DNA of 64,000 bases from the NCBI GenBank assembly GCA_012295275.1, contig CM022677.1, forward strand, positions 14,570,001 through 14,634,000. The letters are read 5' to 3'. The stretch is from Chrysomallon squamiferum (lineage: Eukaryota > Animalia > Mollusca). The notes under the pieces were generated by a model, which saw only the letters and a program-made list of their open reading frames with translations, had not been told where the DNA came from and made no database searches. Every line of letters starts with the position of its first letter. Position 1 is the stretch's first letter. Made by a program: the position numbers and the translations under genes. Of the stretch, positions 1 to 64,000 are shown piece after piece.

Positions 1-633
1 GGAAGCTATTCTCTTAGTTTCATTAGAACTGTTCCGAGTGCGGATATAAAAATTACTTCGAATTTTTTATTAGGCCTCGTAAAGTTATCAGAGAAATCAG
101 ATTTATTCTTAGTGTATTGTTTCGGTCGAGATAAAAAATAAATACTTTAAAAAAAAAAATTTAATATTGATAATAATAATAAATTGATTTATTTATAATG
201 TAATTACATGAGAAATCGCGAACTTTTCATAAAGCCACAGTTAACTATAAAATTATCGCTGTTTACACTGATAAAGTTACCCATCGATAACAAAATAAGA
301 CGCAAGTTTTTAAACGTCTGTATTAGTTTTATGAAAATTAAAATTACATTAATTAGAGATTATCAGTTATATTATTGAATAAACATGGACTTTCATTCTA
401 GATTAACTTACTTTTCTTAGTGTTTAAAAAAAATCTGATATATTCTTAATTACATAATTTGATAAATTTGAATTTTATATTAATCAAGTAATTTCATGTA
501 GGGAGAGATGTAAATTGTGTCGCGGAATGTCATGTTACTGCGGTCATAAAACAAAGTATCACATTGTGACACTGAAAGGTGCACAATTAATTTTCAGTAA
601 TATCAGTACAATAGTGAAAACATTCATCTAGCA
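1..633 (+). repeat. Dispersed/duplicated sequence block E (copy 1)
   Basis: Aligns by eye with 22131-22575 (direct) and about 50375-50940 (inverted), e.g. 'gctattctcttagtttcattagaactgttc..gagtgcggatataaaaattacttc' and 'gtcgcggaatgtcatgttac'. Confidence 0.85.
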
Positions 634-1377
634 CCGTGGTTCTCAACCTTTTTTTTGTCAACGGCACACCTTAGAACACATGAAAAAATAGCGGCACACC
701 TGGCTAAATATATATGAAAAATATTTGAATTTTGTCAAGTCATAGACCCAGCCTAGTCATAGACACCTAGAATGACTCAAACTAAATAAAGAAAAACACA
801 GCTATACTTCACTGCGGTGTTTCGAATTTCATCAGTCAAATAGCTGGCTTCTTTAGTGAGAAATTTGTGCCTGGCTTTTATTCATAATTTCCTCAATGTT
901 TGGTCGAATATGAGACAGACAAACCCTCATTTCTGCTTTCGTTGTAGTAATCTCTCGTGCTTCATGTTTTCGATGTTGTCTAATTCACATATATAAGGAG
1001 TTGAAAATTGTAATAAAATTGCTAAAACTCTTTTACATAATATGGGATACATCTCTTGTACTGAAATCCAAAATGAATCAATGGGCAGAGTCGAATGTTT
1101 TAATTTTAAAGTCATTAGAAAGGGCGGCCAATTCTTCTTCTTCCTGTAACTCAAGTTCAATGTTGGAAGAATGATTTATGAAAGGATCTCTAATCCAATC
1201 ATACTTTTCTGTCTTTAATGACGGAAATGTATTGTTGATGCTTTCGTCCAGGGCTGTCAGATGAGTAAACACAATAGGGATCACTTCTCTAATGCAGGTA
1301 AAACGCAATAAAGGGAACTTATAAAGGTTGACAGTGATTGCTATTTTTTTTCCCAAATCACTGGTTGAGAATCACTG
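634..1377 (-). mobile_element. Non-autonomous hAT (Buster/Charlie-type) DNA transposon deletion derivative
   Basis: Imperfect 15-bp TIRs: ccgtggttctcaacc (634-648) and ggttgagaatcactg (1363-1377). The left flank ATCTAGCA resembles the Charlie nTCTAGnn target. The minus strand carries a frameshifted hAT C-terminal region (WIRDPF...EEELAALSND / FWISVQEMYPILCKRVLAILLQFSTPYICE) like ZBED8/FAM200-type transposases. Confidence 0.85.
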
Positions 1378-2139
1378 AATTAATGTTATACTAATCATGT
1401 TATAAGGCAGAATATTGATAAACATTACTTACACCTGAAAGTATTTGTGTGAACTGTTTAACAGATATAAATAGATTGACAAGATAAATATATGTAATTA
1501 TTTAAAATCATTTTACAAAAATCATTTTTAAAATCTCTAATAATGCTTGCAGGAGGCACTGGATTGGAAAATGGATGAAAAACAAATAAAAAATAAATAA
1601 AGAAATGCATAGCTTAATTTATGTTTGTTGTGTATGTGTGTTTTTGTATGCAAATGTGTGCACCAACACACACCAATGTAAACACACATCATGGATTCAT
1701 ATATATTTTATTTATACTCGTCAATATTCAGTCGATTTTCAGAAGCTTACCTCTATGCGTGCATGTGTATGTATGTGTATGCACGGATAGATAGATAGAT
1801 CAGATAGATCCTGAAGTCACTATCAGTAATTGCAATATATGATCACTAGATAAGTTTCTATATTTTCAGTCGGTAAACAAAAACAATATTACTTTTTTAA
1901 ATATTTAATTACCAGTTTAATCTTAAAAGCCCCTAGTGCTTGTACAAACTTCAGCCTGTTTACAGTAGCTCCATCCATATGCAGGACAGACAGTCGGTGT
2001 GTGGGTGACTAGGGCAGGGGGGGTGGATAGGATAAAAATGGGTGAGCTTAGGGTCCCGGACAGAAAAGGTGAGTTGAACACAAGCCCTCCCGCCCTACCC
2101 CGACATTTTTCGAGATTCCATTTATCACATATGGATAAT

Positions 2140-2470
2140 TAGCGTACGTAAGCTTAGTGAGTACATCTCACGTAAGGCTAAAGTTGCGAGCACATATCAC
2201 TAAAGAGAGATAACTCTAATCGATATAATTTTTACTTTATTCAGTGAGTACATGTCACGTAAGGGAGATAACTGTAATCGATACAATTTTCACTTTGCTT
2301 AGTGAGTACATCTCACATAAGGGACATAACTCTAGTCTATGTTTGTGAACACATATCACTAAAGGGAGATAAGTCTAATCGATATAATTTTTAATTTGTT
2401 TACTGAGTACATCTCATGTAAGGGACCTAACTCTAATCCAGGTTTGTGAGCACATATCACTCAACTGTAA
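2140..2470 (+). repeat. Short tandem array of alternating ~58- and ~36-bp units on an AAGGGA(G/C)ATAACTCT core
   Basis: Repeated 'gtgagtacatctcacgtaagggagataactctaatcgatataattt' and 'gtgagcacatatcactaaagggagataa'. An inverted copy lies at about 46080-46390. Confidence 0.8.
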
Positions 2471-2548
2471 TCAATATAGCCTTTACTTCGCCGAGTAAAC
2501 TCCTCCCACCTCTGGTGACACATCATGGGGTATGACCCATGTTATATA

Positions 2549-2785
2549 CAGGGTGGCCCAGATGTAACCGAACCTGAATTGTTATGAAAAGTTACAGTTA
2601 AATGAAACAAATTTGATTTCATATAGTTACAGCAAATGTTCAAAATGCAAACCATTATTTGTAATACAGTGATGACATCGTTCAATGGTTGATTCTGTTA
2701 CTTTTTTGCACATTTTCGCGAAGCAGACTTGAAATCAGTGATCATCGATTGAGCTTTCGGGTTCGGTTACATCTGGGCCACCCTG
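2549..2785 (-). mobile_element. Tc1/mariner internally deleted element (237 bp), TA TSD
   Basis: Perfect 26-bp TIRs cagggtggcccagatgtaaccgaacc flanked by TA. A remnant of the transposase C-terminus lies on the minus strand (ESTIERCHHC../NNGLHFEHLL*). The empty site with a single TA is at 3367-3383. Confidence 0.9.
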
Positions 2786-3194
2786 TATAAAGAAAGTGGT
2801 GTTTCCACAGTATTTCGTAGATGAATCTGGAATCGGAAAGTACTGCTGATGTCTCCAAAAACGCTGAGATTCAATCCCACGATCTCACGCACACGAACAT
2901 GCTTACAAGAAACATTATAGTTTCAACTTTGTTCTGTACCTTCACAAGCTGTGTGAGGGTGGGGTACTAGGGCAGGGGGGCAGGGGCCATGCGTTTTTAT
3001 TTCTTAAACTATTTTTTTTTATTGTTGTGCTGTTACAATCTTCTATTATGTGAATAATGTTTTTATTAGAATTATTTTTTCATAACTTGGCTGAATAATT
3101 AAATAGCATTTCTTTAGCACTTAACTAAATGAATTAAATGAAACATAAATCTAAATTAGAAACTACATCATTATTCTTTTTTATTTCATTTTTC

Positions 3195-3636
3195 AAGATA
3201 ACTCTAATCGATATAATTTCCACTTTGCTTAGTGAATACATCTCACGTAAGGGACATAACTCTAATCTACGTTTGTGAGCACATATCTCTAAACTGTAAT
3301 CAATATAGCCTTTACTTCGCCGAGTAAACTCCTCCCACCTCTGGTGACACATCACGGGGTATGACCCATGTTATATATAAAGAAAGTGTTGTTTCCACAA
3401 TATTTCGTAGATGAATCTGGAATCGGATTCCATCGGATTCCAAAAGTACTGCTGATGTCTCCAAAAACGCGGAGATTCAATCCCACGATCTCACACATAT
3501 GAACATGCTTACAAGAAACATTAAAGTTCGAACTTGGTTCAGTATCTTCACAAGCTGTGTAGGGGGGTAGGGGCCATGCGTTTTTATTTCTTAAACTATT
3601 TTTTTATTATTATTGTTCTGCTGTTACAATCTTCTA
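3195..3636 (+). repeat. Local direct duplication of 2205-3048 lacking the mariner insert
   Basis: Shares 'cttcgccgagtaaactcctcccacctctggtgacacatca', 'gatgaatctggaatcgg' and 'ggggccatgcgttttttatttcttaaact' with the upstream copy. Confidence 0.85.
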
Positions 3637-3769
3637 TATTGAATAAAAAATGTCTCAATAATATTTACCAGCGAATATATTCACAAATAGAGTTATTTCC
3701 CTTTAATATGAAAACGAATACTTTCTTGGATGACGTTTTCTCCCCTTTCTTATATTATAAAAGGATTTA

Positions 3770-5590
3770 TCACATAACTCTGTATAGGAATCTGTTCGTT
3801 TTAATAATCAAGAGAAAAATGTAACAAAGGGGAGATAAATCTATATAGGAATATATTCGTTTTAACCTGACTAATCAAGGAGAAAAATGTAACAAAGGGG
3901 ACATAACTCTTTATAGGAATATGTTCGTTTTAACCTGAATAATCAAGGAGAAAAATGTACGAAAGGGGGACATAACTCTATCCGAGAGGATATTCGTTTT
4001 CATGTTAAAGGGAGATAACTCTATATAGGAATATGTTCGTTTTAACCTGAATAATCAAGGAAGAAAATCTAACAAAGGGGACATAACTCTATATAGGAAT
4101 ATGTTCGTTTTAACCTGAATAATGAAGAGAAAAATGTAACAAGGGGGAGATAACTCTATCACAGGTTATTCGTGTTCATGTTAAAGGGAGATAACTCTAT
4201 ATAGGAATATGTTCGTTTTAACCTGAATAATCAAGGAAAATCTAACAAAGGGGACATAACTCTATATAGGAATATGTTCGTTTTAACCTGAATAATCAAG
4301 AGAAAAATGTAACGAAGGGGACATAACTCTATATAGGAATATGTTCGTTTTAACCTGAATAATCAAGACTAGGGGATATAGGAATATGTTCGTTTTAACC
4401 TGAATAATCAAGAGAAAAATGTAACGAAGGGGATATAACTCTATATAGGAATATGTTCGTTTTAACCTGAATAATCAAGACAAAATGTAACGTAGGGGAG
4501 ATAACTCTATATAGGAATATGTTCGTTTTAACCTGAATAATCAAGAGAAAAATGTAACAAAGGGGAGATAACTCTATCAGAGAGGTTATTCGTTTTCATG
4601 TTAAAGGGAGATAAATCTATATAGGAATATGTTCGTTTTAACCTGAATAATCAAAGAGAAAAATGTAACAAAGGGGAGATAACTCTATACATGAATATGT
4701 TGGTTTTAACCTGAATAATCAAGGAGAAAAATGTAACAAATGGGAGATACTTCCATCCAATAGGTTATTCGTTTTCATGTTAAAGGGGACATAACTCTAT
4801 ATAGGAATATGTTCGTTTTAACCTGAATAATCAAGACAAAAATGTAACAAAGGGGAGATAACTCTATACATGAATATGTTCATTTTCATGTGAAAGGGAG
4901 ATAAATCTATATAGGAATATGTTCGTTTTAACCTGAGTAATCAAGGAGAAAAATGTAACAAAGGGGAGATACCTCTATTAGAGAGGTTATTTTTTTTTTC
5001 ATGTTAAATGGGAGATAAATCTATATAGAAATATGTTCATTTTAACCTGAATAATCAAGAGAAAAATGTAACAAAGGGGAGATAACTCTATACATGAATA
5101 TGTTGGTTTTAACCTGAATAATCAAGGAGAAAAATGTAACAAATGGGAGATACTTCCATCCAATAGGTTATTCGTTTTCATGTTAAAGGGGACATAACTC
5201 TATATAGGAATATGTTCGTTTTAACCTGAATAATCAAGAGAAAAATGTAACAAAGGGGAGATAACTCTATACATGAATATGTTCATTTTCATGTGAAAGG
5301 GAGATAAATCTATATAGGAATATGTTCGTTTTAACCTGAGTAATCAAGGAGAAAAATGTAACAAAGGGGAGATACCTCTATTAGAGAGGTTATTTTTTTT
5401 TTCATGTTAAATGGGAGATAAATCTATATAGAAATATGTTCATTTTAACCTGAATAATCAAGGAGAAAAAGTAACAAAAAAATGTAACAATTTTCATGTG
5501 GGGACATAAACTCTATCCGAGAGAAAAATGTAACAACGGGGACATAACTCTATCCGAGAGGTTATTCTTTTTCATGTTAAAGGGAGAGAA
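3770..5590 (+). repeat. Satellite, ~68-bp unit with shorter variants and a 403-bp higher-order duplication
   Basis: Unit aaaggggacataactctatataggaatatgttcgttttaacctgaataatcaaggagaaaaatgtaac. The diagnostic variant 'ttccatccaataggtt' recurs at 4751 and 5154. Confidence 0.9.
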
Positions 5591-6531
5591 TATCAATATA
5601 TTCGCTTGTGATTAATGTTCAGGTATATTTTCAACCAATGGAATCCAATAATTTAATTAGTGGACACTGTTTAATCATTTAGTAAGCATTTTAAGTAATG
5701 AATTCTTTTTACATTAAAATTATAGATCAGATGGAAATATTTATAGGATATTCTTTATCTGTTATATTAATATATCAAAGGTAAATAACATCTTTTTTAT
5801 ATTAATAATAATAATTCTATGTTGAAAATATCTAATTTGTTGAAAACTAAAATTTACAAAAAGAAAATTTATATTTTGATATAACTCTGAACTTGAAATA
5901 TGATAAGGATAATGAGAACTTAAAAACAAGAATTGTGTTCTACATTATACTTTTGTCCGATGGTAAAAGGAGAAACAAATAAATATAATAAACAATAAAA
6001 TATTTCTTAATAATAGTTACCAGCGAATATATTCACAAATAGAGTTATTTTCCTTTAATATGAAAACGAATACTTTCTCGGATGGAGTTATCTCCCCTTT
6101 CTTACATTAAAAAAGGGTTTATCAGAATTACTTGATATGAAATCAGTTTGTGGAAATATGTGAATAGAAGATTCATCAAAGTTTGTGAAAATATTTAATG
6201 TAATAAAAAATGTATTATTGATTCATTATGTCACTATTTGTTATTTTTCGTTTAAAATTATTATCAAAATTATCAAACAATTATTAATTTAATATATATT
6301 CTTAAAATTTAATTTCATATCATTTCTTTAGCACTTAACTAAATGAATTAAATGAAACAGAAATCTAAATTACAAAATACATCATTATTTTTATTTCCTT
6401 TTTCAAAATTTGTTTTGTTGTTGTTAATGTTGTTAACCATTATCATCGTTATATTCATTCCTATTATTAATGGACAACAGAGTTATTTCCCTTAGACTAC
6501 TTTGTCTATGAAATTGACTAATTATTATTAT

Positions 6532-6569
<38 letters not shown>

Positions 6570-6940
6570 TCTCTGTGCATTCTTAGTTTATTTCATATAT
6601 TTAAAATGTTTCTTTACTAAAAACTTAATATTTATTCATTCATACTATTCAGAATAAAAATAAGAATTTAAATTTATTACGACATTCCATTTTGATACGT
6701 GAAAATTTGTATATATTATTTATTATAATTAGAGAAAGAGATATTTGGGTTTCACTACGACTAAGATTGTACGTCTTCATGAAAATTTCATTTCACTGTA
6801 AAAATGTAGCAATAAAAATTTCAATTACATATAAATACTGTTTTTCTGCCATTTCATACTGACACATTTAAATTTCACAGATATAATGATTTCTAGAGTG
6901 CGGAATGTAACATCAATTCAGGTGTTTAAAAGTGTAATTA

Positions 6941-6992
<52 letters not shown>

Positions 6993-7189
6993 ATCTTTCT
7001 TTCATTTTTGTTTGTTTTTATTTTTGTTTTTGATATTATTGCTAACACTTATTTTTTTTTACTGTGGTACATAATTATTACTATTTTTATTATTGTTATT
7101 ATTGCTAATATTGGTGTTATAGCTATTGCTTTTGCTGTTGGTTAATTTTGCTTTAGGCAGAATTGATAAGTTTGTGTGGAGAGAAGAAA

Positions 7190-7830
7190 GCGATTTACAG
7201 AGAGAGTTAGAGAGAAAAAGACAGAGACAGAGAAAAACACATGGAGAGAGATACAGAGACAGACAGAGAGAGACAGAGACACAGATAGTGTCAGAAAGAC
7301 AGAGAGAAAAAGTGAGTCAGAGACACATAGACAGTCAGAGACAAAGAGATAAAGACAGTGAGAGGCAGTGAGATAAAGAGACAGATAGGGAATGAGACAG
7401 AGGGAGAAAGAGACAGAGACATAGGGAGACAGAGAGAGACAGAGACAAAGAGATATAGCAGAGAGAAAAAGAGAGATTCAGAACAGATAGAGACAGAGAG
7501 AGAAAGAGAGATTCTGACAGAGACAGTGACAGAGGGAGAAAGAGAGATTCAGAGAGAGACAGAGAGATATAGAGAGAGACCGAGAAAGAAAGACTGAGAG
7601 AGACAGAGTCAGAGAGTGGAAGAGAGAGACAGAGATAGACAGAGAGAAAAGAGAGAGACAGTGATAGAGGGAAAGAGAGACAGCGATAGAGGGAAAGAGA
7701 GACAGAGAGAGAGAGATAGACACAGAGACCGAGAGAGTCGCACAGAGAGACAGAGATAGTCAGAGAGAGAAAGAGAGAAAAGAGAAAGAGATAGAGAGTA
7801 AGAGAAAGAGAGAGACAGAGAGAAAGAGAC
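7190..7830. repeat. Compound GA/GACA low-complexity tract
   Basis: Degenerate (GA)n/(GACA)n run; it explains the charged pseudo-ORFs at 7126-7723. Confidence 0.9.
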
Positions 7831-9002
7831 TAACCATTAAGAAAATACTAATCATTAACCAAATACTAACATTTAACAAATACTAACCATTACTAACATC
7901 TCCTACGTGTACTGAACCTCACCGTGGTGTATGGGTGGCAACATTTCCAAAGGGAATGGCTAATTAGTACATTAATATAATAACATTATTTTGGTTAGAT
8001 AGATAGACAGATAGATAGATTATGATAGATAAATAGAAATACCTACATACAGATATAGTTACTGAAGATAAATGAACAGATGGATACATAGGGTATTGCT
8101 ACTTTTTCTAATTTTGAATATTATTTTGAAAGCTTTTCCTATATACAAATAGACAGACAGGCCAACAGAGCATAGACAGAAGTCTATGTACTTAAGAATA
8201 AGTTATGACATATAAATATCTCCCTCTGGCTTTCACTGTCCAAATTACTCATCCTTACTTACCTGCATGTTTCTATCTATCTATCAGTCTATTATATTTG
8301 TTTTATTTCATCATCAATTTCTCTGGCTATTTGTCTATCTATGTATCTGTCTGTTTGTTGATCAACCTGTGGTGTAGCTTAATCTTATTACCTGTCTATC
8401 TGTATTTACCTCTGTGTATCTGTCTGTATAATCTATCTGTATTTATCTCTGTATATCTGTCTATAGATTGTATTTATCTCTGTACATCTATCTACATAAT
8501 CTACCTGTATTTATTTCTATATATCTATATATAGATAATCGATCTGTATTTATCTCTGGATATCTACCTTTAAGTTATCAGTTCATCACTAACTCAAACA
8601 CAGATCCAATCCTTTCTGTTTTCTGTCTGCCTCTGTGTGTATTTATCTATATACATATACATGATCATATCCACTTTACCATCATATATGCTTACACCTA
8701 TCTATTTATCCATCCACTGAACTCTAAGGAAATGCCTCCCTATATATATTTCTCTATCCATCAATAACAGTCCCTTGAATCAGCTATTCATCTTCCTGAC
8801 TAACTCCCTCAATTATTATAACTACCTTTTATATCTATCTTTCTGTGTTATGTCCATTTATAACTCTCATTCACAATTCCCTTATTTAGCAATCCTTATC
8901 AATCACTGGCACACACACACACACATGCACTTTCTATGTCAACTATCTATATATATCTCTATATGTGTATCTAATAACACAATTTATCATTCTATCTACA
9001 TA

Positions 9003-9202
9003 NNNNNNNNNNNNNNNNNNNNNNNNNNNNNNNNNNNNNNNNNNNNNNNNNNNNNNNNNNNNNNNNNNNNNNNNNNNNNNNNNNNNNNNNNNNNNNNNNN
9101 NNNNNNNNNNNNNNNNNNNNNNNNNNNNNNNNNNNNNNNNNNNNNNNNNNNNNNNNNNNNNNNNNNNNNNNNNNNNNNNNNNNNNNNNNNNNNNNNNNNN
9201 NN
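9003..9202. other. Assembly gap (200 N)
   Basis: Run of exactly 200 N, typical of a fixed-size scaffolding gap. Confidence 0.99.
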
Positions 9203-10059
9203 TGACCTGCCTTGTACTGTAAGGGAGAGAGTGAGATCTGAAAAACTCTGTCGTTGACCAAGTTTTTAAAAGAAATACAAAATCTGACATGGACTTGACA
9301 GTTTCCACCTGTAAATTGAAAAGAATTCATTGTCACCAGCCTATAAAAATGACAGGCATTTTAGTTAAATAACTAATTGATAAGTTCTGTCATTTATTAG
9401 TTTACTAATAGATACCAAAGCTTTTCAGTTCTAATAACAAAATGTTAATATCATTCTGCACTAGGTATGTGAATTCAGTCATTTTGATTACTTTACTTTT
9501 TTGGAACACTTAGAACTGATTCTATACACCTAATTTTAGATTTGATTAAAAATATAAGTTAATAATCTGGCTACAACAATACATTTATCGAGAATAATAA
9601 TCTTTTAAACCCAAAAGAGAATTCCAATTAATTACAAATATTTAACATTTTAAAATGTGATGATATAATTAATTCAAACCACAAAAAAGGCCTTTACACC
9701 TTCAGATCTTTTTGAAATATTTAAGAAAAAAAAAAATGTATAACAGTAAATGACAGCTGAATAAATTCATAAAAAATAAACATTATCTGTGAATATCATT
9801 CAGTTCATCAGCTAGTTTATGTATATTATTCTAACACAAAACAAAACTGCAGTGATTAAAATGCTGAAGTTTTATCTTGATCTGAACTGAACTTTTATCA
9901 CCTACAAATCTATGTTTATTAAAGTTAACAGATTTGAATACTGAACGAGGAAGTGATCCAACTGATTAAAAAAAATAATAATTGAACAAAATAATGCAGA
10001 TAGTGCAACAGTAACACTGAAACTAATCAACTCTGTGTCATCTCATATATAAAGTTTTG

Positions 10060-12700
10060 ACTGGTAGGAAACAGAGTTGTAAGGATTTACATCTGCATCT
10101 TCCTGATCAATGGCAATTTATAACATAATTACCACCAACTTGATGGCTGTGCATTTGGAACGTACATTTTTCAGGAATATCGAGGAATTTTTATAAAACA
10201 GAATCAAGAAATGAAGTACTGGTTTTGACAGGTTTTTGTTTTATTTTAGTTTATTATTATTGTTGTTGTTGTTGTGGTGATGGTTGTTGTTATTGCTATT
10301 ATATATTTTTAAATAATTTATTTAAAATGCTATTTGAGCTGAAAAAGAAAAAAAGAAGCAAACAAAAAAACATTAATATCCCTTCCCCGCAAACCACATA
10401 AGTATAAAATCCACCAATCTGTCTTGTATCTGATTACATGAAAGGTCTTCCAAGCTGGTCAAGAAAATCCTTTGAAATGCTGGATCCAAAGTTTGTGCTG
10501 GTGGTATGATAGATATATTTAAACAACTATCTTGTTTCCTACTATTTGTTCATGATTGGGTAATTTTGTGGATTTTGTACATTTCCCTTTTTTTAGCCAG
10601 ATTTATCTAAATAAACAAATATAGAAAGAAAAATTAATAAAATAAAAATAAATTAACAATAAATAAAAAATGAGATCCAAGTTTATCATTCTAAATCTTA
10701 ACATAAATTATTTAAATGATTATTTTTTTTACCTATTTCAGGCTAGGAGCATTTGATTAATTTGCACAATAAAATCTTTGGGAAGAAAAATTTCAGTCAT
10801 GGAAAATTATTATAAATTATACTTTAACAATGTTTTAATACTGACTGGATATAATGGTAACATTCAAGAAGCAGCAAAAAATAACTTTAAAAAAGACTAA
10901 ATCCTTTACCTGAGCAAACCTTACAATTAATGAGTTAAAACCTTAATAAAAAATATAATTTTTATAGGTGTGCATTACAGACAACAAAATAAAGATAATT
11001 CTACCATTTTAACTAAGTCTGTGTGAAATTAATATTTCCCATAAAATTATTATTATGGCTCTTGTTTTAAAACATATAGAAGAAAAAATAAAGTATTACT
11101 ATAAAACATATCAAGACCACTTACTTCAGAACTGTTCTCTGTTTTATTGATTTCCTCTGTCTGGCTAGTAACTGTATCAGATGAATTTGTCAGCTTCAGG
11201 TTTTTTTTCTCAAAATCACCTGAAAAACCAGAAATATTTAATTTTAGCTTGCACAAGATTACTTAATTTAGCAATTTTGGAAGGAAAGCTGGATTAGCCA
11301 CAGTTAACAAACTCAAAATGGTTTCCAGCTTACAGTTTGTTTTATCTGTATTCTCTCTTTTATTTCCTCTGTCATCTTGAACTTCTACAACGATCTAGCA
11401 GACTGTTTTGGCAGGCATCCCGGCTGCTAATAATTATTTATGATGAGCCTAAAACTGTGACAGGAATATATCTCATAGCAAGAAACAAAAACAAATTCAT
11501 AAACAAAAATTAAAGAAAGACATTTAATCCCAAATCTAACCTAATTACTTCTGGTAGTTAGATTCTTCAATGGAATGAAGGTCAGATCTATATTTGCTAT
11601 TAATTTAAATATTTATGATCTACACGCAGAGAAGTTTTGAATGCCAGCATTTAAAAAAATAAATATATAAAATAAAGTAAAAATTAAAAATAAAATATTA
11701 ATTAAATCTAAATAGATCAGAGAGATAACAAATATGTCTAAAATAAAGATGAATTTGAATCACATAATTAAAGCGATAGAAGAATTTTTCATTCAGAAAC
11801 ACATTAAAAAAAATTAATACAGATGTGTTTTTCTTTATGAACTGATTTCACACATAACTGAATATCACTCCTTTATACAAATAAAATAAAATGCAGTACT
11901 TCATGGCTCAATTTTTGTGAGTCTAAAAATGAAACTGTTTTGATTACTCCTAGTACAAATATAAGCTAAAAAGAAATAAAACAATGCTAATGGAACTGTA
12001 CTAAGTCACCTGCTGCTGAACTTCCAGGATTTTGTCTTTGCCACGCACAGTGTTTTTCTTTCCCTGGTTTTAGCAGGTTCAAGTTTTTCAATTTTTTTTT
12101 CCTCCTGATATTTGACTGTTGAGATTGGTGACTGGTGTAAGAAGCTCCAACTTAAGAATTGACGTGGTCGGCTTCAATGTCCATGTCTGAATCAGAGTCA
12201 CATTGGTGGGTGCACTGCCTAGTTTGAGTAAATAAATAAATAAATAAAATACTGTAAAAAATATAAAATAAATAAAACACTGCTACTACAACATTTACTG
12301 TAACACAATATGCTACTTTTATTAACATCATTACTGTAACTAAAATTTACTATTGTTACTTATTCAACTAGGGTTACTGTTATTGAAATAATACTCCTAT
12401 TACTAAAATTATGATCCATTAATAATAAAAGTGATTTTTTTTACTCTCTTCACCATTACTCCTATGCCTGTATTTCTTTACTCAAATATCAATTCTACAA
12501 TGTTACTACAACAAGTAGTATTATTATTACAAGTACTAATGATGTAACAACTACATTACTACAACAATGGCAATGACTAATACTACTACTATAACAACAA
12601 CCTCTAGAGATCCTCCTGTTCTGCCATATTCTTTGATGACATTTCTACCCTGTCGTGACTCACTAAATTAGCTCTTCTTGTGGACAGAGCAGTTTCTGAA
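10060..12700 (-). pseudogene. Decayed multi-exon gene fragments, unidentified
   Basis: GC-richer blocks bounded by AG/GT-like sites on the minus strand at about 12602-12695, 12011-12217, 11334-11448, 11125-11219 (DFEKKNLKLTNSSDTVTSQTEEINKTENSSE) and 10410-10605. Several contain stops, and I recognise no family. Confidence 0.4.
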
Positions 12701-12756
12701 AAACAACAGTAATTTATTTATTTACCTTTGTAGTTATATATGTATCTGGTATCTGT

Positions 12757-14042
<1,286 letters not shown>

Positions 14043-15519
14043 CTAGAATACATAAAAAATAAAAATGATTAGTAATGATATGAAAAATAAAATGGATAAT
14101 AATAATAAAGATCACAAAAATAATAATAATAAAAATAAAACATAATAATAATAATAAAAAGTAGAAATAATAATAAGAGTAGAAGAAGATGAAAAAGAAG
14201 GAATTACAACAAAACAAAACAAAGTGTAAATAAATAAATTAAAATTGACCATTAAGAAAAGAAGAGAAACAAAGAACAGGATAACAAATTATTTGAGTGT
14301 TTATTTGTGTGTTAAATATTTTTTTTATAAATAATTTTATTAATATTTTATAGCATCTACATATGAAATAACCTGGTCATGTATTTCTTAAATTTGTATT
14401 CATTGTTATTTGTTTTTAGTGTTAACATAGAGCTATACAGGTATTTAGCTTAAATAATATGAAAGCATTTAGGGACCCACCCATTATAAAGTTTAATATG
14501 TTTAATAATTATAGAGCAAGTCAGCAATTTAACCTAAATCTTTAAAAATAATAAATCATAAATAAACTGACTGAAAACAACCTGTCAAACAAAATTAGCA
14601 TATTTTCTTTTAATAGTTTTATTATAACAACAACAAAAAATAATAATAATTATAATAATAAATAAAAAAAATAAAAAATAAAAAAATAAATAATAACAAT
14701 AACAATAACAATAACAATAATAATACTAATAATAATTTTAAATTATCTGTGACTTGTTGTGTGGTGTTTCTTTGGTGTGTGCTACACAAGCCAGTTTATT
14801 TTAAAACAAATTTAATTACTGGCCACTCAAAATTTGCTGATACATCATGACGTTGTTTATGTTGTTCACATTAGTACAACCACTGGTGAATGTTATTATT
14901 AATCGACTGTCGTCATTTGAAAAAATTATAAATAAATAAATAAATATTGTTCTCAAATAATATGGCTGCCATCAGTTGTCTATGACTTTTAAATTATAAT
15001 TAAATAAAACGAAAAAAATCCAAACACATTAACATTTATAATAATAAATAGTAATACCTGTCTCCTTCACAAAATGAAATACTTTAAACAACTGTTTTAA
15101 TGCGATTACACCAATTCCGTAGAAAATTCTTCGAGCATTAAATAAAAAAGTAAATCCGTAAAGTCCGACAATCATCCCGCATTTTTCTGCATATACAATC
15201 CCCCCCCCCAAGAAAATAAAAAAATAAATAAAAACAAAATTAAAATAATGTTCAAAACAAATAAAATAAAATAAAGGAACATCACAACCTTTATTAAAAT
15301 ATATATTTTTTATTTATTTATTTATATTTTTTTAATCTTATTATTAGCCAATCGTTGACCGTAAACTTCAAATAAACGGTATTTTTATTTTATTTTCCCC
15401 TACTTTTTCTTTCTTCTTCTTATTTATATTAATGCACCAAATAAAATCACAAAACTTACAACTCACACTACAAGTTTCTTATTATTGTGCACGAATTTAC
15501 CAATGTTTGATATCCTATT

Positions 15520-16210
15520 CTAAAATGTATTATACCATTTCTATCAATATCACCATCGTTGCCGTCGTAACGGCGTTGTTTCTAGCTTTCTAGAGTCCTT
15601 CTCATTATTCTTTAGTGGGCGAATCACCTCTTCAAATACATTATTGTGATTTCTAGTAATGTCGCCGTCGTTCCAGTATTAACGTCTTGGTTAATATCAC
15701 ACGTCACTGTACAGTATTTCTTTACTTAATACTACTAATATCACGTCACAGTTTTTATTTACTTAATATCGCTTTACTGTACATATTTATTTTGCTTAAT
15801 TTCTGCTACTATTACGTTACGGTTCAGTATTTATTTACTTAATACTGCTACTATCACGTTACTGTACGGTTCTTTTTTTTTACTACTGCTAATATCACTT
15901 TACTGCACAATATTTATTTACTTATCTCTGATAATATCACGTTACTGTACAATAGTTATTTAGTTAATGCTGCTCATATCACGTGACTGTACAGTATTTA
16001 TTTACTTAATGCTGCTAATATCACGTTACTGTACAGTATTTATTTACTTAATACTGCTAATATCATTTTTTTCTGTTCAGTATTTATTTACTTAATGCTT
16101 CTAATATCGTTACTGTACAGTATTTATTTACTTAATACTGCTAATATCACAATACAGTATTTATTTACTTAATACTGCTAATATCACAATACAGTATTTA
16201 TTTACTTAAA
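15520..16210 (+). mobile_element. Repeat element with an internal 42-bp tandem array (HINE/Helentron-like architecture)
   Basis: About 12 copies of tactgctaatatcacgttactgtacagtatttatttacttaa (15700-16210). The unique flank 'atcgttgccgtcgtaacggc..tagagtccttctcat' matches the reverse complement of 49370-49460. Confidence 0.6.
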
Positions 16211-16429
16211 AGGAGATTCTTCATATTTCGCAGAATAAGGTCCGCTACAGAGAGAAAGAATGAAAAAGAAAAAGAAAAATAGAAATGAAATAAAGTGTAA
16301 TGATTTTGGATAAAAACATTTTGTATCAATTAAAACTGACATTTATTCAAACACATTCATAAAATAAAATAAAAAAATAAAAAATGTGGAATAGCATAAT
16401 AAAAAATAGAAATGTCATAAAATGTCTTA

Positions 16430-16555
16430 ACATGGCGAGTTTGCATAAAGTAGTGACATCTAATTTGTACGTGTTTTGAAGAAGAAACAGAACAACTGCA
16501 GACAATACTTCAAAATCTTCATAATTTAAGAAGTGCGCCACTTCTAAATGACAGC
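16430..16555 (-). pseudogene. P4HA: Prolyl 4-hydroxylase alpha subunit, single exon-like fragment
   Basis: FLNYEDFEVLSAVVLFLLQNTYKLDVTTLCK resembles the P4HA N-terminal FP..ED..GAA.AL.RLQDTYKLD motif. It begins after a 'cattacag' acceptor. Confidence 0.65.
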
Positions 16556-16671
16556 TGTAATGCACATTTTAATCTGTTATTTTTTTTTTCTTGGGGAGTG
16601 TTTTTGTTTTCTTTTTTGTCTGTATGTTACTTTATTCTGACATAAACAAAGTATTAATATAAGAAATCCGT

Positions 16672-17350
16672 GAACATCTTCCAAGTTACGAAGATTTAAA
16701 AGTGGCCGCTGAGCTCTGTTTCGACTTCAAGACACGTACAAATTAAATGCTATACGATTAACAGACGGTTTTATATTTGAACGATATATACAGAGATTAT
16801 CAGCAGAAGACTGTTATCAATTAGGTCGCCTTGCATAGAAACTGAAAAAATACAAATATGTGCATATCTGGAGGACGATAAGTCTCGAAAAAGTTAGAAC
16901 AGAAAAAATTCAGAACGTATCTCGGTTAAAACTTCATGACTATGACATACACGGTAGAGAATTAGCGGGACAGATAGAGCAAGTTTTAAATTTGACAAAT
17001 GAACAGTTAATGTTAGCTCGTGGACTAGAATGTGCTCCGAACAGAAGAAAAAAGTATTCAAGTATATCAAAACTTAGGAAAGAAAAGAGAAAAAATGGAA
17101 GAGTTAAAGAAAAAACAACTTTCGATGCTCTCTGTCGTGGTGAAGACGTTATTAAAGTACGACAGCGACATCGTCTGAAATGTCGCTACCATTGCAATAT
17201 CAAAAACCGCTTCTAATTCTTAAGCCTGCTAAAGAAGAGATTCTGCATTTCTCACCGAAAATTGTTCTCTATCATGATTTTATCAGTGATGCTGCAATTT
17301 AAGACACTAAAACAGTTTCTATGCCACTTTTAAAAATATCTGAAATCAGT
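16672..17350 (+). pseudogene. P4HA: Prolyl 4-hydroxylase alpha subunit, intronless (processed) pseudogene, N-terminal half
   Basis: LPSYEDLKVAA/ALFRLQDTYKLN...LSAEDCYQLGRLA*...FDALCRGE..RLKCRY../KEEILHFSPKIVLYHDFISDAAI*. These hallmark P4HA motifs occur with stops and frameshifts and no introns. Confidence 0.9.
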
Positions 17351-18890
17351 TGTTATGAAAAGCAGCTTTTGAAATTAATGTTAAACTTGGAGGTCATGAC
17401 AGAGAAAGAAATATTAAAAAAAAAACACCAATTAAAACTTTAAAAAAAACACAAAAAAACGCAGACATCAATGACAGACTGACAACTGATAGACCATTGA
17501 CATTTGTAATAAAAAATATTCCTGTTTTATGTTATTTTAATCTTTAGAAATCTGCACTCTGTCTAAAACGGTATATCACGTTGTCTCAATGAATCATCCG
17601 GTTTTGACAGCGTGCACTGTATTTATTTTTATTATTTATATTTCAGTTATTTATCACATATTAATAGATACGGTATATTGTTTATAGTATGTAAACTGAT
17701 ATTCCTGGAAATACCTACACATTTACATTTATTACTCTTTATACAGCTATATACGACGTTTCGTTATCAGCGATTTTCTGTGGTGTGCAATGACTTACAC
17801 CGAGAACCCCACAAACAGAAGAAAGAAAGAAACTATAGCTGAAGGGAGATTACTCTCATATATTTTTTTAGTTCGGGGGGAGGCTGGATTTCTACTTTTA
17901 TTTGCGGTATTTGTTATTTATGGTTTTTTCAGTTAAATGTAGATTCTAAGAATCATGAAGAGTTGACTTCTTTATTAAATGCAGGTAATGGTAGAATATT
18001 ACTTTCTTGAATTTTTTTTTTTGCTTTTTTCGGGTTTCTTTTCCTGGCGCGCTGAAATATTAAATAAAAACATATGAAATTTAATATGTTTTAATATATT
18101 TGTGAAAATTCAATTTTACTGTGGTAACATTTCTTTTGATTATTAATATCAATGTGTGTGCGTGTGTGTGCGTGTCTGTTTAAAACTGTATTAAACAGTG
18201 ATTAAAGTGAATCAAGTGAAAAGTGACACAATGTAATGAAATAATGAGTCAAGGCAAATACATTTATGTTAGGCTATGAAATGACTAAATACATGAAGAT
18301 TAACAATGATAAACGATTTTATTACAGCATATTTCTATTGTGTTAGCGTCTGTAAAGATAAAAAGGAGTAAAGGAGGTGACTAGGGAAATGTTTCTCCAC
18401 ATCAGTGTGCCCAGACAGTCAATGCTGTCATAAAAGAGACAGGAACAAATTAATTTAAAAACTAACTTACAAGTACTCCTTTTTCTACTTTATTAGAAAG
18501 GTCACTGTGAAATATACGTTTGAAATTTACATTTGTATTAAAATATATAAAAACTGACCCAAACAAAACAAACAACCCCCGCCCAAGAAAGCTAATCTGA
18601 CTGCATCGTGCACAAACAAAGAAAAGAAAATATTAAAACTTTTCAAGTGTAGAACACTGGGTAGAAAATTTAAAAATAAATAAATAAATAAATAAAAAAA
18701 TAAAACCTTTATAATTAATAACCACTGGATGTAGATGAAAACAATATGTCGTTGTAGCAAGACTGAATATCAAATTACATTTTAATTTTTCATAATGTAA
18801 ATATTATTTCAGTGTTTAAATCGAATTGTCATCATTTTATTATCTTTATACGTCTTTCATATCTACTATCATTACTATTACTTTCTTTTA

Positions 18891-18926
<36 letters not shown>

Positions 18927-19498
18927 AATCCATATTTCTGAATTGTTATTTCTAAAGGTAAAATATAAAAGATTATTTTAACGTCGTTTTTAATTTACCT
19001 TGCGTTTTAGTTTTCTTGGATGAACTGGTTCTAAAAGACAAATATGAACCAATAAGACAGGTGTATCTAACATACTCTGATGAAAACTCACTAACGTATT
19101 TTTAAAAGCAAAAATGTATCATTTGGTTCTTTTTCATTCAAAGACGTATACAAAATAAAGCATACTTAGTTCACCTCTATACAAACATATTTTAAATAAT
19201 TTCATCAGAACAAAAATTGTTTGGTGGCATCCTAGGTATGAGCCCATACATTATATATGTCACTATTCTGATTTATGTTTGTGGGCGTCTTTTTATTCCT
19301 GTTTGTTTTTCTTTTCCATTTTTGCCAAACACTAACGGCATTTCAGACATTTGAGACAATTTCAAATGAAATAAATTCAAATAATAATAAAAATAAATGA
19401 TTCTTGTCTCACCTTTATCAGGATGTTTAGCAGTTTTTTCTGTTAAAATTAAATAAAAAAATAATAAAGAAAAACAACAACAATAAAATAATAAAAAC

Positions 19499-19551
<53 letters not shown>

Positions 19552-20280
19552 ATACCTAAGCTAACATTTATTTTTGTTATAAATACAACAAACAGGAAAG
19601 TGAAAAAGTTATGTACTTAAGAAAAAACAGAGTTCCGTGTGGCTAACTAGATTGATTTCGACTGCCTATATTAATGTTGAGAAAATTGTTAGATATCATT
19701 AGTTTAATTCAGCAAAGCAGTAAAATAGAAAAGCGTAGAAACCTCTACGAAAAAAGGATTTGATTCAAAACTACTAAAATAAGGTATAGTTTTCTTCAAA
19801 ACGATTTCGTTTTTCACCCATTGATTTCAGTGTAAAAATGACGAAATAATTTTCAACTAAAGATTTCCAGTGACGTAGAAGATCGGCGGGAAATATAAAT
19901 ATGTCGACTAGACATATCTCAAAAAGATCAAACCCAACGTTAGGCCTATAATTCCCACAAATATTTGTAACTACCGTCAATGTTTTGAACACACACGCTC
20001 ACGCACAGTCATGTACAAAGTTGGTTTTAAGCAAGATTTATTTCTATACTCTGGGATCATAATATCTATATGTAATATCATTTTAATGTGAAAACGTAGT
20101 ATAATAATTCTTCTAGTACTTCAACTGTTGTTATTTAAGCTGCTATTATTTAAACTCCAGCTGTTATTTAAGAAGCTTTACAAGACAACTTAGAAATGTA
20201 ATAGATCTGTAATTATGAGCATTATTTTTAATCAACGTTAGAAAAAGAATGGGTAACGAATGCAAACAGGGCTACAGACA

Positions 20281-20407
20281 TAGCTATTTTCATTTGTCAC
20301 CAGTAATCTATGTTTAATTACAACGGGAAGGTCTACGTTGTTCAAGGCCACCGAGAGACGTCCTGTCCGTCTCTTTACAATAATCTCTTACGTCTACAAA
20401 TCGTGCT
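20281..20407 (-). other. Highly conserved 127-bp exon-like island (copy 1)
   Basis: 125/127 identical to the reverse complement of 51784-51910. It starts after AG and reads ARFVDVRDYCKETDRTSLGGLEQRRPSRCN*. Confidence 0.6.
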
Positions 20408-20518
20408 AGAAACATTATCACATAAATCATATTTATTTTTAATTTTCTCGAATAGAAAATTATATTCATTTTAACAAAATATAACTTAATGACAATGGAC
20501 AGATGCAATGACAGATGT

Positions 20519-20577
<59 letters not shown>

Positions 20578-20646
20578 TTGATATGACCCTGTCATAGTTT
20601 GTATTCAGTTAATAAAAAATAAGGCGATATTTTTAATTAAGGATGC

Positions 20647-20974
20647 CGCTATTTACACTATAAATCACATAACATCACATAATTATAAACAAGTAAAAAC
20701 AAGCTGTCAGTTTTACTTAAGGATAACGCTATTTACACTGATAATTTTAACACTGAGTTACAAAAATAAAGTATAATAACGTGTCCACTATTTCTGTAAA
20801 AGTTTATGCGGTAATTTAGTTACATTGTGTTACACAGAACATTCATAGTTAGAGAGTAGCGGTGACTCCAACCATTCAGTATAATCTGTGGATCAAGCTA
20901 ATAACATGTAATACTAGTTAGACAGTGATGACGTGTAAAAATTAAGCAAAGTAAAATTATCAGTGTAAATAGTG
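20647..20974. repeat. Inverted-repeat (MITE-like) structure
   Basis: cgctatttacactgataatttt (20727-20748) pairs 21/22 with aaaattatcagtgtaaatagtg (20953-20974). An extra direct copy starts at 20647. Confidence 0.5.
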
Positions 20975-22130
20975 TATTTTCTTAATAAAAACACAACGTT
21001 ATTTTTATCTGGTTGCGATATTTTATTCCTGAATATTAACTGTACTTCTCAACTAGAAATATTAAGATGAATATGACTTCACATATAATTAATTATTTGC
21101 TATTATTTAACAATGTAACCTCAGCTTTTCAATACATACCTGTCTAGAAAAAGAAAATCAATATTTAACTATCAGGTGCAGCTAAAATCTAATCCAGTTT
21201 TGCTTAGTAACAAAGAACTGCAGTCTGGAAGGCCTCGTTATTTCTCAATTTCTCAATTTCACAACTATCCTTCTTGAATGAGATGATATTCAGTAAGTTA
21301 TACGACAAATTATACTGAAAATTACAGGTATGATTTCACTTGTTAAATTCAGAAATATAGATGGAACTTCCGTGTTATAATGTTTTTATAAATATCTGTA
21401 GCTTTATATGTGTCGTGAAACATATATCGAGAAATAAAGAGAGCGCATTTATAAGCACCAGAACATTTTCACTGAAAAACAAAACAGCAGAACTTTGTGC
21501 ACTAACTTCAGATACCGCTACGAAGTGTCCGTTTTATTAAAAATAACAAGATATTATATTTTACTTTGCTAATTCTAAATCGTATAATAAAAAGGTGTAA
21601 TTGTACTGTTCGTGAACTTAAATATTATATACACTACAGAAAATATTGATAACCACAGTTATCACTGAGAGTTATAAATGATAATTCTACATGCCGTTAT
21701 AAAAAGAAAAATATGAGAATTAATTATATTTACAGTTTGTAGGTTAAGTATGTTGACAAATGTTAATCTCATATTTTATTAATATCGTATGTTTATATAA
21801 GGTTATATTTAAAAATATCAGATTTAATTCTCTTGAATCACGATAGTGTGTACTGATTAGCTGAGAACAAAGAATGTTATTTTATTATGCGAAGTTTATT
21901 TGTTTTCATTACATTCATTAAAAGGTTGTATAGTGTAATATACTTTACATTTCTTATTATACCTGAAGTTCTCTTACTACATTAGATATTTATATCCGCT
22001 CCCCAGTAATTATCAATGAGTCAGTGAAGCAGACAGTTGTCACAGTCCTCTGTCAACAGCTAAATAACCACACCAATAATAACACTTAATATTTTTATTT
22101 TTTATTTTGTTTTTATTTCTCTGTAAAAAC

Positions 22131-22575
22131 GGAAGCTTCCTATATATGTCTGACGCTATTCTCTTAGTTTCATTAGAACTGTTCTGAGTGCGGATATAAA
22201 AATTACTTCCAATTTTTTATTAGGCCTCGTAAAGTTATCAGAGAAATCAGATTTATTCTTAGTGTATTGTTTCTGTCGAGATAAAATCTAAATACTTCTT
22301 TTTAAAAAAATATATAATAATGATAATAATAATAGTAAACTGATTTATGAGAAATCGTGAACTTTTACAAAACCACAGTTAACTATAGAATATCGATGTT
22401 TACACTGATAATGTTATCCATCGATAACTAAATATGTAGGGAGAGATGTAAATTGTGTCGCGGAATGTCATGTTACTGCGTCATAAAACAAAGTATCACA
22501 TTATGACACTGAAAGGTGCACAGTTAATTTTCAGTAATATCAATACAATAATAAATACAGTATTCATCTAGCACT
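22131..22575 (+). repeat. Block E (copy 2), without the hAT insertion
   Basis: Direct paralog of 1-633. It continues 'ttcatctagcacttcacg' where copy 1 enters the hAT TIR. Confidence 0.85.
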
Positions 22576-23696
22576 TCACGCGTTTCTGTATAGTCTTATT
22601 ATTGTTAATAATAAAATAACTTATTATTAAAGACCATAATTTTTCAGTATATAAGGAGGACATTAATTTGGGGGAAAATATAATAATATTAATATCAAAT
22701 GTCGTTTACAATAAAATATTTCCTTTTTCTGAAGCCTTGAATTGTTTTTGATCAGAGGACTGGTAAATTCATATCAAACGTTAAACAGATTTGTCGTAGC
22801 TGTGATGTTAGCTGAAAGCGTTTTTCAGGTTTCTGAATAAAGACCAAACATTAATTCTAAAAGTAAGGGTTCTTTTTAATATTATCACCTAAAAATGTAA
22901 AATGTAGTAGGAAAATGTATATACGCTCTGTGTGTGTGTGTGTGTGTGTGTCCATATCTATATTTCTGTATAAAAATGTAAACTTATCCTATTTAAATTT
23001 ATTTTGTGAATATGAATGTGTAAGTAAAGTGCCTTTTGTAAACTGCGAATGTGAAATGAGGACTCAATATTTTTATTGTAATGTACGCAAACTAACAAAA
23101 ACACGTTCCTTATGTCAGTTCAGGTATTTTGTTTTATGATTTACAGTCAGCGATCAAGTGGGTTAAGAGAATTTACATTATCCTCACTTGAAGAAATCAC
23201 AGTTGTTTTCACTCGAGTGTTTACAATAATCATGTTTAAAAAGGATATATTTTCAAAGATAGGTTTGATTGAACAAATTTCTTGTTTAACCAACACAGCA
23301 ATTTTTGAGATTACGAGTTCAAGATTAATGTGTAATGAAAATTATAAACAACATTCACAAATTTATTTCATTGGAATATTTAGATTACTGTTCAGAAATG
23401 TGTTCAAATTTTTTAGAGATGTTAAATTGCATTAATAACAGAAAAACAAATTTATCAACAAAAATTCAAAAACAATTAAAACAAGGCAAACAAAAATGAA
23501 AACAACATTAATTTATTTTAATAAATATCAACATTAGTAATTATAACATATAAACAACAAGTGTAAGTTAAATAGATATTTCTCTGTACAGAAGACAGCA
23601 GGTACAGATCTGGGGTGTGGTGTGTTAACATATTTGCGTGATGAGAAAATACCCCAAATATTTTCTTGCTCCTCTACCATATAACACCTTCAAATT

Positions 23697-23890
23697 ATTT
23701 CAACCTTACTCTTGTGGTGTAAAAAAAACAAAGTTACACATACTGGCTTTTTGACCAAATGAACTTTAAGACTTATGCTCCTTCGGGCGCAGCCTAAGCA
23801 CCTTCGGGGGTTAAAGTGCATTTGGTCAAAAAGCCAAAAGCCAGTATGTGTAACTTTGTTTTCTTTACACCACAAGAGTAAGTTTGAAAT
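23697..23890. mobile_element. Parvovirus-like Y-shaped terminal hairpin (ITR/telomere) of an endogenous viral element
   Basis: Arm 23697-23769 pairs with 23811-23890 (73 bp, 3 mismatches, one 7-nt aaaagcc bulge). The 41-nt GC-rich centre folds into two ears, tgctcc-TTCG-ggcgca and cacc-TTCG-gggg. It lies about 130 bp upstream of a capsid-like ORF. Confidence 0.8.
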
Positions 23891-23939
23891 ATATTATGAT
23901 TTTCACACATACATTTTTTTTCTTTGACATCATCAGTAT

Positions 23940-23965
23940 GTCACATGACTAATTTTTAATATAAA
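23940..23965 (+). promoter_or_regulatory. Putative viral VP promoter
   Basis: USF-type E-box gtcacatgac (23940-23949) and TATAAA (23960-23965), followed by an ATG with A at -3 at 24019. Confidence 0.5.
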
Positions 23966-24018
23966 TATACAACACTACTAAAATATTTCATTTGCAAATT
24001 AATATTGCATGAGATAAC

Positions 24019-26365
24019 ATGTTCACAGCTATTGGATTGATAGCAACCAAGCTAATTGAATCTGCATTTGACATATCAGTGGAATTTGCAACTGATGCAA
24101 CATTAGAATCTACAGCACCAGCAGTAGCAGAAATCATTGGCGCTGATAATATATTTCTCGACGAAGCAACTGGATTAGCACAAACGGTTGTTGAATATTC
24201 AATAGAATCTATTGCAGATTATACTAAGTCTCAGATCTAAAAAGCAGTTGAAGAATTTCCTTACGCTGTGCAAGGAACTAGTTTATCTGACAAAAATATT
24301 ATAAGCAAAGATAACGAACAACAGAAAGAAGAAGAGGAAGAAGAAGAGAACGTTACTTATATATTAATCGTTTTAATGCACAAAGGAAAACGTATATTGG
24401 ATAAAAAGGAAGTTACTCGTCTTTGGGCAATAGCATAATCTAAAGCATTAAATAATTACAACAGTTAAATGTGTCTAGGGATCAAGCTCAAGAAAACTGG
24501 TTACAGATTCGACGTAGATATCCAAATTTGCAAATACCGAATTCAGATTTGTATTCGGCAATAGATAATCTTTGACAAGAATATAACAATACTGAAGATT
24601 CGAATGAAGATGACCCTTTTGATTTGCCTTTATTCTCAGAAGACCACGAAAGACAAACAAAAGAAACAACGAAAAGACACACAGAAAAACCAATTAATCC
24701 ACCACCAAATAAGAAACGTAAAGAAAATCCACAGTTATCTACAACTGTATCTGAAGATGTCGAAAATACTGCAGCGAAAGGAACATATCTACAACCAGAA
24801 GAAAGTCTGATGAATCCTGATTCGGTCACAGGAAACGAAGTCTGTCAAACTGGTGGTAGTGAAGCTGTGCAAGGAGCACTAATGTTCTCTATCACAGATT
24901 TGGAGGAACAACAACAGCGGCTAATCCTAAGTACATCAAAGTAAAAAGAAAATTTAAACGTAAATTTACTAGTGTTTAAACTTCACTAAATTAAGAAAAG
25001 CAGAAATGAATGTTCTGAATAACGAAGTTCAAATAGGTTGGCCCAGTGCTATTGGAGATCCATCCGTATGTAAATGTACTTTTAATCATGTTGGTCATAA
25101 TAATACCTTATTGGTATAAACAAGCTAGTACTAAACCTGAAGATTGGAATTTACCAGATGAATTTGTAGGTTATAGAATTAAAAAGTTTGGATTCAATAT
25201 TAATAATATGATGATTCATGTTTTAAACAATAATAAGGCTGATCATAATGAAGTTCCTGCTATAGCTCCACCAAATGCTAGAGTGTGGACTTTTACTGAT
25301 ATCAACAAAAAATACAGGTGATTATAGTCATAATAAGTTATTTAGAGATGAAGAATGTATGGATCAAACCGATGAGCGAAGTATCAAGGTACAACCTGAT
25401 AGAAATATATGTTTGCCAAGTGATATAGGAATGCAGGTTTAAAATAATGCTTGTACACTGAAAAATGTACATAACCGACACCTAATTATATTTATGATTT
25501 AAAAAATCATGACGTTACAGAGAAACTGTAATTAGTGCAGGACGTTTGCTTTAGATTATGAATGTAAAAATGCTCCTCTAGTATAATTTCAGTCAAGTTG
25601 CTGGTAACGTAAAAAAGAGTAATTATTAATTTAGTAATGAAAGTGCAAAATATTTTGAAGTGTGGCCAACGGATGAAATAACAGTAACTGAAATCACTCA
25701 ACATCCAATGGGAAAAGCTATGACAGGTTATTTTAATCATCAGAATCAAAATGTTGATTATAAAGCATGTTTTCAGAATTTAGTTAGGTGAACCAGCAAT
25801 GGCAAATGATAGTAATCAAAATAAATTGATTTAAAAAGGTGTGACAGCAAATGATATAAGTGATCAAAATGTCAAAACAGAAATGGACGGAAGTCATCGT
25901 AGAACACATGAATGTAACAGACCACCAATGTTTTTGATAGGTATTTATCCGGATGTTGAAAGAACAACTAATGGTAACACGTTATTCTTTAATTATCACG
26001 CTAATCTTCAAATAACGCATTATAGTGAAGTAGAGTTCATAGTTAGGACTGGTATGTGTCCTAAATACATTCCTATTGGACTTGGTGGTTGCCCTGGTGT
26101 TATGAGAGGAATGTTTATACTGTGGTTGCTGGTAAAAAAGATAATATAAAACATACAGAACAAGAAATTTTTTTATCTAAAAATTCTGAACAATATTTCA
26201 AGAGAATTAAAAAATCTTGGCAGCTACGAATAGACGCTCCAATATGGGATAATTGGAATAGAAGAAAACCTAGACCGGCGGTTGTTTTGGCCTATACATG
26301 GTGTTTATGGTGATAGGACTGTCCCTATCGTTGGAAAAGAAAATGATTGGAAATATCCTTTATAA
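24019..26365 (+). pseudogene. Endogenous parvovirus capsid (VP1/VP2) gene, degraded, about 780 codons
   Basis: Stitched frames give an NLS-like PPNKKRK, a G/T-rich linker (TGGSE../RFGGTTTA) and KRKFKRKFT. FNHxW/IIPYWYKQASTKPEDWNLPDEFVGYRIKKFGFNINN...ARVWTFTD resembles AAV TPWGYF..SPRDW..WGFRPKRLNFKLFNI..VQVFTD and hamaparvovirus NTGWHIIP..TPKQW. RPPMFLIGIYP..YHANLQITHYSEVEF resembles AAV PPPQILIK..YSTGQVSVEIEW. The terminal stop is at 26363-26365. There are many stops and frameshifts. Confidence 0.8.
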
Positions 26366-26601
26366 ATTTCATTAAAATTAATTTTATTAATAACTATATT
26401 GTTATTTAATACAAAATTAATTTATTATATATTACATAAAATAAGGTTTAAACGAAGAGCTTAGTTTTGGACAATATTTAATTCTTCATTATTAATACCT
26501 TTTAAATGGAATACAATTTATTCTATTTTTATTTTTATTTATTATTATTATTATTGACAAAGGAAGATGTTATTTTAGTGATGAGCTTATCTATATTTAG
26601 T

Positions 26602-26703
26602 TGACGTCAGAAAGTCGAAGCTGATTGGTCAATTTGAATATTATTACGTCATTAGCAACTAGACAATTAGCAACAAAAGTCAGCTGCAGTTGTGTTTATA
26701 AAG
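26602..26703 (+). promoter_or_regulatory. Compact promoter-like cluster (CRE, CCAAT, CRE-like, TATA)
   Basis: TGACGTCA 26602-26609, ATTGG 26624-26628, TTACGTCA 26644-26651, two TAGCAAC half-sites and TATAAA 26697-26702, with an ATG at 26723. Confidence 0.45.
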
Positions 26704-26722
26704 CGAACAAAAAGTAGAAAAA

Positions 26723-26908
26723 ATGAAGTGGTTGTCTTGGTGTTGTCCATGTGTCAAGCGTCGAAGCCGCCAAAACGCTAGTACGAGCTTCTCAGAAAGA
26801 ACAAAGAGCTGTGCAATATTCTCACAGATTTATTGTATTAGAACGAAACAAACATTTGATTTGTCTGTCAGTCTGCTTTCCTTAGGTTCTTCTACAATAG
26901 AATACTGA
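26723..26908 (+). CDS. Small hypothetical ORF (61 aa, MKWLSWCCPCVKRRSR...)
   Basis: True ATG in an aaaATG context about 20 bp after a TATA box, and not low-complexity. I recognise no homology. Confidence 0.2.
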   Translation: MKWLSWCCPCVKRRSRQNASTSFSERTKSCAIFSQIYCIRTKQTFDLSVSLLSLGSSTIEY

Positions 26909-29900
26909 CTTTACTCTCTGTAAAATTACTAAGTGTGTTATATTTCTTTTTACTTTTCCTCTGTTGACTACAATTTTATTTCTCGGGAGCATTAATTTCA
27001 TTATTTATTATCTATTTATAAATGCAATATTATTTATTTATTCATTTATTTATTGCTTTATTTCTTTAGTCAATTAGATTTTTTTTTTTTTGTTGTTGTT
27101 GTTTTATCTTAACGTCACATACATTCTGTACCACTTTTCAGTTTAAACTGAATAAAAAGCCATGACTAAACATATTCTTTCATTATTTGTATGTATGTAT
27201 AGATATACATACATACACACTATAAACACATGCCTGCATACATACCCATGTGCATCGAAAAAATACACGCATATACACACAAACACTTAAACAAACACTC
27301 AAACAAACATACATTGGCTCATGGTATATTTGTGATGCATGTTATAGAAAATAATTATTTATTTATTTATTTTTATAGTTTTAAAAATTAGTTATAGTTG
27401 TTTTTTCTTTTTTTTTCCTTTTTTTTCTCATTTACAATATACATACAGTGTTTAACAAAAATATTTCATAGTATGGCTTTAAAAACAAAACCAAAAAAAA
27501 ATTATTAAAAAAGAAAAAAAAGGAAAAGACAAAAAGAAACACATTTCTAATCACTTGTAAATAAAATAAAATTGTTGTGTTTTTCCTATCTTTTATGTTT
27601 GTTTTAATGTATCACAGTTTAGGTGTGGTTAGAACAGGAAATTATGTCAGAGAAAAATAAAAATAATTGATCCAGCTCTGCTCTTTATTATCATAATTAT
27701 CATCTGCAGGCTACTTACTATTATTGTAATTATCATCTACTAACTCTCACTTTTATTATAATTATCTGTTCACACACACTTGATAAATAACTGGTTTCTA
27801 CATTCAGGTTTGTAAAAAAAAAAAATGGCATTTTGCAGATTATATACTTTAAAACATTTTTTTAGAAAAATATAAAAATAATTAAGAAATAATATAAATA
27901 AATACAAATAACGTTAAAAAGTCTAAGTATTTGTCATGCTTTGTATCAATCATATACATGTTCTGTATTTTGTGTAAACACATCAGAACCTTAAGCTACT
28001 AATATTTTAATAACTATCAAGACCATTCGTATTACAAACAAAACCTTACATAATCAGCAACATGTTAGTGACTGCAGTATTGACAACACTATGATACATC
28101 ATGCTACTCAGTGATAAATAATAATGACAATTCTTACATACAATCTCAGAGAAAAGCTAACTCTTCAGTTTCTGTTAAGTCACTGTACACTGGATATAAC
28201 AAATTCATTCACTGATAAAGCACAGAGGATTTGTAATGCTACATAATATACATATACAGCTGTAATCTGTCTCTTAAAATAAAACAGCTGAAAAAAACAT
28301 TTCTTCATTCTTTGGTTTATGGGCCAGTGATAAGTGTCTATCTATGTTTCAATGTGTGTGTGAGTGTGTATGTACTTGTGTAAGTCTGTATACATGCGTA
28401 TTTGAGTGTATGTATTTTTATATGTATTTATGCATGTGTATTTGTGTGTGTTTATATTATGTGCATTTGAGTGTGCATATATTTGTGTAAGTCTGTATCT
28501 GCATGTATCTGTGTGCTTATTATGTGTGCATGACTATGTATGTATTTCTGCATGTTTGCATGTATTTGTATCTGTGTATGTTTGTATTGTATGGTTAAGT
28601 ATCTATGTATGTTTGTATGTCTGTATGTATGTGTGGAAGTGTTTGTATTATGTGTGTAAGAGTATCAATGTATTTGTGTATCTGTGTGTTTGTATTTTGT
28701 GTGTGTTGTATGAATGAATTTGTTTATTTAGTCAAATTATCTAGTGATCATGAATATGTTTCTGAATGTGTGTGTATGTGTATCTTTTAGAATGTTTGTA
28801 TAGATATATGTGTCTGTATTAGTGTATGTATGTATAAGTATGGATTATGTATACTTATATCTAATTATGTGTGTATGAATACATGTGTTTGTAGTACTGT
28901 GTGTAAGTTTGGATGTAATCAATGCCAAATAAATTATTGGTTCTGAAAACATTATCTGAACACCAAAAACAAAAACAAATCTGAAAATAAATAACGTATC
29001 TACTATGTGTGTTTTATGTTGTTTTTTTACCTGCTGAAATTAAATAGCAACAGAAATTGAATAAAATACCTATCTATATTTAATTATTTTAAATTTGTTT
29101 TTGTTTTTTAAATAATTAGTTACTAATTTAAAATCAAACACTCACATTAAAATAGAAAAATAAACATATTCCATAAACATACACAATTAAAAAAAAAACA
29201 TAATTCATCATAAACTAATACACACATATGTGCATACACCTGCACACATAGGCATACCTATAAAAAAATCCATACAAACACAGATACAAACATACACACT
29301 CACACAGAAACACATACACACACAGAAACTCAGACTTGCATATATATAGACACACATACACCATACAAATACAGACACATTCACACACACAAACATACAA
29401 ACTTAATACACTCACACACATATAAATACACATATACACAGATCCATACATTCAATTACATACATATATATATATATATATATAACATAAAAACTAACTC
29501 TTACACATCCTATAAAGATAATTATGTAGAAACAGAATGACACACAGTGCTATAAAGAAATAAGAGGTATATAAAAATATCACTTGTTTGTAGGTAAAAA
29601 GATGATGGAGGTAGAGCAGGTGCCTGTGATAGAAGTAGAAAACACCAGTAACACATCAGTGAAAACACAGTTCAGTCAGAAACTAGCTTAAATAAGAAGA
29701 CAACAGCAGCAAAAAGTGGTGATGAAACAACTACAGCAACAACAGCAGAGGTGAAGAAAACAGAATCAAGCACATTTCTGAAAATAAGAGAGAAGACAAA
29801 AGTAAACTATGACAAATAAACAATCATAATAATAATTATAATAATAATCATAATAATAATTATAATAATAATCATAATAATAATAATTATTATTACTAAC

Positions 29901-30559
29901 ATAGTATTAATATTAATATTAATAACAATAATATAATAATAACAATAAATAACAACAATAACAATAACAACAATAATTAATAAATAAAGAAATAAAGAAA
30001 TAAAGTTCTCTATAACTTGTCTGCTGATGTATTTCATAATCTTAGACTTGCTGTTTTTGTAAAAACAATAATATTGTTGTTGTGATGTTATGTTTTGATT
30101 TCATCATGTGGTTTTAAATGCAGAGAAAAGGGGAAAATAAAAAATAATTAAGGTGACAGCTATTTTCATAATAAATATATTTTGGTACTTTATTAAATAA
30201 GAATTTAAACTGTTTTCACTTAAACAGTAATATCCATTTCAAGATGTTGCATTTTGATTTTGTCATCTTTCTCAAAGAAATGTAAAAATGACATGTCTGA
30301 TCAAAGGATATCACTACTTTCATGTAAAATTTATTTGCATAATTTATCAGTTTGAAATAAGTCTTAAGAAACCATCAGTAACCATCCATGTATGATCAAT
30401 GCATCTCACTACTTACCTACACATCAATGTCTATATAACTACCTTACATATCTATTTTTCTGTATGTCTTTCTATAAACTCACTTAAATATATGTCTAGA
30501 ACTAAAAATATAGAATAAAACATTCTTACACATACATATAATGTTACAATATGTCAAAC

Positions 30560-30675
30560 TAGTCATTTAGCCTAAGCCAAAACCATCAGAAATTAGGCCT
30601 AATGACTAAAATTTCCAGGTGTTTGGCCAAATGACTAAAATTTCCAGGAATTAGGCCGAATGACTGGATTTTCCA
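30560..30675 (+). repeat. Short ~27-31-bp tandem repeats (ttaggcctaatgactaaaatttccagg) with an inverted copy
   Basis: Three direct units plus an inverted 'tagtcatttagcctaa'. The flank is duplicated at about 30935-31030. Confidence 0.6.
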
Positions 30676-33084
30676 TTTATTTCACATTCTGCCTGATAGT
30701 AATTCAGACAATCAGTCAAGCAGGTTTAATGCTTTGCAACATCATTAGTGGTTCAATTCAATTCTTTATTATTCTAAGCTTTACAGCTTATTAATATAAA
30801 ATGTCAATAATAAGAAGAAAAAAAAGAAGAAAAAAAAAAGAATTACAAATAGTGACAGTATGATAAAAAAAGAAAAATCCTTTGGAGAATATTAACAGCA
30901 GATAAATTAGGAGTGGCTGTGAATTTAATGTCTATATGTTACAGTCAATATCTCAAACTAGTCATTTGCCCTACTGGTTGAAATGTTTAGCATACCACCC
31001 ACAGAAATCAGGGTTTTGTCCTAATGAGTACAGTAAAAGTTTAACCTTTACACTCTTCTTTTCAGTATCAGTCTGTGATGTAGATAACACATCTCCTTAA
31101 TTTCAGGTCTTCTCACTTCTTCCTTTTTAACAGAAAAAAACACAAAAAAACCCATTAATGTTCACATCTCATTATGCACTGAGCTCTTTATAAAGTAAAA
31201 ACTGAAATTTAATGTGCTGCTTCCAAAAAATTTGAAAAAGAAGCAAGAACAATATAAAAAAAACAAATAATAATAATAATAATAATAATAAAAATAAAAA
31301 TTCAGTATATGTCACTGTGAAAAATGAATATTTTACTTAATTTACTGTTTCACTGCTGATTATAAAATATGGGTTTATTTTATATGTTTCATGTTTTCTG
31401 AGGAAAATGCATCTTCTTCATGCTTCTTGTAGCATCATACATTTAAAAAAAAATTAGTTTTCATTGTCTTTGTGAAACAAAATCAATATTTTTATATTTT
31501 CTATTACTGATAATGAAAAATGTATAGACTGTTCAGTGTTAATAATAAATAAATAACAAAACAATATATATTTTTTAAATTCTTATTTAGTATAATTTCT
31601 ATTGTTTAAGAAAATGAAAACTGATATAAACATTACAATCTAAGACTTGCCTAGTTCCATACCGGAGAGTTCCGTATCGTTACTTTGTTTGATGTCTGCC
31701 TTGAAGTCATAAACATTATTAATAAGTGAACATTTCTTATCAGTGAATTCAATATTATCTGTTCTTGTTCAACAGATTAAAATGTTTTTGTTTTTTTATG
31801 TTTTTAGCAGACACAAAGCCACGTGCAAGTTGGAAACGTGTCTCAATTACGACATTAGTTTCACATCATCCAAAAGAAAAAAGACTACTGTGAATAAAAA
31901 AACAACAAAAAAAACAACATAACTATTGAGAGGTAATGAGGATCAGATCACAGCTACCTATACTGCAGACTTAGAAACACCAAGACAACATTTTTCTAAA
32001 CCACTCATATTTCCATTTTTAATGACCTCTTTGAGAAGATCACCAGGATTTCAGAGGTAGTCCAGAAAATCAAGAATTTCAGCTGCCTGACTTTTGTGTT
32101 ACTGCAGCTGAAAAACAGAATTAAAATATTAAGAATAATAAAAAAATAATTTGTAATAACATGAAGATATTTTTAAAACAGTGTTTAATCTGGCAAATGC
32201 TGTCCTAGATTCCAGTGGGAAAATGGATTCTCAAATAGGAAACTAATTTAATCCTAGGATTAAAGTACTTATACAGTTACAAAGATTTCCAGTGTTGTTG
32301 TTTTTCTGCTCTGAAAATCTGACAAATTGGACAAATGTCTGAAGATGTTATGAGTCAATGTGAGATACAGCAAAGATTCTGAGTATTTCAAAGTCCACAC
32401 TGCAACACTGTGTGACAAAGTCGAAAAATATATCTGCATGTGTATGAGTGTGTGTGTGTGTGTGTGTATTGTTGTGTGTAGATGTGTGTGTACCCCTTTC
32501 TTGATCAATATTGTTCTGAACGCATTTGTTATTGTCTTTCATGTTTGTTATTATTACTTTTCATTTTCTTCTTCTTATTGTTATCGTCATTATCATCATC
32601 ATCATCATCTTTATTATTATTATTATTATTTCACGTTACAGGTGAAATTTTGTTTCTTTCTTTATGTGATGAACGACACTCCAGAACAAAACTAAATAAA
32701 GCAGAAAATATGTGAAATTACAGATATGTGTGTGTTGTTGTTGTTTTAACTATGCTAACAGTAGAATCAGGTTAGAAAATTTAGCAGCTATTGAAAAGCC
32801 AACAGAAATGTAGAGACTTTTAGGTAGACTGATATATATATATATTTGATTCGAGTATTTGCGCAAGAAACTGTGGGAATATGTGTTTATGAGTTAGATA
32901 GAAAGAATGGCTATATCATGTGTGGTTTTGTGTGTGTTTTCTCTGTGTTTTTGAGAGTGCATATGTATTGTAGATACATAGGTAGACAGAGACAGAAAGA
33001 TAGAAAGATATGTGTCAATGTAAAAGATGTAGTGTGTAAATGTGTATGGCTTTGTAATATTATGTGTCTGTGTGTTAGAGAGAA

Positions 33085-34152
33085 TGTGGATACATAGGGT
33101 ACTGCTACTTTTTCCTATTTTGAATACAGTGGCATTAATTTGAAAGACCTTTCTATATATGCACTCCAGCTTTCACATTTGCAGACATAGCTTATCTAAC
33201 AAATATAAACACATTCTCATTCATACATCACCTCTCTCTAACACTCCCAAAAATAGTTACTCAGTATAAACTCTATTCAGTATATACTTACACCTATACA
33301 CATACCTGTCTCCGTCTAACTAAATCCACCCACAAATCTATATCTAATCTATCTAAAATAAATAAACAGTATAAACATAATCTTGTTCACACTTATTTAT
33401 TGACCATCATTTCTCTGTTTAATAAATGTATACATTATATAAATATATATACACGCACCTATCTCGCATATCTGTCTCTCATCTTTCAAACTTGTCTATC
33501 TATCTATCTCTATATATAACTATCTTTATATCTATTTCTATCTCTGTATCTATATATAGATATATAATTATCTCTATTAATCTTTCTCATTCACTGAAAA
33601 ATCCTACACACCAGGCATACTTCTCAGTTTCATACAGAGGTCAATACCTGTTCTCTCTCTGTAACACACAAACACATATAACCACACCTACATATCAGTC
33701 TCTCTCTCTCTCTCAATAGATCTTTCTTTTTAACATACATAGTCAAATATAAACATACTCTCATTTACACATTCATTTATATACCAATCCTCTAAATACA
33801 TAACAATATATTCATAGACATATACTCATTATAGTAGTTTGTAAATATCCATCTATCTGAGTCATCCATATACATACATAAACCCACATTCATTCACTCA
33901 TCTCTCTATCAGTCATCTGACTATCTCAAAAGTCCACAAAAAGCACACTATCTTTAACCCACATTTATATACCCATTCTCTTTAACACACAAACACATAA
34001 TTATGCTCATATTTATAAAGACTCATACATATACATATCAGTTTGACCATCTATCTATAATTATGGTCTACCTATCTCTCTATGCATCATCTAGCAATCC
34101 ATCTATCTAACTGTTTATCTATCAATCTATCTCACCCTATCTCAAAATTAGT

Positions 34153-34184
<32 letters not shown>

Positions 34185-34535
34185 CGTATATACTCTCTCT
34201 AGTTACCCCCCTTTCAAAATGCATTATTTAAATACTTTTTCTTACGCAAACTCACAATCCTCCTTTAACACTGCCATATAGCGATACTCTCTAGCAAACA
34301 TACAAACACATCAAGACCTCTACACTTCCCTATCCACCTCTCTCTGTCTGTCTTTGTATCGCTATTCAAATGTTTGTCTACCTACCTATGAGAGTGAGAT
34401 CTGAAAACCACTGTCTTTGACCAAGTATTTAAAAATAATACAAAATCTGACGTACACTTGAAAATAATTCATATAAGAAATGTCAGGCATTTTAGTTAAA
34501 TAACTAAATGATAAGTTCTGCAATTTATTAGTTTA
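33085..34535 (+). repeat. Direct paralog of 8080-9410 (spans gap 1)
   Basis: Shared anchors 'ggatacatagggta.tgctacttttt' and 'gagagtgagatctgaaaa...caggcattttagttaaataactaa' flank TCTA-rich sequence. This supports the relative orientation of contigs 1 and 2. Confidence 0.7.
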
Positions 34536-34749
34536 TTGATTGTTTGAGATAAATGACTTACGATATAAGGATTTCAAACAGTTTACAACAAAAATTATGT
34601 TACAAAGTTCCCATCCATAACTTAAGATTTAAAAAAATTAAAATAGGAAAATCATTGTTTGCATACATGATAGTACATGTTTCAGAAGTTGAATGCTTTT
34701 TGTTTTAACGAAAAAGAGTGAAAACTTAATACTTATAAATACCATCTCT

Positions 34750-34989
34750 AATGGATTGAAAATGGAAATAAATATAAAAATAAAAATGTATTATGGTTTC
34801 AAGTGTCGTTTTACAACTACGTACTCAGAGCTGACCGCTATGGAGAATTAAAAGTGTAACGTGTCCACATTATGGTACCTAATGAGAATATTAATCCACC
34901 AGTGTCAGTTAAAATTTTTTTTTTTTTTAAATTTTTTTTCAGTTATTTAATTTTATTCTAATATTTTTTTTTTTTTTTTTTTTCTTTAT

Positions 34990-35034
<45 letters not shown>

Positions 35035-36210
35035 TTATTAATATTTTTTTTATTATTTTTTTTTTTTTCGCTGGTGACATCTAATAATATCTGAAAAAAT
35101 GCATAATACGAAATCGATACGAGATGGTACATTAGGTCAACGGTACAAACTAAAACAACAACAAAAAATGTTTCTACCTTTACAACAATTACTTCTCAGT
35201 AGTAGACATCTATGTACCAGAGGCATTGGTTATTTGACATACTTCCACAAATTAATTTTAATAAACCAAATAGGATTGACTGCATTATAAAGGACTATAG
35301 GTTTAAAAGTGTATAAACACTGATCGGACTTCGATGTTGCCATATTGCATTTCGATCGGAAGTTTCCGTGAGCTCTCGGAAGTTTTAAACTTCCAAATTC
35401 AATTATTTTACGTCTCTTTTCTGAACCTTCTATGATTTAACTGATAAGGATGGTTGTTCATATTACAAAGCCCGTGATCTCCTGCGTCTTTCTTACTTGT
35501 TCAACCAAAATAAATAAAATAAAGAAATAAAACTGATTGAAAAACATTAAATGAAATAGGCATTTTACAATAATTCAATAAATAATAATAACACATTAAA
35601 TAAATAAAAAATATAGGAAACTGGTTATTTAAAAGACAAAGAAAACGCAGGGAATGTTAATAAGCTGGTTCTGTCTGCTACAAAACATTATACAGAATTA
35701 GTTATTTTCATCTTAAAGCAGCAACTCTAATTTACCGTCACCTCACATATGCGAGGAATAATCTATTTCAGAAGTTCCCGGTCTAAGGGAAAGAACTCTA
35801 TTTAACACTATTTTGGTAAATATACAAAAAAGACTGAGTGTCGAACAACGCACTCTCTCTCACACACACAAGAAAGATTACTAGTGGCATCTTAAGTCTC
35901 CTGAATGTGTTTCATTCACTGAATTTACTAACTTCACTAAAATGATTTTATTTAAACCTACATATTATTATTTTTATTTCTGTTTAATGTAATTGTTTCT
36001 TTATAATAAATATATCACTGAAATAACATTTTATTTCCTTTCTTAATCTTTTCTTTATCCCTTGTTTGAGTATTTTTTCTTTATTATTATTAATTTTTTT
36101 AAATCATTTTAAGTAGTATTATTGCAATTATTGTTGTTGTTTTTATCATTAATGTCGTTATGTCAGATATTGACTTGTCGTCATTATATAGAAACAATTA
36201 TCAACAGATA

Positions 36211-36245
<35 letters not shown>

Positions 36246-36470
36246 TCACACACACACATATACACACAGAGAGAAAAGAAAGAGTTTGATATACCTGTTT
36301 GCCTTAGAGGATACGTTGTTAAGTTGATATAACTGAGATGGTGTTTACATATGTAGTTAAGTAATAAGCCGATATATTTAATAGGCAAATGAACTTGTAA
36401 GAAAATGTTTGTACAAGCGTTATAATATAATATCACATTAACCTCGCTTTTCACATCTTTTCTTTTATTG
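34750..36470 (-). repeat. Segmental duplication block G, inverted relative to 62100-63790
   Basis: Anchors 'ttttacaactacgtactcag', 'gatcggaagtttccgtga', 'aaagaaaacgca.ggaatgtta' and 'ataggcaaatgaacttgtaagaaaatgtttgta' are all reverse-complemented in 62100-63790. Confidence 0.85.
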
Positions 36471-36709
36471 GTCACTCAGTTCAGTTTTGGCTTTTTATTT
36501 CTATATCTGTCTGTCTGTCCGTCTGTCTACCTGTCTACCTCACAGATTGTAGAGATGTGCACAGTGGTCGCTGTAATTATAACTTCAGTAATTTAGTAAT
36601 AAACACTGTAGAAAACATTGATAATAAAGCAGCGATGATATAGTATGTCACAAAGTTTTCTTGTTCAGGTAAAGTGTATCTCCGTTTTCACCATTCTTCT
36701 CACGTTTTC

Positions 36710-36745
<36 letters not shown>

Positions 36746-37410
36746 AATAATAATATAATAATAATAATAAAATAAAAAAAAAAAAAAACAAAAAACATTA
36801 AGCTTATCCAGCAGAGTAGTTTATATTCACTTCAACATGTTCACCTTTTCCTGTATAGTTTATTTTATTTTTAAAAAAGGATTCAAAATTGTCTCCGCCT
36901 TAGAAATTTGTTTTACATCGTAGTGTAAAACTAATGACGTAATCGAGACTCGCGTGACACGTTTACTATTGAATAAAAAATGACAATTTTAAATAAGAAC
37001 TATTCACTTATATATATTATACAAAACCAAAGCAGATGTCACACGAAGAAACCCAGAGTGATCGTGACTGTCCGAGATTTATAGTGTATAATGTCATTGT
37101 TTTTACTCAAGCGACAAATCGAAAAAGAAATAAAATAATAAATAAATGTTTTAAGCAAAATGGGAATTTTTCAATAATTAATTAAGTAATAATAATAAAT
37201 CAAATAAAGCAACAAATAATGAAAACTGGCTCTTTATTAACTGTTGAATTTAATTTATCGTATTAGAATATTTTGCTCTAAAACATTTATAGAATTAGCC
37301 GATTTCATCTAAATGTAGTAAACCGAATTTAGCTTCATATTGCGAATGCGTTAATGGTCTAAGGGAAATAACTCTGTTTAACGTATTTGTAAATAGATAA
37401 AAAAGACTGA

Positions 37411-37485
<75 letters not shown>

Positions 37486-37547
37486 ATGATGTTCATTCTA
37501 TTGCTTTTAATGTTTGTTTTAATAAACTCAAACAAGATGTGTAATAA

Positions 37548-37586
<39 letters not shown>

Positions 37587-37686
37587 TTATAATGATTATG
37601 TCAGATTATCTTCTACTGGTTGACAGACAACAAAAACAGCTTTTGATCAATATATACATAATAAAAATAAAAACACATAAAGACTG

Positions 37687-37722
<36 letters not shown>

Positions 37723-38039
37723 TGTTTTAAATTATATGAATTATAACAATTTCAGCATGGTTTTCCATTTATTGTTTTTAGATAAGATGCAATGGGTTTG
37801 ATTTTGTAGATGTCAGGATTTAAAACAGTTGAGAACAAATATTCTATTAAAAATATGGTTGGGAAAGAATGCAACAGGAAAGAAAGAAACGGAAAAAAGT
37901 AACAGAAAAAAAAAATAAAGAAATATGAAAGAAAGAAACATTACACATTTTTACTAAAATTCCTATTTTAAATATGATAAAGGTATTTCAAATGATTTTT
38001 TTTGCCAAACAATATTTTTAATGCTTCTTAAATACTCAT

Positions 38040-39250
38040 CATAAATATGCAGCTCTTTCACCCATAAATTATCATTCGCCAATTGATAATCCATATGTTT
38101 CACCATAAATATTATGTCAATCTATATCTCTACATCTCTCTAACATAAGTCAATTTCCCAATTAAGTTGCCCAATTGAGTTTTAATTTCATTGAGTCCTT
38201 GACCTATCCAATGGGTTCTTTAGATGTCTCAATTATCATTTTCTTGAAGAAACCATTTAAGAAGCTATTCTCCAATTGACCCATTCAAAGGGTAATCCCT
38301 TCTCTTTATGTCCTCAGATCTATCCCTTTATCTTATCCTCATATCTATCCCTTTACCTTATCTTCAGATCTGTCCCTGTATATGGCTTCCCAGATGGCTT
38401 CCCACTTAATTACCTATGCTATGAATACAAAAGCTGTGAGGGAGCACCATTCCTGAGACTCATTAGTGCCATCGTTAGAACACATTCCACAAACATATCA
38501 ATAAAATTACTATGGAGTCAGAAAGGTGGATCAAAAATGTGTTATCATGGCCACATCTATACCAAGTTAGCTACTAGGATGAACAAGATTTGGTGGAAGT
38601 ACTCCAAGAAAGTCAGTCTTGGTATGTATAAGGGTGCATATACTGTAGATGATTTTATTTATATTTTAAATTTCTGAAATGCAATGATGTGTTAATGAAT
38701 TCGATTCAATTGGATGGGCAGGAAAATCTTGTATATTTCTTCAGATCACAGTAAAATATTATAGGATGGTTCTAAGGTTTGAATATCAATATTTCCGAAT
38801 GACTTCATATTCTGGTATTAATGAGTTCTTTACCAGATGTGTGGCTGGCAGAAGATATGTTGGTCATTCATCACCTGATGACGCTGAGATCTCAGACACC
38901 AAGTGTCGCACGCCATGGACAAGCTGCCAACTCACTGAAAAGCAGGATCTTCGCAACTCACAGCCGAGATCAGACAGAAGGCATGCCTACCTACAATCAG
39001 GAGAACACTGGCGCAGTTTACGCAAGCAAAACAAGACTCCTCCAGTACCCAGCACCTCTCTGGGTTCATCATGGATGGCAGAAGACCGTTCTACCCATGG
39101 CCATTCCAGCTCAGTTCTGGACCCAGGCTTTAACAGGATCATGCCTTTAGTACAGAACTGGGACTCAGGCGCCTGGCTCTGCGACTGCCTATTCATGGAT
39201 GACAATCTCCATGGCTCCAGCTCAGTTCTCCCAGGTTTATGTGCTTACGG
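38040..39250. other. Compositionally distinct insertion with two ORFs, origin unknown
   Basis: Higher GC and no microsatellites. ORFs lie at 38276-38677 and 38766-39401, and an internal duplication 'catggatg...ccatggc..tccagctcagttct' occurs at 39070 and 39194. Confidence 0.35.
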
Positions 39251-39254
39251 TCGT

Positions 39255-39470
39255 GGTGTAATCCTAACTCTAATTCTAACACTAATCCTAACCCTAACCC
39301 TAGCTCAACTTCTAAATCTAATCCTACCCAAGGCCACAACTTTGATTCTTACGTTAACGCTGCTGTTAATGACCGTAAAATTATTTTGCACATTATCGTA
39401 ACATTGATAATAAAATTTAAATAACCCTCATCCTAACCATAACCTACCTTAAACGTAACCCTAACGACGG
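39255..39470 (+). repeat. Degenerate CCTAAC (telomere-like) hexamer tract
   Basis: aatcctaactctaattctaacactaatcctaaccctaaccctag...cctaaccataacc..gtaaccctaac. Confidence 0.7.
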
Positions 39471-40583
39471 GACTGAACTTAAGTCTGATGCTAACACCAT
39501 TTCTAACTGTGCTCTCAGCTTGAACTTACAGTGGCCTTCAAATGTATGGCCACGACGTCTAAATATCTCATCTTATTTTCCAAGCGTTCGATTATATGAT
39601 TTTTTATTTTATTTTATTATCATTTTTTATTCTGTCTCCCGTTCTTTTATTGTTTCGTTCTTTTCATTCAAATTATGTTTGTTTTGTTTTAATTCTATCA
39701 TAGTTCATAATTTCTATAATAGTTGTAGCTTTCTTTCACATTTTCTTTTGCATGTTTACTCGTTTATTCCTTTCATTCTCTCATCCGTGTTCCACATCCC
39801 GCATTGTAATATTACTCTGTAGGGGAAGTGTACGTATATTGGACAGTTCTCAGCCTCTGATTGTTTGAAAGGTGTTTAGCCACAACTATGTGATACCTCG
39901 ATCGACATCATGATTGTTGTGATATTAAAGATAGCGGAAATCAGCTGACGAGAAAAAATAATAATAATAATAATAAAAAAAAGAAGAAAAAAAGAAAAAA
40001 AAGAAGGATAAATCTTATTTCAGCCATGTAAATTTAATTTTTAGTTATATTTTTGTTTTGTATTTGTGTAGTGGTATATAGATGCATATGTAGGATATTA
40101 TATATTTCTAGGTTAGGACAAGTCTCTTCATATGGGGATCGAGGAAGTTCGCCTTCCGAAAAATTAGATGTGGTAAAACAAAATGTTCCTTTCGGTTCTG
40201 TTTCTTGGTAATTTAGTTCATAGAAATGGGTCAACCACCGCTAGGCTTCAGGCTAGACTAGTCTCGATAAACCACGATGTTTTGAACATTTTGTTTTTAA
40301 TTAACGTTTTATGTTGATTATTTTTTTTTTTAATTTGGAAATATTTTACTGTCCAAATTATTCAATTTATTTTAGAATTTTGAAATATAATTTTAAAACC
40401 AAATGGATTCGGATGTTTTACCACGGAATCGTTTTTTCTTTTTCTTCATCTTTTTTTTTTATTATTATTATTATTATTACGACTTTAAATTTTTATTATT
40501 ATTATTTTTAAAATCATTATTACTGTTTTTCATTTTCTTCTTAATATCATTATTAACATTTATTTATTTTTGATGTTTGCCAG

Positions 40584-41311
40584 GCCAAATTAAATTCATC
40601 GACGGCATGGATTTTGCAGAAAGCATTTGGAGAAAATGCTTTTAAAGAACATTTGTATGAAAAATGAGATGTGAGTGAAATATTTCAAAAATTTCAAATA
40701 TTTCAAGATATATATTCTAATTATTAAAGTTATTATGTGCATTGTCATTTTGTTTGAATTACCTCCAGTTTCAGACTTTATATAAAACTTATAATTATTC
40801 ATCAAAAATAGAAAAAAATAAATGCTCTGAAAATTATCTATGAAGAAATTTGTGTTTCCCTGTATGACATTTTTTTCTACAGTATAGTTACCATATTCCT
40901 TGATAAAACGTGTTAAATGCAAAAGCAAAAATATGATGCTATATACATGTTGTTGAATAAAACATTCATTCCTTCTTTTTCTCATTAACAAATATTATGC
41001 TTATTATAATCAGTAATAGATGAAACAATATATAGTAAATTATTATTACTGTTATTGTTGTGGTATTATTCCTATTTTTACTATTAATATTTTATTACTA
41101 CTATTGTTTTTGTTAAGGTTATTAATATTATTGATATTAATTTTTATCATCATCATGATTAAAATATGTTAAAAAAACTTATTATTTTATTGTTATTGTG
41201 TAATTTTCCAGATGACACAACATCTTATCAGCAGTCTGCTGTCAAGTGATCTGTCAGGCCTGTAGTAGAATGTTTTCAGAGACCTCTCAACAGTGGCAGG
41301 GTATGTTTTAT

Positions 41312-41352
<41 letters not shown>

Positions 41353-41624
41353 AAATTTTTGTCCTGTTTGTTGAGCTTGTTATGGTTAGTGATAACACAC
41401 AGCTAATCTGTTTTGTCAAGACTAAAGTTTACTTAGTTGCCTTAAATCTTTACCTAGAGATAATGATTACTTTAGAGCAAAGTCAATGAGAGAGAGAAAG
41501 AGAGAGATAGAGAGAGTGGCTGTGTGTATATATGTGTGTGAGAGAGAGTGTGTGTATGTATATGTAGCTATGTGTGAGAGAGAGTGTGTGTGTATGTATA
41601 TGTGTGAGAGAGAGTGTGTGTGTT

Positions 41625-41687
<63 letters not shown>

Positions 41688-43335
41688 TTGGCTGTATGTG
41701 TGTGTACCTGTATCTTGGCTAATTTCCTACATAAATAAAAATAACTGAAATATCAACAAATGATAATAAGCAGAAAAAATGTGTTTGTCAGACAAATGTA
41801 GATTGATAAAAAAAAATATCATATTTTTATTAAAATTAATAAACTTTTATACTTACTACTGATGCTAAATATGTTATGTAGGTCATATCAGTATTATTGA
41901 GGTGCTGCCTAGAAAGGTAACTTACATCATGGAGAAGGATAAATCAGCTGTTACAGAAACCATTCTCATGCATTCTGAGTTGTGAGTTTATTTTATTTTG
42001 TGTCTTAGAGAAAATTCTTAATTAACAATAAAACAGTGTAATAATAATCAGTTATTTGCTGTTTTGTTAATTATTATTGTTATTATTATTATTAATATTA
42101 TCATTATAATGTTTTTACTTGGTGCCATGGGGATTCCCCTAAGTTGTAAATGTGTATCTGTCTCAGGCAGGTACAACCTGAGTTGACTTGCTCTTCTGGT
42201 CAGTATGGGATCTATGTATGCAGTATATTATAAAATACCATAACACTAGAACAGAACAAACATAAGAACTTTTAAAAACTGTATTCACATAACATTGAAA
42301 ATTCACTAGTAAAGACTAATATAACTGAATAGAAATACTGTAATCTGTCACATCAATCACATACGGGGTTAATTCAGTGAAACCAGGAAATATATAAATA
42401 ACTAGTTACCAGGTGTGTTTAGGGGACAGCGATGGTTCCACAATTCTCTCCCTAACAAAAAAAATTCCAGGCTTTTATAAGAAAAAAGGGACTTGTTTAA
42501 TTTGGCAACGTTTTATGAAGTTTGCCACTAGACGGTGTCGCCAGATCATTCTGTAAAACAAGAACCTGTAACACTGAGGCATTTTGTTGATTTGGCAGAC
42601 ATAATCAGCAGTCAGGATACATGACTTTTACAGGTGGAAAATTCTTCCTTCACACTTGGTAACATTATTTATTAAAGGGACAAGCTAGGTGAAAACCAAA
42701 TCTGTTATCTTTAGGTTATAGAACTGAAAATGTGATTATTTTGTGGTAAATTTCTATATGTTAAAATAAAAGAAGAAGAAGTATAATATTTTATAAGTAT
42801 TTTTAAAATGTTTGACTTTCCTGTTACCAGATGGAATGTCAGCCTTCACACAGTGTCACTGTTCCTGTGATGACAGACACACTAAAAATACACTGGAGAT
42901 GGATGTACAGTATCTGTTGTCTGTAGTTTCTATTCTCTGCAGTCTCTCAAATTTCATGGGTTTAAATATCACAATTTTTGTAAATAAAATAATATATCAG
43001 ATGGTAACTTTAAAATTTAGCATTAAATTTATGAATGTTAATATCTAGTAAGACAGATGTGTTGTTGTTGTTTTAAATTTCATAATTGACAAATTCTTAT
43101 TTTATTATTAGGTCAGGCTCTCTCTCTCTCTCTCTCTCTCTCTCATGTTATTAAATATTTATTGTCTCATGGTTATTTATTTATTTTTCAGAGATATGTT
43201 TGAAAGATGGGTTAGGAATAGCTAATTCTTTATGTAATCTACACTCTCATCAAAACATTCTGTGAACAGCATCTTATCATCTACTTTTTTCCACTTGATA
43301 AAACTAACATCTTCTGAATGGTCAGGAAACAGAAA
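40584..43335 (+). pseudogene. CAMSAP: CAMSAP/Patronin pseudogene, copy 2 (N-terminus through CH domain, introns retained)
   Basis: Exons in native order, mostly with AG/GT sites: 40584-40670 AKLNSSTAWILQKAFGEN..EK*D; 41212-41300 LISSLLSSD/CQACSRMF..WQG; 41882-41981 HISIIEVLPRKVTYIMEKDKSAVTETIL; 42831-42958 VPVMTDTLK/TGDGCTVSVVCSFY; 43192-43335 EICLKDGLGIANSLCNL/LIKTFCEQHL. The last two match CAMSAP CH-domain DGCALAALIHFY..DICLKETMSLADSLYNLQLIQEFC. Confidence 0.9.
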
Positions 43336-43870
43336 GTAAGTTTTGTGGAGAGTCTTTAGTTATGGTTCAGGATTTTACTTTAAAAATGTACATTACAAGC
43401 CAAAAAATTGTATTATATCTTTTATTATATGAATTTATGAAAATTGTTATTGTACTGGAAAAATTGATATTTGTAATATTCAGTTTTAGTGTACAGACTG
43501 ATGAATGCTTTTCCTATGTAAATATATTTGTATTATTTAAAATGGATGCTTTCAGGCTTTTAAAGATCCTTATATAATGTCAGTATTTCAGAAGCTGCCA
43601 ATAAAGAAAGTTAATATTAAAGGATTTTTTTAAATGACTGCTCCTCAGTTAAATTTTATGAAGATTTATTTCATCAGACAGGTTATATTGCAGGGTTTAT
43701 TATTATTTTTTATTAATTTTAATTCAACGTAATGGAAGTCAAATGTCACGAAACACCAAGTACTCATTAGCTTTAACAAAACTGAGTTGAGATTCAGAAT
43801 AAACAAATCAAACACTACTCCATAAGTATTCACTTAATCAATTGTGTTAAACTTATAGTGATGGATAGAC

Positions 43871-44135
43871 TGGCTCAGTGGTTAGAGTGCATGGCCAAGG
43901 TTTGTTGTGTTCCAGGATGAGTTCTGCATGGAGGACTAATAATGTTATCTACCAAAAGATGTGTATGTTTGTTTTGTGGAAAGGTATATGTTTAAAAGCA
44001 GATTTTTAGTTTGTCAGGGAGTCAGTTCATTGCAGAAACAGGTTTTCTTGATCATTAGCTGAATTGTTGTTTACCTTTAAAGACACAAAGAAGTAGTAAA
44101 ACATGCTGTGTATGTCCTTAAATAAAATATTTCTT
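43871..44135 (+). mobile_element. Degenerate tRNA-derived SINE
   Basis: Pol III box A TGGCTCAGTGG at 43871-43881 followed by TTAGAG, a decayed box B, no complete cloverleaf, and a tail-like 'gtccttaaataaaatatttcttc'. Confidence 0.5.
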
Positions 44136-44393
44136 CTTTATTTTTATATTTATCAATAATCAGATTATAAATGAAGTGTTTTAAAAGATACTAAATTTTT
44201 AATTCAGGATTTATATTTATATTGTAGTATACAAATATCCTGATAACTTAGACTACTTCATTATTTCCATATTTCCATTAGCATTATTTTATTCTTGTTT
44301 CTGGTGTCAACAATCTTTTCTTATGATTTTTAAATTTCTTATTTTATTATTGTTTTATTTATTTATTTGTTATTTTAGCAATACGTAACTGAA

Positions 44394-44593
44394 NNNNNNN
44401 NNNNNNNNNNNNNNNNNNNNNNNNNNNNNNNNNNNNNNNNNNNNNNNNNNNNNNNNNNNNNNNNNNNNNNNNNNNNNNNNNNNNNNNNNNNNNNNNNNNN
44501 NNNNNNNNNNNNNNNNNNNNNNNNNNNNNNNNNNNNNNNNNNNNNNNNNNNNNNNNNNNNNNNNNNNNNNNNNNNNNNNNNNNNNNNNNNNNN
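44394..44593. other. Assembly gap (200 N)
   Basis: Run of exactly 200 N. Confidence 0.99.
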
Positions 44594-45492
44594 AAACGAA
44601 TAACCTCTCGGATAGAGTTATGTCCCCTTTGTTGCATTTTCCTCCTTGATTATTCAGGTTAAAACGAACATATTCCTATATAGAGTTATCTCCCTATAAT
44701 CAGGTTAAAACGAACATATTCTTATACAGTTATCTTCCTTTAATATGAAAACGAATAACCTCTCGGATAGAGGTATCTCCCCTTTGGTACATTTTTCTCC
44801 TTGATTATTCAGGTTAAAACGAACATATTCCTATATAGAGTTATGTCCCCTTTGTTACATTTTTCTCCTTGATTATTCAGGTTAAAACGAACATATTCCT
44901 ATATAGAGTTATGTCCCCTTTGTTACATTTTTCTCCTTGATTATTCAGGTTAAAACGAACATATTCCTATATAGAGTTATGTCCCCTTTGTTACATTTTT
45001 CTCCTTGATTATTCAGGTTAAAACGAACATATTCCTATATAGAGTTATGTCCCCTCTGTTACATTTTTCTCCTTGATTATTCAGGTTAAAACGAACATAT
45101 TCCTATATAGAGTTATGTCCCCTTTGTTAGATTTTTCTCCTTGATTATTCAGGTTAAAACGAACATATTCCTATATAGAGTTATGTCCCCTCTGTTACAT
45201 TTTTCTCCTTGATTATTCAGGTTAAAACGAACATATTCCTATATAGAGTTATGTCCCCTTTGTTACATTTTTCTCCTTGATTATTCAGGTTAAAACGAAC
45301 ATATTCCTATATAGAGTTATGTCCCCTTTGTTACATTTTTCTCCTTGATTATTCAGGTTAAAACGAACATATTCCTATATAGAGTTATGTCCCCTCTGTT
45401 ACATTTTTCTCCTTGATTATTCAGGTTAAAACGAACATATTCCTATATAGAGTTATCTCCCTTTGACATGAAAACGAATATCCTCTCGGATA
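44594..45492 (-). repeat. 68-bp satellite, inverted relative to 3770-5590, highly homogeneous
   Basis: About 10 near-identical units gaacatattcctatatagagttatgtcccctttgttacatttttctccttgattattcaggttaaaac (period 68: 44821 to 44889). Confidence 0.95.
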
Positions 45493-45775
45493 AGAAAAAA
45501 TAATTCTAATAAAAACATTATTCACATAATAGAAGATTGTAACAGCAGAACAATAAAAAAAAAAAAAAAAAACAGTTTAAGAAATAAAAACGCATGGCCT
45601 CTGCCCTCCTGCCCCTCCCTCACACAGAACCAAGTTGAAACTATAATGTTTCTTGTAAGCATGTTCATGTGCGTGAGATCGTGGGATTGAATCTCAGCGT
45701 TTTTGGAGACATCAGCAGTACTTTCCGATTCCAGATTCATCTAAGAAATATTGTGGAAACATCACTTTCTTTATA

Positions 45776-45991
45776 CAGGGTGGCCCAGATGTAACCGAAC
45801 CCGAAAGCTCAATCGATGATCACTGAAATGTGCAAAAACGTAACAGAATCAACCATTGAACGATGTCATCACGTATTAAAAATAATGGTTTGCATTTTGA
45901 ACATTTGCTGTAACTACATGAAATCAAATTTGTTTCATTTAACTGTAACTTTTCATAACAATTCAGGTTCGGTTACATCTGGGCCACCCTG
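45776..45991 (+). mobile_element. Tc1/mariner deletion derivative, duplicate of 2549-2785
   Basis: Same TIRs, TA flanks and flanking sequence as the first copy, so it was copied by segmental duplication. Confidence 0.9.
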
Positions 45992-47181
45992 TATATAACA
46001 TGGATCATACCCCGTGATGTGTCACCAGAGGTGGGAGGAGTTTACTCGGCGAAGTAAAGGCTATATTGATTACAGTTTAGTGATATGTGCTCACAAACAT
46101 GGATTAGAATTAGGTCCCTTACATGAGATGTACTCAGTAAACAAATTAAAAATTATATCGATTAGACTTATCTCCCTTTAGTGATATGTGTTCACAAACA
46201 TAGATTAGAGTTATGTCCCTTATGTGAGATGTACTCACTAAGCAAAGTGAAAATTGTATCGATTAAAGTTATCTCCCTTACGTGACATGTACTCACTAAA
46301 TAAAGTAAAAATTATATCGATTAGAGTTATCTCTCTTTAGTGATATGTGCTCGCAACTTTAGCCTTACGTGAGATGTACTCACTACGTACGCTAATTATC
46401 CATATGGGATAAATGGAATCTCGAAAAATGTCGGCGTATGGCGGGAGGGCATGTGTTCAACTCACCTTTTCTGTCCGGGACCCTAAGCTCACCCGTTTTT
46501 ATCCTATCCAACCCCCCACCTCCCTAGTCACCCACACACCGACTGTCTGTCCTGCATATGGATGGAGCTACTGATAAACAGGCTGAAGTTTGTACAAGCT
46601 CTAGGGGCTTTTAAGATTAAACTGGTAATTAAATATTTAAAAAAGTAATATTGTTTTTGTTTACCGACTGAAAATATAGAAACTTATCTAGTGATCATAT
46701 ATTGCAATTACTGATAGTGACTTCAGGATCTATCTGATCTATCTATCTATCCGTGAATACACATACATACACATGCACGCATGCACTTACACACTGTCTG
46801 ATAGTGGTAAGCTTCTGAAAATCAACTGAATATTGACGAGTATAAATACAATATATATGAATCCATGATGTGTGTTTACATTGGTGTGTGTTGGTGCACA
46901 CATTTGCATACAAAAACACACATACACAACAAACACATAAATTAAGCTATGCATTTCTTTCTTTACTTTTTATTTGTTTTTCATCCATTTTCCAATCCAG
47001 TGCCTTCTACAAGCATTATTAGAGATTTTAAAAATGATTTTTGTAATATGATTTTAAATAATTACATATATTTATCTTGTCAATCAATTTATATTTGTTA
47101 AACAGTTTACACAAATACTTTGACGTGTAAATAATGTTTATCAATATTCTGCCTTATAACATGATTAGTATAACATTAATT

Positions 47182-47774
47182 CAGTGATTCTCAACCAGTG
47201 TGCCGCGGCGCACAGGTCTGCCACGAGATCTTCCTATGTGAGCCGCACAATTTTGTACGGCACACTAAGAAAATGCGAAAAACCACTTGATCCCAAAATA
47301 AAACAAACAGTAGAATGCAAGGTAAAAACGAAAATATTCTCACTTCAACAGACAAGTTAGTTGCCCTCAAAAAGAAAATAGTGATTTGGGGAAAAAAGAG
47401 CAGTCACTGTCAACCTTTATATGTTCCCTCTATTGCGTTCTACCTGCGTTAGAGAAGTGATCCCTATTGTGTTTACTCATCTGACAGCCCTAGACGAAAG
47501 CATCAACAATAAATTTCCGTCATTAAAGACAGAAAAGTACTATTGGATTAGAGATCCTTTCATAAATCATTCTTCCAACATTGAACTTGAGTTACAGGAA
47601 GAAGAAGAATTGGCCGACCTTTCTAATGACCTTAAAATTAAAACATTCGACTCTGCCCATTGATTCGTTTTGGATTTCAATACAAGAGGTGTATCCCATA
47701 TTATGTAAAAGAGTTTTAGCAATTTTATTACAATTTTCAACTCCTTATATATGTGAATTAGGCAACATCAAAAA
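47182..47774 (+). mobile_element. hAT (Buster/Charlie) remnant, 3'-truncated
   Basis: TIR cagtgattctcaacc at 47182. It encodes MQGKNENILTSTDKLVALKKKIVIW, WIRDPF and FWISIQEVYPILCKRVLAILLQFSTPYICELG. It retains 183 bp that are deleted in the 634-1377 copy between AGTG microhomologies. Confidence 0.9.
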
Positions 47775-47893
47775 GTTGTGTAGTTGTAGTGAAACATGTG
47801 GTAGAGGCATTAGAATAAGATTTGAGATACGAACATGCACAGATACGAAGAGGAATCTTCAAGAAGCATGTGAAACAAATGTCTTGTGTCCAG
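47775..47893 (+). pseudogene. Thrombospondin type-1 repeat exon fragment
   Basis: CSCSETCGRGIRIRFEIRTC...EACETNVLCP fits the TSP1 CSxTCGxGxRxRxRxC pattern and ends at a CAG/GTAAC splice donor. Confidence 0.7.
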
Positions 47894-48134
47894 GTAACAA
47901 GCAATAATTATACTTCTCTGCCTACAAAAGTGAAAAATGACTCAAATAATATTAAGGATTTCTCTTAAAAAACAACAAAAAAAAAACAACATAAACAACA
48001 AAAATATTCAGTTGTTAATGATTTAGTGGAACTTTATGGATAATGAATTGCATTAGGTATACTGATAACCACAACAGTAAAGAATTAAACAGCACACTTC
48101 TAAAGTTATAAAGCATGTTTTATATTCCATTTAT

Positions 48135-49560
48135 ATATCAGTAGTATGGTTGAAATAACAGTGACAGATTAGTAGTAATATCAGTAGTATGGTTGAAATA
48201 ACAGTGACAGATTAGTCGTAATATCAGCTGAAATATTAGTAATATTAATGACAGATTAGTAGTAATATCAGTAGTATGGTTGAAATATTAGTATAATTAA
48301 TGACAGATTAGTAGTAATACCAGTAGTATGGTTGAAATAACTGACATAGTAGTAGTAATATCAGTGATATATCTGAAGTAGCAGTGACATATTAATAGTA
48401 ATATCAGTAATAGCTCTGAAGTAGCAGTCACAGATTAGTGGTAATATTAGAAGTATGGCTGATGTAACAGTGACAGATTAGTAATAATAGCATAGTATTG
48501 CTGAAGTAACTGATAGATTAGTAATAATAGCAGTGGTATTGCTGAAGTAAAAGTGATTAGTAGTAATATCAGTAGTATCGCTGAATAACAATGGTAGATT
48601 AGAAACAATAACAGTAGTATCGCTGAAGTAAAGTGATATATTACTAGTAATACAGTAGTATCGCTGAAGTAACAGTGACAGATTACTAGTAATACAGTAG
48701 TATCGCTGAAGTAACAGTGACAGATTACTAGTAATAGCAGTAATATTGCTGAAGTAACAGAGGCAGATTAGCAGTAATATCGATAGTATCACTGAACTAA
48801 CATTGACATATCAGTAGTATCACTAAAGTAAGTGGTGATAACAGTAGTATCGCTGAAGTAACACTTGTAGATTAGTAGTAATATCAGTAGTATCACTGAT
48901 GTAATACAGGCAGATTAGTAGTAATAACAATAGTATTCACGCAGTAACTATGACAGATTAGTAGTAATATCAAAAGTATCGATGAAGTAACTGACAGATT
49001 AATAGTAATAGAAGAAGTATTGCTGAAGTAACAGTGACACATTAGTAGTACCAGAAGTAACAGTGAGAGATTAGTAGTAGTGGCAATAGTATCGATAAAG
49101 AAACGGCGGCAGATTAGTAGAAATAGCAGTAACTTAGTGGTAATATCAGTAATAATAATAGTAATTTCAATACTGGATATGCACTGTAGGAAAGTAAGAA
49201 TCGTAAAATGCGAAAAAGAATAATAAACACCAAGCCTTGAAGGACAACACAGGTACGACAGCAGCGTCTCCAACGTTAACACTAATAATACAGATGTATT
49301 AATAATATATTTTAATACAGGATGCGCAAAAATAAGAAATAAGAATAATAGGTGATAAAAAAACAAAGAAGAACTATGAGAAGCACTCTAATAACTACGT
49401 TAGGAACTATGCCGGTACGACGGCAACGACGGCGACATTAATAGAAATTACAGTAATACAATTTAATACTCATAAAGTATGAGTAATGACTAATAAAAAG
49501 CGCAAAACAATAATGAGAATTACAGCAACAAAGCTAGGAACAAGTACAGCAACTACGGTT
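48135..49560 (-). mobile_element. Repeat element with an internal 42-43-bp tandem array, related to 15520-16210
   Basis: About 24 diverged units such as gtagtatcgctgaagtaacagtgacagattactagtaataca (48135-49170), with a shared unique flank at 49370-49460. Confidence 0.65.
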
Positions 49561-51469
49561 GTATTAACAGAAATAGTAATAATACATCTTAGTATTGGAT
49601 TTGAACGCAAGAAAAGTTGTTTGTAATTTTCATTACAGTTTATTTATCTTGAACCCAGTAGTCTCAGAAAATCAGTGCTGTGTTGGTTAAACAAGTGCAC
49701 ACTTCAGCATCAAACCTATCTCTGAAAATATATTCCTTTTCATAGAACATGTTTATTGTAAACACTCGAGTGAGGATAATGTAAATTCTCTTAACCCACT
49801 TGATCGCTGACTGTAAATCATAAAACAAAAGACCTGAATTGATATAAGGAACATATGTTTATTAGTTTGCGTACATTTCAATACAAATATTTCCTTTTTC
49901 ACATTCGCAGTTTTCAAAAGGCATTTTACGTACACATTCGTATTCACAAAATAAATTTAAATAAGATACGTTTACATTTTTATACAGACAGACAGATATG
50001 GACACACAGACACACGCACACACGCACATAATCATTTGCAGAAAATAATGAAACATATTTCATGTTCTGAAGAGTTTACAAAATAGAAGGTAAGTACGTG
50101 GCTACATAGTAGCAAATAAAACGTTTAAGACAAATATATTCAGATATAATTAAATATATTTTGAAACAGTTAAGTATATTTTGAAACAATTAAGTATATG
50201 TTGATATGATTAAATATATGTTGATATGATTAAATATATTTTAATATGTTTAAATAATTTTGATATGATTAAATATAAAAATGTCCATCTGAATCAAATA
50301 ACTTCTTTAAAATACCCAACTATTTATTTTGGGACATTTTCCTCCTGTGTGATATTGTGTTTTATGATCGCTGTAACATGACATTCCGCGACACAAGTTA
50401 CATCTCTCTCTAGATGAAATTACATAATTAATCTAAAATTCAGCTAGTATTTATCAAATTATGTAATTAAGAATATATCATTAATTTTTCTTAAACACAT
50501 CTAAAAGTAAGTTAATAATTGAGAATGAGATTCCATATTTATTCAATAATATAACCTATAATCTCTAATTAATGTTAAAATGCCATATAAATAATACAGA
50601 CATGATAAAACAAGGGTCTTATTTTTGGGTAACATTATCAGTGCAAATAGCGATATTCTTTATTAACTGTGGTTTTGATAAAAGTTCACGATTTCTCATG
50701 TAATTACATTATAAATAAATCATTATTATCATTATTATATACTTTTTTAAAAAGAAGTATTTAGTTTTTATCTCGACAGAAACAATACACTAAAATAAAT
50801 CTGATTTATCTGATAATTTCACGCGGCCTAATAAAAAATTCGAAGTAATTTTTATATCCGCTCTCAGAACAGTTCTAATGAAAGTAAGAGAATAGCGTCA
50901 AAAATATACAGGAAGCTTCCGTTTTTACAGAGAAATAAAGACAAAGTAAAAAATAAAAATATTAAGGTGTTGTTAGTTAGCTGCTGACAAAGAGAGGACT
51001 GTGACAACTACGGTGTCTGCTTCATTGTTATATAGATTATTATTGGTGGAGCGGTTATACTAATATCTAATGTAATAAGATAACTTCAGGTATAATACAA
51101 AATATAAAGTATATTACACTATACAACTTGCGCTGATGTACACCTTTTAATGAATGTAATTAATTAAATTAAGTTCTGTTCAAGTTTGTCAAATTTGCTT
51201 AATAAAATTTATTATCAAATTTAAACTGACCTTTTATTTTACGAGAAATAATTTGATTAATCTGAAATTCATCTACATTTTGAAGTTTATTAAACTATTT
51301 TTATTAGATATATATTTCTTTCACAAACATTATTTAGACTGTCAATAGCGGTATCCTTAATTAAATATATCACCTTATTTTTACTTGTTTATGATTTATA
51401 GTTTTACAAAATAAACTTGATAACTTTGTGTACATAATGGAATATTATTTGAGTTTTCTTCTATTTGTT

Positions 51470-51526
<57 letters not shown>

Positions 51527-51783
51527 CTTTAAAAAATTAAAACAAACTGAACGTACGCTCTATATTTCCCAGTATTCAGGTCTTCTCTATGATCGATGAA
51601 ATGTAAGATGTTATAAAGCAAAAGTTGAGTGGGCGCGAGATCAGGCTGATATTTTTTTATTAACTCAATTCAAACTATGACAGGGTCATATCAACCTTTT
51701 TCATTTTCAACTTCTTTTCAATGATCCATTTGCCGATTTGTACAGTATAACAAAATTAAGAAGTAATTTCAATACCCATCCCC

Positions 51784-51910
51784 AGCACGATTTGTAGACG
51801 TAAGAGATTATTGTAAAGAGACGGACAGGACGTCTCTCGGTGGCCTAGAACAACGTAGACCTTCCCGTTGTAATTAAACATAGATTACTGGTGACAAATG
51901 AAAACAGCTA
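51784..51910 (+). other. Highly conserved 127-bp exon-like island (copy 2)
   Basis: Partner of 20281-20407, preceded by the acceptor 'catccccag'. Confidence 0.6.
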
Positions 51911-52599
51911 CTGAAAGAATTCAAGTAAAATTAACTCATCATTTTTCCATTTCTCAACCCTTTGTTAGCTTTCTTTACATTTGTTGTTAAACATTTAAAC
52001 TTCTGTTCATGTTATAGCATGTGAATTACACATTTTCCTGCTTTAAAAATAAATACATTAAACATAAGAAATATTGGAAGGTGTTCACTTCCAAGACAAA
52101 ATAAAAATTAAACGGTAAATCATTAGCATCCTCATAAAAATGTTTAGTGAAAAACATCGGAAAACTAGCGAACTGGGCTTAAAGCTCAACCGGAGCAGAT
52201 TAATAAATTCGAATGAAATTAGAAAATGATTATTTTTGAGAATAAAAAAAAATTCCTAAGCCAACGCGTTTTCTAATTCTAAGTATATGTATAAATACAT
52301 AAAAACATCAATCACATATATAAATGTGTGTGTGTGTGTGTGTGTTTTTGATGTAGATAACAACTGCTGAAATCTCTATGTCTATAGCCCATTTTGCAAT
52401 CACTAATTCCCATTCATTTTCTAAGGTTGATTCAAAATAATGCGGTTAATTACGGATCTATTACATTTCTAAGTTGTCTTGTAAAGCTTCTTAAATAACA
52501 GCTGCAGTTGTATCTTAAAACAAATAATATACTATTTGAAGTACTAGAAGAATTATTGTTTTCACATTAAACTGATTTGACATAAAGATATTATTATCA

Positions 52600-52642
<43 letters not shown>

Positions 52643-53253
52643 ACAGAGACTTTGTATATGACTGTGCGTGTGCGTGCAAAACACTGGCAGTAGTTAGAAA
52701 TGTGAGAATAATAGGCCTAACGTTGGGTTTGATCTTTTCTCAAGATAGAATTTCTAGTCGACATATTTATATTTCCCGCCGATCTTTCTACGTGACTGGA
52801 AATCTTACTTTGAGATCAAATGCTGAAAAACGCAATCGTTTTGAAGAAAACTATAGCTTATTTTAAAGGTGAAAATGCAGATACCTGTGTGTGAACGTGG
52901 AGTGTGATTTATTTATTTTTGTTTACTTTTTCTTTCTTTTTTTTGGTAGAGGTGTCTACGTTTTTCTATTTTACTAATCTAATCTGATCAAATCTAACAA
53001 TTTTCTGAACATTAATATAGGCAGTCGAAATCAGTATAGTCAGCCACACTCTTTTTTCTCTTAAGTACATTTCTTTTTTACATTCCTGTTTGTTGTATTT
53101 ATAACAATATTTTTATTTAACATTTCAGTAACATCAGGAGAATACACCCGAAAAGGTGAAATATACCCTTCATTTGATTAGTTTCTACTTTGACATTGAT
53201 AATATAACTGATAGAACAGGTTCAGACATTGATCGTACACACGCACACACATA

Positions 53254-53300
<47 letters not shown>

Positions 53301-54638
53301 TTTTAAGATAAATAAATGTTTATTTGATGGGATTATTTGTTTCCAGTCTCGCTCAGTTGTCATTGTTGTACATTTTCGATTTATTTATTTTTATTTTTTT
53401 CAGACCATGTTTTCAATCCTATATCAAACACTGGTAAATTCCTGATCAATAGTAACCAACTTATGCAACTTATTTTATTTGGTGATTTTATTCGGTGTAT
53501 AAATATAAATAAATAAAAAAGAAGAAAGAGAAAGTAGGGGAAAAAATAACAACACCGTTTATTTGAAGTTTACGTCAATGATTGGCTAATAAAAAACAAC
53601 AAATAATAATAATAATAAAAAGAACCACATCGAGTATATTTTAATAAAGGTTGTTATGTTGCTTTATTTTATTTATTTGTTTTGAAATATTTTTCTTTCT
53701 TTTTTTAGGATTGTATTTTCGGAAAATTGCGGGATGATTGTCGGGACTTGACGGATTTAATTTTTTGTTTCACGTTCGAAGAATCTTCTACAGAATTGGT
53801 GTAATCGCATTATCATGCAACAAAAAAGTTGCTGAAGTATTTCATTTTGTGAAGCAGACAGGTAGTACTATTTATTATTATAGCTGATAATGAGTTTGGA
53901 TTTTTTATTTTTTATTTAAGTATAATTTAAACGTCAGAGTCACCTGATGGCAGCCATCTTTTTCTGGAATAATATATATATTTTTATTTATTTATTTATT
54001 TATTTATTTATTTTTTATTATTATTATTATTTTATTATTTTTGTATTCGTGTGTAATATTTATTTATTTATTATTTATTTTTTTTTTTTTTATTTATTTT
54101 ATTTTAATTCTTTTTTTTTCTTCAAATAACGACACTCGATTAATATCAAAATTCGCCAGTGGTTGTACTAATGTGAACAGCATAAACAAGAATTGTTTAG
54201 TCTTAATTTTGTTTTACCAATATGATATATCGGGGCAAATTTTGTGTGGCCAGTAATTAAATTTGTTTTAAAAGAAATTGACATGTGTAGCCCACCAAAC
54301 AAAGTAAACACCACACAACAACTATGTGTCAACTCGCAATCAATTTTTATTAATACACTGTACAATCTCTATGCACAAAACACTATTAAAATGATTATTT
54401 TTAGAAGTAGGTGTCTTATGCAGATAATATGACTAATACTACGGCATCCAAAAATATTTACCTCTGTATCTACAGATAATGTACCTGGTTGACATTAATT
54501 GCTTCATGACACCTATATGTATTACAACATGTTCAACTCATACAATATAAACCCATGAATGTATAAGGTCTTTATTATTATTATTCATTTGCTTTTTCAT
54601 ATCATTACTAATATTTATTTATTTTTGATGTTTTCCAG

Positions 54639-55576
54639 GACCAATTAAAATCATCATTGGCATGGATATTGCAGAAAGTATAAGGAGAAAATATTCCAAA
54701 TGAATTTAAAGAATGTTTCTATGAAAAATCAGAAGTGAGTGAAATATTTTATAAATTTCTCATCCAGCTACACAATCATTGACCAAAACCACTCTGTAGA
54801 GTGCAAGTGCTGCTGGAATACTATAATATGGATAAATCAATGGTTTACATTCAGCATAGACAGGAACAAGAAGGAAAGGGCAGAGCGCCATTGAAGTCTG
54901 CACTTTTGTGAAAACAAGCTGATGCTGGTAAAAAGACTTCATCTGCTACGCTGCAAAACAAAACAACTTGGTAGATGACTTGATTGGCCGTGTGCAAAGG
55001 CAGCAGCCAGGAAGTTGAGCAGCAGGTGATGTCTTGCCACATTCGATGGACCAAGCTAGTCCTGTACATGATTCAAAGTGGGACGAATGCACCCAGGTCC
55101 CTGTCCCCTACTTCATCATCATCGAGTTTTAGAGAATGGATACTAGAGACTTGTGATAATGTGAACCAACAGTCTGGTGTCAAGTAATGTGTCAGGCCTG
55201 TGTTAGAATGTTTTCAGAAACCTCTCAACAGTGGCAGGGTATGTTCTTTTATTAATTTATATGTGTGCGTGTGTGTGTGTGTATGTGTGTGTGTGAGCGG
55301 GCATTTGTATGTGACTGTTTGTGTGTGAGAGAGACATATTGCATGAATGATAATAAGCAAACAAAAATGTATTTAATCAGACAAATGTAGATTGAAAAAA
55401 AGAAAGAAAAAGTGTCATGTTCATGTTGGAATTGCTAAAATCTTTGTTTACCAATTAATGATAAATCTTTTATACATAATTGCTGTATTGTTCAGCTGCT
55501 GTCTAGAAAGGGAATTCATATAATGGAGAAGGATGAATCAGCTGTACAGAAACTGCAGACTGCACAGTTCCAAGTT
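54639..55576 (+). pseudogene. CAMSAP: CAMSAP/Patronin pseudogene fragments, copy 3
   Basis: Exon 54639-54734 DQLKSSLAWILQKV*GENIPNEFKECFYEKSE (cf. Patronin RASVKWLLSKAFNNRVPDNLKEPFY). An inserted CC1-region block spans about 54770-55140, a partial exon ends WQG at 55238, and an exon at about 55474-55576 reads IVQLLSRKGIHIMEKDESAV. Confidence 0.85.
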
Positions 55577-57229
55577 GTAATTTTTTTTATCTTATTTTTA
55601 TTTCTTAGAGAAAGTGAAATAAATGTTATAGTAACAACTCTTTACTGATTGTGAAATACCATAATAATAATCATTTATTTGCTATTGTTTTTTTAATTAA
55701 TTAAATTAATACCATTATCATCATTATCATTATAATGATTATACAAAGTATATAAAAAAATATCCCGCACCCCTTTGTGTCTGAATAATCCAGTACAATT
55801 TAAATTTTAATAATAACAGAAACATTAGTTATTTATTTATAACAGTTTATTATTATTTTTTATTTTTTATGTTGCTATTAACAATTTTGAAAAAATAAAA
55901 TAAAGAATCAATTGACCATCTCTGCTTACTGTTGTTCAGAATTGACAAATACTCTTTGGGATTTGAAGTTTTTAGTATTTTCATTTTTTGTTTAATAGAT
56001 ATTCTATATTCCCTAACAGCTCTATTTAGTGGCCAAACAAACCCAAACAGTAATGAAGTTGTAAACTTGTATATTTGTTTTCTGAAAATTATTATTATTA
56101 GTGATTTTTTTAGAACCAGTATTATTCTAATAACTAACTTGTTACTATTAGTGTCTTTTAAATAGTTGCTTATGATTTGGATAAATATTTGTATTTATAT
56201 TCACTTAATGTTTTCTCTTAATTTCAAGGTCTGCCCTCTTTGTTTTTATATAGCTTTAGAATCAGTAATTTAAATAACTTTAAATTTATTTATAGTTTTA
56301 ATTTATAAAAATGCTCTTAAAACAAGTTTTAGTAGACAGTTGATTATTTTTATTTTATTTATTTTTATTTAATTATTAATCTTTCTGCCTATCTTCTGTC
56401 TATCTATCTGATGTATGTATGTATCTATCTATCATTTATTTATTTTCTTATTATTTTTAATTTATTTAAAATATAATCATACTGAATTACATAATATTCA
56501 CGTTAATTATTATCAACCTTTTCATTATTTTATGTAAAATAACAACCTACTGAATAATTTAGTGTTCTGTATTTTCATTATTTTTTAAACTAGGTTTTAA
56601 ATTTATCAGGAAACAGTTTTGGACCCCAGGCTTTCCAATCTGTGTGTTTGGCAGTGTGTTCTAACACAACAGTGATCTTCCTTAGCCTCACCACCAACAA
56701 AACAGACACTGAGAGTGCTGTGAGTAATCTTAATTATAACTGTTACAAAATCTTTTATAATAATAATAATAATAATAATAATAAAACCAGTTTAAAGAAT
56801 TCCATATTCATTACATAATGCTTATACCAATAACAAGAAATTATTTTTATATTTATATATGTATAATTATGAGAAAAAAATCATATTTTCTCTTCTTCTT
56901 CTTCTTCTTCTTATTATTATTATTTGTGTTGTTCTTGGTATTGTTATTATTATTATTAGTAGTATTATTATTATATTGTCACTGTTATTGTTATTATTAT
57001 TAGTAGTAGTAGTAGTAATTAGTATATGTAATTATCCAGTATTATCAGTTAGCTACTAATATTGCTAAGTCTGCTACTACCACTGTTACTACTATTATTC
57101 TACTAACAAAAAACAATTACTAACAGTGACTTTCAACACACTAAATCGATTACCAATTATTATTATATATCTATTTACCACTATGTGTGTTACTGCTATT
57201 TCTGTTGCTACTTATACTACAAATGTTAT

Positions 57230-57247
57230 TTTTACCACTTATTACAT

Positions 57248-57292
<45 letters not shown>

Positions 57293-57770
57293 TACTGCTA
57301 CTACTACTACTATGGTGTCTGCAGTTATTTACTACCTCTCTGTATTGTATCTACTTGTACTGTACAACCTAAGCTAATTCTACCACAGTTATCACTATTA
57401 CTGTTACTGCTACAGTTACCACTATTACTACTACTAGTATGGTTATTACTAATAATATTCACAAACTATTACCACTACTACTACAACTAGTACTGTTTCT
57501 ACTACTACTACGACTATTACCGCTGTTACTATTACTAGTACTGTTACTACTGATATTACAGTTATTACCACTATTAATGCTACTAGTACTTTACCACTAT
57601 TACTACTATTAGTATTGATACTACAACTATGAATTCTGCTGCTGCTGTTACTACTATTACTACTACTACAACTACTGCTGTGGCAACTACTCAACCACTG
57701 TTACTAGTTCTGTTGCTGTTATTACCACAACTGCTACCACTGCTGTTGATATCTATTACTACTGTTAAAA
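57230..57770. repeat. (ACT)n-derived low-complexity tract
   Basis: Pure and degenerate TAC/ACT trinucleotide repeats. Confidence 0.9.
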
Positions 57771-58033
57771 CATCTACTAATTACATTTTAATAATAACAA
57801 ATAGATAAGTGTTAACAATTTGTGTTAATAGTTTTTACTACTAATACACACAACTTGAGTGTTTTGTTTCTAGATCAAAATGTTGTTGGCAAACAGGAAT
57901 ATTTCGATGTGTTGAGTAATTCTCTAGGAAATGATTATTTCTCTCATTGTGTCAGTCCAGCTCTTAAAACTCTCAGGTTTTCTTCTTATTATTCATGTCA
58001 TTTTATTAACTTTTCTTTATCTGCCAGTATTTC

Positions 58034-58119
<86 letters not shown>

Positions 58120-58337
58120 ACTGATACTCTGTCTCTCTTACTGTCTTTCTCTTTCTCTCTCTCCTCTAAGAAACCTTAGCTTCAAGAATCTTAATTTATC
58201 ATTATATATTTTAAAATTTATTAACTTTCTTATTTATTTATTTATCTATTTATTTATACTGGTTTTATTAATATAAATGTGTATTTCTCTCTAATTTCAG
58301 AGCTATTTTCTGATAATGTAGATTCTGCACATTGTGA

Positions 58338-58397
<60 letters not shown>

Positions 58398-58529
58398 GTT
58401 TTTATTTGTTTTTATTACCAGCTGGGATCACTTAATCTTGTATTCAGTTTTTTATCTGAATGATGCAAAAGTTAATAACCAAACACTTACAGTTGATGGT
58501 AAATTTAGATTTGTAAAATATATTTATAT

Positions 58530-58602
<73 letters not shown>

Positions 58603-58718
58603 CATACACACACGTTTATTTCATTCTGTAACTATCTAGATTTGACAAATTTCTCATTATTATATTTTTTCAACTTTTTTCTTTTTCTGCTGTTAATACT
58701 GTTTTTCATTTTTTTCAG

Positions 58719-58899
58719 ATATTCCAGATTCCAAATCAGTCACAAGTTCTCTACAGGAATTAAGTCTGAACTCCAGTTGTTTAACCAACCAGCTGTTTGA
58801 GTTTCCATGGAAAACTCCTTTCTTTGAAACATGTGGACATTGGAAATTGTCCTGATCTTTCTGTATCTGTCATTGACGATTTAGTTAAACTTATTTCAG
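58719..58899 (+). pseudogene. Leucine-rich-repeat (F-box/LRR-like) exon, frameshifted
   Basis: Bounded by AG/GT. SLQELSLNSSCLTNQLF / LSLKHVDIGNCPDLSVSVIDDLVKL fits the LxxLxLxxCxxL pattern. Confidence 0.5.
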
Positions 58900-59264
58900 G
58901 TAATTGTTTTTTAAATTTTATAAATTTTTATAATATTTGAATAATTATTCTACATATAATCCTAATCTTTCTCAATCTGACATAGACAATTTAGTTAAAC
59001 CATATGCTAAGAATATTAAACTAAACTTTTTATTATGAAATAATTTTATGTAGATATTTTTAATGTATATAAATATTTTGTTTTGTTATATATTTGTAGT
59101 TGTATTAATTATCATGTATTTGTTATTAAGTATCTACATATGTATAAACTGCTTGTTTCCTTTTTGCTTTTGTTCTCATGTTCTCTGTCTCTGAGTCTGT
59201 CTTTCTGCCTTTTACAATTAATTTTGTAAGTTTAGCTTTACTTATATTTATATTCCTGAGAGTG

Positions 59265-59790
59265 AGTGTGTGTGTGTGTGTGTGTGTGTATCAGCAATAG
59301 AGATAATTGCTGATAATAGTCTGTGTGTGTGTGTGTGTATCAGCAATGGTGAAAACTACTATTCTGATCAGTGTGTGTGTGTGTATCAGCAATAATGAAA
59401 ATTAGTATTCTGATAAGTGTGTGTGTGTGTGTGTATCAGCAATAGAGATAATTGCTACTCTGATAATAGTGTGTGTCTGTGAGTGAGTGTGAGTGATATT
59501 CTGATAATAGTACGTATCTGTGTGTGCATGTGTATGTGTGTGTGTATATATCAGCAATAGTGATAATTGCTACTCTGCTAATTGTATGTGTGTGTGAGTG
59601 TCTCAGCAATAGTGATAATTGCTACAATGTGTGTGTTTGTCAGCAATATTCATGACTCTGATAATAGTCTGTGTGCGTGTGTATGTTTGAGTGTATCAGC
59701 AACAGTGATAAGTGCTACTCTGAGAATAATATGTGTATGTGAGATAATTTGTATCACTGATAATAGTGTGTGTGTGTGTCAGCAATACAG
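59265..59790 (+). repeat. Minisatellite of ~45-60-bp units containing (TG)n
   Basis: Repeated tcagcaatagtgataattgctactctgataatagt followed by (tg)n. Confidence 0.85.
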
Positions 59791-59797
59791 AAAATTG

Positions 59798-60190
59798 CAG
59801 ACTTCAATTGAAACAAGCTGATGCTGGTAAAAACACTTTGTCTGCTGTGCTTCCAAACAAAACCACTTGGCAGATGACTATGATGGCTCTACATGACTGT
59901 GACAAAGACAACAGCCAGGAAGTTGAGCAGCAGGTAACATCTGAGCTTGCTGCTCTGAGAATGAAGCTGGATGTGAAGATTAAGAAAACAGAGAGAAGAA
60001 AACAAAGGCTGTAGCTGCAGCAGAACAAGATGAGACTCTGGAAGGCAGCATTCATGAGAGTGATGTGTCGCCATAGTGACAGTCCTGTACCTGATTCAGA
60101 GTGGATCAATGGACACAGGTCCCTGTCCCCTACTTCATCATCACAAAATCCAGGCCATTTTCCAGAGAAGGGATACAAGAGACTGTCTTA
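59798..60190 (+). pseudogene. CAMSAP: CAMSAP/Patronin CC1-region fragment, copy 4
   Basis: NKTTWQ...QQVTSELAALRMKLDVKIKKTERRKQRL*LQQNKMRLWKAAFMRV. It carries the same TAG as copy 1. Confidence 0.8.
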
Positions 60191-60233
60191 ATGAAGCCAT
60201 AATCAAGCAAACTAAATTTTAAATTTTATAAAT

Positions 60234-60266
<33 letters not shown>

Positions 60267-60756
60267 TTTTTTTTTTTTTACTATTATTATAGACATACAT
60301 ATTTTCATTTTCATTTTCTTTAAAATAAAAATTACTGCAAATCTGTTTTAAAAAATACTTGGTTTTAACAGTGCTCAAATTATTTTTTAATCTGATTAAT
60401 TTCAGCTATTTTCAAACATCTTTTAATATTAATAACATTAATATAAAATCAAGACAAAAATATGATAATAATCATTAAAATAATCCAATTAATCATTTTG
60501 TTTTTTATTCTATTTTTATATTATTTTTGAAAAGACAACAGCAAACAAAACACTTGGAACTTGCATTTATTTATACATAAACAAGGACACTGTCTTTCAC
60601 ATGCAGCAGTTATTTGACAACAAACACATTAACTCTTTCTCACAGATAACATGTACGTACCAACTCATCCTTTCACATTCACATCAGTCTATCTGTCTCT
60701 CTATGTCTGCATCTATTTCTCCTACCTCTGGAAACATACAAAACATAAATTTCCTT

Positions 60757-60812
<56 letters not shown>

Positions 60813-63214
60813 CTGTTCATCTGTTTCTCTACCAATCCATACATTCTATACAGCTTTAACAATTTTTTATGTACATCTCCCTAACAGTTTATATGCTTTC
60901 TGTGTATCTCCTATAAAACTTATTGTTTCAGTGTCGTATTTCATTTTAAAATTAAGTATTTCAAATTACTTTTGCAATGTTGATTGTAAAATTGTTTTAG
61001 TTTTAGAAACTTTCACAAAAATAAATAAATAAATAAATATAGATAATTATTTATGATGACAACTGAAATCAAACTAATTAAAATTACAATAATAATAATA
61101 ATAATAAATTATTTTCTATTATTTATGAAAATAATAATTAATGCACATTTTCAGGACCCTAGATCTATCACTGAAGGCTCTGTAAGTTTCATCTACCTAG
61201 AAAACAAGTTCCTGAGGCTAAGATAATGGTTAATAAAAAACAGAGGAAAAGGTGAACATTTTGTATCATTATTTTTCCTGAATCTACATTTTGCTTTATA
61301 AACTGCGCTGCTGGATAAGCTTAATGGCTTCTTTTTTAAATTGTTTATTATATATATATGTATATATATGTGTGTGTTTTAATACCTGGCAAAGTTTATA
61401 TGAATAAAAATGAGATATGATTAAGAACCAACGTGTTATTTTCTTTATTTGTACGGCGTTATGCAATTTTAATCAGTGAGATGTTGACAATGTATTTATA
61501 TCATATTTAATTTGCGTGAGGGTAGATTTCTCAAGGTAATTTGAGACTACTGGATGGGATTTACGTTTATATTTACTACCAGCTGTGCAGCTTATACGAT
61601 TAAATTAAGACTGAGGCGGAAATTACGTTCCATCTTAGTAAAAGTACCGCTGTTTACATCGATATTTTATTAAGATTTACCTCTGATTTGCATCATAACA
61701 AATGTTGATAATATATATAAAATTGTCAGTATAATCTTGAGTACAGCTAAAGGAATATTATCGGTTTTTCAAGAATAATCGTATTAGAGTTAATAACAGC
61801 AAATGTTGCCGTTCAGTTTCAAATTACCTGTGAAAACTGATCTCATGTTGAAAACATAAACATGCCTGTCCTCCTGAACTAGTGTTTTATGAGATATGAG
61901 GATATTTTTAGTTAGCTAGAAGAACTATATCATTTGTTTCATCCTATTACAACATAACAATAATGTCTTTATTATCAAGTAAATATTAATGTTTCTTCTC
62001 CAGTTATCAATACAATCTCACCAGAAGCTTTTAAAATATCGGATTGAACTGAACTGATTAACACAATACAGACATATAGATAGATAGATGGATAGACAGA
62101 CCGACAGAGAGATTAAAATGACCAATAAAAGAAAAGATGTTAAAAGCGAGGTTAATATGATATTATATTATAATGCATATACAAACATTTTCTTACAAGT
62201 TCATTTGCCTATGAAATATAAAATGTATATCTATATCCATCCCTAGCTATCTTCATGTATCTGTCTATTATTTAACTACATACATTTCAACTTATGTATA
62301 TATCCATCATCTAAGGCAAACGGGTATAACCAGATGCTTTTTTTTTTCTGTGTGTGTGTGTCTGTATATCTATTGATAACTGTTTCTTTTTTCAGAAATA
62401 ATATCTGAAATAAAGAGATTAACGATAAAAATGACAACGTAACTACAATCATACTAATTAAAATGATAAATAAAATTACAATTAAGAAACAATACTGAAA
62501 CAAGTGAAAAAGAAAAGAGTAAGAAAGGAAATAAAATTATTTCAGGCGTATATTTATCATAAAGAAACAATTATATTAAATAGAAATAAAAAATAATATA
62601 TAGGTTAAATAAAATCATTTTAGTGAATTCAGTAAATTGAGTGAATGATCTGTATTCAGCAGACTTATGATGTCATTAATAATCATTGAAAAAATATATA
62701 TTTCTATGTGATTTCTTTTTGTTATTTTGTTATTTTTTATTATTTTTACTTCACACTCAGTCTTTATTGTATATTTTCTAACGTGTTAAATAGAGTTATT
62801 TCCCGAAGGCCACAAACTTCTGAAATAGATTATTCCGCATATGCGATGCGACGGTAAATTAGATTTAAAATAACTAATTGTGTATAATGCTTTGTAACAG
62901 ACAGCACCAGCTTAATAACATTCCTTGCGTTTTCTTTGTCTTCTAAATAACCAGTTTACTTTAGTTTTGATTTATTTAATGTATTGTTATCATTTATTTA
63001 ATGTTTTTATTCAAGTTAATTTATTTCTTTTCGATTTGTCTCTTTAAAAACAATGAATTTATTTACAAATTATTTTTATATGAAATTTGTTGTATATTTA
63101 CGCATATACAATACACCATATTTAGGACAATATTTGAAAGCTATTTAATAATACTTCATCTAATTTACAAATCATAAAAAGTTGAGAAAATAGACGTAAA
63201 ATAGTTGAAATTGG

Positions 63215-63330
63215 AAGTTCAAAAACCCGATCAGACGGTTTCCGAGCGATCACGGAAACTTCCGATCGAAATCCAAAATGGCAGCGTCGAACGCCGATCA
63301 GTGTTCATAAACTTTTAAACATCCAGTCAA
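63215..63330 (+). promoter_or_regulatory. CpG-rich promoter/first-exon remnant (ETS + YY1-like), paralog of 35290-35400
   Basis: cggaaacttccg (opposed ETS cores), then aaaATGGCAGCG at 63278 (MAASNADQCS*). Confidence 0.45.
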
Positions 63331-63556
63331 GTCTATATGGATTATTAAAAATAATTTGAGAAAATAATTAATATAACTAATGCCGTTTATACGTATATGC
63401 CTATTACTGAGCAGTAATTGCTGCAAAGGTCGAAACCAATTTTTAATTTAATAATTATTTTCTTGGGGGGGGGGACTTTGACGTCATACTATCTCGTACC
63501 CATTTCGTACTAGATTTTTATTTTCCAGATATTATTTCGATGTCTCCAGCCAAAAA

Positions 63557-63615
<59 letters not shown>

Positions 63616-64000
63616 TTTTCACTGACGCTGGTGGATGAATGTTCTCATTAGACACATAATGTGAACACTTACTCTGCTAAAACTCCATAGCGGACAGTGC
63701 TGAGTACGTAGTTGTAAAACAATACTTGAGACCATTATATTTTTATTTTAATATTTATTTTTATTTTCAATACATTAGAGGTGGTACTTACGTGGAAAAA
63801 GGAAACTGATCGCGTGTTATAGAGAAAGAAAGACGGAGATATTGATAGACTGATAGACAGATCAGTAGAAGTTAAATGAATTGAGAGATGTAGATGAATT
63901 TAGGTAGACAGGTGAACATAACAATGTCGATTTATCTATTCTGTGTTTTCTTCTTTCTGTCATGTGTGTTTGTGTGCCAGGCTGAGAGTGTAGACATACA

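What the first reader, a model, noticed from the sequence alone, without database searches (positions are those of the whole stretch)
23697..23890. Near-intact Y-shaped hairpin with two C(TTCG)G ears
Seen: a 73-bp stem with 3 mismatches and a 7-nt tandem-duplication bulge, enclosing two unequal GC-rich ears that both have TTCG loops closed by C-G. The stem looks less damaged than the adjacent VP gene, which is full of stops. Known: such structures prime parvoviral rolling-hairpin replication, and C(UUCG)G is an extra-stable RNA tetraloop. Inference: the arms may be maintained by intra-strand conversion, or the structure may act as a dsRNA/small-RNA source or an NS1-responsive origin.
Basis: partly seen in the sequence, partly recalled or inferred. 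Interest (0 to 1): 0.7.

Follow-up and report, generated by a model that had tools for sequence, protein, structure and literature searches.

The report
Fossil parvovirus telomere in animal genome
A real Y-shaped DNA palindrome sits at the edge of a broken parvovirus-like capsid gene in what is likely an animal genome; it is most likely the dead virus's terminal replication hairpin, decaying no more slowly than the gene beside it, from a capsid lineage for which we found no named genus.

Summary
The structure is real: a 73-pair stem with 3 mismatches, a 7-nt bulge and a 41-nt centre with two C(TTCG)G ears (z -17 as DNA). The ears form as DNA but not as RNA (probability 0.006 and 0.001). The palindrome's left end meets a high-copy host repeat within 4 nt. 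A TATA box and a broken capsid gene follow (6 stops, 12 frameshifts, 55% identical to an intact 690-aa relative). That relative's predicted fold matches parvovirus capsids, and its family of 51 proteins has no capsid Pfam match. So the hairpin is most likely the opened terminal hairpin of an endogenous parvo-like virus. Integrated densoviruses keeping Y-hairpins or ITRs are published (Aedes Aag2 cells, tapeworms). What is fresh is the unclassified capsid lineage and a possible capsid-first gene order.

The parts
23697..23890 (.). Opened terminal palindrome (Y-shaped hairpin as single-stranded DNA) of an endogenous parvo-like element
   Evidence: left end coincides with the host-repeat junction
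23697..23769 (.). Left arm of the stem (73 nt); holds one copy of the 7-nt unit where the right arm holds two. Its outer 4 nt (23697-23700) also match the host repeat.
   Evidence: loose ends behind 23700 in 4 of 4 runs
23770..23810 (.). 41-nt G+C-rich centre with two unequal ears: long ear 23772-23798 (loop TTCG 23782-23785), short ear 23799-23810 (loop TTCG 23803-23806); predicted flip/flop segment
   Evidence: flip/flop itself not shown
23811..23890 (.). Right (inboard) arm, 80 nt, with tandem AAAAGCC x2 at 23829-23842; candidate replication-protein binding repeat (inference)
   Evidence: deepest part of the hairpin in 4 of 4 runs
23960..23966 (+). TATA-box-like motif 70 nt inboard of the hairpin and 59 nt before the ATG at 24019
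   Evidence: pattern match only
24019..24375 (+). Acidic 119-codon frame with one stop, in frame with the capsid start; possible VP1 extension or small separate ORF; no PLA2 or other Pfam match
   Evidence: no significant match to P0042 (E 0.31)
24376..26365 (+). Broken capsid (VP) gene of an unclassified parvo-like lineage: 6 stops, 12 frameshifts (13 at the lowest penalty), 358 of 649 aligned residues identical to intact P0002
   Evidence: fold of P0002 matches parvovirus capsids
26567..27000 (+). Multi-copy block whose depth tracks the capsid family; CRE-, CCAAT- and TATA-like motifs and a 60-aa ORF from 26723; possibly a second unit of the same element (inference)
   Evidence: no Pfam or PDB hit
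22930..23700 (.). High-copy host repeat(s) abutting the element; other copies run on differently after 23700
   Evidence: second window copy at 49613-50023; depth above 10,000 in 3 of 4 runs

Best explanation
The palindrome is most likely the terminal hairpin (telomere) of a parvovirus-like single-stranded DNA virus that integrated into an animal germline, and it is now likely a passive relic decaying with the broken capsid gene beside it. In the free virus this end would fold into a Y whose stem primes DNA synthesis, and whose eared centre would be copied across in both orientations during rolling-hairpin replication (established for Parvoviridae; inferred for this lineage). That copying would keep the arms matched while the virus replicated. 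On integration the end was likely opened into a double-stranded palindrome and joined to a host repeat at about 23700. Since then single-arm changes have accumulated: 3 mismatches, ear damage and a 7-nt asymmetry that is probably a loss from the left arm. Shown: structure, junction, capsid identity by predicted fold, break counts, copy variation. Inferred: origin function, direction of the bulge, neutrality.
For: (1) The palindrome ends at the element edge: depth falls from above 10,000 to a few hundred at about 23696 in 3 of 4 runs, and other copies of the host repeat leave the window at 23700 in 4 of 4 runs. (2) Hairpin, TATA 70 nt inboard, then capsid frames: the layout of densovirus VP ends (PMC3820778 whole text; PMC3738899 passage). 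(3) The broken gene is colinear with intact 690-aa P0002 over its whole length; P0002's model (pLDDT 60.8, pTM 0.54) has parvoviral capsids in all listed top rows of PDB (best E 2e-10) and BFVD (best E 9e-16); one relative is 'Parvoviridae sp.' QKE54994.1 and one has a parvoviral PLA2 domain (P0048, E 4.5e-11); relatives lie on contigs of up to 7.5 kb. (4) Size and shape fit densovirus Y-hairpins: 113, 130, 223 and 242 nt with 23-34 nt flip/flop centres (PMC3820778, PMC3738899, PMC7737747, PMC11642819). (5) Ears form as DNA, not RNA. (6) Hairpin abundance tracks the capsid family: ears/conserved VP bin 1.3 and 0.4, right arm 2.4 and 1.4 in X1 and X5. (7) Paralog contigs link the right arm to the same downstream flank (records 6, 14, 23). 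(8) Decay test: 3 stem mismatches against 4.4-7.8 expected, P 0.15-0.45; indels 6.9 per kb in the stem and 6.2-6.7 per kb in VP; near copies differ by 2.1% in VP (68 of 3290) and 1.4-2.8% in the hairpin, P 0.54-0.85.
Against: No NS1/SF3 helicase remnant in the window (0 of 84 ORFs with a viral Pfam hit; no Walker A between 15 and 35 kb), so the replication gene is unseen. No free virus of this lineage with its termini could be fetched (empty; one search gave one 1011-nt fragment without ends). The stem has fewer mismatches than the point estimate, and a model that ignores base composition gives P 0.05-0.10, so mild preservation is not excluded; the test rests on 6 stops. Contig depth is not a copy number. 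Structural matches are remote (TM-score 0.29-0.35 by query length, 12-15% identity).
Confidence: 0.74

Rival explanations
1. The viral hairpin was kept by the host or by intra-strand conversion after integration, for example as a fold-back transcript that feeds small-RNA defence against related viruses.
For: 3 mismatches seen against 4.4-11.5 expected from VP stops, P as low as 0.048 in the simplest model. A 73-pair stem folds as RNA. An RNA run has contigs over the hairpin and capsid, and the element is higher relative to the host repeat there (0.59 against 2.9-6.4 in the three other runs). Densovirus telomeres yield siRNAs in aphids (PMC11642819 passages); Aag2 densovirus EVEs are transcribed with abundant siRNA-sized reads (PMC13711794 passages).
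Against: Not significant with base composition modelled (P 0.15-0.45; with ears 0.22-0.59), and the stem ends were picked where pairing stops, which biases towards few mismatches. The bulge persists in haplotypes from two studies that differ at 4 of 141 sites (records 21 and 30). Variable places: stem 10 of 153, centre 3 of 41, flank 8 of 170, P 0.50. One near copy pairs worse in the short ear than the window does. UUCG ears do not form in RNA. RNA contigs cannot show strand, level or locus.
Confidence: 0.12
2. The hairpin is the end of a parvovirus-derived element that multiplied inside the host genome by hairpin-primed copying, so some copies were active as mobile elements rather than one-off insertions.
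For: Several copy classes exist in this species: near copies at 0-4% and paralogs at about 82% identity. One stem position shows two different Watson-Crick pairs among copies, as arm-to-arm copying would give. Another assembly holds 13 capsid proteins or pieces on 4 contigs, some intact, 5 of them on one 297-kb contig. Tandem densovirus EVE arrays with ITRs are known (PMC6880638, PMC13711794).
Against: Near copies span most frameshift positions without gaps (table 8), so they are alleles or duplicates of an already dead locus. No NS1 found. Repeated insertion of related viruses or segmental duplication explains the same counts. No convincing target-site duplication (only 6-8 nt A+T-rich matches).
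Confidence: 0.09
3. The palindrome is a host fold-back element or MITE that happens to lie beside the capsid fossil.
For: The hairpin core is multi-copy, and in run X4 the right arm is deep (about 10,700 against 380-1,670 in the flank). Some contigs leave the arm at 23860 into unrelated sequence.
Against: The ears are 7-20 times shallower than the adjacent true host repeat and about equal to the capsid family; only one copy in 64 kb; paralogs join the arm to the viral flank; no target-site duplication around 23697-23890; a 41-nt two-eared centre right before a TATA box and capsid gene is the parvoviral layout.
Confidence: 0.05

Closest known systems
Y-shaped terminal hairpins of ambisense densoviruses (AdMADV 113 nt, JcDNV 130 nt, MpDV 242-243 nt, SSaDV 223 nt)
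   Same: Long stem, two short arms in a central flip/flop-sized segment, inboard TATA box ahead of the VP gene (PMC3820778 whole text; PMC3738899, PMC11642819, PMC7737747 passages).
   Different: A+T-rich stem (31% G+C), 41-nt centre, 7-nt asymmetry; capsid has no Denso_VP4 or other capsid Pfam match; second terminus and NS gene unseen, so ambisense and homotelomeric status are untested.
Densovirus EVEs that keep their termini: Aedes aegypti Aag2 EMLs and Echinococcus multilocularis EmuDNV
   Same: Integrated, multi-copy, broken genes, terminal palindrome kept. Aag2: 22 loci with a 5' ITR predicted to fold as a Y (PMC13711794 passages). EmuDNV: stems of 95-165 nt with a 37-nt loop, 89-100% matched (PMC6880638 passages).
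   Different: Here the hairpin adjoins VP, not NS; the capsid lineage is different; no NS1 seen; transcription not shown.
Unclassified >7 kb Parvoviridae MT138329 and MT138334 (bird cloacal viromes)
   Different: The link is circumstantial: QKE54994.1 was not found in that paper's supplements or in the library, and the genomes could not be fetched.
Bidnaviridae and bidnaparvoviruses
   Same: Parvovirus-derived jelly-roll capsid, genomes of about 6 kb or more (PMC9896142 section 14; PMC8502044 passages).
   Different: They prime with a PolB protein rather than by self-priming (PMC9896142); a fold-back Y end argues against this group; no PolB hit in the window.

Membership tests
Parvoviridae (endogenous element) | Single jelly-roll capsid protein of parvoviral type | tested here: met
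   Broken gene 55% identical to P0002; P0002 model matches parvoviral capsids at E 2e-10 (PDB) and 9e-16 (BFVD); Atlas leads at 0.89 to IHHNV_capsid/VP1_2/Denso_VP4 clusters. By fold only; no capsid Pfam hit in 34 of 34 family proteins.
Parvoviridae (endogenous element) | Terminal palindrome that folds into a hairpin at the genome end | tested here: met
   palindrome ends within 4 nt of the host-repeat junction.
Parvoviridae (endogenous element) | NS1/Rep with HUH endonuclease and SF3 helicase | tested here: inconclusive
   None in this window; the element looks truncated, no whole genome is held, and relatives' contigs could not be fetched.
Parvoviridae (endogenous element) | Linear single-stranded genome of about 4-6 kb replicated by rolling hairpin | not testable with these tools
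   Only contig lengths of relatives (2.6-7.5 kb) are known.
Ambisense Densovirinae | VP and NS on opposite strands, converging, with ITRs at both ends | tested here: inconclusive
   Hairpin-TATA-VP fits a VP end, and minus-strand AATAAA motifs follow the VP stop, but no NS sequence follows on the minus strand and a plus-strand promoter-like block does.
Ambisense Densovirinae | PLA2 domain in the VP1 unique region | tested here: not met
   No PLA2 hit in 24019-24465 or P0002; present in 1 of 34 family proteins scanned (P0048).
Ambisense Densovirinae | Flip and flop orientations of the hairpin centre | tested here: inconclusive
   No listed contig spans centre and unique flank together; no strand-change joint listed.
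Host MITE / fold-back transposon | High copy number independent of viral genes | tested here: not met
   Depth tracks the capsid family and is 7-20 times below the adjacent host repeat; depth is only a rough proxy.
Host MITE / fold-back transposon | Target-site duplication flanking the inverted repeats | tested here: not met
   The letters on either side of 23697-23890 are not a direct repeat; a very short duplication such as TA cannot be excluded in A+T-rich DNA.
C(UUCG)G tetraloop RNA element | C(UUCG)G-capped stems form in the RNA | tested here: not met
   Closing-pair probability 0.006 and 0.001 in the plus-strand RNA fold; no Rfam match over the hairpin.

The most novel reading that the evidence does not exclude
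This is the first terminal structure seen for an unnamed lineage of large (6-7.5 kb) parvo-like viruses that puts the capsid gene first behind a Y-shaped hairpin with a second same-strand unit after it, and that has colonised animal germlines as a multi-copy, hairpin-primed element family, with intact capsid frames still present in another genome.
Probability: 0.2. Interest if true: 0.68.

Novelty: new member of a known kind. Interest (0 to 1): 0.36.

Why it matters
Termini are usually missing from metagenomic parvovirus contigs and from many EVEs (absent in marsupial AAV EVEs, PMC4932596 passages), so a kept telomere gives the likely replication mode of a capsid lineage known almost only from unnamed contigs, and ties it to an animal host genome. 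It favours hairpin priming over the protein priming of bidnaviruses. If the capsid-first gene order and in-genome spread were confirmed, it would be an unusual parvovirus design.

Tried and rejected
Whole-genome copy survey: no genome is held. Pfam on window pieces: no hit reaching a curated cut-off in 11 of 11 pieces or 84 of 84 ORFs. First protein search with the C-terminal piece: none of 34 candidates; Atlas with that piece: no usable hit; PDB by sequence: nothing significant. Profile search with A1 returned only P0001. IMG/VR scans for the capsid: six empty; the 18-nt arm motif hit one 25.8-kb contig with no hairpin there, taken as chance. JGI metagenomes: one 1011-nt fragment, no termini. 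Rfam: only microsatellite matches to mir-297 below threshold. The sigma-70 scan is irrelevant to a eukaryotic locus. Upstream ORF against P0042: not significant. A transglutaminase-like hit that could tie P0025 to the >7 kb genomes: none. The family tree is a quick tree with long branches; P0002's place is unresolved. Runs X10 and X11 (organism B) hold next to none of the words; no conclusion drawn. RNA-run cover is contig-only and does not show transcription of this locus. Literature searches with no result: QKE54994; parvovirus + hairpin + TTCG + ears.

Full report
Observation. The sequence at 23697-23890 is as described. Pairing the window's own letters gives an outer stem of 48 pairs with 2 mismatches and an inner stem of 25 pairs with 1 mismatch, offset by 7 unpaired letters in the right arm that are one unit of a tandem AAAAGCC pair at 23829-23842. 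The 41-nt centre (23770-23810, 63% G+C against 31% in the arms) holds two C(TTCG)G motifs; that hexamer occurs at only one other place in the window, and the double pattern in 0 of 100 shuffles. The whole folds at -72 kcal/mol as DNA (z -17.2) and -107.6 as RNA (z -15.0). As DNA the minimum-energy fold is the Y, with ear-closing probabilities 0.70 and 0.45. As RNA the ears are replaced by another pairing (0.006 and 0.001), so the UUCG-tetraloop reading fails. No Rfam family covers it.

Setting. The window is A+T-rich, full of microsatellites and has two 200-N gaps; I infer a eukaryotic, probably invertebrate, assembly. No whole genome is held. Nine runs of one coded organism in three studies hold part of 23000-26900. 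Laying contigs shows that the DNA left of the hairpin is a high-copy repeat: depth above 10,000 in 3 of 4 runs, falling to a few hundred at about 23696, and other copies of that repeat continue with different letters after 23700 in 4 of 4 runs. Part of the left flank has a second copy in the window at 49613-50023. So the palindrome's outer end is the element's edge, to within 4 nt. Inboard come a TATA-like box at 23960, an ATG at 24019 and an acidic 119-codon frame in phase with a second ATG at 24376.

The gene. Pfam found nothing above cut-off in the pieces. A search with 25037-25318 found P0001 at 78% identity, from a cluster of 13 ENA proteins on 4 contigs of 8 to 452 kb, including intact 690-aa P0002 and P0009. 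The window's 24376-26365 is colinear with P0002 from end to end: 358 of 649 aligned residues identical, with 6 stops and 12 frameshifts (13 at the lowest penalty). A full HMMER scan gave 51 relatives at E up to 0.001. Of 20 looked up, 17 are from Logan on contigs of 2.6-7.5 kb, one is ENA, one JGI, and one is named 'hypothetical protein, Parvoviridae sp.' QKE54994.1; 31 were not looked up. None of 34 scanned has a capsid Pfam domain; P0048 has a parvoviral PLA2 domain. An AlphaFold model of P0002 (mean pLDDT 60.8, pTM 0.54, confident in the strand-rich core) returns parvoviral capsids in all listed top rows of PDB (chapparvovirus E 2e-10, Zophobas morio black wasting virus, bocaviruses, AAV) and BFVD (best E 9e-16), at 12-15% identity. 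The quick tree does not place P0002 firmly. No NS1 remnant was found in the window.

Is the hairpin viral or a host element? Contig depth is only a rough proxy. With that caveat, the ears are 1.3 and 0.4 times, and the right arm 2.4 and 1.4 times, the most conserved capsid bin in runs X1 and X5, while the neighbouring host repeat is 7, 9 and 20 times deeper than the ears in X1, X4 and X5. Three paralog contigs carry the right arm into the same downstream flank (records 6, 14, 23). Against this, X4 has a very deep right arm and some contigs leave the arm at 23860 into other sequence; these could be other ends of the element or free-standing derivatives. The right arm is far deeper than the left in 4 of 4 runs, and paralog contigs stop matching the left arm at 23744, where the 7-nt unit is single. 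I infer that the two-unit form is general in the family and that this copy lost a unit from the left arm, rather than gaining one on the right; the letters of those loose ends were not shown. One stem position shows two different Watson-Crick pairs among copies, as expected if arms were copied from each other while the virus replicated. Short direct repeats near the fold are where AAV and MVM replication proteins bind (recalled, from no call), so the tandem unit is a candidate binding site only.

Is the stem better kept than the gene? Six stops imply 6-8% substitutions per site under a flat model, or 9-11.5 expected stem mismatches against 3 seen (P 0.10 and 0.048). With the window's base frequencies the expectation is 6.6-7.8 (P 0.15-0.21); if 4 stops are counted, dropping the two beside an uncertain frameshift, it is 4.4-5.2 (P 0.36-0.45); adding the ears gives P 0.22-0.59. 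Indel rates are equal: 6.9 per kb in the stem, 6.2-6.7 in the gene. Stem limits were chosen where pairing ends, which favours few mismatches. Direct comparison of copies agrees. Twelve near-identical pieces over 24191-26472 differ at 68 of 3290 sites (2.1%); these are 12 of the 24 pieces listed for X1, X2 and X5, leaving out six paralog pieces at about 80%, two left-repeat pieces, two downstream pieces, one piece over 23836-24195 and one over 25103-25296, and all RNA-run pieces; 2,710 further pieces were not shown. Hairpin pieces differ at 0 of 141, 4 of 141 and 4 of 97 sites (P 0.54-0.85). Variable places are 10 of 153 in the stem, 3 of 41 in the centre and 8 of 170 in the flank (P 0.50). The bulge is present in two haplotypes from different studies that differ at four sites, and one of them pairs worse in the short ear. 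Near copies cross most frameshift positions without gaps, so they are alleles or duplicates of an already dead locus. The test has low power and mild preservation is not excluded, but nothing calls for conversion or selection.

Mechanism. Most likely (0.74) this is the opened telomere of an integrated parvo-like virus. In the virus the 3' end of such a hairpin primes synthesis and the palindrome is copied back and forth (PMC3187698, passages). After integration next to a host repeat it has decayed along with the capsid gene. Rivals: host use or conversion (0.12), in-genome spread of the family (0.09), host fold-back element (0.05).

Comparison with what is known. Y-shaped hairpins with flip/flop centres and an inboard VP TATA box are described for AdMADV (PMC3820778, whole text), JcDNV (PMC3738899, passage) and MpDV (PMC11642819, passages); SSaDV has 223-nt hairpins (PMC7737747, passages) and BtaDV I-shaped ones (PMC12297876, abstract and section 2.1.2). 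EVEs that keep such ends are published: Aag2 cells carry 22 loci with a 5' ITR predicted to fold as a Y (PMC13711794, passages), and Echinococcus densovirus loci have stems of 95-165 nt around a 37-nt loop (PMC6880638, passages); marsupial AAV EVEs lack them (PMC4932596, passages). So the feature is a new member of a known kind. It works like a densovirus telomere; membership of Parvoviridae is met for capsid fold and terminus and open for NS1; membership of a named densovirus genus is not shown (no PLA2 here, gene order unknown).

What may be new. After the capsid stop, 26567-27000 is multi-copy, with depth tracking the capsid bins in 4 of 4 runs (0.4-1.0 of the conserved bin), and holds CRE-, CCAAT- and TATA-like motifs and a 60-aa ORF on the same strand. 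Two bird-virome Parvoviridae genomes of 7,244 and 7,497 nt are described with the structural ORF upstream of the non-structural one and an extra ORF (PMC9001828, passages and supplementary file 2 part 4), sizes that match this family's longest contigs. The tie to QKE54994.1 is not shown, and minus-strand polyadenylation motifs after the stop fit an ordinary ambisense layout too. I found no paper naming this capsid lineage or its termini in the ten searches made, which cover open-access text only. Bidnaviruses were considered (PMC9896142 section 14; PMC8502044 passages) and fit less well because they are protein-primed.

Verdict. Observation confirmed; interpretation partly supported; interest 0.36; new member of a known kind. 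Most novel reading not excluded: first telomere of an unnamed, large, capsid-first parvo-like lineage that spreads in germlines (probability 0.2, interest 0.68).

Noticed in passing
window 26567-27000: Multi-copy block after the capsid stop with TGACGTCA (26602), inverted CCAAT (26624), TATAAA (about 26697), a 60-aa cysteine/basic ORF from 26723 and a strong splice-acceptor-like tract ending near 26886; depth tracks the capsid family in four runs.
   Followed up: partly
P0002 cluster (ENA contigs of 8, 61, 297 and 452 kb): Another assembly holds 13 capsid proteins or pieces of this family at 85-99% identity to each other, including intact 690-aa frames; five lie on one 297-kb contig.
   Followed up: partly
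P0016-P0052: A family of about 50 parvo-like capsids, mostly 650-820 aa, with no capsid Pfam match and a shared N-terminal helical domain (W-G-x-A-K motif); P0048 has PLA2 in front of it.
   Followed up: partly
window 25084-25310 and 25954-26127: Paralogs at about 82% identity in all four runs, on contigs up to 2.8 kb; in the RNA run the element is higher relative to the host repeat than in the other runs, a weak hint that some family member is transcribed.
   Followed up: no
window 967-5600 and 44612-47774: Two inverted copies (88-99%) of a several-kb element with 68/111-nt internal tandem units and fragments that look like a hAT-type transposase (recalled resemblance; no Pfam hit).
   Followed up: no
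window 22003-22417 / 50626-51046 and 22930-23355 / 49613-50023: Host repeats present twice in the window in inverted orientation at 82-85% identity.
   Followed up: partly
window 56594-56815 (+): A frame with a leucine-rich-repeat-like stretch, possibly a host exon (no Pfam hit at E 0.01).
   Followed up: no
window 48085-49130: Degenerate 43-nt tandem array.
   Followed up: no
run X5 record 31: One contig repeats the ear region (goes back 37 nt from 23808 to 23772), suggesting a rearranged hairpin copy elsewhere in the genome.
   Followed up: no
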